From contig JBLDXI010000054.1 in the NCBI GenBank assembly GCA_047495785.1, forward strand, positions 2,418,001 through 2,482,000: DNA of 64,000 nucleotides, given 5' to 3'. Shown piece after piece: positions 1 to 64,000 of this stretch. Numbering within the stretch: position 1 is the first letter of the stretch; every line of letters begins with the position of its first letter. The position numbers and the translations under genes are program-made. The notes under the pieces are model-generated. The model was not told where the DNA came from and did no database searches. It worked only from the letters and a program-made list of their open reading frames with translations. Source of the DNA: Lepidodermella squamata. Its lineage: Eukaryota > Animalia > Gastrotricha.

Positions 1-2053
1 GCTTCTACTGAAATAATCCCACAAGAGAAGGACATCGAAGCATTCGATGCGAAACGCCTCGAGAAAGCCGATGTCGTGCAATTGGTAACAAACGCCGTGA
101 AAGACCTAACTGCCACCCTTTCAATCTCCCCCTCATTCGCTAAACTACTGCTGTACCTGCTATCGTGGGACAAGGCCGCTATTGTCTCTCGATTCACCTC
201 AAACCGCCTTAAATTCCTCGAAGAATGCCGGCTAAGACCTGACCAAAACGCCGCGAATCCGCAGATTTTGATGCAGAGCAAACAACCGTGCCCGGTCTGC
301 CTCGACCCGGCTACCCAGGGCCATTTAGACCCGGCCAACGACAGCTGTAACCACGCGTTCTGCGCAACATGTTGGGGCGAGCATTTTCGAATTCAAATGA
401 CGTCATCGGGGTCTATCGAGATCGAATGCATGGCCGATGGGTGCCGCGTCCTCATGCTTGAAGACTTCATTCTACGCCACTTGCCGAGCCAAAACGAACG
501 CAGCGAGTATTCAGATATAGTTTTCAAATCGCTATGCCGGCGAAATCCGATGCTGAGCCGATGCCCGGGTGGGAATTGTTCGGCTATCTACTCGACCTCG
601 GAAACGTCCGAGCGGTTGAATAACTCGAGTCTAGGTCGGGTTATCTGCGAGCTGTGCTCGACTAAATTTTGTTTTCGATGCTGTGCCGACTACCACGCGC
701 CGACTTCATGCCGCGATATCGCCATGTGGCTGCTGAAATGTCGCGACGAGTCAGAAACGCTGAACTACCTGCGTGCGAATACGAAGGACTGCCCGAAATG
801 TGCGGCGATTATTGAGAAGAACGGCGGGTGTAATCACATGAGTTGTACGCGGTGTAAGCACAACTTTTGCTGGGTGTGCCTCGGCGACTGGCAGGCGCAT
901 AACAATTCGTACGAGTGCAACCGTTACCGCCCGTCCGAGGCGACGGATGGCAATGTTGCGCGAGAGGCGCTACTGCGGTATTTGTTCTATTTCGAGCGCT
1001 GGGACAACCACTCGAGGTCGCTAGCGAAGGAGGCGGCGATGCTGGAGAGGATTGATAAGCGAATTGATGAGCTGATCAGTATGGGCGACCAGGGTACGTG
1101 GATCGACTGGCGGCCGGTTCGCGAGGCGACTGCGGGGCTGCTGCGGGCGCGCTACACTTTACAATACACCTACCCTCATGCATATCTTCTCAAGGTAAAA
1201 TTACAAAATTGACATTTTCAGTAGTTTCTAGCTTGAATTGTTTTAATTCGGTACAATTTTTCAAAATTTTCCAAGATTAGGGGCTTAGTTACTCAACTTC
1301 TCTAAAATATGGTTTATAGCTTTTAATCCTTTGAATCTCAATTTTCATCTGACCTAACCGATATATCCCATTATCATGCATCTTTTGCGCTATTACAAGT
1401 TACAGATTACAAGTTGGACTTCAGCCTACTTGGCCGATATCGATTTTTTAAATCAGTGATTTTTCCGATATCAGCAGTCTTGGAAGCCAACAATGAAAAA
1501 TATTTTACATACCTTATGGTACCAGGTAGCTAAAATATTTGAGAGAAGTATTTGAAACTTGAAAGAATGATCGGGAAAAGTTGGTGCTGGAGCCTCAATT
1601 TTATACGAAGACAAATTAGTTGGACCCTTATTTTTCACTAGTGGCTAGAATCGCTCTGCTAGGGATTTTAACTTTCCCTTATTTTTGGCCATTTTTCTTG
1701 CTGAATCCTAATTATTTAGTGGAATCCACCTTAATAGTGCTAATAATCAGCATTAAGTAGCCTTCGTAACTGGGAACTCCCATGCTTATTTTCTCTTTTT
1801 TATTGATCGAATATTTATTCGATTTATTGACCACATTTTATTAATTTTACATAATTTTACCCAGGATGACACTGTAAAGGCGCTATTCGAAAACAGTCAA
1901 GCTAGACTGGAACTCGAGGTCGAAAACCTGTCGCACTTGCTGGAGCGTTTCGATTTCGGAGACCGCGCTTCCATCGTCGCGAAAGCTACTATTGTCGAGA
2001 AACGGCGCGTGATATTACTGCAAGACTTCGCTCTTCCGTCTTCAGCGCAGTGA
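1..2053 (+). CDS. ARIH2: Ariadne-type RBR E3 ubiquitin ligase, 5'-truncated; exons <1-1194 and 1865-2053
   Basis: RING1-IBR-RING2 (CPKC..IEKNGGCNHMSC..C.H.FCWVC) and Ariadne domain. Donor caag|gtaaaa at 1194. Last exon DDTVKALFENSQARLELEVENLS..EKRRVILLQDF..TGA resembles the short ARIH2 C-terminus. Confidence 0.9.
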
Positions 2054-2657
2054 AAGCACTTTGATTCACGTTGAATCATTTGAAACATGAACGAAGTCTT
2101 TCTTTTACTGCAAATTTTCTTACACTTGAGATATATCAATAGTAATAATACTACGTTGACGATTGTTAAGGTGCTTTGTCGCGAATCTCGCCTGGAGAAA
2201 ATCAATAATTTCACCCAAAAAAAAACAGAAAATGTTATAGCTTGAATAACCCGGTTAAATGCATGCCGCTTATACTCTAGTTTGCTAATTTTCAAAACAC
2301 AAGCAATGTAAACCCGCGGAATTTTCCCCCGATTTTCTACGACATTTTTTTCTCGTCGCCTGTACCAAGTACAATTTGGCCCACCTTGACAATTTATATT
2401 ATAATGTATGATGCAACATACTTGTTATCTTTATTCCAGCAGATGTGAAACTTGACCTATCACTCTTTTAGAACGCGTGACAAAGATTTCGCTAGTCGCG
2501 ATCCGGAAAAATGAGAAATTTTCGTTGTTTTATTCTGGGTTAATTTTTTTAGATTTGCGATATTTATATCATTACTTGAGATGAAACTCGCTGGTATCAA
2601 TACTCATCAGGTTTGTTGTTTTAAAATATTTATCTAAAACTGGTTAAATGAAATGAA

Positions 2658-2714
2658 ATGATGATCATAGTTATCCCTGTCAGACACCAATTTGGTGATA
2701 TTTTTGGTATCTGA
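2658..2714 (+). ncRNA. Box C/D snoRNA copy 1 (snR38/SNORD1-like, single guide)
   Basis: C box ATGATGA, guide AGTTATCCCTGT, D' CAGA, D box CTGA, terminal stem tgaaa/tttca; 76 nt upstream of the acceptor at 2790. Confidence 0.85.
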
Positions 2715-2866
2715 TTTCAAATTCTTTGCTATAAGCTCATCAATTTTTTATTTTATTTTATTTTTTCGTAATTGATTTTCTCCTTTTCAGGTCATTATAT
2801 GCGCGAATGGTGATTTGAAACGTAAGGTAAATAACCGATTACATTTATAGTGAAAATAATTAGTTG

Positions 2867-2925
2867 ATGATGAACGTTATCCCTGTCTGTATGTCAAATC
2901 TGTAGACACAATTCCTCGTTTCTGA
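2867..2925 (+). ncRNA. Box C/D snoRNA copy 2 (double guide)
   Basis: ATGATGA-ac-GTTATCCCTGT-CTGT...AATTCCTCGTTT-CTGA; 75 nt to acceptor. Confidence 0.9.
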
Positions 2926-3117
2926 CATTATTTTATTGAATAGTTGTCTTATGAATGGATTTTTTTCTCGCATCAGCTTTAAATACTTGCTATTTTTCAG
3001 GGTTAATTCAATACGCTTCAATGGCTTCTCGAAAGCGGCCCTGCTAAAACCACAGCTAATAGAAGGTAAGTAATGTCCTTGTTTGGTCTGAACTCTGAAC
3101 AGCTCTCAAACCGTTTT

Positions 3118-3173
3118 ATGATGAACGTTATCCCTGTCTGTAAATTCATGGAGACACAATTCCTCGTTTCTGA
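3118..3173 (+). ncRNA. Box C/D snoRNA copy 3 (double guide)
   Basis: Same boxes and guides; 73 nt to acceptor. Confidence 0.9.
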
Positions 3174-3337
3174 TTTCTCGATTTAACGTCGAATTCATGA
3201 ACCTTGCACTAACTCATCGGCTAATTTATTTATTTCTTTTACCCAGAAATGCGAAGATGGCTGACTGGCTGATGGCTACAATTTATAAATCGAGTGGTGA
3301 GTTATAGCCAATTTTTATTAGTTTACGATAGAATTCG

Positions 3338-3394
3338 ATGATGAGCGTTATCCCTGTCTGTATAACATCTGTAGACACAATTCCTCGTTTCTGA
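3338..3394 (+). ncRNA. Box C/D snoRNA copy 4 (double guide)
   Basis: Same boxes and guides; 69 nt to acceptor. Confidence 0.9.
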
Positions 3395-3666
3395 TGTTTC
3401 TATCCACCTCAATATTTTGAAAAAAATATGCGGGTTCATTAATTTGAAAATATGCTGTTTCAGGTATTGTTCGATAGCATTTCGCTGCTGGCAGAAGTTG
3501 GAGATTTCTATAATTTGTCCACTAATGATTCATTATTTCCTTGATTGCTAAGTTTTAATTTGTGAATTTCAGATTTGGAAACCTCGTTTTTATCTCGAAC
3601 TCGTTATCGCCAGCTCTTGAAAGGTAATAAAATATCATGGTTTTCTCGTCCCTTCATTTTTCGATA

Positions 3667-3723
3667 GTGATGAGCGTTATCCCTGTCTGTATAAAATCTG
3701 TAGACACAATTCCTCGTTTCTGA
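3667..3723 (+). ncRNA. Box C/D snoRNA copy 5 (double guide)
   Basis: C box GTGATGA, both guides, CTGA; 77 nt to acceptor. Confidence 0.9.
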
Positions 3724-3909
3724 ATTTGGATATTTCTATTATTCCTCCACTTATGATTTTATAGCTTCCGGAGCTATAAATTTAATTTTTTTTATTTCAG
3801 ATTTGGAGCCTCTCAAACTTCAAATCCCTCTGTCCTCTTGAACTGGCTGTCCCGGCTATTGAGAGGTAGTTGAATTCAGTGTTGCTCGTGAAACCGTGAA
3901 GCTTTGATA

Positions 3910-3968
3910 ATGATGAGCGTTATCCCTGTCTGTATCTAAAATCTGTAGACACAATTCCTCGTTTCTGA
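3910..3968 (+). ncRNA. Box C/D snoRNA copy 6 (double guide)
   Basis: Same boxes and guides; 72 nt to acceptor. Confidence 0.9.
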
Positions 3969-4135
3969 TACTTATAGCTCAATATTGCTCTGATATCTGA
4001 TCTACATTTGCCTAATCCAAATATTTACCCCATTTTTCAGGGCATGTGCGGTGGTTTTGCGGTGGGAAGTCCAGTTCAACGTTTGAATGAAAGGTGAGTC
4101 TGAATTCTGAAATGGCAGACCTATTACGTATTTAA

Positions 4136-4192
4136 ATGATGAACGTTATCCCTGTCTGTATGTCAAATCTGTAGACAACTCTGTAATTCTGA
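4136..4192 (+). ncRNA. Box C/D snoRNA copy 7 (28S guide intact, D-box guide replaced)
   Basis: GTTATCCCTGT retained; D guide reads ACAACTCTGTAATT before CTGA; 77 nt to acceptor. Confidence 0.85.
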
Positions 4193-4369
4193 ATTCTAAC
4201 TAGCACCAAAATTCAAAAATCAATTTCTTAACGGCAACTTTCTTTAATGGGCGATTTTTTCCATTTCAGAAATTGCGCGCTTTTCTGGAGGCAAGAGCAT
4301 GGTCGAGCCTATTTCTGTCGATTACAAGGTGATTTTCTTAACAGTATTTATGGCTTTTAACTTTCTTAG

Positions 4370-4426
4370 ATGATGAGCGTTATCCCTGTCTGTATCAAAT
4401 CTGTAGACACAATTCCTCGTTTCTGA
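4370..4426 (+). ncRNA. Box C/D snoRNA copy 8 (double guide)
   Basis: Same boxes and guides; 75 nt to acceptor. Confidence 0.9.
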
Positions 4427-4589
4427 AGAAATTAAAAAAGATCAGGCTAAATCATTTTCTATTTATAACCTATCTTATGAATGGTTTCATTTCGTTTTCA
4501 GAATCTTCCAGCAGCAGCGAAATCAACTCGGCCAAATGTGCTAAAAGAGGTGAGTAACATCTTCAGATTTTCCCCTGGGCTTTCTGATC

Positions 4590-4645
4590 ATGATGAGCGT
4601 TATCCCTGTCAGTACAACCATGTTGACAAAATTCCTCGTTTCTGA
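4590..4645 (+). ncRNA. Box C/D snoRNA copy 9 (double guide)
   Basis: Both guides; D'/C' region GTCAGTA..TGTTGAC shows a compensatory change relative to GTCTGTA..TGTAGAC; 75 nt to acceptor. Confidence 0.9.
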
Positions 4646-4837
4646 TGTTCCTCTTATCAAAAAATTATTAATATTTATTTTCATTTTGAGATTAAATTTC
4701 ATTTTGGGTTCGTTTTTCAGAAGCAAACTGTAACCACTGAGCCATTCAGCCGCTACAAAATCGAACCGGGAAATATCGAGACTTGGCTGCTGTCTTGTTA
4801 GGTAAGCACGATTCATACCCAATCAGCCATAAATTTG

Positions 4838-4893
4838 GTGATGATAGTTTTGTAGATCTGTAAATTCATGGAGACAAAATTCCTCGTTTCTGA
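4838..4893 (+). ncRNA. Box C/D snoRNA copy 10 (18S guide intact, D' guide replaced)
   Basis: GTGATGA-TAGTTTTGTAGAT-CTGT...AATTCCTCGTTT-CTGA; 78 nt to acceptor. Confidence 0.85.
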
Positions 4894-5076
4894 AAAGAAT
4901 TTCTCCCTATACTTTGTTACTCGGATTAATTTTTGGGATCTTTGGTAATCAGAATTATTTTTGTTTTTCAGTTCTGGTTTCGAATTATCTGATTCACGGC
5001 TGGATCGAATCGGCGTGAAAAGTCAGGACAATGTGAGTTATTTTAGGCGTTTTTGTTTGGGTTTAGTTCTCGCCAT

Positions 5077-5133
5077 ATGATGAGCGTTATCCCTGTCTGT
5101 ATAAATTCTGTAGACACAATTCCTCGTTTCTGA
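5077..5133 (+). ncRNA. Box C/D snoRNA copy 11 (double guide)
   Basis: Same boxes and guides; 77 nt to acceptor. Confidence 0.9.
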
Positions 5134-5321
5134 AGTTGAAGATATCTATTTTTCTCCCACTTTAAGATTTACCATATTCTGGAGCTACACATTTTTATTT
5201 TGCATTTCAGATTTGGAAGCCTCTCGAACTTTTCCCTGTTTCCTCGTGAACTCGTTGTCCCAGCTGTTGAGAGGTAATTGAATTTCTATTCTTTTCTCGT
5301 GATCCCTTGAAATTTTCGATA

Positions 5322-5380
5322 ATGATGAGCGTTATCCCTGTCTGTATCTAAAATCTGTAGACACAATTCCTCGTTTCTGA
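5322..5380 (+). ncRNA. Box C/D snoRNA copy 12 (double guide)
   Basis: Same boxes and guides; 76 nt to acceptor. Confidence 0.9.
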
Positions 5381-5540
5381 GTAAAAATCTTTTGATATAG
5401 TGGAGTCTAGAATTGAGCTTTTTCAATAATTTTTCATCAAATTCTCGATTTTTCAGGTTCTCATACTACAAAGCTACGAATTGCGGCACAAATTTGATGT
5501 AAGTTTTTATGAATTATTTAAGATTTCTTCGTCCAAGTTG

Positions 5541-5596
5541 ATGATGAACGTTATCCCTGTCTGTAAATTCATGGAGACAAAATTCCTCGTTTCTGA
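5541..5596 (+). ncRNA. Box C/D snoRNA copy 13 (double guide)
   Basis: Same boxes and guides; 85 nt to acceptor. Confidence 0.9.
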
Positions 5597-5781
5597 TAAA
5601 CAATGACCATAGCTTTCTTCCATCAAACTGATTTCAGATGTTATCGTATTCTTCATGACTAAATTTTTGTAATTTTTGCAGGCGTTTCAATTCGAGTTTA
5701 ACCGAGAAGACGCTGTGCTACGTAACCGTCCCCTAAAATCGTAAGTTGATCGAATAGTTTTCAAGCTGTTCTGTGCGATCT

Positions 5782-5839
5782 ATGATGAACGTTATCCCTG
5801 TCTGTATGAAAATCTGTAGACACAATTCCTCGTTTCTGA
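5782..5839 (+). ncRNA. Box C/D snoRNA copy 14 (double guide)
   Basis: Same boxes and guides; 75 nt to acceptor. Confidence 0.9.
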
Positions 5840-6001
5840 ATATTTTCGAAATCCAACTTATTTCATGGATTATCATGGAATTATTTTTGTTAATCGAATT
5901 TTATTTTTTTGCAGAACGATCGAACATTGTTGCAGACCGTCGATGCGGTATTAGACAAAGGTGATTTTTTTGCCTCTCAATTTGCCCTAGTCATAGATTT
6001 C

Positions 6002-6060
6002 ATGATGAACGTTATCCCTGTCTGTATCTAAAATCTGTAGACAAAATTCCTCGTTTCTGA
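6002..6060 (+). ncRNA. Box C/D snoRNA copy 15 (double guide)
   Basis: Same boxes and guides; 68 nt to acceptor. Confidence 0.9.
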
Positions 6061-6325
6061 TGTTTCTATCCACCTTAATATTTTGAAAAAGGTACGCGGG
6101 ATTGTTAATTAGAAAAATTATTTTTCAGGTATTGTTCGGTAGCATTTCGCTGCTGGCTGGAGGAGGCCGCCAATGTCACAACGTGTTCTGATGGCCCAGG
6201 TTACGATTTTTAAGATGGAATACTCGCATTATGTTTTTGCTGATATCATGTTTCGGCACTGCTAAATTTGAGTCGAAAAATTTAATTTCTAGATTTATTT
6301 TTTGGAAAATAATTGAAACTTGACA

Positions 6326-8553
6326 ATGGCGTCAGTCGTTCCTCACCTTGCCTCGCCGAACTTGTCGGGCGAAAAAATTCGCAAATTGAACGATATCGCG
6401 TACCACATTCGTATCCACTCGATTCGATGCACAACCGCCGCCGGCTCTGGCCACCCTACCTCATCGGCCTCGATTGCCGACCTCCTATCGGTCCTGTTCT
6501 TCGACACGATGGTCTACTCGCAGCAGGACCCTAGCAACCCGGCTGCTGATCGTTTCATCCTATCGAAGGGCCACGCGTGCCCGGCGTTGTACGGCGCCTG
6601 GGTTGAGGCCGGGTTCTACCCGGAGTCGGAGCTGGACAAAGTTCGATCGTTCGGATCTGACCTCGAGGGCCACCCGACCCCGCGTCTTCGTGAAATCGAT
6701 GTAGCCACCGGGTCACTGGGACAGGGTCTTTCGGTAGCCGCTGGTATGGCCTATGTTGGAAAGTACCTGGACAAAGCGCCTTACAAGGTATTTATTATAG
6801 ATCTTTATCTATTTATTGAATATTTTTCAAGAAATCCTGCTTAAAAATCTAAAAATTGAATAATTATTGCCCCTTGAAATTAATTCAATATTTTTTTCAG
6901 GTCTTTTGCATCATTGGTGACGGTGAGTCTCAAGAGGGCTCAATCTGGGAGGCCCTCTCCTTTGCCAGCTTCTACAAACTCGACAATTTGGTGCCTATTT
7001 TCGACGTGAACCGCCTCGGCCAGTCCGACCCGACCATGCTGCAACACAACATGGACGCCTACCGCGCCCGAGTCGAGTCGTTCGGCTGGCGGGCTTTCAT
7101 CGTTGACGGCCACGATGTCGTCTCAATCTGCAGCGCCCTGCGCGAGGCCCGCAACGGCGGCATCCCGACTTGCATCCTCGCGAAAACGTTCAAGGGCCAC
7201 GGCATCCCCGATATCGAAGATGTTCTGAACTGGCACGGCAAGCCGCTGGCTAAAGACCAGGCGCATAAGGCCATCGAATTTTTGAAGTACCGCATGTCCT
7301 CGGCCGAGGCTGCTCCGTCGGGCTCGCACGGCCTGGTCGCCACCGCCCCGACCTGGACCGTCCCGCCGCCGGTTGATTTCCCCCATTTGACCCTGTCCGA
7401 GGCCCCGAGTTACAAACTGGGCGATAAAGTCGCGAGCCGTAACGCTTACGGAACCGCCTTAATCAAACTAGGCACTGCCTCTGACCGCGTCATGGTCTTT
7501 GACGCTGATGTCAAAAATTCGACGATGACTATCGGATTCAAGAACAAATTCCCAACCCGTTTTGTCGAGTGCTTCATCGCTGAGCAGAATTTGATCGGAG
7601 CGGCTATGGGTGCTGCGTGCCGCAACCGAGCTGTTGTCTTCGCCGGGACATTCGCGTGCTTCCTGACCCGTGCTTTCGACCAGTTGCGCATGGGCTGCAT
7701 CTCCCAGACGAATTTGAACGTCATGGGCTCGCACGCTGGTGTTTCGATCGGGGCGGATGGCCCGAGCCAAATGGCTCTCGAGGATATCGCCATGTTCCGA
7801 TCCCTGCCTACCTGCACTGTTTTCTACCCATCCGACGCTGTTTCGACCGAACGAGCGGTTGAGCTGGCCGCCCAGACTAAGGGCTTGACGTTCATCCGAA
7901 CCACCCGAGGCGCTACCCCGGTTATCTACAAGAACGACGAGCCGTTCCATGTTGGCCAGGCGAAGGTTGTTCGCCACAGCGCGGGTGCTAAGTGCGTGGT
8001 GATTGGCGCCGGTGTCACTCTGGTCGAGGCGCTCAAGGCCGCGGATGAGTTGGCGAAATCTGGCATCGAAACAACGGTTATTGATCCGTTTACGATTAAG
8101 CCGATCGACGTTAAGACGATTGGTGATGCTGTTAAGGCGGCTGGCGGCCGTTTGGTTGTTGTCGAAGACCATTACGCTCAAGGTGAGACTAATTTATTAT
8201 ATTCGATTTTTTGAAATTTTGAAATTCAGAACATTTATAATTATAATTTAAAAAATTTGAAAAAATTCAATTTATATTTTGGTAATTTCTTAAATTTTTT
8301 TCTAATAATTTTATTCGTTTTTGTAAAATCCCTCCTTAATTTTAAATTTTTTCCTAATTTTTAAGGTGGCATCGGCGAGGCTGTTTTGTCAGCTTTGACG
8401 TTCGAAACTTCGCCGCCTGTTCAAATCACGGCTGTTCAACACCTGGCCGTCCGCGAGGTGCCGCATTCCGGCCCTGAGGAGACGATTCTCGCGCATTACG
8501 GCATCGATTCCGGTGCTATCATTGCCGCGGTCAAGAAAGTTGTTGCCGCTTGA
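6326..8553 (+). CDS. TKT: Transketolase, paralog 1; exons 6326-6787, 6901-8182, 8366-8553
   Basis: [42 protein letters not shown] motif, [26 protein letters not shown]; canonical splice sites give a continuous animal-type TKT. Confidence 0.95.
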
Positions 8554-9625
8554 AGCGAAAAAATATATTGGACTTGAAGCGAGAAAACTTGCGCAAGGGT
8601 GTTAGACTAATTTTTGTTGAAGCTTCATCACCTTTAGTTTGCTACCTAAATCGCATTAAGCCATGACGCCTGTTTCAGGCTCCGTAATTAGAGATCTGAT
8701 TACTACTATATAGGAAATGTCAGTTATAATTTGAGTTTTCTCGTCGAAAAATTGTGATTAATTAATTGCGGGCAGGTTATATCATAGTCAAAATCGTTTA
8801 AAGATACTCGTTAATTTTTCCAGAATTCTGCTTTTGTTGTGCTTCTCATGATTTTAAGGTGGTTGACGGCTCTTGAAAAAAACGAACCCGTGTGATTGCG
8901 AGTTTTTGTATCTAGCTTCGAAACTAGCCATATATAGCCTAATCAATTGATGGTTCTTGATGATTATCATTATTTCTAACTGGTGATGAACTGGGTTATT
9001 ATGCCTGTCTTCTTGCTCGTCTCGCTTAGCGAATAAATATTAACCTTTTTTTGTCTCAAGGATCTTTCCTCGCGGTTTTTACTGGGCTTCATCAGGTTAA
9101 AAACCTATATTTTTGCTGTTAAAAAAATGATTGATTATTATTACCATTATTATTCACCTTTCGAAAGTAAAATTGTATTTATTGCGTGAAGTGAAAGCGA
9201 TAGTTTTTGAGTGACATTAAAACCGTTGCATGCCAATAAAACACCATTATTAACAAGTCGGAATAAAGAGGATTTAGCCGTATCTGTGGAAAACAGAATA
9301 AAACAGAAAATGATGATTTTTAGGGTGGATTTTTTATTTATTTTCTAGGTTATAATTATTCGTGGCATTAGAAGAATATGCTGCTGTTGAAATCGCGCTG
9401 AAAGTCGTGCCAAAAGCTTAATGGGCCAATTTTATCCGAAATTGACTCGGGAAATGGAGGTGAGGCGTTATCTCGAAACGCTGCCGCAAGACGGTGATAT
9501 CACGCCATGATATCTGAAATGTAATAATGCCGTCTAGCGCTAATAATTTCTTATCATTTCACTACCAGTACCTGCTACCACTACTATGGTATTTTTCAAT
9601 TTTTCCTTGAAGCGTATTAAATTTT

Positions 9626-10098
9626 GGGTGTTGCTATTGGCACATAATTATGTGCCTCTTATTGGCTATTGGCACATAAATTATGTGCCCCTTAATGGCT
9701 ATTGGCACATGACGCTAATTTAAAATTTCGATGTTTTAGAAAATCACGCATCGAATTGTTCCAAGAGTATTGATACCAGGGTTTTCGTCAACGGGGAATC
9801 GAATGGCGATGTCGAAATTGCAGTTAAGGGCCCGCAAATTGGGGTATCCGTCATCTAATGGGTAGCCCAAGTAGAGTATCTGAGGTCTGTCGCACAGCTA
9901 CGTAAAATCCGACGATTCCAGTGAATTCGCCAGCCCTAGATTGCTAATTCAAAGTTGAAATGCAGGTATCTAGGAATTGAACTCCCGAAAAAAGCAGTTG
10001 AAAGCAAAATTTTATGTGCCAATAGCCATTAAGGGGCACATAATGTATGTGCCAATAGCCAATAAGAGGCACATAATTATGTGCCAATAGCCACACCG
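9626..10098. mobile_element. Mutator-like MITE
   Basis: ~85-bp TIRs built of GCTATTGGCACATA subrepeats (gggtgttgctattggcac... / ...gtgccaatagccacaccg), flanked by the 9-bp direct repeat TTAAATTTT (9617-9625, 10099-10107). Confidence 0.85.
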
Positions 10099-10808
10099 TT
10101 AAATTTTTTACTAATTTTCTTCGGTGTATTTCAGAACAAGTACGAAAATGCGTTCTTTGATTATCTTGACCTTAATTTCAAAGCTAATGGAGCGTTTAAA
10201 AAAGCTTGCGGTCACACATCATGCTTTGATGTAGAATTTCACTGCGATAGAATTAGTCGGCTAGATTTGCTGTTTATTGAACCCGACTCGAAAAAACACG
10301 CTGTATACCTCTTCATATATTATGTATATTATGTAGGTGTGGATTTTTTACCGCAAGCATAGGTAGTACTTCTATGCTTTCACCTGCGTGTAGTATGTAA
10401 GTAAATGCGTAAAATGCATGCCGGCTTCTATTGACGTTTATTTTTTCGCCCCACTTCGGACACGAATATCGCAAATACGGCAGCTTTTGTTTTCGTATCT
10501 CGCCATAAGACAACTTTTGAATTCTCTTTCAGGATTTGTTCACTACCTTGGAAAATTGACCTTTTTTATAAATAGGTTGATTTATACCTGTTTTAACCTG
10601 TTCATTCCTGCGTGCGCTTGGTAAAATTTTCCTCTAAGCAATTTTTTAAGGTGGAATTTTTATTTAATTTTTTTATGCTATTTTCACATATAACCATAGG
10701 ATACTCTTTGGCTAGCCATACAGAATTCCTTCATAGTAGACCCGAAACTTTAATTATATATTTTTTTTAGATTTAATTTATCGTTTTATTCCGGTTATAT
10801 CGTAAAAA

Positions 10809-13800
10809 ATGGCCGATAAGGTGAAGAAATTGCAAGATATTGCGAATAACATTCGCATCCACGGCATTCGCTGTACAACAGCTGCCGGCTCTGGCCACCC
10901 TACGTCGTCGGCCTCAATCGCCGAAATTCTGTCCGTCCTTTTCTTCGACGCGATGGTCTACAACAAGAAATCGATTCGTGACGGCGAATCGGACCGTTTC
11001 ATCCTGTCCAAGGGCCACGCTTGCCCCGCCTTGTACGGCGCCTGGGTTGAAGCCGGGTTCTACAAGGAGTCGGATTTGGACCAGGTGCGAAGCGCGACTT
11101 CGGATCTCGAGGGCCACCCGACGCCGCGTCTGCCTGAAATTGATGTAGCCACTGGTTCTCTCGGCCAGGGGCTGTCTGTCGCGGCTGGTATGGCGTATGT
11201 CGGCAAGTACGTGGACAAAGCGCCTTACAAGGTATTTACAGAAATTTCAAGTACTTATATCTATATTTAATTTAGTTTGATATTTTGTCATACTTGACTA
11301 AAATTCAGAAAATTTTTCTAAAATAAAAATGTATTCACTTGAAAATGATATATGATGCAGTCTTTTCCGAGCCCGTGACTACCGATCTGTGAAATGATTC
11401 AACTTCTCAAACCCAATAGAAGATTACGCATAAGGAGCATTTGGATTATTGACAATACAATGTCAAAAGGCTATTCGACTTTGCGGACAGTTTTAGCTAG
11501 TTTGATCTTCTTAGTAGCACCTTGTTTCCTTGTTCTTTTTACGTGCGGTAAATGGCCGAGTAAACTAACATTCGATTGATCTGAAATTCGCGCTACTACA
11601 GTAGTTATAATTTCGATAGCATCTGCGTGGAGATATCCCAATTTGTTGATGACTTCGCTAACTTCTCCCTGATCAAGCAAACGAGTAATAAATGTTGAAA
11701 ACTTATTCTGATAATGTCTGAATAGTCTGAATAATGTATATTGCAAAGGACAAGATGAATCGCTGATAGAATATGGAAACGATTTTTCCCCGTAACGTAG
11801 TAAAGTCAGATCTTGTCGCTATTTCTGCAACTTCCATGCAATGAGTATCTACAACATCCGCGTCAACACGTTAGAAATGCGACCAAAAAACTGGCCGTTG
11901 AACAAACGGTAGATAAGCCGGCTGCAATCCACAACCTCTATTGGAAGTAGGATTCCTGAGAACGCTAGGCAGAAGGGCACTGAATGAGTCCAGAGCGAAG
12001 GACGACGGAGACGCGTAAAAATCGGGCCAATCGGCTCGTAATGATCGGCGAGAGCCCAAACGCCGGTTCCGTTCAGTTGATTCTCCCACAAATTCAAGGT
12101 AATCGCTTCGGCCAATCCTTGAACACTCAGCTTTCTTAATAACTAAAAACTACCGGAAAGAATTCTATACTAGAAATGTACATGAGTAGACCGGTGAAAA
12201 ACGGTATTTATATAGCAAAACGGTTTATGAATGTTCTAATCATAGCTAGCGTTTGGATATTTTTAAGTGACCAGAAAGCTTGCCGCGTACTCGAGTACAT
12301 TAGTAGTTTGTCAAATTTGTCTTCAGAGTAAACAGGATTTTGATAGAGCGATTTTAGAGAAAAGGCCGTCGACAATTTGTCATTTTCGACCCATTTCTCG
12401 TACCATCTCTCAATTTTTGGTACAACTCAACTGTTACGAGGCCAACCGGGCGGCCTCCTTTTGAGGCGCGACTATTGCGGGGCGAGTCGAGGCATTGTTG
12501 TCGTTGTCGATGCTACATGCAACCGCTAGGCTCGAATTCAGCCGTGTGCTTGATCGTAGGATGCGCGTGTTCGGGCGCAGCAGGGTTTGACTGTGTGCTA
12601 TAACCGGCGGAAACGATGAGCTGAAAGAAACTCTTTGTCACAATGTACGTGCAACATTTTGTTGCATTTCTTGCACTTGTGCCGACAGTTTTTCTTGCAT
12701 AGTGCACAGCGGTTCTGATTCGCAGAAACCAACTTATATTTTCAAGTTTGCGACAACTCGCAAAAATTGATTACTTTGAAATAATTAAATTAATTATCAT
12801 TTATCTGATTACACTTTTTCCGGAAAATTTTTGCCGCGGCTCAGTAATAATTTGCCGCTCAAAGTTCAAACATTTTTTCTCCATGAACGATTTGAAACCC
12901 TTCGCATCCAGCGCCTTCTCTTGAATTTCGTAGCTCACGAGCCCTGACGATGGCTTAACAGCAACAACAACAACGGTAAAATGATGACCCGGACTGGTGG
13001 TCGGCATCTGCTGGATTGCCCGCTTCCCCCTCCTCGCCCGGCCAAAAGCTCGCCTCGTCCATAACTGAGCCGAGTACATATTACTGAGCCGCGGAAATTT
13101 TTTTCCGGATAAGGTGTATCCAACTCAGCCAAGTTAACGACAACTCCGCAACTGAACTAAATTAATTCAGATTTAATAAAGGATTAGATTTGTAGCTGGA
13201 TCTGTAGTCTAAAACCACTTCTTCAGAATCGTGTCTGGTCTGTGCTTGCTGAGCTTGTTCATAGTCCTTCTTCATCTGCTTCGTTGGGACAACCTGGTTC
13301 TCCAAGGTCGTCCACATCCCAGTTCACCGCGTGCCAAATTACAAATTAATATAAACAAATTAATTAAGAAAATATCAAAATAATTTTTTAAATAATTATT
13401 AAATATGATATATTATTTTGGGTACATAATTTAAAAAATACGAACTTTTTTTGTGTGCATTTGAGAATTTTTAAGGACTAAAAATTAATCAATTTAAAAA
13501 ATTAATCAATTTAAAAAATTAATTTTGAGAATTTTTGAGAATTTTAAATAAAATATTAAAATTATGTAGAATAATTATTTTTAAATAATTACTAAATATA
13601 TGATTTTTAGGTTTACTGCCTGCTTGGCGATGGCGAGTCGCAAGAAGGCTCCAACTGGGAGGCGCTCTCCTTCGGCAGTTTCTACAAACTCGACAATTTG
13701 GTGCCCATTTTCGACGTGAACCGCCTCGGCCAGTCGGACCCGACCATGTTCCAGCACGACATGGACGCGTACAAGGCCCGCGTCGAGTCGTTCGGCTGGA

Positions 13801-15515
13801 AGGCGCTCGTCGTCGACGGCCACGACGTGCCCGCCCTCGTCGCCGCCCTCAACCAGGCGAAGACCTCGGGCGTGCCCACCGCCATCCTCGCCCGCACCTT
13901 CAAGGGCAAGGGCATCCCTGAGGTCGAAGATTTACTCAACTGGCACGGAAAGCCACTGCCAAAGGACAAAGCAGCGGCTGCGATTGAGACGATCCGAAGC
14001 CGGTTGTCCTCCCCGGACGCCGCGAAGGCAGCCAACCACGGCCTGGAACCAGCCGCGCCCTCCTGGAAGGTCGACCCGGCCGTCGACTACGCCCACCTTA
14101 AACTATCCGAACCACCCAGCTACAAAATAGGCGATAAAGTCGCGAGCCGTAACGCGTACGGAACCGCCTTAATCAAACTAGGCACCTCGAGCAAACGCGT
14201 TATGGTGTTCGACGCTGAGGTGAAAAATTCGACGATGACGCTCGGGTTCAAGAACAAGTTCCCGGAGCAGTTTGTCGAGTGTTTCATCGCCGAGCAGAAT
14301 TTGGTCGGGGCGGCGACGGGGGCGGCGTGCCGCGACCGCGCTGTTGTCTTCGCGAGCACCTTCGCCGCGTTCTTCTCCCGCGCCTACGACCAGTTGCGCA
14401 TGGGCTGCATCTCGCAGACGAATTTGAACGTCTGCGGGTCGCATGCCGGTGTTTCGATCGGGGCGGATGGTCCGAGCCAAATGGCCCTGGAAGATATCGC
14501 CATGTTCCGCGCCCTGCCGACCTGCACTGTTTTCTACCCGTCCGACGCTGTTTCTACCGAACGAGCGGTTGAACTGGCCGCCCAGACTAAGGGCTTGACT
14601 TTCATCCGAACCACCCGAGGCGCCACCCCGGTTATTTACAAGAATGATGAGCCGTTCCATGTTGGCCAGGCGAAGGTTGTTCGCGAGGGTAAGTCGCCCA
14701 AGGCGGTGATTATTGGGTCTGGTATCACGTTGGCTGAGGCGGTTGTTGCGGCGAATCACTTGGCGGCGAAGGGCGTTGAGACGACGGTGATTGATCCGTT
14801 TACGATCAAGCCCATTGATTCGAAGACGATTGGCGCGGCTGTTACGGCGGCTGGCGGTAACTTGGTTGTTGTTGAAGACCACTACGCTCAGGGTATGCAA
14901 TTTATTCAAACATAAATTTATTTATGTTAAAAATCAATTTTTGAAAAATTTATTTGAAATTTCAAAATTCAAGATTAATATATTTTAGTATATATTCTAA
15001 AATGTAAGCACTTCGAACAAATGGAGTAGCGAGACTGAACAGATTTTTATAAATAAACTGGAAACTATTTTAGCGTGAAATTCAGAATTCGAGAGTTTTA
15101 CGGCGAAATGTAGTGCCAAGACGTTCAAATTAGTCATAGCACCTCAATTGTAACGGTGCAATTATTTTGAACTTTTATTTTTTGACAATTCGATTTTTAT
15201 AACTGGAAAAATCGATGAAATTAATTGAATCAAAACTCATTTAAAATATTAGGGTGGACAATTTAAAAAACAATTTTCAGAAAGTTTTCTTGATTATTCC
15301 AATTTTTTCAAATTGGTCTGTAATATTTGCTGTAATTCATTTCAGGTGGCATCGGCGAGGCTGTGGTGACTGCGCTTGTCCACGACGGCGTCCACATCAA
15401 GAAATTCAAGCACCTGGCCATCCAGGCCGTGCCGCGCTCCGCACCCGACGAAGAGGTGCTCGCTCTCTTCGGCATCGACCACGCCGCGATTGCCGCCGCT
15501 GTCACTGTCCTGTAA
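10809..15515 (+). CDS. TKT: Transketolase, paralog 2; exons 10809-11231, 13611-14892, 15346-15515
   Basis: Same motifs and the same two intron positions as paralog 1; 2.4-kb first intron. Confidence 0.95.
12812..13116 (-). mobile_element. Internally deleted Tc1/mariner-IS630-like element with a transposase remnant
   Basis: ~38-bp TIRs (cactttttccggaaaa..ccgcggctcagtaata) flanked by TA on both sides. The internal minus-strand peptide TRRAFGRARRGKRA...FTVVVVAV...GLVSYEIQEKALDAKGFKSFME resembles the DDE_3 transposase core. Confidence 0.8.
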
Positions 15516-16051
15516 AAAATCGAAACTTCGATTAATAATATTCCACCTTCAAAAATAACAGCATTTGAAAAACTGATATGATACGAAACCTGTGCGTTGA
15601 ACAATAATCATTCAATTCTTGTGAGCTTTTATTGTCGATTGTAGTCTCATATTTCACAGATTATTCAACGAATTCTATTGGTATAACATTTCAATCACCG
15701 GAATAAAACAATTAACATTGCTTTGGCTTGATATAAATTGGTGTTGTTTTTACGGAATATCTTTCAGTGGAACCAAATTTAAGGTGAGCGGAACGGAACC
15801 AAGCTCAAAATGTGCCGAGTCATTTTTTGAATAATTTCATGAATTTTAGGCGATTTATGAAGTCTGAATTGAACACTCTGTCTAATAGAGAATGTTACGC
15901 TGAATTTACTGGTGATTTTTTTAGAACCATTGTGGTCAATCTTGACTCGCAAAAAATATCCGAAAAAGTGATTTCAGGCCACAAGAAAATTCCAAAAATT
16001 GGTTCCGCTCAACGTAAATTTGGTTCCGGTAAAAGGAGGACCCGTTTTGTT

Positions 16052-17824
16052 TTACAATTTCCCGCCTCTTCGTTTCAGCAATTCAACAGTTTTTTCTTTC
16101 TGAGCCTCCGGAACCAGAAGATAGGGCCCTTCGTAAGCCAAAGCTAGAGCTGTGTTTTGCTTGTTATTCCTCGCATTTACATTAGCCCCAGTTGTTAGCA
16201 AATATTGAACAACATGCGCATGCCCCATGAATGCCGCGAACATGAGCGCCGTCCAGCCGTACAGGGCGTCGCGTTCTTCAAGATCGGCGCCGTATTCGCC
16301 GACCAGTTTGCGGACAATGGCGAGGTGGCCCTTTTCAGAGGCTACAATCAGGGCGGTGCAGCCGTCCTTACCCTGCCGGTTGACGTCGACCGATAGGGTG
16401 TTCATTACCCGGTCTACAGCTTCAGCATCACCTTTCCTAGCAGCAGCGATTAATTTCTAAAATTGATAGAAAAAAATAAAAAATTGTCCGAAACTGGGTC
16501 AACTTTTTTAATGAATTTTACCTCTTGGCTATCACGGTTCAAGCTCTTTTGAGGCAGCTCTGGAGTGCCGCCCGCTAGATTGTCCGGTGTTGGGCTGAGT
16601 TCCGGCTCTGGTTCCAGGCCCAATAACTCGTAAATCTGTTGGAAAAATATTTTAAAAAATTCCGAAAATTTCCGCTCCTTACCTGCTGTTTGACCGTGCT
16701 GATTGCGTTATGCGCTTTCTGAAAATATTTTTCAAAATTAGGAAAATTCACGTGATTTCAGCAAAAATCAAAGGACGGCTATAATTGCGGTTCCAGCTAA
16801 AATTCAACCATCTGCGAACTTCATTTTCCCATTCTTAGTGATTTTGGCGATTTTTTTTCCACATTGACAATCTCAAAATCTAATCGCCAAATTACCTCCA
16901 TAACCCTGGGATTATAACCCCGGCTACAATTTAGCCTCAAAGTCAGTGTTGGAAACCAAAATCTAGGGTGCTCCACTTGGCACAACCAAAATTAACCTCA
17001 ATTTTTTGTTCCAGTTTGTTGATCTCGCGCTCTTCGATGAGCTGCGACAACCGGCTTGGCGATCGACCATTGCTCGATCTGGCATCGTCCATTTGCGCTG
17101 CGGCCTGCTCGAGTTGAGCTTTCAACATTTCAACAGTGTCTTGGGCATTCTGTTTTTTCGGTATATAATTCGGAATTAAAACCCGCAAAACTACCGCATG
17201 ATTACTTGAAGGCTCAGCGCCAAGTCGCCATTTCCGTTATCTTCGATCTGGTCATCACCGTAATCTTGACCATCAACCTGTTGCTGTTGTTGGTTGTAAG
17301 GATCGGTATTTTGATAATAATTTTGATCATTTTCTTGTCGATATTGACTGGCCCGGCTTTGAGGCTGCGAGTTCGATGGGACTGGTGTCTGATTAAGACT
17401 CGGCGATAATTGCGGCTTGATTTGATCTAAAAGAGCTCGAAACAATCGCTGAGCATTCTGTTTGTAATTTTTCATAAATATTGAATTTTTTCGAATATTT
17501 CAATCTTACGGCTAGTTTTTGCTCCAGAACTTCAATCCTTGGATGCAGGTTCATTTTAGCCATGTGAAAATTCAACTTTTTTATCTCGGCTAGTTTCTCT
17601 TCGTTCTAGAAATCGAATAAATAATATTTTAAATACTTTTTTTTTAATATTCAGACCTCTTGCTTCAGCCGTTTTATTTGCATCATCAAGTCGAGATCCG
17701 AGACATTTTCTAGCTGATCCTGGTTCGTTCGAATGCTGCCAGATTGCGGCTGGTCGAATCCAGCATTTCGAGCCGGAGACACAGCATCGGACTGCCCTGA
17801 AATACTGGCTGGTCGGGACGCCAT
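16052..17824 (-). CDS. Coiled-coil / Q-rich protein with C-terminal ankyrin repeats (7 exons)
   Basis: ATG at 17824 (MASRPASISG). Exons 17824-17657, 17605-17510, 17457-17206, 17149-16997, 16718-16683, 16635-16522, 16456-16052 splice in frame. Ankyrin motifs GCTALIVA, GWTALMFA, NTALALA. Confidence 0.8.
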
Positions 17825-18666
17825 GTGGCAAAAGATTCCTAAGTAAAATTAGTCGAAAAACTATGCTGCGTACTGCGTAGGGCCGAACAAAAAACTGGGG
17901 GCTATTCATATTCTCCAAAAAAACCACTATCGCCATTGAATCGCCTTTCAGCTTATTCGTAAAGAGACCTACCTAAAAGGTGCGCGAGATTGAGACAAAT
18001 GACACAACGCATGCTAAGAAAATTTAAAATAATCCAATCTGTTTTTTTCTGAAAATAGACACAGCTGATGCGATTCGACAATTACACAAGGCCCCGTTTT
18101 TATTTGAAATGTGCATTTTTTGCAATTTTTCCTGGCGCCCGTCTAAAGTTGGCTGGATTTTTTCACTGCTCAATGTCAGATTTATTGGAAATTTATATTA
18201 AATTTTCTACATTCCTAAAGCACCTCAACATAATTTTGGCCAGTATTAAAGTTTTCCTGTGTTGTGTGCAAAAAAACTCCAGAGTCCTAATTCCGGCCGC
18301 CCGACCGAAATTAGGTCGCTGCGGCCGAATCTAGGAAGTGGCTGAAGTTAGGGCGGGGTTCTCTATTTTTTTTCAAATCAACAAGAGTCGGAAAACAATC
18401 CGCTTTGCTGCCATAACACAGGAAAAAAACACCGAAAAAACAACCGTCGAATCACGTGATGGTCGCGCTAAAAATTAAGCTGGGCGTTTAAATTATACAC
18501 AGCAATTTTTTTCCAAAAAAACAACTCGTTGAAAAAATGTTGGCAACACTCGTGCTGTATTTTCCTAACCGCAACCGAGCTCATTTTATACCTTGTTTAT
18601 GACTTTGATTTTCAGCCTTTTAACCACTGAATTTGAACTTTTTATACATGCTACCAGCCTGTCCAA

Positions 18667-19845
18667 ATGTCGGCCAAGCTTTTCATTCACCGGTCATGCT
18701 GTGTCTTCGGCTACTCGACGCCAATTCTGCGAAGGGTGTCACTTAGCAGCCAGAGATATTCACTTCAAAACATGCCTGAAAACAACGGCAATATTTCCGA
18801 TTTCGGCCGATCAAACGCGCTAATTGAGCATCGAAATCCGGAAAATTGGCTCATGAAGTTGGATCAAACGGCGGCGAAACGGGACTCGATTTCGCCATTC
18901 ATTCAATCGACAGTTATTGGCAACCCTGTTGAATGGTCGATCCGCCTAACGGAACCACCCGGGTACCAACATGGAACCGACCTAGTTTCAACTTTCGCCG
19001 CTTTTAAAACTGCGATTCGAAAGATCAAATTCGTTTTTCAAGTCCATGAGAATGAAATGTTTGAATTCCTTCGCAACATTCCAGGCTCTCTCGAATTGTT
19101 GCCGAATTTATCGAAAATTCTGAAAGTTCGAGACGGCGGTTTCATCGGCCATGCAAATTCATCGCAGAATATCGGAACCTTCCGCCAATCGCCATTCTGC
19201 AACGCAATTTTCCAGCCAAGCGATGCAATTTCGGCTGAAAGGGCGTTGGAACAAGCGGCGAGATACGTCCCGAAAGGCAAAATGTCCGTAATTAGGACAT
19301 CGAATTCTCGCAATGACTTGATGTATTCATCAAACGACGAATTTTCGATTGGGCGGGCGAAAATTTTGCGGAGACCGCCGCCAAATGAGGCGTCGCACTG
19401 TTTAGTTGTGGCCTGCGGTCGGGTTGTAGGCGAGGCGATTAAGGCGGCTGATTATTTAGCCGATGATCATGGCATTCAAATCACCGTCATCGACCCTTTT
19501 ACGGCAAAACCGATCGATGTGAAAACTATTAGCGATGTGATCAGTCAAAATGGCGGAAAATTGGTTATTGCCGAAGAAGACTGTTCGGAAGGTGATAAAA
19601 ATTCATAAAAAAAATATTTTAAATTTTAATAATTCTAATTAGGTGGATTTGGCGAGGGTTTATTGTCCTGTTTATTGTTGGAAAATTTCCCGCCTACGAG
19701 ACTTGAGTGTGTTAGACACCTTGCGGAATCCTATGTTGACTTCAAAGCTGTTGTTTCTGCTGTCCGGTTGGTTTGCGATCGAGTTCGGCAATATCCTGGC
19801 GATGATTCAGAAATTCGGTCACGCAAATTATCTAAGATGAAATGA
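18667..19845 (+). CDS. Divergent truncated transketolase-like protein (C-terminal half only); exons 18667-19591, 19643-19845
   Basis: [33 protein letters not shown], and an EG|GFGE intron at the same position as in TKT1/2; no TPP-binding N-terminal domain. Confidence 0.7.
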
Positions 19846-22800
19846 AAAAAACTGTGACATTTTTGCTAATTTTGGAATTTTATAAAAAATGGTGTATTAT
19901 GCAAATTAGATGCAAATTATGAAGACATTATCCAGATATTATTTCAGAATTATATCATTTCAATGTTTTTCCTATTTATCTACTTTCTTAATTGATTTTG
20001 TAAATAAATCTGTAAATTTTAAAAGTTGAAAGAACTTACCCAAATGGCACGTTTGGCGAGGTGAAATTGGACCATTTGGCGGAAATGTGTAATTAACAAC
20101 CTCTGATTGTTTACCTATTACGCCGTTCTCGAATTTACTTCCACTCAAATTGGATCATTTCTTTCATTTTGTTAACGCTAAATTTCATAAATTAAGCAAG
20201 CTATTCTGGCAGCCGTAAATGACGATTTTGAGGCTTAGAATTAGCCTCGCATTCGCAGCGATTGTCCTTCAATCAATCACTTCTTACGCCACTTTGTACC
20301 CGATATACGATCCAGGTTTCAAAATCGACGACGAAAGTCCCTCAACGAAAGTCGAACTCACCGGCTCTTACGAAAAATTGATCCGCTCTGACGATGTGGC
20401 TAAACTTCGATCGATTGCGAACAGAGATTTCGGCGATAAAACCCAGCTTAAAAATCTGAAAAAATCCGATACTGGCGATACAGCCCTGCATCTAGCGGCG
20501 TCATTTGGATCTGTTAAAATCGCTGAATTTCTCATCAAAGAAGTTGGCTCCGACATCACGGCTAGGAATGATATGGAAGAACTCCCGATTCATTTTGCGT
20601 GTTCAAATGGTCAGCTCAAAATCGTCGAACTTCTCATCGAAAAAGCTGGCATTTTGAACTTGCCAACAAATGAAATGATCGATGCGCCGCAGATCGATGG
20701 CCAGACTCCGTTGTTCTACGCTGCGAAATCGCGAACTGGAAATTCTCGTAAAATAGTTGAGCTCCTGGTTCAGAAGAAGGCAAATAAAACTCACCTGGAT
20801 TCAAACGGAGATTTCCCCCTTAAAATCGCGGTCGATAACAAGAATGAAGCGTTATACGCGATTCTAAGTGAAGAAGCAACTGAAGATCGAGCTGCGAAGA
20901 ATTACGTGACAACGTCTCATCTATTAGCCGCTGGTAATAAATTGGAAATTTTCGATAATCCTTCATTTCAATTCGATCCAAATGCTGAAGACGATAAACG
21001 CGATGTGCCGCTGTGCTACGCTATTCGTGGTGGGTTTGTTCAATTTATCGAGAAGACACTGAAAAAATTCCCGGATATCGACCTGAAATCAGTCAAATGT
21101 CAATATTTGAAGAAAGACCGCGGTGAAGGTGGCGAAATTTCGAAAGGCTCAGGCAGTCCGTTGCATTTAGCTGCTTTTCTACGACAGAGCCCATTGATCA
21201 CATATTTTCTTCAGTCGAAAATGGACGTTGACATAACGGATTCTTCTGGTTGGAATGCAATTCACGCTATGGCCTTAGTTCCTGATAAAGAGTTGCGAAG
21301 CCATGCAGGGGCGCTGAAGTTCATTTTGAATCAATTTTCGAAAAAATCAGCCGAGATGTTTGAAGGCAAGGACAAACTAGGCCGGACTCCGTTTCTTCTC
21401 GCTGTGTCGGAAGATTCGGTTATTCTAGCTAATATTCAAATTCAGGATCCGTACAAGGTCAACGCTGAAGCGCTTGATAATTGTGGATATTCAGCCTATC
21501 ATCTCGCTAAATCGTTGGCCATGGTCAAAAAGCTGGAAAATAGCCTCAGCAATGGTCAAGATTCGCCAGCTCTTGGAGAATGTGGCAAGCCGAAAGGCAT
21601 GACACCACTTCTAGTCGCTATTGAAGAAAACAAGCTGTTCGAGCTGATTCAATACTTCGCGAAAGGTGAGGCGTTGTTCGCCGTTAACGAGTTGGGCCAA
21701 TCCGCAGCTCACTTCGCGGTAATTTCGGGTAATTCGCGGTTCATCACTGAGTTCGGCAAGTCTTTTGATGTTGACATGCATGACTCATCTAGCAATACTC
21801 CGATTTTATTGGCGATTAATTACGGTAAAGTCGATTTGGTTGAAGCTCTTCTTGAAGCCAGTCCCCAGCTTAGTACTTCAACTAACAATATTACCGGCGA
21901 TTCGACTCTTCACATCACAGTTAGAGCTGGGAATTTACAGATTTGCGAGAAGATTTTGGCAGCTGATAGTTCGGCTTCCAAATTGTTTCTGAGCAAGAAC
22001 CAGGCGAAAGAAAGTCCATTTTCTATGGCGGTGACTATGGGAAAGCTCGATTTTGTTCGGAAAATGTTGGAAAATGGCAATATTCCAGCCGATCTGGTTC
22101 TTGAAGCAGATGAATCTGGCCAATCGATGTTGCATCGATCTTTCAGTTGCTCTCAGCATTTCCCTGGACTTCTCGAACTGCTTCTAGATCGGATGAATCC
22201 AGATCAGCTTGGTACAGCTTTGAATATGAAATCAACTTCTGGAAAGAACTTGTTCTGGTTGGCTGTTGAGCAGCGCTGTTCGGCTGTTCTCGAATTGCTG
22301 CTACGAAAGTACAACTGCCCGTGTGAGAAGAATGCGGATGGAGAGGCCGCGATGAAATGGGCCGGCAAGGGCGATTTCGGGACTATCTCTGAGGTTTTCG
22401 CCAAGTTCAGCCAGTGCAAAGATGAAGAAGATGTAGATCTTTCCGCATGCGAAACTACGGCAAATAATCGCAAAGGTAAGACTGCCGAGTTATTTTAATT
22501 CAAGACGGGTCGAGTTGAAATGAGAAAATGTAGCTTCTGATAGTCCAGTTCTTCTAAAAGTTCCTCAAGAAAGTTCCAGTTCTGTTAGATCTTATAAAAC
22601 GAACATAGCTCAGCCCAAGCGTTGCAAATTTTATATGAATAACATTAACCCCATTTTATTTTTGAAGCTCCAACGACAAGGCCAACTCGAATTCTGAATG
22701 GAAAAATCGTCTACAAGCAGGCGGATTGTATCGGGAACATTCTCTGCAACGACGGATTTTCTCTTGTGGGATCAAGCGAAGTTCGCTTTATCGCTGAACA

Positions 22801-24704
22801 CAACACTTGAGCAACAGCCGGTCACTGTTCCCAAAGTGAGTTGATTTGACTTAATTCCCATGCCAAATTTAATAATTTCTTAATTGTGTTAGATTGCCCT
22901 AGCAATTACCCGGCAGTATCCTCAGCAACGGCAAGCAATGCTCCGGAGCCTCCGTTTCCACATGGCACGGTGATCAACTTCGAATGTTGGTCAGATACTA
23001 CATTGGACGGCCCGAATTCTATCACCTGCATGGATGGCGGCGTTTGGTCCCAACCTGGCCAATGCACTATGCAAAGTAAGGACTTCCCGAATCAAAAATT
23101 ATTCTTCACCAAATTGTGTTGTGTAGGAGGCTGTGGACCGGTGCCCGTTGTCGAAAACGGTCTCCTCTCGAAGCCAACTGGCAATGAAGTTGGGGATAAC
23201 TACGCTGTCGGGTCAAAGTTACCGATCACTTGCTCGAAAGGATTCAACATTAAGGGCGCGGATTTCATTTCGTGCTTGGCGGACTATTCCTGGTCAAAGC
23301 CTGGCGTGTGTGAAGCTGAAACAACCGCACCAGCAAATCTGGTTTCAGTGGCAACGATTGAGAAAGGCTCCTGTGCAGTGCCTTCGATCACGAACGGTAG
23401 TGTGATAGATGCGTTTGGCAAGGTTCTCGAAGCTTCGACGCAAGCTGATTCCGGCGTCATCGCTCATCTCCGCTGCAATCGAGGGTTCGAAGTCGCTAAG
23501 GGCTCAGTGCTTTCATTTTGCGGTGCCAACTCATCTTGGGTCCCTGATTTCGGAGTTTGCCAGTTGAAAGTAAGGTTTCCATATTTTGAGTTTTCAGTTT
23601 TTGAAAAATTTATCTCTAGGACTTACTACAAGAGCAGCAACTTTTGATAAATGCATCCATGAATGGGGACACGGAGCTTGTTAAGCAATTACTGGATCTG
23701 AAGTATCTTGACGTCAACTGGCGGGATTCGCGGAACCTCACGCAATGGCCTGTTGTCAATTGAACGGCTTTGCACATGGCTCTGGTCTCAGCTGCTCCCA
23801 AGGAGCTGATTAGAATGCTCGTGAGCGAAGGATGTGCCGATGTTAATCTCGCCGAGAGCAACGTCGGGTCTCGACCCCTTGATATGGCGGCGATCAACGC
23901 GGAATTGGAAATTGTCAAACTCTTGCTTGACAAGGGCGCCGTTCTTGACGCTGAAGACGATACAGGCAATACAGCGCTAATGTGGGCGTCATATGAAGGA
24001 AGATTAGACATTGTCAGACTACTTCTCGATCGAAAGGCTGACGTTAACCACAAATCGCATCAGAATTCAACTGCTATTGGAATGGCCACCAGAAACCGGC
24101 ATTTTGAAGTCACAATGTTTTTATTCAATCGCGGGGCAGATTTGTTTGACGTTACCGACGAAATGTGCCAGGCTGAAGACGATCAAAAACTGGACATGAA
24201 ACTCGCTGACCGTGAGGCTTTGTCAAAGCTTTGTGAAGAACTTCGAAAGCGTAAAGTGGAGGGGATGGCAATACGCCGTTGATGGAAGCCGCTCGTAAAA
24301 ACAAGCTGGCAATGGTTAGATTCTTGCTGAAGGAAGGGGCGAATAGAACCTTGGAAAACAAGCAAGGTCAAACAGCGACAGATATTGCTAAAAACCGCAA
24401 TCTTGCTCAAATTGCTCAAATTCTGGAGGAATATCAGAAGCCAACGCCCGAGGTATAGAATTTTAATCTGATTTGAATATTAAATCTGGTTCAATAAGAT
24501 GGAGGTTATAAACCCTAAGTTAAGGCGTCTTACTTACTGATTTTTTCAGATTTTAGGATTGTTACTGATGTCCGGGCTTTTCATTTAAGCTAAACCTGTA
24601 ACCATCCGCTATTTAGATATATTTTTACTTGTTTATACTCAGTTATAGAAAATTGAGGTTCTGAGGAATACGGGCAACTCGACAGCCAATGTGCTTGACC
24701 CTAA

Positions 24705-25474
24705 TGGTGCTTTCACAAATGCGTCCGACGGTAAAAACTTCGGCTAGTAACTCGCAAACTTCGGTAGAGTGAAGCGAAACGTCAGAGAGCGTTATCAGTG
24801 GCACTTTGGACGCGCGCGCGCGCGGTCGGGCGCCCGAAGTCTCCATTGTTTAGTCGCCGAAGTTGCTGAGTGTCACGCACTTGAGCGCGCGTGGCAGGCC
24901 AGGTACCGGGGTCAGGCAAAAAATGTTCTATTTCAGCGTAAATGCTGAATTCAACTACATAATGAGATGTGAAATGCGATGCGGATCATAAAAATGTAAA
25001 TTTCATCGAAAAATTGCATATCATCAATTTTTCTTGCCGGTTTCGCCGGCCTTAGATTTTCGGCGTGCGCAGCATTTAAAAAAATTGAAAAATTGGTAAA
25101 TGTCGAACTCATTTTCTTGACTCGTCGTAATTCAAGACGGCTTGAGTGTTATACAGCCAGTCAAGCAGTCAAATGGCCGCGCGCGCGCTGATGTCTATTG
25201 GTGCGCGTGTAATAATAGTGCGCGCTGCAAACTTCGGTTCGGACGCACTTCGGACGGTAGTTTGGGGGTCTCCGATCCGACGTTCTTTGTTGTGCGTGCG
25301 CGCGCCGCGTCGGACGCGCTATTGTTTAAACTTCGGGCGCGCGAGCCGAAGTGCGCGCGTTTGTTAAAGGAAATCTAAACGTCGGACAACTATTACGCTA
25401 CTTCGGGTGCCTATTACGAAACTTCGGGCGCCGAAAACGTCGGACGCTGGTCGGACGCATTTGTGAAAGCACCA
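24705..25474. mobile_element. PIF/Harbinger-like MITE in an intron
   Basis: 25-bp perfect TIR TGGTGCTTTCACAAATGCGTCCGAC, flanked by TAA on both sides (24702-24704, 25475-25477); CpG-rich interior. Confidence 0.85.
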
Positions 25475-25890
25475 TAATATTTAGGTTGTACTTTTGGGTT
25501 ACCCATTTCATTTTCGGATTTATAATTTTGTGTAGGAGGTTTTGGAAAATCAGAATCAACTACTCGATGCTGTTAGCCGCGACGATTTTTCGGAAATTGA
25601 ACGTTTGTTGAGTTATGGTTACCAGGATATTACTTGGCTGGATAAAATGAGCGGTAACCGCACAGCGTTAATTTGGGCATTGCAGGCGGAGGCAGGGCTC
25701 AAAATCATTCAACATCTCATCGCAGCGGGAGCAAACCCGAATACTCCGAGCGCTGATGGAAACCTGCCGTTGGCAACGGCGGCTCATTACTGCGATAAGA
25801 CTGAAATTGTCAAATATTTGATTGATGTTGGCGCCGATATTGACGCCCACAGCATGGACTGGATGGGATCGACCGCACTCACAATCACGG

Positions 25891-26034
25891 CGATTTTGGC
25901 GTGGTGTTCGATTAACAGCTTAACATTATCAGTGACCCCGCACCGTGCTGTGATTGTGAGTGCACTCACAATCACAGCACGGTGCGGGGTCACTGATAAT
26001 GTTAAGCTGTTAATCGAACACCACGCCAAAATCG
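25891..26034. repeat. Perfect 144-bp palindrome (72-bp arms, no spacer) inside a coding exon
   Basis: cgattttggcgtggtg...gtgagtg|cactcac...caccacgccaaaatcg; centre at 25962/25963. Confidence 0.95.
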
Positions 26035-27921
26035 AATTGAAGGACACAGTTGGTAATACTCCGCTGATGTCTGCATGCGCATACTCTTCCCGCGATACCG
26101 TTCAACTGTCACTCGACTCGGGGGCTGATATAGCAAGTAAGACGGACACTGGCATAACAGTGTTACATATGGCAACATACCATGGCATTCCTGATGTGGT
26201 CGAATTGTTGCTGGATCGCGGCGCCTCGATTAATGAAGTCTCTGAAACGGGAGACACTCCGCTTCACTTTGCTGCGCAATATTCCAAAACCAAAGTTTTG
26301 AAGTTGCTAGTTTGCAGAGGCGCGTCGCTTCTCGTGAAGAATGCTGATGGCAAACCCCCCGTTGAAGTCTCTGCAGAAAAGGGAGTTTCTAAATGGCTTG
26401 AAAATGTAAGTTCAGCTTCACTGATTTCACGATTTTTCTCAAGCTTTTTTTAACAGTTTATTCGTAATCGGCCTCTTGGCGATGCTGCTGCGGCTGGCAA
26501 TACAACGGAAGTCAAGCGGCTAATCAATACAGGAAAAGTTGACGTAAACTGGCGCGATGAATGCTACTTTCCTGGTAAAATGCCGATGAGAAATTGCACT
26601 GCTCTTCATAGAGCGGCGGCCAGTTCCGCTCCAGCTGATCTAATCGACACGCTACTGAAGGCCGGCGCTGACAGCAAAGCAGCTGAAGCTGAAAACGGAA
26701 GATCGCCCGTTGCCTTTGCTGCTGCTATGGCATCAAAAGATACTGTGAGCTCATTTTGCTGGGAACGTAGAGATCTCAAACTTGACAATCCTGATAAAAA
26801 TGGCGTTACTCCTATCATGGAAGCAGCCATAGCCGGCCGAGCTGAAATAGTCCAATCGATGTCGTCCCATGGCGCAAACATAAATTTGAAAGACAAAAAC
26901 GGTTTAGATGCTTTCATGCACGCTGTCAAGGCAAGTTCGGCAGAAACGGTTGACACTCTGATGTGGACAAGGCCAGATTTTACTGTTAAGAGTAAGGACG
27001 GACTAACTGCCCTTGCGATTGCCCGGGCCCTTTCGCCACCCAACGATAGAATAGTTGCGACTATTCTGGGTTCGATGTACGAACGGAATAATTACAACCG
27101 AAAAATCCTCTGCCCTTGCTCTGTTACGCAGCATCAAACGGAGTGTATGGCTGGCGGTGTGTATGACGAATTTCGGACGTACAACTGTGCTTTGCAGAAC
27201 AAGTGTTATTGTAAGCTCGCGAAGAAGGAATGGCCGACCAATTGCAATAAAGAGACAATCTATGCTAGCAGGCAGCTGAAACGTTTTATTTGTGACCTGG
27301 AATAATCCTTGTTGTTTTGTTTCTGTTACATCATTTTTTTGTACCTAATTGGCGCTCTTTAAGACTTTTCATTCTCAGTCCGCTTTCCTGATACGAATGA
27401 CTACTTTTAAAATAAAGTTGAAGCAAGTTTTGAACGCTTTGATAAATCGCATTTCGAAAAGAGAAAAGTGTAGACTGGGGAGTTTTCCAGCAAATCGCAA
27501 AAGAGAATCGAGAAAGGTGAGTTTTGATTGAAGCCAGAGCGAACCCACATCCAACCAATCCTTATTCTAATTGTCAACATTGGAATCGACTCCTGAATCC
27601 TACTGAAAAGGCGGGAAGCCCCACAGAATACTCTTATCGTTTCAGATTATCAGGGACATGCTGCAATGATTGTAGCGAATTTCCCGAATATCAAGAAGAT
27701 AGATTCCTTGAATCGGGTTATACCCTAAGATAATGAGATACATACTGCTCGCATTCGTTGTTACATTGTCATACATGTTTTTATTTGGCGAACAAAATAT
27801 AGCACACATCTCTGCATAAAGATATAATTTCATGACACCATGGCAAATAAATCCCATACATAACCATTTTGAAGTAAATTGTTTGTATAAGCGATCAACG
27901 AATTTTTGATTCACGCAATCT

Positions 27922-30900
27922 TTAAACAATCGTGGCAGCATGAACAGACTGCGCACGGCCAGACGGGTCAGCTGAGGTGCCCCAGTCAGTACGCGGGATC
28001 CAGCGCTTGACCGTCGTAACAGCGGCCGAGCCAGGGAACAGCGATTCGAACAACTCGCGGTAGTAGAACGCTTCCTTCGTGGTCGGGGTGTCAAGCGGGA
28101 AAATCATGGCCGCATTTTCGAACCGCTCATCACTCACCGCCTTCTCGGTATGCGCCTTGAGCGAGTCGATCCAGTTGTAGCCGACACCGTCGGAAAACTG
28201 CTCCTTCTGACGCCACAGAACGTCGTCGGGCAAATACGCCTCGCCATGAGAATTCTGGACGTCGAAGGCCTTGCGGAGAATGTACTTTTCGATACGTTCC
28301 GGCGTGCAGAGTTTCTCGCGGGGGTCGGTCTCCATGACAACCTCCAGGAATTGGCGGTCGAGGAAGGGGACGCGAGCTTCGACACCCCAAGCCATTGTGG
28401 ATTTGTTGGCGCGAAGGCAGTCGGATAAATGGAGATTTTTGACACGGGAGACGCACTCTTGGTGGAAGGAAGCGGCGTTGGGCGCGCGGTGGAAGTAGAG
28501 GTAACCGCCGAAGATTTCATCGGAGCCTTCGCCGGAGAGGACCATCTTCACGCCGAGGGCCTTGATGTGACGGGCAAGGAAAAACCTATTAAAAAAAGAA
28601 GGATCGTTAAAAAGAAATAGACTGAAATAGAAGAAATCTCATATCATTCGAATCAAAATTTGCCATGCAGAGAAAATTACTTAACAAAATAGCGTGATTT
28701 ATGGAATTAAAAAATCATTTAAAACCTGTAAATTCGATTCCTCAATATACTATTTTCTCTGCTCAATTTTTTTATTAAATTTTTTTTAAATTTCACTCTG
28801 CTCACGAAGTGAAAAAAACAGGAAAATTCTACGATTGCGGACAAAAATCAGAACCAACTTTCATCAAACATACCCCGATTGCTACCCTGAGCAATTACCT
28901 ACAAATTGGGCTACAGTTGTGGTTTGTGGTCACCCTAAAGGATTCTGTCGAAATCACGGGCCATGCATTTTGAAATCAGGCTTAAATTTTTCCACAATCA
29001 TGGGGATAGTTTTTCCTAAAGCTTTCAAATAGGAAATTCGGGATATTTCATTAAGTAATTCGAGTAAGTATTACAGCGTTGCGCAACTATTTTTTTTAAT
29101 TCGGCATCTTTTTGTAGGAAATTTTTTCGAAATTAAACCTACCGAGAGAATATTCCATTTTTTCCGCGATTTAACCGAGGAAATAACAGATTTACAGGAG
29201 AATACCCGGAAAACCCCGATGGTAACTAGTTCGGTAATTTTCGGTATTTTACCCGGTTTGGCCAAATTTCTCCAGATTGTTTTACCCCATTATCAAAAGT
29301 GACATACTTGATTACTATTCTCGTGATTTTCTGAATTTTTTTCTAAATTTTTCTGGGCATGAGTTATGACTTCGTCTCTCATTTTAGAGTTTCCAAAGCC
29401 TTTTCCGTGCATTTTCTTAGCTTGAGTTAATTATTACGGGACACGTTGTAGATTACAATAAAAAAATCATAACTTTCAAATTTTCAGAAAATTGAGATCT
29501 CTTGAAAATTTTAGGGACCTTAAAAATCCTGATCAATTACTCAATTTTCCAAAAACAAGGTTAAACCTTCATTTGACTCGTTTGTTCGACTCAAGTTAAG
29601 TGGGGAGACTTACATCGGTGTGCTAGCACGGATGGTTGTAACATCGTACGACTCCAGATGGTAGATGATGTCCGAAAGCATGTCGATGCCTTCTTGAATC
29701 GTGAAGTTAAACTCGTAGTGGCGGGTGCCCAGGTACTTGGCGACCTTACGAGCTGCAATCAGATCCGGCGCATTCGGCAAACCAATCGAGAAGGTCATCA
29801 ACTGCTCGCCCTTAGTCTGGTTGCGGATGAATTCGTTGGCAACAGCGGTTACCAGGCTCGAGTCAAGACCGCCGGACAACAGACAGCCGTAGGGTACTTC
29901 ACTGATCATCTGAGACCGAACTGCCTCGATGAAGCTCTCGCGCAGGCGGGTGTAGTCGCATGGCGTCGATGGGATGTATTCAGGGTCGATGTACCAGCGG
30001 GGTCGGTAGAATTGGACGTAGCCCTTCTCCGGCGTCGCGCTGTAATAGTAGTGGCCGGGCGGGAACGGGCGAATACGCTCGCACGTCTCGGTGAGGCATT
30101 TCATTTCCGAGGCGAACCAAACAGAGCCATCCTGAAAATTCGTAAAAAAAATTTAAGGGAGATTTCAAGGAAATCACAAAATTCTGAAAAAATCCCGAAT
30201 TCTGAAAATTTGGTTCGCTGTGGGATATTCGGAATGAATTATCAAAAAAATTTAACCAAAGTTGAGAAAATATTTTGAAACCTTGAAATTGAAGTTTTTT
30301 GTTCAATTTCCAAAGTTTGAAACTATTTGAAAATTTTAATAAAAATTTATAATTAAATTCGATTTTCAATTAATTATTTAATCGGAGTCTCGTCTGATTT
30401 TCCTTTGATTTTTTTTCAATTTGTAACCTTGCATTTTTCAGGGAGTGAGAAAAATTGAGATTTTGTTGGCCACTTGGACCGAAATGATCCTTTCTTAATT
30501 TCTAATTTATTTTTACCTTTGCCCAGCCTTGGTAAAGCGGGCAGATGCCGATGTGATCGCGCGCAACCAAGAAATTCTCGCCATCGTAGATAACAAACGC
30601 GAAAATGCCGTCAATGTGCTTGAACAGATCGGTTTTCATATCCTCATACAAGTGAAGAATGACCTCGCAGTCAGACTCGGTCTGAAAATCAGCCCGGTGA
30701 TGCGACAGCACGGTCTCTTTCAGCTTTTGGTAGTTGTAGATCTCGCCGTTGACGCAGAGCGACGCCGAACTGTGCGCCGATGTCATCGGTTGGGAACCGC
30801 TGGATATGCCGATAATTGACAGACGCTCGTGGGCCATGCCGCTGACACCGCCGGGGAACGTGAGAACACCGCTCCAGTCTGGGCCGCGGTGACGCTGCAG

Positions 30901-30984
30901 TTTTGAGATCGATTTCAGCATGGACCGCAGCTCAAGCGAGTTGCCGGTTTTACGGTAGTTGAACACCGCCAAAATTCCACACAT
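27922..30984 (-). CDS. ASNS: Glutamine-dependent asparagine synthetase; exons 30984-30517, 30131-29614, 28585-27922
   Basis: MCGI Ntn start, [60 protein letters not shown]. Confidence 0.95.
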
Positions 30985-31131
30985 TTTTGAAAAATTAAAA
31001 AAACCTTGAAAAAAATTTGAAAAAATTAAAAATTAAAATAATTTAATAAATAATATTAATAAAAAAAGTATAATAATTTATTGAATAATGAGTTGAAAAT
31101 GTTAAATCGGCGTTTATTGCAATACAGGAAG

Positions 31132-31140
31132 TGATGCAAT
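31132..31140. promoter_or_regulatory. Candidate C/EBP-ATF (ATF4 amino-acid response) element
   Basis: TGATGCAAT about 150 bp upstream of the ASNS ATG; matches the TGATGnAAn consensus. A short motif, supported only by context. Confidence 0.4.
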
Positions 31141-32612
31141 TTTTCGTCACTTGAACTAATTTCAGACGGATGGACATTTTGTTCACGAGGAGAAAGTCGG
31201 AAAAATGAAATGATGACCAGTAAAATTCGCTTACGGCGCCGCTATAAACAGTAGGCTGTTCACGTGAAATATAGCGACGACACGCGAAACAAAAGACGTC
31301 CTCTTGCTTTGAATAGCAGCTGGACTTTGGTCAGTAGGGTTTTTGTAAAAAATGATGATGAATGACTAATAATACTACTACGGCACGTGTTGCAGCGTTT
31401 TAGACACATGTTAACGCGAGTTATGGTTTCAGCCTTGAATTGTGAACTTTGAACTTTGACTTGAAAAATCGAAGTCTAGAGTCTGATGAGCGTAACAATT
31501 TTTTTTATTTTTAGAAAAATGGTTAAGGGATTCCAGATTTCATTCAAATTTTCACATGCATGAGGGATTCAATTTGAGGAAAATTTGAAATTGATAAAAA
31601 AGATTCTCATCGTTTACGGAGGATCTTTCTATTAGTCTTGAAATTCAGCTATCGAAACCGATCAACCTTAAAACGTGAAAATGATTTCAGAATTTTTATT
31701 TCCTTATGAAATCGGTTCAGAGGGAAAATTTTAGCTGGAAAAGTACAGCAAGTAATTCAAGATGAGCATATTTTTTATGCAAAGCGGTTGTAAAGTTGGC
31801 AAAACGCTCATGATAAAATTATTGGAAAATGAGAAAGCAAGATGCTGAAAAATCCAGAGTTGTTAAATGGAGCCTTTTATACTTCTACACTCACTGCTTT
31901 AAGGTAACTTTAGTTGGAATTATGGGCGAGAATTTGGACCCTTATCAGCTTTAGCCAATTCAAGCACTCGAAACTGAAAATCATGAGAGGAAAAGGTTGT
32001 GATAAGGCTGGGCACGCGTGATTTTGCGAGGAAATAAACCAGCCCAAGGTGTGATAACCTTAGATCTTGGGCATTAGAAATAATGGCACTTCGAAAAAAA
32101 TAATAAAAATCCAAAATTATCGATTTGAAAAAATTCATAGTTCATTACAAAAATTACGATCGATCTTAATTATAAATTCAAAAAATTGTAATAATGAGCT
32201 AATCACCTAATTAATAATATTAGATTCACAGTCGTTGACATTTTGAACATAGAAATTAGTTGCATTTACATCGCATTGTTGTACATACATATTTAATTTG
32301 AGATGTGTAACTGAAGCGACGCAATTAGTGTGCGGGGTTGCGCGCGCAAAAATAATGTGCGCGCAAAAGCAACCGCAAAGGCAATGATGAGTCTCAGCTT
32401 TACAAAAAAATGTTTGCGCCAGGATGTGCACAGCAACGACAACAACGATACTATACCGGGGCCTGAAGGCAAAACATTTGCTGCTACGTTTTATGCGAAG
32501 CCCTCTGCAGTGGTTCAAAACCTTATTACCGCTTTTTGGGCTAAACAATAATAACACACATTCTCGCCACTTTCTAAGATCATAAAGGCACTCGCTGCGT
32601 TAATGAACTGCA

Positions 32613-35491
32613 ATGAACTTGATCCAGCTCTCCCTAATTGGCGCCTTAATGATATCACTGGCCAAAAGTCAACAGGAAGTTGCGCCTAATCAGTACCCAT
32701 GGACGGTTAGTAACAGTTAAACTATTTAAAAAACCCTCCTTAATTAATTGTATATTCAGGTAAGGCTACGATCTGATTTTCCAAATGGAGATATTTTCCG
32801 ATGCTCAGCCACCTTAATATCGCCAACTTGGCTTCTAACCGCTAGAAACTGTGTCATTCACCCCAGAACCCGGGAGCGGGCTTTCAACGTTCAGGCGCAA
32901 TTTGGTAAGCATAACCTATTGATAGCTGATGAAGATGGCGAACAGGATCGAGCGATATCAACACCGGCTTTTGTCCACCCTGATTACGATGATGAGACTA
33001 AAGCTAACGATTTCGCCCTGCTGAGGTTCAACAATCCTGTTGGGCTTAGCGATGAAGTGAAACCAGTTTCTCTACCTGGCGATGCCGTCTGCCAACAACG
33101 TAGAGCATTCACTGCAACTTCCTTACCTGTGGACCGTTGCTCCACGGCCTTTGCGCTTGGTTGGGGGCAAACTGGCGGAAATTCTGGTGCAATCAATAGA
33201 TTAAAGAGTACCACTGTCCGTGTACGATCTTTCGCGGACTGTGATTCCTCTGGTGATCGATTCAGTGAGTCGAAATTATGCGTTGGAACAAGAGGCGAAA
33301 TCTGCAACGGGGATGTCGGCGGGCCTTTGATGTGCGCTCAGGGCAATTTCCTACTCGGAGTTATAAATCATAACGGCAATTGCACACCATCGACTGCTCC
33401 AAGCTCTGTCGCCAGGGTTTGCTCGATTATGAACTGGATTCTAGACACCCTGGAAGGGGAAGAATTGTCGATTTACAACAATCAACCTGACGTAAGACCG
33501 GCTGATATTACAAGCCGGCCTCCCGGTAGATCTACCGATTGCGGGCCTGCTCCGGTTATTGCAAATGGCCGCGTCGCAAACGGGTCTTCAGACGTCGGAT
33601 CTTTCAGAGATGTTTCATGTAACCCAGGCTACCGCTTCGAAGGCGAGGAGCCACTTATTCTATGCCTAGCGAATGGCTGGACTGATCCTGGTAGATGTGT
33701 CGAACTTTCAACCAGTACGGTAACTCAGATAGTGATTTCCACTACAGCTTTACCGCCAAGCTGCGGCACGGAGCCGAGGATTAATAATGGTCGACTTACT
33801 GACGGATCGTCAACCCTCGGAGCCACACGGCGGGTCGTTTGTAATGAAGGGTTCGAATTAGGATCCGGAGACGTCATTGTCGTATGCCTCGCCGGGGGTT
33901 GGAGCCGACCTGGCAATTGTATAGCTAGTTCCCCCAGAGTCGAAGAAGCTCCAACGAATCCTATTGCCCCAGTGGTTCCGGCTGAAATAGGACAAAATCG
34001 AATTTTCAACCTTGCCCAAGCCGTCACAACTCCAGTACCGACTACAAAACTGTTGGTCACTGTACCATCAACAGCAGGGGTCACTACAGCACCTCCTACA
34101 ACAGTAAAGCCGATTATAGTTTGCGCTGGTGAGCCTGTCGTAACAAATGGACGAGTCTTAATGGGTAGTTCGCTTTTCGACGCGGCTAGAACTGTTCGAT
34201 GTAACGATGGGTTCAAGCTGGCATCTGGTTCAAAAAGCACAATCACCTGCCAGATTTCTGGAATCTGGAGCTCAGCCACTTGCGAGAAGATTATCGACTG
34301 CGGAATACCGCCTACAGTAGAAAATGGGCTCTTTTTACCCGGAAACACAACTGCCGGTTCTATGAGACCTTTGCAGTGTAATCCAGCTTTTGACATCCAA
34401 CCTGGAACCCCTTCAACAATAACCTGTGGCCAGGATGGGAATTGGTCAACTCCTGGAACTTGTTACCTAACTAGCAACGTAACATGTAAAGGGAGACCTC
34501 TAGCTGTAGCAAACGGCAGAGTCCCACGTCTCGGAGGAATCAGAGTTGGCACGGTTCGGAGAATCATCTGCGACCCACGTTACACACTAGACCCTGATTT
34601 ACCCGCCAATGTAACATGCCAGCCCAACGGTGAATGGTCTAAGCCTGGGCGATGCATTCGATTCGGTTGTGGAGCGCCGCCGGCCTTAGAAAACGGCATC
34701 TATGGCGATGGAGATGATAGCCCTGGTGCGGTGCGAAAAATCATTTGCTACGAAGGCTTCGGAGTGGTCATAGATGAGCCAACGGAGATCGTTTGCAAGT
34801 GGGATGGTTACTGGAGCAGGCCAGGGACATGTCAAGTCAACAGTAAGCTAACTTCGTTTGTCATTGTATCGTCTCTAATTTTTCGATGATAGTGTGTCGT
34901 AATGGCGAAAATGTCTTGGTTAAAAACGGTTATGTTGAGAGGCAAGGAGGGGTCTATCTTGGCGCAGTTCGTCGAGTGCGATGTTTCCCTGGTTTCCAAC
35001 TTTACGGTAACCCTACCGTGACTTGTGAAGATACCGGTGAATGGAGTTTGCCTGGCTGGTGCGAGTTGTTAAGTAAGCATCATTGAGCTACCCTAAACAA
35101 TAAAGAAATGACTCCAATCTCTGTAGATTGCGGTATGCCTCCGATGGTCGATGGAGCTAAAATTGAGGCCGGGGACAATATGTACAACACTGTCAGGTAC
35201 TACACGTGTACAGCTCCGAGCACAACTGGATCTTACTCGACCAAGTGCCAAGTCGATGGGAAATGGTCGACTCCGAAAGGATCATGTATTTACAATAAGA
35301 GTAATTTGTTCACTAATTACTTAATTTTTATTCAATTCCAATTTGTTTATACAGGAGTGGCTAATATCAATGAAGCACCGTTCAGCGACCCAGGTATCAT
35401 CGCCGCGGTTGCTATTGTATCAATTCTAGTTCTTGCCATCACAATTTTATTGATTTGGTACTGCTGTACTCAGTGCGGAAATTGCAGGTGA
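32613..35491 (+). CDS. Type I membrane serine-protease homologue (catalytically dead) with 8 sushi/CCP domains
   Basis: Signal exon 32613-32705 (MNLIQLSLIGALMISLA); TARNC for TAAHC and GDVGGP for GDSGGP; repeated C..P..NG..C..G...C...W...G.C modules; TM GIIAAVAIVSILVLAITILLIWY. Confidence 0.85.
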
Positions 35492-35895
35492 TAAGCAGTT
35501 TAGCTCATCATCTGACTAAGCTCTTTCCATGCCGTTTTTTCGTCCCGAGGACCAGCGTGTTTTCAAATGCTTATTTTTCACGTTTTACCTTCATTTTGCA
35601 TTCAATGCGCTGTCAAGTTATTGTTGTTTTTGTGTGTATATATGTGCTGCTGTGTCTAATGCCATTTTATGCCTGCATTATTTTGCAGCGCACTGAAACA
35701 ATGCGATGAAATAAAAATGAGAGTTATTGAAGTGACGTCGATGGTAATTAGACCACTAATTTCTCTCGCAGAGCTCGCTAAACAAAAGAAGTTAATGAGG
35801 AAAACTAACTCAACTAAATGGTGTACACATAATTATTGCTGCAAAACAAGACAAGTCACTTGAATTCTCAAGTCTTTCTTCCTTTTATTAAAAAT

Positions 35896-36433
35896 CTACC
35901 AATTATATAGATAGAAATATTTAATAAGGAAGGCAATTAACGTTAGTGATACAAGTGTTTTGTAGTTTGTGTGGTAATAGCTGACGGCATTTGAGCAGAT
36001 CTATAAAGAAAAATCAAGAAATTTCAGTAGCGGCGTCACGATTCCTGTCCTTACCTTGTTGTAGCAGTACAAATAACCAACGCATTGTATTGTTGAAGAA
36101 CAGGCCTATTGAAATAATAATTAATTTTTGAAAATTATCAAAAAATTGAGAACCAACCTGGCCGAAATATCTACAGAGACTTGGCTGAGAGCTGACGCAT
36201 GTAGGATTTGCATGGCATCGCGGCGAATCGCTAGAATCTCGTCCAATGTAGTAAGGAAGTGTCGATGGGCAGACGCAGACCTTGACATCAGCATCGCAGA
36301 CGAGATCTCCCTGGCAGAAAGTAGTGCAGATTTCGCCAAATTTACCAACAGCTAACGTTTGTCGAATTTGAGTTGTTATAATAGATAAAAGAGCAGCACC
36401 TATGAAGCTCAGCCGGCCATGTATCATCAACAT
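35896..36433 (-). CDS. Small secreted Cys-rich (EB-module-like) protein, probably GPI-anchored; 3 exons
   Basis: Signal peptide, FGEIC..C.G.LVC..C.CP repeat, spliced tail ICSNAV...LVSLTLIAFLIKYFYLYNW*; related to the + strand neighbours. Confidence 0.7.
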
Positions 36434-36577
36434 TGCAGACTGCTGCTCATTTGAAAAAAGAACGCAATCTTAGTACTACAATACATGCAAACACGAAAGA
36501 TATTACAATGAAGTTGTAATTATTAACGCCCTCACTCACTCGAGTTTTACGCGTGTGGGTTAGATTGAAGGTTAGAT

Positions 36578-37222
36578 ATGAAATTGCTCAGGTTAGCCTA
36601 CGTTCTAGCTTCAGTGTTTCCGGGATATTACGCGGGCTATCGAGACAGATGCCCCTGTCAATCGCCATTCGTATGCGTTGGCCTATGCCGATGCCCGGAG
36701 AACACGCCTTACTACGACGGTAGTTCGAGCTGCTCGAGCGTATCTACAGCTTGCACGAATTGCTTGAGCTACGGAGATGCCTGCACTTCAACCTCGAATT
36801 GCAAGGGCACCCTGCAATGCCTAGGCGGATATTGTACTTGCAACTCTACCCATCCTATATTCATTAATTCTCAGAACTCTTGTACTAACCTTCAGTTGAT
36901 TGGCTCATCAGCATGTTCGGCATGCTTCCCTTATGGATTTCCTTGCGAGTCTTCAACAAATTGTATGGGATCTCTCAACTGCATCAACGGAGTTTGCAGT
37001 TGCCCTAACGGGACGTATTACAACGGAACAGGAACTTGCCCTACAGTCAAAGGCTGTGTTGGATGCAGAACTATTGGCCAAACTTGTCTGAATAACACCT
37101 ACTGTAGCGTTGGATTGCTGTGTAAAAACTGGGTTTGTTCAGGGCTGAATTCAACTAAGAGCATCGGTTTCTTAGTCATAGTGCTTCTTAGTCTTCCTTT
37201 TTCAATACTGATTAATAAATGA
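36578..37222 (+). CDS. Cys-rich EB-module-like surface protein A1 (probable GPI anchor)
   Basis: Signal peptide, four YG..C....C.G.L.C..G.C.CP repeats, hydrophobic C-terminal tail. Confidence 0.85.
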   Translation: MKLLRLAYVLASVFPGYYAGYRDRCPCQSPFVCVGLCRCPENTPYYDGSSSCSSVSTACTNCLSYGDACTSTSNCKGTLQCLGGYCTCNSTHPIFINSQNSCTNLQLIGSSACSACFPYGFPCESSTNCMGSLNCINGVCSCPNGTYYNGTGTCPTVKGCVGCRTIGQTCLNNTYCSVGLLCKNWVCSGLNSTKSIGFLVIVLLSLPFSILINK

Positions 37223-37241
37223 CTGCTATTACCATTTTAGA

Positions 37242-37916
37242 ATGAGTTTACTATTTATCGGAACTATCTTAATGGTAACTGGATTCGTGCGATGTCAGAA
37301 GAATTACGGGGAATCTTGCTATTCGAATAGCGATTGCTCCGCCACCATGATCTGCACTGGCTATTGTACTTGCCCAAGATCCAGCCGTTATTACATCGGA
37401 TCGAATCGCTGCAGCTCAAATCCGTCAAGCTGCAATGGATGCATAAATTTCTTAGAAGAGTGCTCCGATACCTCGAGCTGCGCTGGCCTTCTGTCTTGCG
37501 TCAATGGATTCTGCTTCTGCCCTCCAGAACGACCAGTTTTCATGGGTCTAAATTATTGCACTGACAGTGCTTGCAGTGGATGTATTGCTTATGGCCAATC
37601 TTGTACAACAACTGCTTCTTGTGCTGGGAATTTGATATGCACTTCTAACGTATGCCGATGTTCGAGCGGCTTGTCGTACAACGGGACTAACTATTGCTAC
37701 AATGCGACGAATGTTAAATGCACTAATTGTGTTAAGGAGGGTCAGACTTGTATCTACTCCTATCAATGTTCGGACGGCACTGTTTGCCGTAACTACGTTT
37801 GCGCTTCTAGTTCGCCAAAATTAGCAACTATGATTAGTCATGAGCTCTACATCTCTATTTTCCTATACTCCTTACTATTATCGTGCTATAAGATTATTTT
37901 TTCAAGAGTTGATTGA
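37242..37916 (+). CDS. Cys-rich EB-module-like surface protein B1
   Basis: Signal peptide, same repeat type, hydrophobic C-terminal tail. Confidence 0.85.
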   Translation: MSLLFIGTILMVTGFVRCQKNYGESCYSNSDCSATMICTGYCTCPRSSRYYIGSNRCSSNPSSCNGCINFLEECSDTSSCAGLLSCVNGFCFCPPERPVFMGLNYCTDSACSGCIAYGQSCTTTASCAGNLICTSNVCRCSSGLSYNGTNYCYNATNVKCTNCVKEGQTCIYSYQCSDGTVCRNYVCASSSPKLATMISHELYISIFLYSLLLSCYKIIFSRVD

Positions 37917-37942
37917 AGTTCAACAATTTTTTTAATTTATAG

Positions 37943-39552
37943 ATGAAAATTCATATAACAAGATGGAACTTGAATTTCGCTGTAATCTACAACCTATTCG
38001 CGCTAATTTATGCCCAGTACGACGGTGACGTCGAACCTGAAGGATGCCGGGTGCCAATACGGCCTTACTCCGTTTTGACTGATAAAACTGCTAGGAGGGC
38101 TGTCCGGTCGGAGACTTATTTGCCATATGGCTCAATTCTAGTCATGGAATGTAGGGATGGATTCGCTCTTACCAACCCTGAACTCAACGAATTCGGATGC
38201 TTGGAAAATGGAGAATGGTCGCAACAACTTCCTAGATGCGCTAGGTCTCAACGTAAGAAAATTTAATATTGAAATAATTTTAAAGACTTTGGGTTTTAGC
38301 TGACTTCACAACCTGCGGTGTGAATTTGGTACCTAAAATCTACGGCGGATCTTTCGCACGCCCGGCCGAATTCCCATGGATGGCGAAGTTGGAAATAACG
38401 TATTCGAATTCTCAAGATGTGGCAATTTGTGGAGCCACCTTAATTGATAGATCATGGCTATTAACTGCCGCTCATTGCCTCACCGAGGGAAATGCGAATA
38501 TATTAGCAATCATAATTTATCTAGGACGAACTAATTTCACAGCGGATGAGCCGACAGAGGAGAGGAGATTCTCAAATACATTTATTATCCATCCTAATTT
38601 CAGCAAAATCGACAACTATGACAGCGACTTTGCTCTAATAAACATATCACCTCCAGTCAATTTACGTCAGCAAATTAGAACGATTTGCCTGCCGGACAAT
38701 CTATGCGATAGAAATCAATCAAGAACTGCCAATAGGATAGACGGATGCGTTGCAGTTCAATCAGCAGGATGGGGTGCCAACGAGAACGGAGAAGCGATAT
38801 CTAAATCGCTGAAAAAAGTCAATTTAACAATCACGCCACGACTGGAATGCGAGAGGGACGGAGGTTATACAACCGTGACGGATTCTCAAATGTGCGCAGG
38901 CCGCCAGGTTGCCAATCAGGACACTTGCGTTGGAGATTCTGGGGGTCCGTTGATGTGTCGACCTGGCGGCTCGGTTGGGCCTCACTACATAACCGGAGTG
39001 GTCTCTTATGGCGGTTCGTGTGGTTCCTCGTTAATTCCCGGTGTTTACTCAAGAGTTTGCTATGCATTAAGCTGGATTCGAGGCATAATGAATGGAACAA
39101 TCAGTATTACAACTACAACTACTACTCTACGAACATTGAGAACGAGATCTTTGGCAACTGCTATGAGTGTTACCCTTCCGATAACAAGGCCCAGGCGGAC
39201 AAGGCCTACTGTCAGCTCAAATGCTACAACCAATATTAGTAAGTCCATCGTAGAAACAGATACTTTGAATAAATGAATTGTGCTTACAGTGTTAGTCACT
39301 GCTGGGGACGTTTCGACCACCGTGGATTCAACTGTTGAGCCTAAGCCAGTAACAAATCCACCACAGCTAGTACCGAACGCTGATCAGAGCACGTTAGCAC
39401 CTACGAGAACAGACGGACTACCCCCTCCTCTTGATGCTAATCTAGGCCTAATTGTCGGAATGATTGTATTAGGCACTTTGTTAGTAGGCATTACTATATT
39501 TTTACTAGTTTACTTTTGCTCGCCGGATTGTGATGGCTTTTACATAAAATAA
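37943..39552 (+). CDS. Sushi + trypsin-like serine protease + mucin stalk + TM (P1); exons 37943-38252, 38300-39238, 39290-39552
   Basis: K|IYGG activation site, TAAHC, DFAL, DTCVGDSGGP, C-terminal TM ending CSPDCDGFYIK. Confidence 0.9.
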
Positions 39553-39763
39553 AGAATTGGCAATTTTGAAGAGTCTCTTAAAATCGCAAAAATATGATAT
39601 GAATTAGTTGATGGAAATTATTTGTTTATTACTACGAGTTAAACGCCCTCTGATAGATTAAACATGAATTTACTCAAAACTCATTAACTCAACTATAGAA
39701 GCTGAAGGAGAGATATGACAACGTGTTGTCAAGCCATTGAATAGTATTTAGCTACATGAAAAA

Positions 39764-40417
39764 ATGATTGCACGTTTACTCTTCATTACGTTGAGTTTTC
39801 TCCTGTTTTACCACGTCGACGAACTTGAATCAGCATACAGAGATCCATGTCCATGTTCAGGGTCGTTTGTTTGCAATGGTTACTGCCGATGCCCTGAGAA
39901 CTCGCCCTATTACAACGGCCAAAATTGCGTATCGAACATTCAAGGCCAGAACCAGTTACAAAATCTCTGTACTAATTGCATAGCTTTTGGTGATGCCTGT
40001 GTTACGAATTCAAGTTGCCGAGGTTCTTTGACCTGTTACGGAGGTTATTGCACATGTCCATCTTACAACATGATATACACCGGTTCCGATTCCTGTGCCA
40101 CCCCAACAGCCTTCTCAACGACCTGCTCAGCTTGCGTCGGCTACGGCTTAACTTGTACCGGGTCGACTCAATGTGCAGGAAATCTGATTTGTTCGTCAGG
40201 TACCTGTTCCTGCCCTTATGGTTACAGTTACAACGGGAGCGATACCTGCGTCGCGGTTAAAGGCTGCAATGGCTGTCGAACAGCCGGCCAAGTATGTGTG
40301 AACAACACCTACTGTGAAGTCGGTCTTTTATGCAGAAACTGGGTTTGTTCATCCGGTTTCAAATTTATGACTAATGGCCTGTTATTTTCCGCCCTTTCTT
40401 TTATTTCGATAGTATGA
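39764..40417 (+). CDS. Cys-rich surface protein A2 (paralog of A1)
   Basis: YRD.CPC...FVC.G.CRCPEN.PYY start and C.NNTYC.VGLLC.NWVCS end shared with A1. Confidence 0.85.
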   Translation: MIARLLFITLSFLLFYHVDELESAYRDPCPCSGSFVCNGYCRCPENSPYYNGQNCVSNIQGQNQLQNLCTNCIAFGDACVTNSSCRGSLTCYGGYCTCPSYNMIYTGSDSCATPTAFSTTCSACVGYGLTCTGSTQCAGNLICSSGTCSCPYGYSYNGSDTCVAVKGCNGCRTAGQVCVNNTYCEVGLLCRNWVCSSGFKFMTNGLLFSALSFISIV

Positions 40418-40448
40418 AATAAATTTTTTTAAATTTTAGAAACTTAAA

Positions 40449-41120
40449 ATGTTGACTTTTATTCTCATCGCTGCTCTGGGAATTGAATTAATCGAAGCTC
40501 AAGTCAGTTATACGCGAAATTATGGAGAAGTTTGTTATTCCTCGACTGATTGCGTTCGGTCTCTCACCTGTCAAGGATGGTGCAAGTGCAACTCTACGGT
40601 GCCTTTTTATCAGGGCAAAAATGTGTGTACTTCGGCCTCAACTTCTTGCTCATCCTGCGTCGCATTTACGGGGGCCTGCTCCGAAAATGCTAACTGTGCT
40701 GGTAGCCTGAAGTGCTATGCCGGCTATTGCTTGTGCCCTGTCGATCGACAGCTTTATCAAGGCAATAACTTCTGCTCAGATACAACTTGTTCTGGCTGCG
40801 TGGCCTACGGCGGGACTTGCGTCGCCTCCCAGTCGAACTGTGCTGGTAATCTTGTTTGTAACAATACCGTTTGTTCATGCCCATCGGGTCTCAAATTCAA
40901 CGGAACAAACACTTGCCTTGATGCTACTCAGCTGAAATGTTCGAACTGTGTCAAAGAAGGACAAACTTGCATTTATTCATCACAATGTATGGTTGGCAAC
41001 GTTTGTCGCAATTATGTATGCTCTCGGTCCTCCTTAATTTCTCGTAGTTTCACAGCTCTGATTATCTCAATAATATTTCTTAACGAAATTTATGTTGAAT
41101 CATTGTTTATTCTTATTTAG
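40449..41120 (+). CDS. Cys-rich surface protein B2 (paralog of B1)
   Basis: NYGE.CYS..DC start and NCVKEGQTCIYS.QC..G.VCRNYVC end shared with B1. Confidence 0.85.
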   Translation: MLTFILIAALGIELIEAQVSYTRNYGEVCYSSTDCVRSLTCQGWCKCNSTVPFYQGKNVCTSASTSCSSCVAFTGACSENANCAGSLKCYAGYCLCPVDRQLYQGNNFCSDTTCSGCVAYGGTCVASQSNCAGNLVCNNTVCSCPSGLKFNGTNTCLDATQLKCSNCVKEGQTCIYSSQCMVGNVCRNYVCSRSSLISRSFTALIISIIFLNEIYVESLFILI

Positions 41121-41121
41121 G

Positions 41122-42792
41122 ATGAGGTTAATAACCTTAGGAAGGTATTTATTAATTTTAATTGTTAGCCAAGTTTCATGTGAGGATGATGTCGATGACG
41201 ACGATGGTTCAAATTGCCGGGTTCCTGTTAGGCCTTACTCTGTGATAATTAGGAAAGATACCGGGAATCCCGTTCGACCCAACTCACTCTTGCCAGCCGG
41301 AAGTGTTATAACCATTCAATGCCGAGATGGCTATGCCCTCACAGAACAATCGAGTTACTCTGAAGTAACCTGTGGAACAGGAGGTGACTGGGATCTCGAA
41401 TTGGCGAGATGTGGAAGAATTGGGCGTGAGTAATTCAGAGTGTTCTCAACATTAATTTGAATTCATTTCTCATCAGCTGATTTCTCACCCTGTGGTGTCG
41501 GAATTATTTCGAAAATATACGGCGGAGTTTATGCTCAACCTGCTGAATTTCCTTGGATGGCCAAACTCGAGATAACATATGCCACTGCTTCGGAAATTGC
41601 GACGTGTGGCGCAACTTTGATAAATCAATCTTGGCTCTTAACAGCTGCTCATTGCTTAACGGAGCGAACCGGTGACATCTTGGCAATAATCATCTATCTA
41701 GGCAAAACTAATTTCTCATCTGAAATTGAAGTCGGCGAAGAGAGGAGGTTCACGAATTACTACATCATTCATCCGGATTATAATAAGCGGGATAACTATA
41801 ATTTCGACTTCGCCCTTATCAAGCTCACGCCTCCAGTTGTTTACAAGAGAACAATTCGAGCGATTTGCCTACCGGATAAACTTTGCGATGCGAATTCGTC
41901 GAGAACTACCACTCGAATCGACGGCTGCGTCGAGACGATCGCAACTGGTTGGGGTGCGACCGAGAGAGGGGAACAGCTATCGAAGGCCCTTAAAAAAGTC
42001 AATCTGACTATGACATCCCGTGTGAAATGTGAACGAGACGGTGGCTACGACGCGGTAACTGATGCTCAAATGTGCGCCGGTAGGGAGGTGGCTAACCAAG
42101 ACACTTGCGTCGGGGATTCAGGAGGACCGTTAATGTGTAGACCCGGTGGTTCTATTGGTCCTTATTATCAAACTGGTGTGATCTCTTACGGAGGATCCTG
42201 CGGTGTTGCGAACTATCCCGGAGTTTATGCAAGAGTTTGCAGAGTCTTAGACTGGATTAAAGCCATTATCAATGGAACTTCAATAGCTAGTTTGACCCAG
42301 ACAAACCGTACAAGGAATACAACGCCCGCTCAATTAAGTGAAACTACTGAGAGTTCCGATCAAGTTTGCACAGACGAGGGAGCTCCCCCAGTCGTGAACG
42401 GAGTTCTACTTCCCGGAGCCACTCGTAGAAAAGTTCAATGCAACCCTGGCTTCGGGGTCGTAGGGGCGGATACAGTCGAATGTCAGTTAAATGGAACTTG
42501 GACTGCACCTGGCAATTGTCGCAGGCGTCGAAGCACTACCCTGGAACCAGTCTCAACGACAACAGTTTCTCAGGTGGCTATAGTTCAAGTTACTAGCCAA
42601 AGCACAGTTTTGGTAAAGATCCAGCCTCCAACTATTACGATATCAGAAACGACCACACCGAAACCGCCGGATCCTGACAATCTAGGAATTATCGTTGGAA
42701 TGTCAGTTTTAGGTGTAATATTAGTTACTGTGACAATTTTTCTACTTGTATACTTCTGTTCACCAGATTGCGATGGTTTTTACATAAAATAA
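41122..42792 (+). CDS. Sushi + trypsin-like protease + sushi + TM (P2); exons 41122-41425, 41477-42792
   Basis: KIYGG, intact His/Asp/Ser triad, C-terminus CSPDCDGFYIK identical to P1. Confidence 0.9.
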
Positions 42793-43083
42793 TAAATTAC
42801 TCATCTTTATTACTTGCATTAGATCATGTGTCATCACGTTTTCCATAGTAAAACGCCATAATTTTGTAGTTAACGATGCAAAAAGTGACGGATCACGAAT
42901 TTATGCGGCGTTCGCTACTACTAGAGGCAATCTTGTAACTAAAGCGGATGCTTGACAATTAATGTTAATCTTAGTCATTTCCATCAAAACTCAGCCAGAT
43001 AATTATTCCACAAGATATTCTTGAACATTCAAATTTGGCCAAAATCTTCCATCTCTGGAACGGAAAGCTTTTCATTCTGAGAT

Positions 43084-44266
43084 ATGCGAGATTTTCTATT
43101 ATTTGGATATTTCTTTCTGCAAATGGTCTACTTAGCTTACAGCGAGGATGCAGTGACGACTTGCACAGTTCCGTCAAGACCGAATTCTGTATTGAAGCTG
43201 CGTAGAACCGGGAGGACAGTGCAGCCGGATACAAAACTTCCAGTCGATAGCATCATAGTAATTGAGTGCTTACCAGGATATGCTTTTACATCGCAATCTG
43301 CTTCGGAGACCAGATGTCAAGCGGATGGTGAATGGAGCGATGAACTGTCGAGATGTGGAAGAGCAGTAGGTAAGGCCTTAACTTGATTTAAATTCCTGCC
43401 GCATTTTCGCATATTGAAGCCAACTTTAGCGCCTGTGGAATCGGCCTGCAAGCAAAGATTATGGGTGGTCGCTATGCTGAACCCGGGGAGTTTCCATGGA
43501 TGGCTAGACTCGAGATTTCGTATTCAGGACTTTCCGAGCCTGCATATTGCGGCGCCTCACTTATCAGTCCAACTTGGGTCCTTACCGCAGCACATTGTTT
43601 GACGGAAAATAGCGGTGATATTGTGGCAGTAATAATCGAACTAGGCCGAACAAATTTATCTATCGATATTGGAACAGACCAAAACGTTCGCCGTGCATCG
43701 AGAACCTACATCATCCACCCGGAATACAACAGACAAAATAATTACAACTATGATGTAGCTCTGATCAAACTTGAGCCGCCTGTTGCACTGAAAAGCACGA
43801 TTCGCACTATATGCTTGCCAGATTCTTCAATATGTGACGCAACGTATTCGATGTCTAACACGCGCATCGACAGTTGTGTTGAAGTATCAGCCGCCGGCTG
43901 GGGCGTGACGGAAAAAGGCGAGCGCTCGTCAAACGCTTTGAAGAAAGTCAACTTGACCATGTCTTCAAGGGAAAATTGCGAAATTTTAGGAGGCTATGGT
44001 AGAATAACAGAAGCTCAAATGTGCGCTGGATCGGAAGTTGAAAAAGTTGATACATGCCCTGGTGACTCCGGCGGACCTTTGATGTGTAGACCTGGTGGGC
44101 CGCTCAGCCCTTATTACCTAACGGGAATAGTTTCCTCCGGTTCGTTATGTGGGCATGCGAATAGACCGGGAATCTATTCCAGAGTTTGTAAAGTGTTGGA
44201 TTGGATTAAGGGATACATCAATTCGGCATCTCTGACAACTTCATCAAGGCCATTGACATCCCCGCG

Positions 44267-44297
<31 letters not shown>

Positions 44298-44615
44298 GCA
44301 AGAAGTAGAACAACAACAACAACACCTCCGCCACCACCCACTCGGTCACCCTATCCGGACTATCCGGAATATCCGGCAGCTACAATAATATACGTTTCTC
44401 CCACTACTAGTTCTCCACCGTTCACCTCCACGTCTCCAACACCTCCACAGCAAACGCCAGGTCCGAAAGTTGGTTCTACGACAACACCACTGTCACCGGA
44501 ACATCTCGGACTAATTATCGGAGGAACAGTGGGCGCCGTCGTAATACTCGTTTTAATTATTGTTCTAACCTCGTGCTACTGTTCTCCTGGATGCCCAGCT
44601 TTCTATACGGTTTAA
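43084..44615 (+). CDS. Sushi + trypsin-like protease + Thr/Pro stalk + TM (P3); 2 exons
   Basis: KIMGG, TAAHC, YDVAL, DTCPGDSGGP; an (ACA)n run at ~44267-44323 encodes poly-Thr. Confidence 0.9.
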
Positions 44616-44957
44616 TAAAGAATGGCAACAAAAATTCGCGCATAATTTACAAAAAGATGCCGAAACCTCGAATTTTATCCAGCCCGAACTACGGAAATAT
44701 CCTGATCGCACGCCATAACAATCGTGGGTGTTGACGGAAAAAGCTCACAAGAGTGCGCAGGTGCATTAAAACTACCACGATGAAATCAAGCGCTAATCAA
44801 TAGTGCGGGTGAGGCGCTATTTGCAATTACTTGTTGTCAAGAGATCAAGCTAATCACAGTCTCACGCTGATGCGAAGTTTCTATCCGGCTACAGTAAATC
44901 TCTTCGTCTAGCGAAAACTAAGACGAACTATACGATGTGATTAATTCGCGAGGAATT

Positions 44958-47456
44958 ATGCTTCTGACTGCTCTGTTGGCAGTTCTATCCTGCTTTAAAG
45001 TACAATCTCAATTCACTACCCCTGCAGCTACCAATTTCACTACAATTTCCCCGAGAAAGCAACTGAGCAAATTGTCAGTTCTTGTTTTGCTCCCATTTAC
45101 TGGCAACGAGCCAAGAAATTACGAAGTCTGCCGAAATGTTATCGAGACTATTTTCGACGTCGTTAACCGTCGCTCAGATATTCTCCCGGACTATCAGGTC
45201 ATCCCAACGTTCAGAGATGAAAAATCGAATGGTAATGAGACTCCGAAGCTACTAATGGATTACGTCCAGTCAATTTTGGATAACGGATATTACAAATCGC
45301 CCCTAGTACTCGGACCTGTTTTCAGCACCGGTTGCGAGAAATCCGGCCAAATGTTGCACCATGTTGATATGGTCGCTGTTGCTGTAGGTTGCATTTCCCC
45401 TACTCTCACTGCTAGGCGGGATATTTACCCGAATTTGTATCGCATACGAATACCTAATCAACTGGCCTCTTACCCAAGACTGAAGTTTATTCTGGAGGTT
45501 GGCAAATGGCAGGAAATCGCGATTTTAACCACACCCTTATCTCGGGAATTTCTCACGTCACAAGACTTCATGTCCTTGAGTATGGATTACAACATTACTG
45601 TTGTTTGGTTTAATGCTGTCATGGAAATCGATCAAGCTACGTTAATCTCCCTTAAAAGCAGCGATGCCCGAATTATCGTGATCGATGGTGTGACATCGTT
45701 TTTCGTGCTCCGATTCTTGTGCATGGCTTATGACATCGGTATTACGGGGGCTAAATACGCTTTCATCGCGTCAACCTACGCCTACAACGATCCATCTTTT
45801 TTACCGAGAAGTATCGGGGCTGGTTGCAGTCGTAATGTAATCATCGAGCAAATGAAGATCACATTCTGGATAGGCGAAACTGTGATTGGATCTGTAAAAA
45901 CCAACCATAATTCGTCCCTTGGTTACACATCAGCTCAATTCGACGCGATGGTCGCAGCTAGGATGTCGAATAGGGAGGACATCTCAGAATCTGCCGAGCG
46001 ACAAACCTGTCATGATGCTGCTCTTTTAGGCCTATTAGGTCTAGAAAATGCAGAAAGAGCCCTAGCAAAGCAAAATTTAACCTTGAAAAATTACTCGACT
46101 AATCCATATGAAGTGATGAAAATCTTGAATTCAAGTGTTGCTCAAACTTCGTATATCGGCTTACGTCAAAGTACCGTCTCCAAATATTCGAAAAGGCTGG
46201 AGATGGATGACGAGCCGCAGGTGATTGCGCAATGGTCCGCCGCGAAGAAACTCGAAGATTTATTCATCGTAAGTCGAAAGTCGAACCGAAGTGTAGTAAG
46301 TTACGACGATTTCAAAATGGAAGCTGACAATCCGGTAATTTGGCTCGGATCCAATAATCAACCACCACGGGATAGGTCAATTCGTGTGATATCCTATGAA
46401 TTCTCTCCTAATAGCTACATCGGAGTTATAGCAACACTAGCAGGGACGATTTTCATCCTTCACTTGTTGACCCTTTGGCAATTAGTCACATATCGGAGAA
46501 ATATAGAGGCAGTGAGGAGGTTGTATAGGCCCATCATTGTTTTCGTAATAGGATGCATGTTCCTTGACGTCGCTTCCGCCATGCAGACGTTCGGCTTTGC
46601 AGATCTGCCCGAAGTAACTTGTTTCATTCGTGCAGCTCTAACTATGATCGGAATTTGCTTGGTTCATGGCTATTTGGTTTCGAGAATGGCGATATCTAAT
46701 TACAACGCTGTGCGGCGGCAAGTTATCAACCCTTTTCACAGCTCAAACAGGACCGCTCAATCATCCTTGGAATATCGAAACAGGATAGGATCAATATTGG
46801 TCCCGTCTCTGTATCCGCCGACCAGGGGTAGCATGGCTCGAATGATGAAAGCTGCTTCTTTTCGAAGAAATCTCATTAGGTTAACTCAAACCATCGCACC
46901 AATCGCCGAGGAGGAAATCACGATATTTCTGGCTGAGAAAATCATAATTCTAACCAGTGTAGCTCTTACTGCAAGTGCTTTCATTTTTGTAGCAACATGG
47001 TTCGGAATCGATACCCCTAGATACAAATATACTTCAACTGAGCCAATCTACAATCCACTAACAGATTCTTTCACGGAAAGCGTTTTCGGCCGGTGTCAGT
47101 CCGATACTATGCTTCAATGGGCTGTTATTTTAGCTGGGGTCAATGTTTTAGTCGCGTGTTTGGAGGCATACCTTTCTTACAGAGTGACAAACCTGTTGAT
47201 AGTCAACTTTCCTCTCGACATCAAGCCACATCGAACTGCGGTGATGAATGATTTCGTGCTATCGCTAGCTTTCAGTGTACTCTTAATAATCGATGGGACG
47301 GTAGTTCAGCAAATCGCTTTGGCAGTCGTGACATTACTATTATCGGCAACAACAAGTTTCACGTTACTATATCCGATTCTGAAGGTAAATGTTCGCCAAT
47401 CTCGGCGAAATTCGCTCTCGACTAGCAACGCAACAGATTTTTCCGTTCAGCGTTGA
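44958..47456 (+). CDS. Intronless divergent class C GPCR (GABA-B-receptor-like)
   Basis: Signal peptide, Venus-flytrap motifs (VN.RSDILPDY, LGPVFS.GC, SPTLT.R..YPNLYR), W....PP.D linker without a Cys-rich domain, about 7 hydrophobic segments. Confidence 0.8.
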   Translation: MLLTALLAVLSCFKVQSQFTTPAATNFTTISPRKQLSKLSVLVLLPFTGNEPRNYEVCRNVIETIFDVVNRRSDILPDYQVIPTFRDEKSNGNETPKLLMDYVQSILDNGYYKSPLVLGPVFSTGCEKSGQMLHHVDMVAVAVGCISPTLTARRDIYPNLYRIRIPNQLASYPRLKFILEVGKWQEIAILTTPLSREFLTSQDFMSLSMDYNITVVWFNAVMEIDQATLISLKSSDARIIVIDGVTSFFVLRFLCMAYDIGITGAKYAFIASTYAYNDPSFLPRSIGAGCSRNVIIEQMKITFWIGETVIGSVKTNHNSSLGYTSAQFDAMVAARMSNREDISESAERQTCHDAALLGLLGLENAERALAKQNLTLKNYSTNPYEVMKILNSSVAQTSYIGLRQSTVSKYSKRLEMDDEPQVIAQWSAAKKLEDLFIVSRKSNRSVVSYDDFKMEADNPVIWLGSNNQPPRDRSIRVISYEFSPNSYIGVIATLAGTIFILHLLTLWQLVTYRRNIEAVRRLYRPIIVFVIGCMFLDVASAMQTFGFADLPEVTCFIRAALTMIGICLVHGYLVSRMAISNYNAVRRQVINPFHSSNRTAQSSLEYRNRIGSILVPSLYPPTRGSMARMMKAASFRRNLIRLTQTIAPIAEEEITIFLAEKIIILTSVALTASAFIFVATWFGIDTPRYKYTSTEPIYNPLTDSFTESVFGRCQSDTMLQWAVILAGVNVLVACLEAYLSYRVTNLLIVNFPLDIKPHRTAVMNDFVLSLAFSVLLIIDGTVVQQIALAVVTLLLSATTSFTLLYPILKVNVRQSRRNSLSTSNATDFSVQR

Positions 47457-48235
47457 ATAACGTGGACTATACATTCGCCCTGGACCACAGCTATACGCTA
47501 TACTCGCTGTGGGAATAAAATGTTGAGAGTTTTTATTTTTTACAGGTCTGATGTCTTACAGATTCTGCTTCATCATTTTTTAAAGTACCGCTTTCATGGT
47601 GAAATTCTGACCGATCAAATTTCAGATCGACTTTTAACACAAATCAGAAAGTTACTTCTGGCAAAACAATAAATCGAACGGCTTCATTTTGTAATTAAAG
47701 ATTTGAGTGGAAAATCGTATGTCAATTTTTGCTCGAGAAGTCGAGGCCAGAGTTCCAGATTATCTCTTTGGAAGCATGTTGTTTGAATTTACGTGAAGAA
47801 AGCTGACTAATAAGTAGAGGAAACCCCGGATGACGTATTTTTTGCCCACGTTTCAAATGCAAACTTCAAATGCTTCAAGCTTTCAAAAATAAACGCGCCC
47901 ATAAACAAGTCGTGATACGTATAACATCAAGTATGAGTAGTTGTTTATACACACGAATATACGACAATGGTTGGTCATATATTAATGTTTCTACGTGAAT
48001 AATCTTAAAGCTTTACTTTGTTGAAAAGTGAACATGAAAAAAATAAATGCACTAATACGATCAAAGAAACGTAGCAACCTTAAGTGAAGGGTTTTTTCAT
48101 GAAAAAACTGACGTTGCCAAATGCTGTTATGTTGGTTGCATCAAACTTCTTTTTGATTAGCATAAAGAGAAACCTGAACGTTGACTACTAAGCAGTGGAT
48201 GCCTGCTACAACATTTATCACTACAACTATTAATT

Positions 48236-48937
48236 ATGGGCAAAACCACACCTAGCAACAATCGCGGGTCGTTGCCTAACTTAACAAAATCGTCAATGTA
48301 TCGACAACTCAATCCAGCGGAGCTGAAAGTTGGTAACGAGAAATCGTTGAATAAATCTGGCGAGAAAGCTATCAAGACAAAGTCTCAAGATGGGCCAAAC
48401 TCCAAAACAAAAGTGTTCCACACGTCCCAAAGTTCCCCTGGTGAATTTCGCAAGCCTGCAAAGTATCAAATGAAAATGGTATGCCGGTTGCCGCCTTTGA
48501 AGGAGGAAGACCCGCCTCATGTTGTAGCACGGCTTCGTCGAATCGCAATCGGTCTTTCAGCAACTTCCCTCTTTATAGGATTTCCGATTTTGTCTTGCCT
48601 CGCCTTTTACATCGCCGTCAAACGACCGCTGGTAACGCAGACTAAAACTGGCGAACCGGTTTCTTACAAACGCAGATTTTTAACAGCAATCACCCTCGCT
48701 TCTATAGCGATAGGCTTAGTACTTATAAGTGGCGTTATTATCGGACTGTCTCTTGGCATAGATCTAGACGATGATGATTACTTGCCTCCGGTACCTACGA
48801 CTCATCACGCAGCTCCAGCAGTGATTACAAGCCCTGTCGGACGAGATTCCAGACTAGTTCAACCGAACGGGTTGCACAATTTGCCCCGGGATGAATCACA
48901 GCTACAGCCGATACGTGGCGGGCGCGGCAATGGCTAA
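48236..48937 (+). CDS. Small two-TM membrane protein (CD225/dispanin-like topology)
   Basis: 233-aa ORF with two hydrophobic segments separated by a short basic loop; resembles its downstream neighbour. Confidence 0.6.
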   Translation: MGKTTPSNNRGSLPNLTKSSMYRQLNPAELKVGNEKSLNKSGEKAIKTKSQDGPNSKTKVFHTSQSSPGEFRKPAKYQMKMVCRLPPLKEEDPPHVVARLRRIAIGLSATSLFIGFPILSCLAFYIAVKRPLVTQTKTGEPVSYKRRFLTAITLASIAIGLVLISGVIIGLSLGIDLDDDDYLPPVPTTHHAAPAVITSPVGRDSRLVQPNGLHNLPRDESQLQPIRGGRGNG

Positions 48938-49608
48938 CAAATCATCGAGGAATCGCTCTTCAACTCCTGTGTCTCAATCTTTCTATCTCTCGTATTGTTC
49001 GCAAAATTTACTTCCTGATATTATACTGTTTAAAATCGATGATATTTCGGAAAAAAATAAAATAGAACAGATTTTCATTTTTATTTGAAAATTCTACCTT
49101 AAAAATCATTTTATGAGCTATAATTATTTACCCCGGCCATTGATCCATATTGCCAGGATATGACCATTGTTCGCGGTAATGAGCCCGAGTTAACAAAAGC
49201 GGAAATGGTATGCATAATTCATTACCGCAGCATTGTCATCGGTTTTAGGCGTGTATACCACTGTGTGTATGACATCACATCCGCCGCGAAGCCCTGACGA
49301 TGTGAGCAAACAGCGCGGCGCTTTTGTATTCACTGTCATTACGATCCAGCAATGGCGAATGCACTAGAGGCGTTGTGGGAGTGGTAGGGCTGGCTTTGCA
49401 CAGGTATACACACACATTCATGCAATTATTATTGCTGCGTTAATATTAATATCGTCTGTAATAATATAAAGTATTATGCTGACTGGATCGACAAAAACGC
49501 AGCGCTGGTAGTGTAGTTCATCCTATTTCAACAGTTCTATGTTCATCGCCATTCAATATTTACAAAACCTACTGCCAAGCATTTACTGGTGATAAAAGGC
49601 GTTCGAAA

Positions 49609-50231
49609 ATGGCAGACTTGGACGATGTAAAGGTCGACGTTTCTGATAAAGAGAAACTTGTGGAGAAGGAAGTCGAATTCATCCCGCCTAAAGCCGAGCT
49701 GAACTCCCCACCGCCAGCTTATCACACTTTGACCGAGGAGCAGCCTCAAGAACGTGGACTCGGTGTTTTGAGCAGATTCGCAGTTCTTCTATCAGTTTTT
49801 TCGTTGATTTTTGGCTGCCCGCTTCTGTCTCTTTTCGGTATTCTCATCCTACTGAGAAGCTACAGATCACGTCGAGCTCAAAACTCGAATTCTACTGGGC
49901 AGGGTTTAGCTGATCGATGCGTCCTAGCCATCGTTTTCTCAGCTATTTCATTCACGATTGCTGCCATGGGACTCTGCGGCGGTCTATTGGCTCTCCACGG
50001 CCTCGATTACCCTGGTAATTAATCGGAATTTATCATCTGATTTCGATTCAATTTAGTTACTTAGGTCAATGCTTCAACGCTAATAGATGGGGCTGGCATT
50101 ACCATTATTTCCACGGCCATCATGGTGATCATCACGAGCATAATTTCTACCACGGTCGCCATGATTTCCGACCAGGCATGCCGACGCATGGGCGTTTCCA
50201 CATGTTCGAAAACGAGCTGTTCCATAATTGA
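49609..50231 (+). CDS. Small two-TM protein with a PPxY motif and His-rich tail; exons 49609-50014, 50065-50231
   Basis: PPPAYHTL, two hydrophobic segments; cctg|gtaatt..ttag|gt splicing adds ..WHYHYFHGHHGDHHEHNFYHGRH.. Confidence 0.7.
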
Positions 50232-50509
50232 ATCCGGCATTGAAAACATTCTATTCTAATCATCTTGTTCTTTCAAGCTGTGATTTTCAGGTTTCAAATA
50301 TCGTATTGTGAAAGTCTCAAACTTGAAATAAACCGTCAACTTTTACTGCAAGGTGAACAGAAGTTGGGGTAAAACTCTGAGCTAAATGTGACCGCAGAAA
50401 TTTCTGGACTGATAACAGAAAACTAGCAACTTGGACCTGGCGTTATCTTATCAACTCAACCTCAGAAATGAAGCCCAACTTGACAATCTGACTATGCAAT
50501 TAAAAAAAT

Positions 50510-52103
50510 ATGAGTGGTGTGTATTTGTGTATTTCAGCTATCTTACTGATTTCTGCTGGAAGCATCTATTGCCAGCAGAGCAGTCTATGGCCACGTCCGA
50601 ATGACTTGATAGGATTTTGGCCCATGGATTGGGTCAATAAGCTGCAAGACGTTGGACCTAATGCAATGCATGGTAGTCGAGCTTTCGGCGTCAACCAAAA
50701 CAACAACAAAACCAGGCCCATTTGGTAGCTATGGCACTAGCTACTCTCCCGGCTGTAGTTCGTGCTACATCTTCTGCCAGGACAAGCAACGCCCAAATGT
50801 TCGGAGTTCCTTCACCATCTCGTTCTACTTTTACGCTGGGCATAACGCAGCGTCCAGTGGCGGACTTTTCATGTTCAAAGACCTGTTCGGTACCACGAAA
50901 AAGTCACTTCAGATGCGTTACACTCCTAAAACGACCAAGTTGGAAATCGAGGCGAATAATGTGACCATTGGCCAATACGATTTGATTCGTAATGTCGGTG
51001 GATGGACTTACGTTGCGCTGAGCTACGACGGAAATACAAAAGAGCTGTCGATTTACAATCAGCATGGGCTAGTCTACAGCGCCGGGTTCCAGCCTCACGT
51101 CTACATCGCTAATTCAGTCGACAACACGGCTGGATTTTGCGTTGGTCATTCGACAATCTTCGGAATGCTGCAGAACGACGATGCTGTTTCATGCTTGATG
51201 ATGTACTCTACAAACTTGAACGCGGCAGAGATCAGTGAGGCTCATGAAGCTTGCCGCTTGATTCACGGAAGTGCTCCTAGTGGATCGCCGAGAATCCCAG
51301 TGGACCCGTTCCCATCTGAAACCGCGACAATACCTCGGCATGGGCAGTTTCCTTACGTTGCTTCGTTGAGGTTTAACAAAGCCCATGTTTGCACGGCTAC
51401 GATTGTTGACCCTTATTGGGTACTGACCAGCGCGAAATGCTTCAAGAACAATGATTTTTCAAAATACGATGTAATAGCCGGGGAGTATGATCTTAAAGTT
51501 ACTGATAAATACGAGGAGCAAATTGGAGTGAAAAACGCTGTAACAGACCCATCTGGTCAAGTTACAATGGTTGAGTTAGCCAATTCGATTGATATGTCCA
51601 GCGATTATGTTCATACTACCGCTTTGTCTGGTGATAGCCTCAAGGATGACCGTGCGATTTTCGTCGGTTGGGGCGAGAATGGGCGGCCGGGTGATTCATC
51701 CAAGACTCTTCAACGTTACGTCTATGGCACTCAGGTTGATTCAAAGAAATGTGGAATTTCTGGGGATGGCTATTTATGTTTTGAAACAAGTCCTTCCGTT
51801 CCCTGTGGTGAGGGAGATATGGGCGGTCCAATGCTGATTCCTAGTGTCTTAAACCAGAATAGTGCCAATAATTTGGTACAACACGGCTTGTTGCTTGAAG
51901 CAAAGGACTGTTCAAATCATGCTGCTTTTGTTAACCTGGCTAAATTTTCTAATTTCATCCACGATACAATCGCATGTGTTATTCCCGGTATGCTTTACCC
52001 GAAACAATGTCCCATTGGAACAGGGTTCACTAGTGTTTATTTTCGGTTTAAACCATACCGGTTACAACTGGTATCTATTCGGTGTTTATTTTTCGTTGTA
52101 TAA
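50510..52103 (+). pseudogene. Secreted LamG/concanavalin-like domain + inactive trypsin-like domain; frameshifted and transposon-hit
   Basis: Signal peptide and LIGFWPMD in one frame, PGPFG..FTISFYF..WTYVALSYDG in another (shift at ~50690-50712, in an AAC-rich run); TSAKC and GDMGGP; original stop at 53197-53199 beyond the hAT insertion. Confidence 0.65.
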
Positions 52104-53183
52104 AAACCAGTCATTTACGAGGTTTTTATTAAATTTTCGCTGCATTAGATTTCCCATTTCTTTCAATTGTTCACTTCGGCATTGCAATGCAATTTGCCAG
52201 ATATAGAGTATTTCAAGCATTTTATGTAATTCTTAATTATCTAGAATTTTCACCAAAGAAAATCAATAAATTATTTCAAAAATTTTTCAAATTATTTTGA
52301 AATTTTTTATGAAAATTTTAGAAAATATTAGAATTTGATTACAATTATTAGATAACCAGATATTACGATTCAATTGAGCCTGCTTATTTTGATCGATTTT
52401 CAATTAGTGATTCTACTGAAGTTTGGATCTCTAGCTATTTCTCAGAAGTACAGCAAACAGTTGGGAAAGGTAGTTTAAGAAATTGCGTCAAGAATCGAGC
52501 ATGAAAGCAGTTAAATGAGAGCGTTGTTTACACTAGCTGGTGCTCACGCTGTGCTAAGCCGGCCCCTGGCTCGCATTTCTCTCATCCTAACGTAATTTCT
52601 AAGAAAACTAACAAGCTGCCTAAGCGAGTCTGAATATGCTAAATAATTCGATAGGTCTGTTAATTCTCATGCTGGAATGACTTTTCAACTCGCAAGCATT
52701 TGAAATTACAGCTGCAAGTTTGGGTCCACAACTTCAAAACTATAGTCTTTTGTATATTAGTATGTTATCCCTCTTGTTTACCTCGGGCAAGGCACCATCT
52801 AGAATCTGAACGTTTATTACCTCATCCCTCCGCAGACCAAATAAAAGGAGTCCAGTTTAAAAAAAGGCGTTTCACAATTAGCGTTAAATATACATGTGAA
52901 ATTAAAATTAAAACTGAAATTTTTTCGCCTTTAATTAAAAAAACCAAGAATAATCGGTGAATGCATCCCCAAGGTAGTTTTTTGTGCAGAATTCGAATTT
53001 GAGATCGAAAATGTGATTAGGCGACTGCAAATCAAAGTTGCCAAAGCAAAGCTGTTCGGAGATTAAGCTCTAACAATAAATTGCCATATCTGACCATAGG
53101 ATCGGTTCATACCCGGTTTCTATTGGTAGTTATCGGTACTACCGGTTGTTTCAAATGATAATACCGGTACTTATGGAACCCTG
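52021..53183. mobile_element. Non-autonomous hAT-like element
   Basis: Termini CAGGGTTC...GAACCCTG, 8-bp TSD CATTGGAA (52013-52020, 53184-53191), subterminal ACCGGT-type motifs. Confidence 0.85.
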
Positions 53184-53272
53184 CATTGGAAAAGCCTAAT
53201 TGATACGATATTACATTGCTTGCGACCATAGTACTGATTTTAAAGAAATTGAAAATAAAAAATTAATAAAAA

Positions 53273-53373
53273 GACATAGGGTTAGCGCGGCCAGTTTAGG
53301 ATGGGTAATACCCAACTAACTCTCCCATAGAATAAGTTGTGAAACGAAGTAACTGCACCACAAGGCCCATGCC
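53273..53373 (-). ncRNA. Vault-RNA-like Pol III RNA, copy 1 (101 nt)
   Basis: GGCATGGG..GTGGTGCAGTT-ACTTCG...AACTGGCCGC-GCTAA..CCTATGTC-TTTTT; GATAAAA at about -29. Confidence 0.7.
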
Positions 53374-54138
53374 AAGATCTGTTACTTTTTTGCTATTTTA
53401 TCGTTGCGCTATGCAAATAATATTTCTAGAAGGAATAAAGATAAGGGAAACGCTCATTTGCAGCAGTACGGAGAATACCGAATACATTACGCTGAATCCG
53501 CAAGTCCAAACCCAGGAGAAATAATAAGTAACGACGTGATAATACTCGCGGCCAATGGCATTTATAAGAGAAAAACAACTGCTGAACCATAACAACCGAT
53601 CGACTGCTAAACTGCAATAACGAACAAGTGCGGAGTCACCGAACGATGATGCGATAAAAATAATGAAGACACATTGTAGCTCCGCAGATAAATAAATTCA
53701 GTGTGTCTACTCGGAAGATCCGGGCTACATCTTAGGCCAACTACGTGTTGCTTTGATGGTCGATATGATAGAATAAATGGCGCTTGGCAGCACGCGATTC
53801 TTTCAATTGATTATAGGGTATGATAAAAATCACACCCACCAACCCGACCAACCCCACTATCCACTATCGCGACCGAGCCAGCAACAAGTAGTTGGACTTT
53901 GACACTGTATATCGAGACTAAGATGTATAAGGAAACAATTCCCTACCGCAGTTAATTACTGGGAACTCTTCGAATTGATTAGCGAATTTACAGGTATTTT
54001 CAAGTATTTATTGAGCGGCATTTTGTATATCGTATGTATTTTCCACTCTGGTCCAAAATTTTTTAGTCTTACTTCTTACTTCGGATCTAAAGGAGTGGCT
54101 ATTGCTTATCTCCGAAAAATAAAAATTAAATGGATAAC

Positions 54139-54169
<31 letters not shown>

Positions 54170-54278
54170 GGACGTGAGACTTGCGCGGCCAGTCTATCAT
54201 GAGTGTGTACCCGAAGTATTCAATCAGTTGAATAAACGCGTTGTGAAACGAAGTAACTAAGCCACATGGCACACGTCC
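54170..54278 (-). ncRNA. Vault-RNA-like Pol III RNA, copy 2 (109 nt)
   Basis: GGACGTG..GTGGCTTAGTT-ACTTCG...GACTGGCCGC-GC..CACGTCC-TTTTT. Confidence 0.7.
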
Positions 54279-54712
54279 CGCAGCTGTGTCGATAGTGGGC
54301 TGATAAGGATAGTTGCGATCTGCCTGGAATGCATGTACTAGGTTTATATCAATGTTTGCATTGAATGCTAGTCAAAAGGCATCATATCGTTACCGTTTTA
54401 GAATAACTCGGATTTGAACTTACGTAAGTTCTCAGCTGATAGGCGACTTGTAAATAGTCACGTTGTTACGTAAAAAAACAGAAAAATATACATACTTCTT
54501 TTCATTCATCGTTGTGAAAAAATTCAGAGCTTTAATATTTAAATCGCAAATAAATTTCGTAATGTCAAATGTTGTCTTGCCTGCGATTTGTATTTAATTT
54601 ACCGCAAACTAGATACATCATGGAGATCAGATTAACCCAGGTTAACCCAGGTTAATCTGATCTCTATGCCTTATGCCTAGATATTACGAAAAAATAAAAA
54701 ATAAAAATAAAA

Positions 54713-54806
54713 GACACAGCGAGAGCGCGGTCAGTTTCAGTCAGAATTCCATCATCTTTTAATCTGGATCCATCCGCCGAAGTAACTGAGCCACAGGGCG
54801 CGTGTC
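54713..54806 (-). ncRNA. Vault-RNA-like Pol III RNA, copy 3 (94 nt)
   Basis: GACACGCG..GTGGCTCAGTT-ACTTCG...AACTGACCGC-GCTCT-CGCTGTGTC-TTTT; TATAAAA at -30 (54836-54830). Confidence 0.75.
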
Positions 54807-54957
54807 AAAACGCTAAGCACTGAGCGTCCTTTTATACTGGCAGTAATATCGATCCTCGATAAGTTATTAATATATTGATTAAGCTGTATAGTACCTCTAT
54901 TCACCGTGGTCTCCATCAACTAATAGAACAATTTTTATTCCAAAATGTAAATCTGTA

Positions 54958-56177
54958 TTAGTCTCTGACCATTTCAAGGCCAATAACGACATTTACCGTG
55001 ATAACAATAATTGTCAGCGTTAGGCAAGCACTTGCATCGAGAAGTTTGTGAAATGGCAGTCTGAATCTCACGAAAGAAAGGTCACGTTTCAATTTGGAAG
55101 TCTTTGAATGCGCCAACGCGTTGGTAACTGCGGCGTAAAAGACGAAGATAACTGCACTGAAGCTGTTGAAAGACATGAGGTCTAACAGCAGGACGCGATC
55201 TGGCGTTTTCGGGATACTCCTCATATAGCTGTCTCTTGCAACAGTGAATGACAGCAGCATCAGAGCTGAATATCTATAAAAATAACTAAAATTTGAAAAA
55301 TTACGTTTCAAATTGAATTCTCTTACATTACTCTCTCATCTCGGCCGAACGGAATGAGAAACACTGCGAATTGCGAAGCAGTTAAGGTTAGGAGAGGAAT
55401 TATCAAATTGTGCACGAAGTACCAAGTTCTACGCCTCAACTCCATTCCGAATTTCAGCAGATGGAAATTGGTTTCTGGCGTTTCAGCCAGCGTCAAATTA
55501 GCCCAAGTCTTGTCAATAGACCAACCAGAGTTTCGTTTCGAAGCTAATTGGGTCGACTTCATTGTAGCAAATTTTACGGCTTCTCTAGGTAGCCTGATCA
55601 TAGAATCTGACTGCCAGATCCCAAATTCGAGCCAACAGCTTTGCTTATCGAAGGGAAATTTCCGTAAATGTAGACTGCACTCCGAAACAAAACGACCGGT
55701 ATAGTAATGGCTTATGTTACCCTTGTAAGGTAACACATTCATCGCATGTGAAATGCCCTCGCCAATCATCGAAAAGCCGATGTCGCTGTTTTCATGGGTG
55801 ACAGGAATTCTCCAGAATAGGTCCGTATTAGTGTGGTGTATCCATATCGGCGGAACAGGGCTCTTTAAACTTAGCTTCCTCGTTGTATTAGCTATACATT
55901 CCAGATTAAGGCGGATTATTAAAGAGCCGACAACTGTGAACGTCTGCTCGAAATCGTCGATGTTTTTAAGGTGCTCCAATAGAAATACAACTTGAGCTGG
56001 AGTTGGCTTAGACGGGTCATTTTCGTTGGCAGCTGTAGCTAATGGGGTCAAGAGACAATTAGCAAAAATGCCAAGACGAATATCGCCATCTCGCCCCAAG
56101 CCCTGGCAGTTAATTAGCCGAACACGACATGTCACAATCAAAATCCAAGTCGTTACGAAAAAAGCAAGTCCAGTCAT
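54958..56177 (-). CDS. Divergent Cys-loop ligand-gated ion channel subunit 1 (2 exons)
   Basis: Signal peptide, Cys-loop CSLHLRKFPFDKQSC, LRRR..YF..NLIIP M1, four TM segments. Confidence 0.85.
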
Positions 56178-56821
56178 TGAATCGAGCGGAATAAACTAGT
56201 ATATTGTGCTATTATGATATTGTGGTAATGATGTGTTGAGAGTGTAATAATATCATATAAAGGATTTTGTTGTGTTTATAAACGATGCGGTTTTTTTCGC
56301 GCGTTGTATACTACCTCGCGGCAAGTCTTGCGGTGCGATTCAATTTTTGCCGCGCCCAATGTGTGTGGCCGAGGCAAGAAAAGCGGCTTGTGAGAAAGGC
56401 CTCGCTTTGCGCCAACGAGTTTATTGCCTAACGCGAGTTTTAGTGTTATGCGATCAGCTCCATAAGCAAATAGCTTGGCTATTAGTGAATACTTACCTAC
56501 CCAATTATATAATCATTCGAAGTATTTTAGTGATTATTTATAAAGGCAATTCGATTTTACAATCTAAGTAACAATCCATAATAAATCAATCCATTATAAA
56601 ATCTATAATTTTCAGCTTTATTAAAAAACTTTAAGCAGGGTTTGTACAGCAAAGAATTAACCTGTTGAAGCAAGAGGTGATTTGCTGAAACAGCATACAA
56701 GTTGTTCTGAAGTTGTTGCCATGCTCAACGGCCAGCGTTGACATTTAAAAAAGATGATTCCTCTTGGGAAAAAATAAAATATAAAACGAAAATGTTTCTT
56801 TCGTCCAGCGTTTCGTATTGT

Positions 56822-58079
56822 TTAAGAGCTCAGATTCATCAAGATCAAAGCTCCGAAATTAACGGTAACCAGCCCGATAAAAGTTATCAGCAAGGCGATG
56901 TTATCCATAACTTGCTTGACAAGGCTAACTCGACCGCATATTTTGACTTCGCGCTCCATTCGAACGATCCACGTCTTCCCCTCAGCCAGGCGACAAGTGA
57001 TAGCGGCGTAAAAAGTGACAAAAAGAGCGGAGAGGGTGTCACAGGAAATAACCTGCATGAGCCATAGATTTTCCGAAGTCTTAGGAACATTCGCGATGAC
57101 ATTTGCCTGTTATAAAAATTTTAATATAAAATTACTAAAAAAGGATAGGCAATTGCTTACCTGAGCCACTGAGAACGCAAGCAAGATAGTAATTCCGAAC
57201 GCTGCTCGATCCGAATCTCCGAACGGTAAAAAGAAAACTGCAAGCTGAGCGACAGCGATGATTGCACAAGGCAGAATCAGATTGAAGATGAAATAATTGA
57301 CGCGGCGCTGTAGATTCAGTTCAAATTTGATGGTGTGATATCCAAGGTTATCGTTCAGTCGAAGGTAATCGAATGCAGCATTCATTTTCAAGATATCCCA
57401 ACCAGAATTTGCCGATTGGAGCTGTGGCGGATCCAGCGCGAACATTTTCACACTCTCAACATCAATCATGCGCTTATCTTGCCATATTGCGAACTTGAAC
57501 CTTAAAATGAAAAGTAGGAATAATTTCAAACGCGATTTGCCTCGCATTAACTTACGAGCACTTCTGCTTATCGAAAGGGAAATTAACTAGGGATAAGGCA
57601 CATTCAGATATGAAGAGACCACTCCACGCGTACTGAACGATTCCCTCGAAAGGATAAATAACAAGGCTATTGGCAAAAGCGTTTGAAATGGCGAAATCCG
57701 ACTGGGCGTTAATGTGGGAAATAGGCGGTCGCCAAATTTGATCAAGGCCTGAGAACAAGATCCATGTAGGCGAAAGAGGAGCGAGTTCTGGGTAGGTAGC
57801 GTTGTAGAAGATGCTTCGCTCAGCGATGCATGGCACCGTGAATTGGAGCTGTATAGTTCCGATGGCTGAAACTGTCTGCTCGACGTCATTGATATCCTTA
57901 AATTGCATCAACATGAAATCTACGCTCGTCGCGGATGGAGTGCTTCGGCTTTTCTCATTCGGAGAAGTGGCTAGAGGAGTGAGTTGACAATCCTTGATCA
58001 CATTCATTCGAAGTTCGTCAACGCTCATACTCGTTACGAGATAAAAACAAGCAGGCAAAACCAGTGCCGCCAGAGTCAT
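56822..58079 (-). CDS. Divergent Cys-loop ligand-gated ion channel subunit 2 (3 exons)
   Basis: IWRP, CALSLVNFPFDKQKC, YFIFNLILP, DRAAFGITILLAFSV, PKTS. Confidence 0.9.
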
Positions 58080-59470
58080 TTCGTAATGTAGAGGGGATAA
58101 AACCGAGACAAGGTGATAAGGAGAGATTTTTGCCGGCCTTAAGTATAATTGCGATGTTTTCGTTTGTCGCCGATTTACCGGATATTACACGAATACGTCA
58201 GTGACAAAAGGATTGACGGCAGCAAACGATGACGTTTATTGGCGTCAAACACCAGGTTTGCCACCTGGATTCAACTGCGTAATATCCGTTTTCCGTCCAG
58301 CAGCCGATTTTTGCAATAAATTATAAAATGATAGGTTTTTGGCCGATATCGGAAATCGCACTACGAATAACCTCCCCGATCAGCTTGGAATCAATTCAAG
58401 CGGTATTGCACTGCGCTCGTAAGGCAACATACCAGACATTTTTGCATAGCGATAATCAAAAATGCACCAGCCATCGTTGATTCTACAGACCTAATAGCTT
58501 TTCAATATCATTTTTCGCACATGATTTGTGCCGTATAATACATGGCTAACGGACTTGAATATCACTTTCTAGCTATTGCCAATCGAAAATAGAGCCTTTT
58601 ACTTTTACCATGGGAGTTATTGTATATTTTGCCCCGAAATAGGGTAATAATATTTTGCCATGGTATCAGTGCTCAACTATTTATGTAATTCGTTCCCCCA
58701 CCTTTATCATACGTTTATCGCGCACATCGAACGCCTGATGCCTTTTATTTGGCTCGCCATATGCTCAACCTGCCTCGTCGCTTTTTTCTATTTTCTTCAC
58801 CTATCACCTTTTCCACCCATTATATATATAGATGATTATGGACGGTATTATTCAGCTCGTGGGAGTTCTTCTCTCGGTTATTATTTACTCCATTAGATAA
58901 GGTAACATGTCATTTAAAAATCGATGAGTCATGGCAAATGCGGATATTTCAAGCTTCACTTTGAAGCAAGACAACTGCAGACTATCCGAAAAAGTGCTTT
59001 CATGCTATGCATTTTTTATGTTAGCAATGAAAGCTGAGACTTCTCTCTTGAAATCTGAAGTCAGGTAGTTAGTAATTATGAAATCATTAAAATCTGCACA
59101 GAATAATGCAATTTCGGGGTACATGATCTTTTCAAGGAATAATTACTTGTCTTGTATCACAAAACCAGGTGATGATTCCTTCACAAACATTGAATTTTAC
59201 TGATAACATGGTAACAGATAACATGCATTACTATTTTTAATATTTGATTTACATTTAATTGAGAAAAGACCAATTGAAAGTTCATGTATGAGGTATCGAG
59301 TATAGTCAGCATAACATTTTTTTCAAATTAAATGTTCATATAGCGCGTCCTTTACAAGAGCATCAAGGTTCGATTTAAGCGGAAATTCCCGTACTAGACG
59401 ACAAATAAATCCATGATTCAAAGTTGTGAGTTAAGATATCGAAAATATTCGAGCGAACAGGTATTCATCC

Positions 59471-60712
59471 CTAGTTTGACATCATCAAAATCAGCGCGCC
59501 GAAATTTAAAACCAAAAAGGAAATGAATGTAAGCCAGAAGAAAACGCAGTCAATTACTTGCTTTACAAGCCACACTTTTCCGCAAATTTTCACCTCTTGC
59601 TCCATTCGAATGCTGGAAAGCTTTCGGTCCATAATCTTGCATGTGACTGCCGAGTAGAAAGTAACACAAAGTGCTGAAATCGTGTCTGCAGATATGACTA
59701 GCATGAGCCATAGGTTTTCCGATGTTTTAGGTACATTCGCAATCACATTGGCCTATAGGAAAATTCGGGGAAATTAATTCAAATAATTTGCGGATGATTA
59801 TTAACCTGGGCGACAGAAAAGGCCAGCAAAATTGTAATGCCAAACCCTGCTCTATCTGGGGCCCCAAATGGGATGAAAAAGGTCGCGAGCTGAGCGACAG
59901 CAAGAACAGCACTTGGTAGAATGAGATTGAAGATGAAATAGTTGATTCTCCTCTCAAGGAAAAGCTCAAATTTGACTGTGTGGTAACCAAAACCGTCAAA
60001 CTGAAAATAATCGAACGTTGCATTTTTCCGCAGGATGTTCCAGCCTGAATTTGGCGATTGAAGTCGGCCAGGATCCATTACCGAAAATGATACGCTCTGA
60101 ATATCAATCATATGATTGTTTTGCCAAATGGCGAATTCAAACCTGAAATTAAAAGCTGGGAAAAGCTCATAGAAAATAGTGTACTGATTACCAGCAAGTT
60201 TGCTTATCGAATGGGAAATTAACCAACTTTAGAGCACATTCAGATATAAAAAGACCACCCCACTGGTATTGAATCATACCGTAGAATGGGAATATGACCA
60301 TGTTGTATGAAAAAGAATTCGAAATTGCAAAGTCTGCCTGAGCATTGGCGTGCGAAATAGGCGGTCGCCATATTTGATCAAGGCCGGAAAATATGATCCA
60401 ATACGGTGCATAAGGAGCGAGTTCGGCGTCCGTTGAGTTATAGAAGACGCTTCGCTCGGCTACGCATGGTACGGTGAAAAACAGCTGAAGCGAGGCGAGG
60501 GTTGAAACTGTCTGCTCGACGTCATCGATGTCTTTGAACTGCATCAATGCAAATTCAACCTTGGTTGGTGCCGGCTTGCTTCTGTCCTTCTCGTTGGGTG
60601 AAGATGCTAATGGTGTGAGTTGGCAATCATTGATTATTTTCGTTCGCAGCTCGTCAATAGTCGATGCGTACGTCTGGCTAGCGACGAATAAAGCGAGAAG
60701 AATAAGCATCAT
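59471..60712 (-). CDS. Divergent Cys-loop ligand-gated ion channel subunit 3 (3 exons)
   Basis: CALKLVNFPFDKQTC, PDRAGFGITILLAFSV; same introns as subunit 2. Confidence 0.9.
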
Positions 60713-62329
60713 GACTCGAAATAAGCCGAATGAATTAAAATCTGCGATTCGCTTTTCATTATATCGCATCGAAATATTTTGACTGACATTCCCATAGTTT
60801 TCATATCCGTAATGGAAAATTTTTAGCGGATATTGAATTAATAAAACCAATCAACAGGCAATAGTAGGCATCAACATTTCGCAACCAGCTCTGATATGAC
60901 AGCTTGCCCAACGCTTCTAGAAAATTCGAGTAAAATTTTCATGGAGTCAAGAAAAGTATGAATCAGCATTGCTCTATGTGACATCTGAAACTGAACCCTA
61001 AAACTGACGTCTAAAAGGCAGGCGCTTATGTTCTTTCCTTGCTGCACGACTGTTTTCCCAGCTTGAGCTAGCCTAAATAAATGGTCTGAATAAATGGTCA
61101 GCGCAACCCTTCAGGTAAAGCCAATTGGCAAACCAGGGATTGGGATCCTGATCCTCCCTGCGGTCGGAGAAGGAGCGCCAGGTGAAAGCCTGAAATTGAA
61201 ACTTAAATATTACATACAAGAATATTCTTTTTTGGAGCTGTAGTCATTATGGATAGAGTGAACATCATGACACATGACATGATGTGCTTCTAAGCTCTTT
61301 GCATTAGTTGTCGCTTGTCGCTTGTCGCTCTAGCAGATTGGTAACGATGACTGTGTTGAAATCTTGTAACTCCTAACACTTCTACTGCCAAATCAAGCGG
61401 TCTGAGCTCCAGAATGTTGATCCAAATTTTGGATCCGGGTTCTCTGTTTGAATTATATCCAAATTAAAATTCAGCTAACCCTGACTTTGATTCCTTGTTC
61501 AGCAGCTATTAGACTAAAATGACAACCAAATCGAGGAAAGCTTTACTCAGAAAATGTACTTCTCTTGGGCTTTCATAGCCACCATGACGCTGAAAGTAAA
61601 TATATAATGATAGGCTACACGTGATATTGCTGGCACGAGCACTGGCTAATGATAGAAGCTAACGTTTAAAATAATATGGAGTGTCAAGAATTGGGGCAAG
61701 GAACATGGGGATCCTCTCACAAATATCAAGTCAAAATTATGGATCAAGACTTGACGCCAACTTTTCAATCCTGCTTGATTCAACTCTTTTTCATAGACTT
61801 CCGACCAAACTCGCCAGGGAGGTGTCCCCGGCACTACCCTCTACCCTGGCATCCCCTGATATTTCCCTGGCATCCGAATCTCGGAAAGCCTTATCGCAGC
61901 CTAACTTGGAGGTTGGCCATTTTGCATTTTGACGACAAGGCCAAAAATAAAAAACTCGTCGACTTTGGAATAGCCTATATCTGAGGCAAAGTAGGCGTTG
62001 GAGAAAGGGCTGAGGCTAGAAATCCCAACGAGTTTCCTCGGAAATAGGGTCATTTGAAAGCCTTAATTTGGCATTACTTGGCGATAAAAGTAACTGTTTC
62101 AATTCTTTTCCCACGAAACGAAATGTATTTCGTGTATTTTATTATCCTTTCATTCACTTTTAACTCACACAAAATCAGGGGAAATTAGTCCTTAACAAAC
62201 AGTACTTATATTTTGATAATAACTTTATGCAATAGCATTAAATGAATAAGACAGAAAAGTTCCGCAGACAGCTTCGATCCCATGACAGTTCATGTATGAG
62301 GTATCAAGTAAAGTCAGTATAGTCAGGAG

Positions 62330-62366
62330 AGTATAGTATAGTATAGTATAGTATAGTCAGTATAGT
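62330..62366. repeat. (AGTAT)n microsatellite
   Basis: agtatagtatagtatagtatagtatagtcagtatag. Confidence 0.8.
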
Positions 62367-62518
62367 AAAGATTTTTATAATTAAATATTATATATTGATA
62401 GCGCATCTTTGTCAAGTCTTTGTTTGCAGAAGTTCGCGTTAAAAAATAAACAATGCCTTGAAATTCCTCAACTCAAAGTTACTTCCTCAGATCGAAAAAT
62501 TCGAGCGACGGAGTATCC

Positions 62519-63755
62519 CTAGTTTGACATCATCAAAAACAGGACACCAAAATTAATAACCAAAAAGCATAAAAATGTAAACCAGAAGAAAACGCAGTCA
62601 ATAAATTGCTTTACAAGCCACACTTTTCCGCAAATTTTTACCTCTTGCTCCATTCGAGTGCTCCAAGGCTTTCGATCTACCATCTGGCACGTGACTGCCG
62701 CGTAGAAAGTGACACAAAGTGCTGAAATCGTGTCTGCAGATATGACTTGCATTAGCCATAAGTTTTCCGATGTTTTAGGTACATTCGCAATCACATTGGC
62801 CTAAGAATATTCGGGGAAATTAATTTAAGTATTTTGCGGATGATAATTCACCTGAGCGACAGAAAAGGCCAGCAAAATTGTAATGCCAAACCCTGCTCTA
62901 TCCGGGACCCCAAATGGGATGAAAAAAGTAGCAAGCTGAGCGACAGCCAGAACAGCACTTGGTAGAATAAGATTGAAGATAAAGTAATTGATTCTTCTCT
63001 CAAGGAAAAGCTCAAATTTGACTATGTGGTAACCAAAACCGTCAAACTCAAAATAATCGGATGTTGCATTTTTCCGTATGATGTTCCAGCCTGAATTTGG
63101 CGATTGAAGTCGGCTAGGATTCAGTACCGACATTTTTACTGTCTGAATATCAATCATATGATTGTTTTGCCAGATGGCGAATTCAAACCTGAAATTCAAA
63201 GTTGAGGATTGTTCACAATACAATTTCTATTAGTTACCAGCAAGTTTGCTTATCGAACGGGAAATTAACCAACTTAAGAGCACATTCAGATATGAAAAGA
63301 CCACTCCATTGATATTGAATCATACCATAGAATGGAAAAATCAGCATGTTGTATGAAAACGAATTCGATACAGCAAAGTCTGCCTGAGCATTGGCGTGCG
63401 ACATAGGAGGCCGCCATATCTGGTCGAGACCAGAATATATGACCCAATACGGTGCATAAGGAGCGAGTTCCTCATCAGTTGAGTTGTAGAAGATGCTTCG
63501 CTCGGCTACACATGGTACGGTGAAGTACATCTGAAGTGAGGCAATTGACGAAACTGTCTGCTCGACGTCATTGATGTCTTTGAACTGCAGCAACGAAAAT
63601 TCAACCTTTGTTGGGGCCGGCGTGTTTCTGTCCTTTTCATTCGGTGAAGATGCTAATGGGGTGAGTTGGCAATCATTGAGTATTTTCATTCGCAGCTCGT
63701 CAGTACTTGACGCGTACGTCTGGCTAGCGAAGAATACCACGAGAAGAATAAGCAT
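62519..63755 (-). CDS. Divergent Cys-loop ligand-gated ion channel subunit 4 (3 exons; recent duplicate of subunit 3)
   Basis: Highly similar to subunit 3, including introns and upstream flank (60780-60960 vs 63825-64000). Confidence 0.9.
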
Positions 63756-64000
63756 CCTGACTCGAAATTCGAATGCATGTATATCTGCGTTTTACTTTTC
63801 ATATATATACCTAATTGAAATAATTTGACTGACATTTCATGGTTATAACTTCCATAATAGAAAATTCTAGCGGATATTGCATTAATAAAACCAATAAATC
63901 GTAACAGCAGACATCAAAATTTCGCAACCAGCTATTATATGAGAGCCTGTTTCGACGCTTCCAGATAATTCGGGCAATTTTTTATGAGTAGCATGAATCA

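What the first reader, a model, noticed from the sequence alone, without database searches (positions are those of the whole stretch)
2658..6060. Fifteen copies of one box C/D snoRNA, one per intron of a non-coding exon chain
Seen: a ~57-nt element RTGATGA-guide-CTGT...guide-CTGA recurs 15 times at ~240-nt spacing. Each copy lies inside its own GT-AG intron with the D box 68-85 nt upstream of the acceptor, while exons and intron flanks diverge. Established: intronic C/D snoRNAs sit about 70-80 nt from the 3' splice site, and well-known non-coding hosts (UHG, GAS5) mostly carry different snoRNAs. Inference: this host is devoted to amplifying a single guide family, implying dosage selection or concerted evolution.
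Basis: partly seen in the sequence, partly recalled or inferred. Interest (0 to 1): 0.88.

Follow-up and report, generated by a model that had tools for sequence, protein, structure and literature searches.

The report
Amplified double-guide snoRNA host gene
A spliced non-coding gene in a tiny invertebrate (probably a gastrotrich) carries 15 related guide RNAs, one per intron. They are predicted to methylate two ribosomal RNA sites, one of which I found mapped only in yeast. This is a known kind of gene, but with unusually many copies, and the array is conserved in a distant relative.

Summary
The array is real: 15 box C/D snoRNA genes, one per 167-183-nt GT-AG intron, D box 68-85 nt before the acceptor. 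An RNA-type run supports splicing of 8 introns.

The copies are not identical. Twelve are double guides: D' pairs with the LSU site of snR38/SNORD1 (yeast Gm2815), D with the SSU site of yeast snR57 (Gm1572). Two have lost one guide, and one belongs to an older single-guide subfamily.

A distant relative has the same ARIH2 > host > transketolase locus with 13 copies, in a different subtype order and with unalignable exons. One copy is missing in about half of the DNA depth here, so units turn over while the total stays similar. Mite eIF4G introns carry the same snoRNA as a double, LSU-only or SSU-only guide, suggesting an old protostome double guide.

The layout resembles the mammalian SNORD115/116 arrays and Drosophila Uhg hosts, but the targets are canonical rRNA sites. 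Mature RNAs, methylation, dosage selection and operon expression are not shown. The scan noted similar single-family arrays elsewhere in this genome (unchecked). New variant of a known kind.

The parts
2553..6267 (+). Non-coding host transcript: 16 short exons and 15 introns; both ends approximate
   Evidence: X2 covers about 2580-2612 and reaches about 6267
2658..2714 (+). copy 1, type B: single LSU guide, canonical snR38-like (Rfam snoR38 42 bits); intron 2611-2790
2867..2925 (+). copy 2, double guide; intron 2827-3000
   Evidence: loose end at 2827
3118..3173 (+). copy 3, double guide; intron 3066-3246
   Evidence: spliced joint
3338..3394 (+). copy 4, double guide; intron 3297-3463, alternative acceptor 3572
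   Evidence: joint and loose end
3498..3579 (+). relic 3' half of a lost unit (74% like 3726-3807), no snoRNA left
3667..3723 (+). copy 5, double guide; intron 3624-3800
   Evidence: joint 3621>3799
3910..3968 (+). copy 6, double guide, identical to copy 12; intron 3866-4040
   Evidence: joint 3863>4039
4136..4192 (+). copy 7, LSU guide only; altered D guide weakly fits the 5.8S G75 region; intron 4094-4269
4370..4426 (+). copy 8, double guide; intron 4329-4501 (predicted)
4590..4645 (+). copy 9, double guide with a compensatory D'/C' change (A-U for U-A); intron 4550-4720
   Evidence: joint
4838..4893 (+). copy 10, SSU guide only; missing in about half the DNA depth (deletion 4663-4895); intron 4802-4971
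5077..5133 (+). copy 11, double guide; intron 5033-5210 (predicted)
5322..5380 (+). copy 12, double guide; intron 5274-5456 (predicted)
5541..5596 (+). copy 13, double guide; intron 5499-5681 (predicted)
5782..5839 (+). copy 14, double guide; intron 5741-5914
   Evidence: joint 5740>5915
6002..6060 (+). copy 15, double guide; intron 5961-6128 (predicted)
2528..2552 (+). unpaired T-rich acceptor before host exon 1 (candidate trans-splice site; counterpart at L017:3209)
   Evidence: untested
6268..6292 (+). unpaired T-rich acceptor 33 nt before the transketolase ATG (counterpart at L001:4031)
   Evidence: untested
1863..2053 (+). last coding exon of Ariadne-2 (ARIH2), upstream neighbour; its 3' UTR reads on to about 2500
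6326..8508 (+). transketolase gene, downstream neighbour (end approximate)

Best explanation
This is a U-snoRNA-host-type gene. Pol II transcribes a chain of short, disposable exons. Splicing releases 15 introns, and each is trimmed to a box C/D snoRNA of roughly 60-70 nt that binds fibrillarin, Nop56, Nop58 and Snu13. Twelve copies are compact double guides: D' directs 2'-O-methylation of the LSU guanosine equal to yeast G2815 (peptidyl-transferase region), and D directs it at the SSU guanosine equal to yeast G1572, three bases before m7G1575. The array grows and shrinks by cis-duplication and deletion of exon-intron units. Purifying selection keeps boxes, guides and intron position while exons drift. 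The host is most likely co-transcribed with its neighbours ARIH2 and/or transketolase, so intron number sets the snoRNA output. SHOWN: structure, splicing of 8 introns, complementarity to proxy rRNAs, conservation in a relative, unit turnover. INFERRED from established snoRNA biology: processing, RNP assembly, methylation. SPECULATIVE: dosage selection and operon expression (about 0.5 each).
For: Geometry and chance control. Spliced joints in X2 only. The D' guide pairs 11 bp with three fungal LSU rRNAs, D'+5 at G2814 of L013; the D guide pairs 11-12 bp with SSU rRNAs, D+5 at G1570 of L014. snR38 = Gm2815 and snR57 = Gm1572 (PMC5344495). Rfam snoR38 matches with an identical guide. The C'/D' stem covaries: C-G in 28/28 sequences; the next pair is U-A, A-U or U.G in 26/28 and broken only in two copies that have lost their D' guide. 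The SSU guide stays intact in copies without the LSU guide (copy 10, three copies in the relative, mite L022). A syntenic 13-copy array exists in a relative whose transketolase is 77-85% identical, with no similarity once the snoRNAs are masked. Two subfamilies predate the split (support 98/96).
Against: No small-RNA or methylation data. This species' own rRNA was not available. All Rfam scores are below the gathering threshold (best 42 vs 45). The D' box ends in U in all 14 type-A copies and the C' boxes are degenerate, which could weaken D' activity. Terminal stems are only 0-5 bp. No G1572-equivalent methylation is listed in the fly, planarian or Dictyostelium maps. Seven introns have no read support.
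Confidence: 0.8

Rival explanations
1. The snoRNAs are functional but their number is neutral. Unequal recombination and conversion make and homogenise copies, and no particular dose is selected.
For: One copy is missing in about half the DNA depth, there is a relic of a lost unit, and there are recent block duplications. The subtype mix differs freely between species: 1 vs 5 type-B copies. The genome reportedly has several such arrays (unchecked).
Against: Totals are similar in two deeply split lineages (15 vs 13; LSU guides 14 vs 10, SSU guides 13 vs 8). No copy has broken C or D boxes, although with 15-fold redundancy decay should be nearly free.
Confidence: 0.4
2. The exon chain is not its own gene. 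It is either the discarded 5' leader (outron) of the transketolase pre-mRNA or a 3' extension of ARIH2, so each neighbour transcript yields 15 snoRNAs.
For: No AATAAA-type signal at the host 3' end in either species. There are under about 100 nt between the ARIH2 3' end and exon 1, and about 40 nt between the last host coverage and the transketolase contig. Unpaired acceptors occur at both ends in both species. Both neighbours are conserved. Fly Uhg6/mfl and Uhg7/RpL23A are coupled in a similar way (PMC1821038, PMC5932544).
Against: No leader and no ARIH2-host or host-TKT joint was seen, and contigs cannot show RNA ends. Low host depth also fits nonsense-mediated decay of an ordinary host.
Confidence: 0.35
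3. The SSU element is not a methylation guide. It is a pre-rRNA chaperone or timing element: its duplex covers G1575 and could gate the Bud23/WBSCR22 m7G step.
For: No methylation at this position in the fly or planarian maps. The duplex spans the m7G site.
Against: The element abuts a perfect D box, with +5 exactly on the base that is 2'-O-methylated in yeast. Flies and planarians may simply have lost this guide, as several mite lineages have.
Confidence: 0.12
4. A minisatellite or transposon-derived repeat with no RNA function.
For: Regular spacing of about 240 nt; no Rfam hit above the gathering threshold.
Against: Only the 57-nt core is conserved. Splicing, rRNA complementarity, covariation and cross-phylum conservation all point to RNA function.
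Confidence: 0.01

Closest known systems
snR38 / SNORD1A-C / Rfam RF00213 (LSU Gm2815, human Gm4362)
   Same: Identical D' guide, same predicted target, intronic; three copies in human (PMC8817022 table lists snR38A/B/C).
   Different: Much shorter (56-59 nt box to box); 14 LSU-guide copies; 12 of them add a second, SSU guide; scores below Rfam gathering.
Yeast snR57 (18S Gm1572)
   Same: Same predicted nucleotide, also guided from the D box (PMC3116282 lists the snR57 C'/D' guide as inactive).
   Different: No Rfam snR57 match at E<=10. Here it is fused with the snR38 guide. The site is absent from the fly, planarian and Dictyostelium maps I read.
Eutherian tandem arrays SNORD113/114, SNORD115/116 and rat Bsr
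   Same: One family, one copy per intron of a non-coding exon chain; gains, losses, homogenisation and subfamilies (PMC11028025).
   Different: Those are orphan, imprinted, eutherian and larger. This one has canonical rRNA guides, standard 3'-splice-site spacing, lies in an invertebrate and is wedged between housekeeping genes.
Drosophila Uhg hosts, including Uhg6 behind mfl and Uhg7 behind RpL23A; vertebrate UHG/GAS5
   Same: Spliced non-coding host with intronic rRNA guides, sometimes co-transcribed with a coding neighbour. mfl carries four isoforms of one C/D snoRNA (PMC1821038).
   Different: Fly families in the Table 1 excerpts I read (PMC11014333) have up to four copies; this host has 15 from one family.

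Membership tests
box C/D snoRNA | Box C (RUGAUGA) and box D (CUGA) at the ends | tested here: met
   15/15
box C/D snoRNA | Internal C'/D' motif | tested here: met
   degenerate but covarying stem
box C/D snoRNA | 10-21-nt antisense element next to D or D', with +5 on a known Nm site | tested here: met
   on proxy rRNAs; rule from PMC8162545; sites from PMC5344495
box C/D snoRNA | Fixed position upstream of the 3' splice site in a spliced intron | tested here: met
   68-85 nt; 8 introns read-supported
box C/D snoRNA | Discrete mature RNA bound by fibrillarin, and methylation of the target | not testable with these tools
   only contigs were available
Rfam snoR38 (RF00213) | D' guide to LSU G2815 | tested here: met
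   14 of 15 copies
Rfam snoR38 (RF00213) | Score at or above the gathering threshold of 45 bits | tested here: not met
   best 42.0 (copy 1), others 22-33. A functional counterpart, not filed as a formal member
yeast snR57 family | D guide to SSU G1572 | tested here: met
   13 of 15 copies
yeast snR57 family | Sequence similarity to the family model | tested here: not met
   no snR57 hit at E<=10 or at E<=5
U snoRNA host gene (UHG/GAS5/Uhg type) | Spliced exons without conserved coding capacity | tested here: met
   exon 10 and the long form of exon 5 have stops in all frames; no DNA or translated similarity to the relative; joined model not built
U snoRNA host gene (UHG/GAS5/Uhg type) | Own promoter with a 5'-TOP start; decay of the spliced RNA | not testable with these tools
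   contigs cannot show RNA ends
imprinted eutherian C/D tandem arrays | One family repeated once per intron | tested here: met
imprinted eutherian C/D tandem arrays | Orphan guides in a eutherian imprinted locus | tested here: not met
   rRNA guides; invertebrate-type neighbours
SL trans-spliced operon cistron | Spliced leader at the unpaired acceptors 2552 and 6292 | tested here: inconclusive
   no X2 contig covers 6268-6305 and no leader is among the loose ends shown

The most novel reading that the evidence does not exclude
An old, undescribed protostome double-guide snoRNA couples methylation of the LSU peptidyl-transferase G2815 site with the SSU G1572 site, so far mapped only in yeast. 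In gastrotrichs it sits inside a trans-spliced ARIH2-host-transketolase operon, or in the transketolase outron, and is held at 13-15 copies because intron number, not promoter strength, sets its dose. This would be a non-imprinted, rRNA-guiding counterpart of the SNORD115/116 arrays.
Probability: 0.25. Interest if true: 0.7.

Novelty: new variant of a known kind. Interest (0 to 1): 0.46.

Why it matters
Large single-family C/D arrays have been described as eutherian, orphan and imprinted (PMC11028025). This array has predictable rRNA targets and a full ortholog for comparison, so birth-and-death, conversion and dosage can be tested on a guide whose output (methylation at two named bases) is measurable. 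It also predicts an 18S methylation missing from the animal maps I read, and shows a double guide splitting into reciprocal single guides both within the array and across mite lineages. The biochemistry itself is ordinary.

Tried and rejected
Rfam at the gathering threshold found nothing in the window. Viral-contig scans for rRNA motifs were empty, so I used contaminant eukaryotic rDNA from genome and plasmid records as proxy targets.

No convincing target was found for the altered guide of copy 10, for the three altered D' regions in the relative, or for the D side of type B, which shows only a 7-nt match just 5' of the G2815 site. The altered guide of copy 7 fits the 5.8S G75 region over 9 nt, but with G.U at +5 in the proxies, so it is not accepted. 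A 7-9-nt match of the C' region to 18S about 84 nt upstream of the target was rejected: it is chance-level, overlaps the protein-bound C' box and is broken in several copies.

The tree cannot resolve type-A copies by species, so conversion is not proven. The sigma-70 promoter scan is irrelevant to a eukaryote. A C/D-like string inside FANCD2 coding sequence (L015:6665) was dismissed. Two papers recalled from memory were not held.

One plasmid record from a human sputum sample (H6) was not fetched.
Full report
OBSERVATION. A pattern search of both strands finds 15 box C to box D units of 56-59 nt between 2658 and 6060, all on +, and no other unit with both guides in the window. Each has a GT donor 36-52 nt upstream and a CAG acceptor 68-85 nt downstream, giving introns of 167-183 nt and exons of 36-81 nt; one exon is 160 nt or, with its alternative acceptor, 51 nt. 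An acceptor-like motif falls in that distance range at 5% of random positions outside the array and 10% inside, against 14 of 15 copies. Boxes and guides are 92% identical among copies 2-15, the adjacent 20 bases 30%.

SPLICING. Run X2 (RNA by guess, but it carries spliced transketolase and Ariadne junctions) shows GT..AG joints that remove introns 3, 4, 5, 6, 9, 10 and 14. A loose end at 2827 matches the start of exon 3, and one at 3296 matches the sequence after 3572. The DNA-type run X1 has none of these joints. So the host is transcribed and spliced, and 8 of 15 introns are supported. Contigs cannot show the mature small RNAs or the transcript ends.

ORGANISM AND NEIGHBOURS. Upstream lies the end of Ariadne-2 and downstream an animal-type transketolase, about 62% identical to mollusc and insect proteins; all are on +. 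The best DNA run shares its 2024 study with a 101-Mb organism, and the genome has 147 pieces. This fits the study of the gastrotrich Lepidodermella squamata (122 Mb, 157 contigs) plus C. elegans (PMC11660948). The species name is an inference from metadata, not from sequence.

TARGETS. Rfam gives only sub-threshold matches, best snoR38 at 42 bits against a threshold of 45 for copy 1, with an identical D' guide. This species' rRNA was unavailable, so I used eukaryotic rDNA found as contamination. The D' guide pairs over 11 bp with the LSU, and the fifth base from D' is G2814 of L013. The D guide pairs over 11-12 bp with the SSU, and the fifth base from D is G1570 of L014. These correspond to yeast Gm2815 (snR38) and Gm1572 (snR57), the latter three bases before m7G1575 (PMC5344495; +5 rule PMC8162545). 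Twelve copies have both guides. Copy 7 keeps only the LSU guide, copy 10 only the SSU guide, and copy 1 is a different single-guide form. The G1572-equivalent is not listed in the fly, planarian or Dictyostelium maps. That humans lack it too is my recollection and was not checked here.

STRUCTURE. D' and C' are degenerate but pair with each other. The first pair is C-G in 28 of 28 sequences. The second is U-A, A-U or U.G in 26 of 28, including a double change in copy 9, and fails only in two copies of the relative that have also lost the D' guide. Terminal stems are 0-5 bp, which fits splicing-dependent assembly at a fixed distance from the branch point (PMC8162545).

ORTHOLOG. Transketolase and Ariadne homologs from freshwater-type metagenome assemblies (source habitat not verified) led to overlapping contigs L017 and L001 (99.9% over 3.6 kb). 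Together they give FANCD2 > ARIH2 > host > transketolase with 13 copies: 5 double guides, 3 SSU-only and 5 of the copy-1 type. Transketolase is 77-85% identical in protein. With the snoRNAs masked, the hosts share no DNA or translated similarity. With stops in all three frames of exon 10 and the long exon 5, this argues for a non-coding host. The tree separates the copy-1 type from the double-guide type with 98/96 support across species, so both predate the split. Their order and proportions differ between species, while the totals are similar.

TURNOVER. Within the window four duplicated blocks of 73-87% identity remain, one of them a relic unit without a snoRNA. X1 shows a half-depth 233-nt deletion removing copy 10 and its exon, probably a haplotype, though an amplification artefact is not excluded. 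D' position 4 is U in all 14 type-A copies here but A in the relative's intact-D' copies and in the mite. Double guides are 91% identical within this species, 82% within the relative and 80% between. This is lineage-specific homogenisation; expansion after the split and gene conversion both fit.

WIDER DISTRIBUTION. A metagenome scan for both guides together gave one hit, L003. It lies 76 nt before an acceptor in an eIF4G gene whose nearest named relative is the mite Oppia nitens. The same intron in other mite-like contigs holds LSU-only forms or an SSU-only form. The double guide is thus shared by this animal and an arthropod and has been halved reciprocally. Common ancestry is the simplest reading; independent fusion is not excluded.

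EXPRESSION CONTEXT. In both species exon 1 begins about 60 nt before the first donor, after an unpaired T-rich AG. Another unpaired AG precedes the transketolase ATG, and no AATAAA-type signal ends the host. ARIH2 RNA reaches about 2500 and host RNA about 6267, and the transketolase contig starts at 6306. Scan notes report spliced-leader operons and other single-family snoRNA arrays in this genome (unchecked). An operon, outron or 3'-extension arrangement is therefore plausible, but no leader or joint was seen here.

MECHANISM. Shown: structure, host splicing, guide complementarity, conservation and turnover. Inferred from established biology: release from spliced introns, snoRNP assembly and 2'-O-methylation of the two guanosines (confidence 0.8). 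Speculative: copy number selected to supply dose from a shared housekeeping transcription unit (about 0.5), against neutral birth-and-death with conversion.

COMPARISON AND VERDICT. Cis-duplication within one host is the norm for C/D families (PMC8178906), and double guides assembled or split by recombination are known in fungi. One-family tandem arrays are known as eutherian, orphan and imprinted (PMC11028025), and fly hosts carry up to four isoforms. The locus works like a Uhg host with snR38- and snR57-site guides and is built like SNORD115/116. It fails formal membership of RF00213 (score), of snR57 (no similarity) and of the imprinted arrays (not orphan, not eutherian). New: the copy number for an rRNA guide in an invertebrate, its conservation through turnover, and a guide pairing I did not find in the papers searched. 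New variant of a known kind; interest 0.46.

Noticed in passing
L003:991-1046 (-), L018:371-429, L019:2414-2470, L021:55-107, L022:9532-9596, L024:9807-9859: The orthologous eIF4G intron of mite-like contigs (nearest named protein: Oppia nitens eIF4G3, 58%) holds this snoRNA as a double guide (L003), LSU-only (L018, L019, L021, L024) or SSU-only with a 13-bp match (L022).
   Followed up: yes
window 4663-4895 and 3975-4055: Run X1 shows two deletions at about half depth: one removes exon 10 and copy 10, the other removes the acceptor of intron 6. Probably the second haplotype.
   Followed up: partly
window 10809-15503 and 19165-19593: A second, tandem transketolase gene, with an unpaired acceptor at about 10770 and no snoRNAs upstream, plus a diverged transketolase fragment (39%).
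   Followed up: partly
L001:1004-1067 and 3604-3666: Two copies in the relative share an altered D'-side element and a broken C'/D' stem; a 9-nt match to an LSU stretch (L014 LSU position 1895) is unconvincing.
   Followed up: partly
L001:2178-2889: One 700-nt intron of the relative's host has no snoRNA and contains simple repeats.
   Followed up: no
L012, L013, L014: Three PLSDB 'plasmids' of bacteria are eukaryotic, fungal-like rDNA units (contamination); several GTDB genomes also contain animal-like rDNA (L004-L011).
   Followed up: partly
window 40983 (-): A lone C/D-like pattern on the minus strand without either guide.
   Followed up: no
L022:1301-1364, L025:15355-15411: Further C/D-like candidates 62-73 nt before an AG in mite-like contigs.
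   Followed up: no

Follow-up and report, generated by a model that had tools for sequence, protein, structure and literature searches.

The window, that is, the whole 64,000 nt stretch of Lepidodermella squamata DNA analyzed here, carries 15 compact box C/D snoRNA units on the plus strand between positions 2658 and 6060, each measuring 56–59 nt from box to box. The 5' half of a unit consists of a C box (RTGATGA), 2 nt, the D' guide and a degenerate D' box (CTGT or CAGT), and the 3' half consists of a spacer of 7–10 nt, a C' box (TGNNGA), 3 nt, the D guide, a single T and the D box (CTGA). A C box of the form ATGATGA or GTGATGA and the terminal CTGA are found in all 15 copies. The internal boxes are degenerate throughout, with CTGT, CAGT or CAGA as D' (at the right spacing of 7–10 nt) and TGTAGA, TGGAGA or TGTTGA as C', and the terminal stems are weak or absent. 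The guide strings GTTATCCCTGT and AATTCCTCGTT have 14 and 13 occurrences, respectively, in the window, every one on the plus strand within positions 2670–6055; shuffled sequence gave about 0.03 and 0.07. The array was missed by Tandem Repeats Finder, since conservation is confined to about 57 nt in each 230.

Both guides are present in 12 of the 15 copies, namely copies 2 (2867..2925), 3 (3118..3173), 4 (3338..3394), 5 (3667..3723, with GTGATGA as its C box), 6 (3910..3968), 8 (4370..4426), 9 (4590..4645, with CAGT as D' and TGTTGA as C'), 11 (5077..5133), 12 (5322..5380), 13 (5541..5596), 14 (5782..5839) and 15 (6002..6060). The remaining three, also on the plus strand, have one guide each. 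Copy 1 (2658..2714) carries the LSU (D') guide, with a longer pairing of 12–13 bp and CAGA as its D' box, and has no SSU guide. In copy 7 (4136..4192) the LSU guide is intact and the SSU guide has been lost, with AACTCTGTAATT in place of the D guide, and in copy 10 (4838..4893) the SSU guide is intact and the LSU guide has been lost, with GTTTTGTAGAT in place of the D' guide. Copy 1 is the most classical snoR38-like member of the 15. An earlier note on this DNA had described one double-guide snoRNA at 2867–6060. The D' and D guides and the assignment of the boxes hold for 12 of the 15 units, so the double guide stands, but the single unit does not, as that range spans copies 2–15; the note had overlooked that the 15 copies form an array spread over the introns of a non-coding host.

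The snoRNA bodies share 89% identity between copies, and their 60 nt flanks 60–61%, the same as shuffled sequence. Both guides are invariant over the 12 double-guide copies, the spacer between D' and C' occurs in nine forms, and the exon flanks are not conserved from one repeat unit to the next. In an array of this kind, gene conversion restricted to the snoRNA bodies could give the same picture as purifying selection.

Host gene and introns

Each of 15 introns contains one snoRNA copy. From exon 2 to the poly(A) site, the host gene extends over 2791..6266 on the plus strand, with 15 short exons (36–160 nt) and 14 introns of 167–183 nt. The probable end of exon 1 is 2612, followed by a GT at 2613. 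Run X1, which is considered to be RNA-like because of its GT..AG joints, shows seven such joints across snoRNA-bearing introns, several loose ends that spell junctions, and an A10 loose end behind position 6266. The joints confirm the introns of copies 3 (3066–3246), 4 (3297–3463, where a loose end suggests an alternative acceptor near 3573), 5 (3624–3800), 6 (3866–4040), 9 (4550–4720), 10 (4802–4971) and 14 (5741–5914). The splice of the copy 2 intron (2827–3000) is supported by a loose end, as is that of copy 8 (4329–4501), where the loose end spells the exon-exon junction. The introns of copies 7 (4094–4269), 11 (5033–5210), 12 (5274–5456), 13 (5499–5681) and 15 (5961–6128) are predicted, and that of copy 1 (2613–2790) is putative, with its acceptor 76 nt after the snoRNA; all are on the plus strand. 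Across all copies the snoRNA lies 36–52 nt from the 5' splice site and 68–85 nt from the 3' splice site, and spacing of this kind favours the processing of intronic C/D snoRNAs.

The spliced host RNA is 1026 nt long, has 11–17 stop codons in each frame, and its longest ATG-initiated ORF codes for 64 aa. It is the product of a spliced, probably polyadenylated, non-coding snoRNA host gene of the GAS5/UHG/dUhg type, and the array provides a clean example of selection acting on only the intronic payload of a host gene. Possible marks of a 5'TOP transcription start are a TATA-like run (2393–2402) and a C-plus-pyrimidine tract (2431–2447), but an X1 contig starts as early as 2412. Exon 2 is preceded by an X1 loose end of 33 nt, the last 14 nt of which are identical to positions 2599–2612 of the window, directly before the GT. 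A spliced leader was considered as the source of this loose end and rejected: given the match to 2599–2612, it more likely stems from a normal exon 1 or from a paralogue. A transketolase gene neighbours the host gene.

Predicted targets on the two ribosomal subunits

In the 12 double-guide copies the D' guide forms 11 Watson-Crick pairs with LSU ACAGGGAUAAC, which places the middle G at +5, and the D guide forms 11 Watson-Crick pairs with SSU AACGAGGAAUU. Counting five bases upstream leads to the middle C of CCC from the D' box and to the C of CGTT from the D box. The corresponding Rfam consensus sequences are AACgAGGAAUuCC at model positions 1602–1614 of SSU_rRNA_eukarya and AcAGGGAUAAC at positions 2820–2830 of LSU_rRNA_eukarya. 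On L024, an rDNA contig that is yeast-numbered by its 18S and 25S starts, the +5 targets fall at 18S position 1572 and 25S position 2815, in agreement with the two Gs named in the earlier note and with the published yeast sites. The LSU target G lies at the peptidyl-transferase centre and corresponds to G2815 of yeast 25S and G4362 of human 28S, and the SSU target G corresponds to G1572 of yeast 18S, 3 nt from m7G1575. Yeast modification maps assign 18S Gm1572 to snR57, m7G1575 to Bud23 and 25S Gm2815 to snR38, so that the two ribose methylations are served by separate snoRNAs, as the note had stated (PMC5199042, PMC5699541). In the Drosophila map the LSU site is present as 28S Gm3348, with guides CD6a-c, and there is no 18S Nm between Gm1621 and Am1806 (PMC11014333).

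Targets were read on the Rfam consensus and on the rDNA of eukaryotes other than this animal. The source pool comprised 88 eukaryotic rDNA contigs found in 'bacterial' assemblies; G+C content and the 11-mer count covered all 88, and the complementarity scan covered about 30 of them, restricted to loci with a G+C of ≤0.50. Each standard guide had a single perfect 11 bp site in every scanned contig holding the target region. The short rRNA probe strings were confirmed by the Rfam alignments and by the arithmetic leading to 1572 and 2815. A guide of 11 bp is near the low end of the length range, and the Neurospora snR38 homologue is likewise listed with a D' guide of 11/0. The sense strand of the approximately 30 eukaryotic rDNA contigs offered no convincing conserved target for the substituted guides of copies 7 and 10 or for the D side of copy 1. 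The D side of copy 1 does give a recurrent 11 bp match to rDNA, which was rejected as a target as it falls on the antisense strand of the rRNA. A scan of viral contigs with the LSU target string gave no match.

Homologues and competing explanations

Ten copies of this double guide, with the C and D boxes in register, were detected on seven metagenome contigs, representing at least four other eukaryotes. All 10 have a C box upstream and a CTGA one base past the D guide, neither box having been required by the search pattern; since the pattern did demand both guide cores, their invariance across species is in part a product of the search. All are sense-strand and lie in introns of eIF4G-like or DEAD-box genes, with eIF4G-like introns hosting the double guide in three of the other lineages, a recurrence that ties the guide to a translation-factor gene. 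These homologues come from different samples and differ in their spacers, D' boxes and host genes, and the one on contig L009 has a canonical D' (CTGA) and C' (TGAGGA). The double guide is therefore not special to this genome, and the lineage-specific chimeric guide proposed in the earlier note is not supported. No paper describing a pairing of G2815 and G1572 guides was found in the literature searched, which likewise yielded nothing of relevance on the guide sequences or on the targets of ceN61.

Three other explanations have to be considered. The units could be a decaying repeat of snoRNA pseudogenes or retro-copies that lie in introns by chance and give rise to no functional RNA, which would fit the unusually high copy number of fifteen and the scrambled guides of copies 7 and 10, with their lack of a conserved target. 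This is very improbable, given that boxes and guides are intact while the flanks have diverged to random-level identity, that each copy occupies an intron of its own, at a constant distance from the acceptor, in a host that is transcribed and spliced, that the copies lack poly(A) tails and target-site duplications, and that homologues are conserved in other organisms. A recent, lineage-specific fusion of snR38-type and snR57-type guides is given equally little credence: yeast does have two separate snoRNAs, and a single-guide form is retained in the array as copy 1, but the pairing is found in at least four other sequence types that differ in spacers, D' boxes and host genes. Furthermore, the window copies gave no match to the snR57 family (RF00474) at E-values up to 10, and the homologue on contig L008 scored 17.7 bits, where the gathering score is 50. 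Judged from the sequences compared, a recent chimera confined to this genome is contradicted.

It is also conceivable that the LSU (D') guide alone works, and that the 18S pairing is vestigial or serves a non-methylating role, such as transiently chaperoning pre-18S around the Bud23 site, in which case there would be no 18S Gm. Animals can evidently do without this modification, the Drosophila map having no 18S Nm there and the equivalent human site not being known to be methylated. In addition, the SSU pairing is just 11 bp, copies 1 and 7 would work without an SSU guide, and the consensus of Caenorhabditis ceN61, in the part available, differs after the C' box. However, the D guide adjoins the canonical C/D pair, and this half of a C/D snoRNP is normally the more active one; the 18S G in question is also methylated in yeast. 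A single base separates the D guide from CTGA in the window and in 10 of 10 metagenome copies, and this constancy means that +5 always falls on the same 18S G. A role limited to the LSU site is considered unlikely, though it retains some plausibility.

The explanation that we favour, and consider likely, is a tandem array of 15 intronic box C/D snoRNA genes in a non-coding host, 12 of which carry guides for both an LSU and an SSU site. From its sequence, the RNA belongs to the snR38/SNORD1/snoR38 type, in compact form, and combines this with the guide function that yeast keeps in snR57. We infer that it accumulates as a small RNA, assembles into a snoRNP and brings about 2'-O-methylation at both Gs. 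Splicing and debranching, the usual route for intronic snoRNAs, would release each copy from its intron, after which it would be cut back to about 60 nt and incorporated into a fibrillarin snoRNP. The D' guide, paired with its LSU target, would then direct 2'-O-methylation at the G2815 equivalent, and the D guide, paired with its SSU target, would do so at the G1572 equivalent.

More tentatively, and with somewhat more doubt than confidence, the array may represent an unannotated double-guide form of snR38 that is conserved in several invertebrate lineages, had its ancestral host in an eIF4G intron and specifies an 18S Gm three bases from the Bud23 m7G, and that has here been transferred to a dedicated non-coding host and multiplied to 15 copies. 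Such an 18S Gm has so far been mapped only in fungi; the fly map lacks the predicted modification, and it is not known in human. An active 18S guide would mean that a ribose methylation beside the m7G of the 40S head has been retained or regained in some animals, and this would add a data point on lineage shifts in rRNA modification maps and guide pairings. The general understanding of how box C/D snoRNAs act would be unchanged.

Comparison with known snoRNA families and hosts

At gathering thresholds, Rfam returned no match in the window. In permissive mode, the best match for most copies was snoR38 (RF00213), at 22–42 bits, below the gathering score of 45, with copy 1 reaching 42 bits; a double-guide homologue on contig L006 scored 47.2 bits, above the gathering score. 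The array copies are best filed as snR38/snoR38-type snoRNAs with a second guide. The RF00213 family includes snR38, SNORD1A-C, snoR38Y and CD6a-c, and the core of the D' guide, GUUAUCCCUGU, agrees letter for letter with the conserved core in its Rfam consensus. The LSU target is shared (yeast Gm2815, human Gm4362, Arabidopsis Gm2805 and fly Gm3348), family members and window copies are both intron-encoded, and the Neurospora member has an 11 bp D' guide, as seen here. The window copies differ from the family in their length, 56–59 nt box to box compared with a model of 91 positions, in having CUGU as D', weak terminal stems and an added 18S guide, and in their number, 15 here compared with three in human (SNORD1A-C) and three in fly (CD6a-c).

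With yeast snR57 (RF00474) the window copies have in common the predicted target, 18S G1572, three bases 5' of m7G1575; snR57 is, however, a separate snoRNA and, beyond the guide, there is no sequence relationship. No snR57 outside fungi was found in the open literature searched. A compact snR38-type RNA is already represented by Caenorhabditis ceN61 (RF01647), which shares the D' guide and has a C' region (UGAgGAcAAA) resembling that of the window copies. The homologue on L009 scored 37.8 bits with this family and copy 13 scored 26.3 bits (compared with 22 bits for snoR38), the gathering threshold being 60. The nematode family probably lacks the 18S guide, because the visible part of its consensus after C' reads cAAAagACU and differs from AAUUCCUCGUU in the window copies.

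The host resembles GAS5, UHG, SNHG16 and Drosophila Uhg in being spliced and probably polyadenylated without a meaningful ORF, the introns holding the conserved product, and it shares with the SNORD115/116 arrays a single snoRNA in each intron, at a constant distance from the acceptor. Hosts of the GAS5 type carry different snoRNAs within one gene, and SNORD115/116 are orphan guides, whereas all 15 introns of the present host contain variants of a single rRNA-directed snoRNA. The feature is a real, conserved and ordinary kind of gene. Service to both subunits is already known in Drosophila, where snoRNA:CD22b is listed for 18S Um586 and 28S Cm3412/Um3415, and CD53a for 18S Gm393 and 28S Gm2774 (PMC11014333); in these cases, as predicted here, a single box C/D snoRNA is matched with a site on 18S and one on 28S, although the pairs of sites differ.

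Anatomy of the snoRNA units and their rRNA targets

The array is an snR38-type box C/D snoRNA that carries a second guide, directed at the yeast snR57 site, and has been amplified within a non-coding host gene. Reading of the sequence, together with a box search of the window, revealed 15 units of 56-59 nt each (copies 1-15, numbered 5' to 3'), a high number of snoRNA copies for one host. The unit runs RTGATGA, 2 nt, GTTATCCCTGT, CTGT, a 7-10 nt spacer, TGNNGA, 3 nt, AATTCCTCGTT, T and CTGA. In this compact box C/D snoRNA, the C and D boxes are canonical and D' and C' are degenerate. The two 11-mers picked out in the earlier note, the D' guide (LSU) and the D guide (SSU), were borne out: they occur 14 and 13 times in the window, every one on the + strand and within 2670-6055, against about 0.03 and 0.07 occurrences in shuffled sequence.

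Both guides are present in 12 of the 15 copies. In copy 1 (2658-2714, +) the LSU guide is longer, the D' box is CAGA and no SSU guide is present, while the D guide of copy 7 (4136-4192, +) and the D' guide of copy 10 (4838-4893, +) differ from the standard. In copies 7 and 10 one guide is kept and at least 6 of the 11 positions of the other are replaced, with the boxes and spacer intact. A search for a conserved rRNA target of these new guides found none, and they may be directed at another RNA or belong to decaying copies.

The Rfam eukaryotic SSU consensus, read on an SSU fragment from a viral-contig scan, is AACgAGGAAUuCC at model positions 1602-1614, and the LSU consensus is AcAGGGAUAAC at 2820-2830, read on L024, a eukaryotic rDNA contaminant inside a 'bacterial' assembly. 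Complementarity was scanned in about 30 eukaryotic rDNA contaminant contigs, all with G+C at or below 0.50. Every one contains a single perfect 11-bp site for the D' guide, and each contig whose 18S region includes the exact 11-mer contains a single perfect site for the D guide. Since the 18S and 25S of L024 start at 2050 and 4601, the fifth guide bases upstream of D and D' face 18S 1572 and 25S 2815, respectively. Published yeast maps give Gm1572 (snR57), m7G1575 (Bud23) and Gm2815 (snR38) (PMC5199042; PMC5699541), and this agreement means that the guides, +5 targets and yeast equivalents proposed in the earlier note are correct. For Lepidodermella squamata itself, the target check rests on the near-universal conservation of both rRNA strings in other eukaryotes. 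L024 is filed under Planomonospora, and its 18S and 25S coordinates equal the yeast numbering exactly. Eukaryotic LSU rDNA is carried, as contamination, by at least 88 contigs catalogued as bacterial or archaeal (L013-L095 listing).

A dedicated non-coding host gene

Contigs of an RNA-like sequencing run (X1) skip 167-181 nt with GT..AG ends at seven snoRNA-bearing introns, so the run behaves as RNA. Further exon junctions can be read from several of its loose ends, and one loose end terminates in an A run behind 6266. From these junctions, and from matching splice signals for the remainder, the host gene comprises 15 short exons at 2791-6266 (+). Between them lie 14 introns of 167-183 nt, whose donors are GTRAGT-like and whose acceptors read (T)nCAG, and in each intron the snoRNA lies 36-52 nt past the donor and 68-85 nt ahead of the acceptor; copy 1 has matching geometry provided that 2612 is the last base of exon 1. 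The spliced RNA (1026 nt) has stops in every frame and no ATG ORF longer than 64 aa. This dedicated non-coding snoRNA host gene is flanked upstream by an RBR/Ariadne-type E3 ligase gene (1-2053, +, ending near 2053) and downstream by a transketolase gene (about 6328-8214, +), the family of which was confirmed by an atlas search.

In one X1 contig, a 33-nt 5' piece is joined to exon 2 (window 2583-2612 and 2787-2791). The final 14 nt of this piece equal window 2599-2612, directly before a GT, and its upstream part differs, which suggests 2612 as the end of exon 1 and the existence of a paralogous host gene or allele at another place. Between the E3-ligase stop and the first snoRNA there is also an 80-nt X1 contig (2412-2491) with a depth of 48, several-fold above the host exons, which could be a first exon, 3' UTR or small RNA. 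Alternative splicing is seen at the 160-nt exon 3464-3623, where a loose end links 3296 to about 3574, omitting the first part of the exon; other X1 contigs read through it.

Constraint within the array

The snoRNA bodies of copies 2-15 share 89% identity, against 60-61% in the 60-nt flanks on each side, a value equal to that of shuffled sequence and the reason why Tandem Repeats Finder did not detect the array in the window. The 12 double-guide copies show no variation in the two guides, the D box or the single spacer base ahead of it, and display nine forms of the D'-C' spacer and variable bases just 5' of each duplex. The pattern fits selection on boxes and guides, to which gene conversion restricted to the snoRNA body could have contributed.

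Homologues and comparison with known snoRNAs

A metagenome scan for both guide cores, 10-40 nt apart and with no box required, returned nine contigs. Two (L002, L007) are boxless, a number close to chance expectation by rough estimate. The other seven hold ten copies (L001, L003, L004 with three, L005, L006, L008 with two, and L009). In every copy a C box stands shortly before the D' guide, CA(A) follows a C'-like TGNNGA, and a single base separates the D guide from CTGA; terminal stems are clear in L001, L003, L004, L005 and L006. None of these boxes, motifs or stems was part of the search pattern. The copies come from different samples and form at least four sequence types, with CTGA, CTTA or CATA as D' and varying spacers, and that of L006 scores 47.2 bits against snoR38, above the gathering score. 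The double guide is therefore a snoRNA type that has been inherited and conserved in several eukaryotes, including at least some animals, and the lineage-specific chimera envisaged in the earlier note does not stand.

All ten copies lie in sense orientation within introns of protein-coding genes. Pfam identified eIF4G-like hosts in three metagenome lineages, from domains on the exons adjacent to the snoRNA introns: the MIF4G end in L004 (1-2356), the eIF4E-binding domain in L005 (150-1207) and MA3 in L009 (30-1056). This suggests that the eIF4G host is older and that the non-coding host in L. squamata is derived. The host in L008, an AT-rich contig, is a DEAD-box helicase (Pfam) with a duplicated exon; beside its two double-guide copies, Rfam gives weak hits for U30-like and snR60/Z15-like box C/D snoRNAs (178-270 and 461-551), and the locus resembles a mixed cluster of snoRNAs within a DDX-type gene.

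No match in the window reaches the Rfam gathering thresholds. At permissive settings, most copies match snoR38 best (RF00213, the snR38/SNORD1/AtsnoR38Y family), at 22-42 bits against a threshold of 45, with copy 1 highest; weaker matches are ceN61, TtnuCD17 and DdR6, which have the same D' guide. RF00213 guides At Gm2805, Hs Gm4362 and Sc Gm2812 (older numbering), and has been dated to the last eukaryotic common ancestor (PMC3511168). The LSU site also appears in other maps, as Dictyostelium CD6 and as 28S Gm3348 (CD6a-c) in the Drosophila rRNA Nm map (PMC11014333). The Caenorhabditis ceN61 consensus has the D' half and C' region in common with the window copies but reads cAAAagACU after C', and the nematode family probably lacks the 18S guide.

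The 18S site is the less common part of the pairing. Human 18S is not known to have an Nm adjoining m7G1639. In the open literature searched, snR57 was confined to fungal work and no paper was found on the guide pairing or guide-plus-box strings; this blank is weak evidence of novelty, since the search did not reach supplements or databases. The snoRNA is likely to be active at the 18S site. In fly 18S, Nm is not mapped at any position between Gm1621 and Am1806 (PMC11014333). A single C/D snoRNA for both subunits is ordinary, and the significance that had been attached to this feature is lost, as fly CD22b and CD53a are each assigned one 18S and one 28S site (PMC11014333).

Follow-up and report, generated by a model that had tools for sequence, protein, structure and literature searches.

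Three short predicted genes of Pol III type, resembling vault RNA genes, lie in a cluster on the minus strand of the analysed window, that is, the whole 64-kb stretch of Lepidodermella squamata DNA (GC content 42.6%). The cluster is intergenic: a Cys-loop channel gene, likewise on the minus strand (ORFs 55323-56177 and 54958-55311), ends about 150 nt before it, and the opposite strand carries a laminin-G/trypsin ORF about 1.2 kb away. The L. squamata genome comprises 122 Mb in 157 contigs with a GC content of 43% (PMC11660948), and it is compact and fast-evolving, its transketolase being about 60% identical to those of other animals. The channel gene is one of the divergent genes for Cys-loop ligand-gated channels that are arrayed in tandem at 54958-63755 (-). 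The window also contains tandem transketolase genes (6320-19608), with two full split copies (6320-8214 and 10809-14915) and a degenerate transketolase-like ORF (18667-19608). At 36578-42792, a cassette encoding two cysteine-rich membrane proteins and a trypsin-like protease, separated by very short spacers, is present in duplicate. The features of the cluster are as follows.

53268..53373 (-), copy 1, vault-RNA-like Pol III-type gene: 101-nt panhandle plus T5 terminator (53272-53268)
53345..53361 (-), copy 1, 5' motif: box-A-like sequence (9/11, at +14) overlapping the TTACTTCG core; makes up the 5' arm of the upper helix
53285..53295 (-), copy 1, 3' motif ACTGGCCGCGC: covers the 3' arm of the upper helix and the GC that begins the 5-nt 3' loop
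53396..53402 (-), TATA-like GATAAAA at -29 of copy 1, of putative function
54165..54278 (-), copy 2, vault-RNA-like Pol III-type gene: 109-nt panhandle plus T5 terminator, with more T-runs after it
54249..54265 (-), copy 2, 5' motif: box-A-like sequence (9/11, at +15) plus TTACTTCG
54183..54193 (-), copy 2, 3' motif ACTGGCCGCGC
54709..54806 (-), copy 3, vault-RNA-like Pol III-type gene: 94-nt panhandle plus T4 terminator, with more T-runs after it
54778..54794 (-), copy 3, 5' motif: box-A-like sequence (9/11, at +14) plus TTACTTCG
54725..54735 (-), copy 3, 3' motif ACTGACCGCGC, with a possible box B remnant just before it (7/9 of GWTCRANNC)
54830..54836 (-), TATAAAA at -30 of copy 3

The sequence-only reading had proposed three minus-strand units of 94-109 nt, and all three were found where it had placed them, with stem-to-stem lengths of 101, 109, and 94 nt. 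Each unit starts with G, carries GTGGYNYAGTTACTTCG near the 5' end and ACTGRCCGCGC near the 3' end, and finishes in T4-T5; the oligo-T run follows directly on the terminal helix (T5, T5, and T4 in copies 1, 2, and 3, respectively) and is backed up by additional runs. When the 64-kb window was searched, GTGGYNYAGTTACTTCG and ACTGRCCGCGC were each confined to these three units, the chance expectation for such motif pairs being about 1e-6 per window. Pairwise identity was 58-69% between the units (69% for copy 2 versus copy 1) and 46% between the upstream flanks. With a covariance model of copies 1 and 2, copy 3 was recovered (41 bits, E=1.9e-8) ahead of a next match of 12.4 bits, and the three-copy model gave no fourth copy in the 64-kb window. 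A fourth exact AGTTACTTCG at 46610-46619 was rejected as a unit; it lies antisense within a GPCR ORF and is not accompanied by the stems.

All three copies showed the same fold, in agreement with the common panhandle layout that had been claimed, and the folding z-scores were -1.45, -2.67, and -3.53 for copies 1, 2, and 3, respectively. The panhandle consists of a terminal helix, a 4x5 internal loop, and an upper helix of 4 bp, a 1-nt bulge, and 4 bp, with pair probabilities of mostly 0.8-1.0 in the two helices. The terminal stems quoted from the letters were correct, pairing with a probability of 0.8-1.0 though their sequences differ by copy. Every 5' arm paired most strongly with the arm of its own copy (-9.7 to -11.2 kcal/mol, as against -2.7 to -6.6 kcal/mol across copies). 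The terminal helix is the most variable part, its 3'-side bulge being T, C, and T in turn, and the middle region is variable as well, whereas the UUACUUCG core is invariant in the three copies. The upper helix of copy 3 is formed by GUGG-C-UCAG paired with CUGACCGC, and its bulged C is shared by copy 2. The 3' loops read GCUAA, GCAAG, and GCUCU, the last being that of copy 3 (GCTCT in the DNA), and a small hairpin precedes the 3' arm in copies 1 and 2.

The stems had further been described as covarying. This description stood in that three two-sided changes were observed, all of them in the terminal helix, and 96% of the stem cells pair, as compared with 33-46% in slid-alignment controls. It was weakened by the statistics available from three paralogues: the observed values were matched by 12-31 of 500 shuffles. 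The covariation is suggestive and statistically not strong.

The promoter elements were scored against the type 2 promoter consensus for box A and box B (PMC7279448). The first nine positions of box A are kept at +14 or +15 in all three copies, despite all the changes of stem letters, and the final GG is lost; a score of 9/11 taken alone is reached by 11% of random stretches. An exact TTACTTCG follows box A in every copy, 3 nt closer than it does in the Rfam consensus. Box B is a textbook feature of vault RNA genes. That no canonical box B would be visible here was borne out, the best score of 8/11 being the mode of random sequence. At the expected box B site, 5-7 of 9 positions are matched and A-R-A-C is retained, with the 7/9 match found in copy 3. 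Between copies 2 and 3, a 9-mer at 54419-54411 matches box B perfectly; it was discarded, as its density (0.55 per kb) is that of chance. It adjoins a short stretch near 54400, within 54340-54446, that matches a very high-copy repeat with a depth of about 10,000.

The TATAAAA claimed at -30 of copy 3 was located at 54836-54830. The broader proposal that the units use upstream promoter elements is weakly supported: copy 3 has a true TATA and copy 1 has GATAAAA, whereas copy 2 has neither, and alignment of the three upstream regions (46% identity) revealed no common upstream block or proximal element. The upstream 60 nt of copy 1 hold four heterozygous sites. Because known vault genes already combine upstream with internal promoter elements (PMC7058938), these genes could plausibly have switched to a promoter made of box A and upstream signals. 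The octamer ATTTGCAT lies at 53411-53418, near position -45 of copy 1. It is altered in the other haplotype by a heterozygous site at 53418, so that it is probably not essential. A small inverted repeat with a 5-bp stem (54810-54827) is placed between the TATA and the start of copy 3, and TTTT is found just before that start.

The assignment of the units to a family was examined with the Rfam models. At the gathering cut-off, no family was found in the whole 64-kb window, and ranking by E-value over 2.6 kb returned only chance matches to miRNA and other models; no tRNA was reported by ARAGORN. In a cmsearch-type check, the Vault model (RF00006) aligned with copy 1 over its full length (1-99/99) at 13.9 bits, below the cut-off of 34, with E=1.2 over 4227 families and about 3e-4 for Vault alone, a match that surfaces only when copy 1 is scanned by itself. 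Vault was the sole full-length structured Rfam match of copy 1, and no Vault match was obtained for copies 2 and 3 in the Rfam scans. Box A plus the flanking TTACTTCG of Lottia and Helobdella is the most conserved vault seed of lophotrochozoans and was used as such on Fasciola (PMC8824774). This seed and the full-length sub-threshold alignment of copy 1 make a divergent vault RNA family the best reading, as had been suggested from the letters; the new Pol III RNA class offered alongside it is not needed. The accompanying statement that vault RNAs are poorly documented in invertebrates was overstated, as they are present in Lottia, Helobdella, Macrostomum, Fasciola, echinoderms, a hemichordate, and tunicates (PMC8824774). 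Judging from sequence and predicted structure, we consider it fairly likely that L. squamata has in the units three functional vault RNA genes that arose by tandem duplication and diverged long ago. Their membership in the vault RNA family is probable.

In all three copies, box B is lost and the upper helix is re-registered relative to known vault RNAs. These changes would also be expected of a vault-derived family that has expanded and now acts mainly outside the vault, with a promoter rewired such that box B is not required; the handling of trans-spliced mRNAs, or service as decoys for RNA-binding proteins, would be examples of its work. [quoted passage not shown] However, the conserved parts of the units are those defining the vault fold, and mammalian vault RNA is mostly particle-free anyway, so that such a family may not be a separate state at all. 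We regard this explanation as unlikely. The corresponding evolutionary scenario, by which an expanded vault-derived family dropped box B in favour of box A plus an upstream promoter and diversified its loops for an extra-vault role, possibly in trans-spliced mRNA production, is similarly doubtful; if true, it would be the first animal case of a link between vault-derived RNAs and that process.

We prefer the reading as vault RNA genes also over one in which the units are Y RNA genes or genes like those of nematode stem-bulge RNA (sbRNA), with Ro60, the second TROVE protein, as the binding partner. Genes of these two kinds lack box B and are driven by upstream promoters. Like the units, they are clustered, Pol III-type genes for panhandles of about 100 nt with a variable loop and a U tail, and the TATA at -30 in one copy and the upper-helix bulged C in copies 2 and 3 would suit them as well. 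Nevertheless, the Rfam models for Y RNA and sbRNA gave no match with the three copies at E<10. Furthermore, the Ro60-binding bulged C of Y RNAs sits in the lower stem (PMC11825425), where the units have no conserved counterpart, their bulged C being in the upper helix. Conservation within the units is lowest in the terminal helix, whereas the UUACUUCG core is of the vault type and matches Vault. Such genes are quite improbable here.

The copy number and variation of the units bear on whether they are genes or remains of mobile elements. The read depth over the units was about 50-170, like that of the unique flanks, as compared with 1000-5800 for a MITE between copies 1 and 2 (depth judged from the DNA run at 80% likeness); copy 1 was homozygous and represented by one 195-nt contig with a depth of 82. 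No target-site duplications flank the three units, and the sense-strand tails are T-rich rather than A-rich. None of the 31 heterozygous sites in 52200-55400 lies inside a unit (P about 0.03 if the sites were uniform), although this P is optimistic because heterozygous sites come in haplotype blocks. Since the sites are so clustered and six indels stand outside the list of 31, this distribution gives only modest support for purifying selection on the units. The SINE that had been named as the counter-hypothesis, recognisable by dispersed copies with target-site duplications, thus does not account for the units, given their single-copy depth, the lack of such duplications, and the absence of heterozygous sites within them. 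The same observations weigh on the idea that the units are dead copies, either SINE fragments or vault RNA pseudogenes. This idea would explain the missing box B, and the region evidently accepts insertions, as its spacers hold high-copy repeats. It is set against the single-copy depth and the T-rich tails, and against the pairing of 96% of the stem cells in copies that are only 58-69% alike; we judge it very improbable. An unrelated, lineage-specific Pol III RNA class convergent on vault RNA, which would be in keeping with the sub-threshold Rfam score and with an E of 1.2 over all families that is compatible with chance, is scarcely credible in view of the joint agreement of the 8-nt core, two loop sizes, bulge geometry, 3'-loop GC, length, and terminator with Rfam Vault and the fluke genes.

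The MITE-like high-copy element occupies 53734-53925, with 19-nt inverted arms (53734-53752 and 53880-53898) and many variant contigs. At 54619-54668, 40 nt downstream of copy 3, there is a 50-nt palindrome with 25-nt arms (88% complementary) and an internal tandem 11-mer; its alleles differ by small indels, and it gave only sub-threshold matches to miRNA models.

Orthologues of the units were sought by pattern and by synteny. The pattern scan of JGI metagenomes yielded 41 matches, none with the architecture of the units and most from one high-GC protein-coding family; the best-looking of them was rejected, as it lies in a bacterial ORF. All 21 matches from the scan of prokaryote genomes were devoid of the stems. 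As for synteny, the protease gene upstream has no close homologue. The neighbouring channel protein (50%) and transketolase (75%) led to contigs of a related animal in the ENA Central Arctic Ocean metagenomes. This animal has a compact genome, and its transketolase and channel protein are by far the closest to those of the window; the contigs are possibly from another gastrotrich. Their gene order differs, and no copy was detected by the covariance model in about 50 kb of distinct sequence. In the literature, we found no paper joining gastrotrichs and vaults, and two papers on L. squamata make no mention of vaults.

If the units are vault RNA genes, Pol III would start at the first G of each stem, guided by box A together with AT-rich or TATA sequences upstream and not by box B, and would terminate within the T-run; the transcripts would be about 97-113 nt long and carry an oligo-U tail. 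By analogy with known vaults, TEP1 would bind the bulged panhandle through its TROVE domain and stabilise it, a minor share of the RNA would reside inside vault particles, and the variable middle would serve paralogue-specific partners.

Vault RNA is known but poorly understood, and outside deuterostomes the family is missed by standard searches. Should the units be vault RNAs, the family would extend to Gastrotricha. Spiralian vault RNAs, weak box B included, have already been published for molluscs, annelids, and flatworms, and the cluster alone does not make vault RNA function newly testable. The paralogues, only 58-69% alike, display the targets of selection: UUACUUCG and the geometry of the bulged panhandle are retained, whereas box B and the letters of the helices are not. 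These retained features may mark the likely TEP1-binding surface, and they could offer seeds for a more sensitive model.

We finally compared the units with known vault systems. In TBsRNA-10 of Trypanosoma brucei, a divergent vault RNA, the bulged terminal helix and not the overall sequence is the feature by which it is recognised, and the same would apply to the units. T. brucei, a trans-splicing organism, differs in having a single vault RNA gene for which binding to TEP1 and MVP has been shown, as opposed to several predicted genes here; human has four vault RNA genes. In the Rfam Vault consensus, the terminal helix measures 6 bp and is followed by a 5-nt loop, a 4-1-4 helix, UUACUUCG, a variable middle, and box B; on the 3' side come an 8-nt arm, a loop of 5 nt that starts with GC, and a U tail. 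The units share this geometry, being panhandles within the 80-150 nt range of vault RNAs that join both ends and have an internal loop and a bulged upper helix: they are about 100 nt long, with a terminal helix, an internal loop whose 5' strand begins with C and whose 3' strand begins with GC, a 4-1-4 upper helix, an 8-nt 3' arm, UUACUUCG, a variable middle, a U tail, and tandem paralogues. Unlike the consensus, they lack box B, their box A is without the final GG and 3 nt nearer to the core, their upper helix reads GUGG-C-UCAG instead of GCUC-A-GCGG, and their terminal helix measures 7-8 bp rather than 6 bp and differs in each copy.

Fasciola has five expressed vault RNA genes, four of them clustered, in which box B is reduced to GTTC or a variant (PMC8824774). 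By eye, vtRNA1-5 of F. hepatica and the units have the CCT 5' loop and the GTTACTTCG core in common, and the 3' loop of the Fasciola RNAs, GCAAT, is like those of the units in being 5 nt long and starting with GC (PMC8824774). Further common points are a weak or absent box B, clustered paralogues, a spiralian host, and a small hairpin preceding the 3' arm, which among the units is seen in copies 1 and 2. The Fasciola genes differ from the units in their helix sequences, in keeping GTTC or a one-letter variant of it, and in being near-identical and of shown expression, whereas the paralogues here are predicted genes that are 58-69% identical. Because they fall short of the Rfam cut-off and of box B, the units are described as a variant of the vault RNA kind and not as confirmed members. 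Their layout is vault-gene-like, since the geometry and the loops match both the Rfam consensus and the Fasciola genes.
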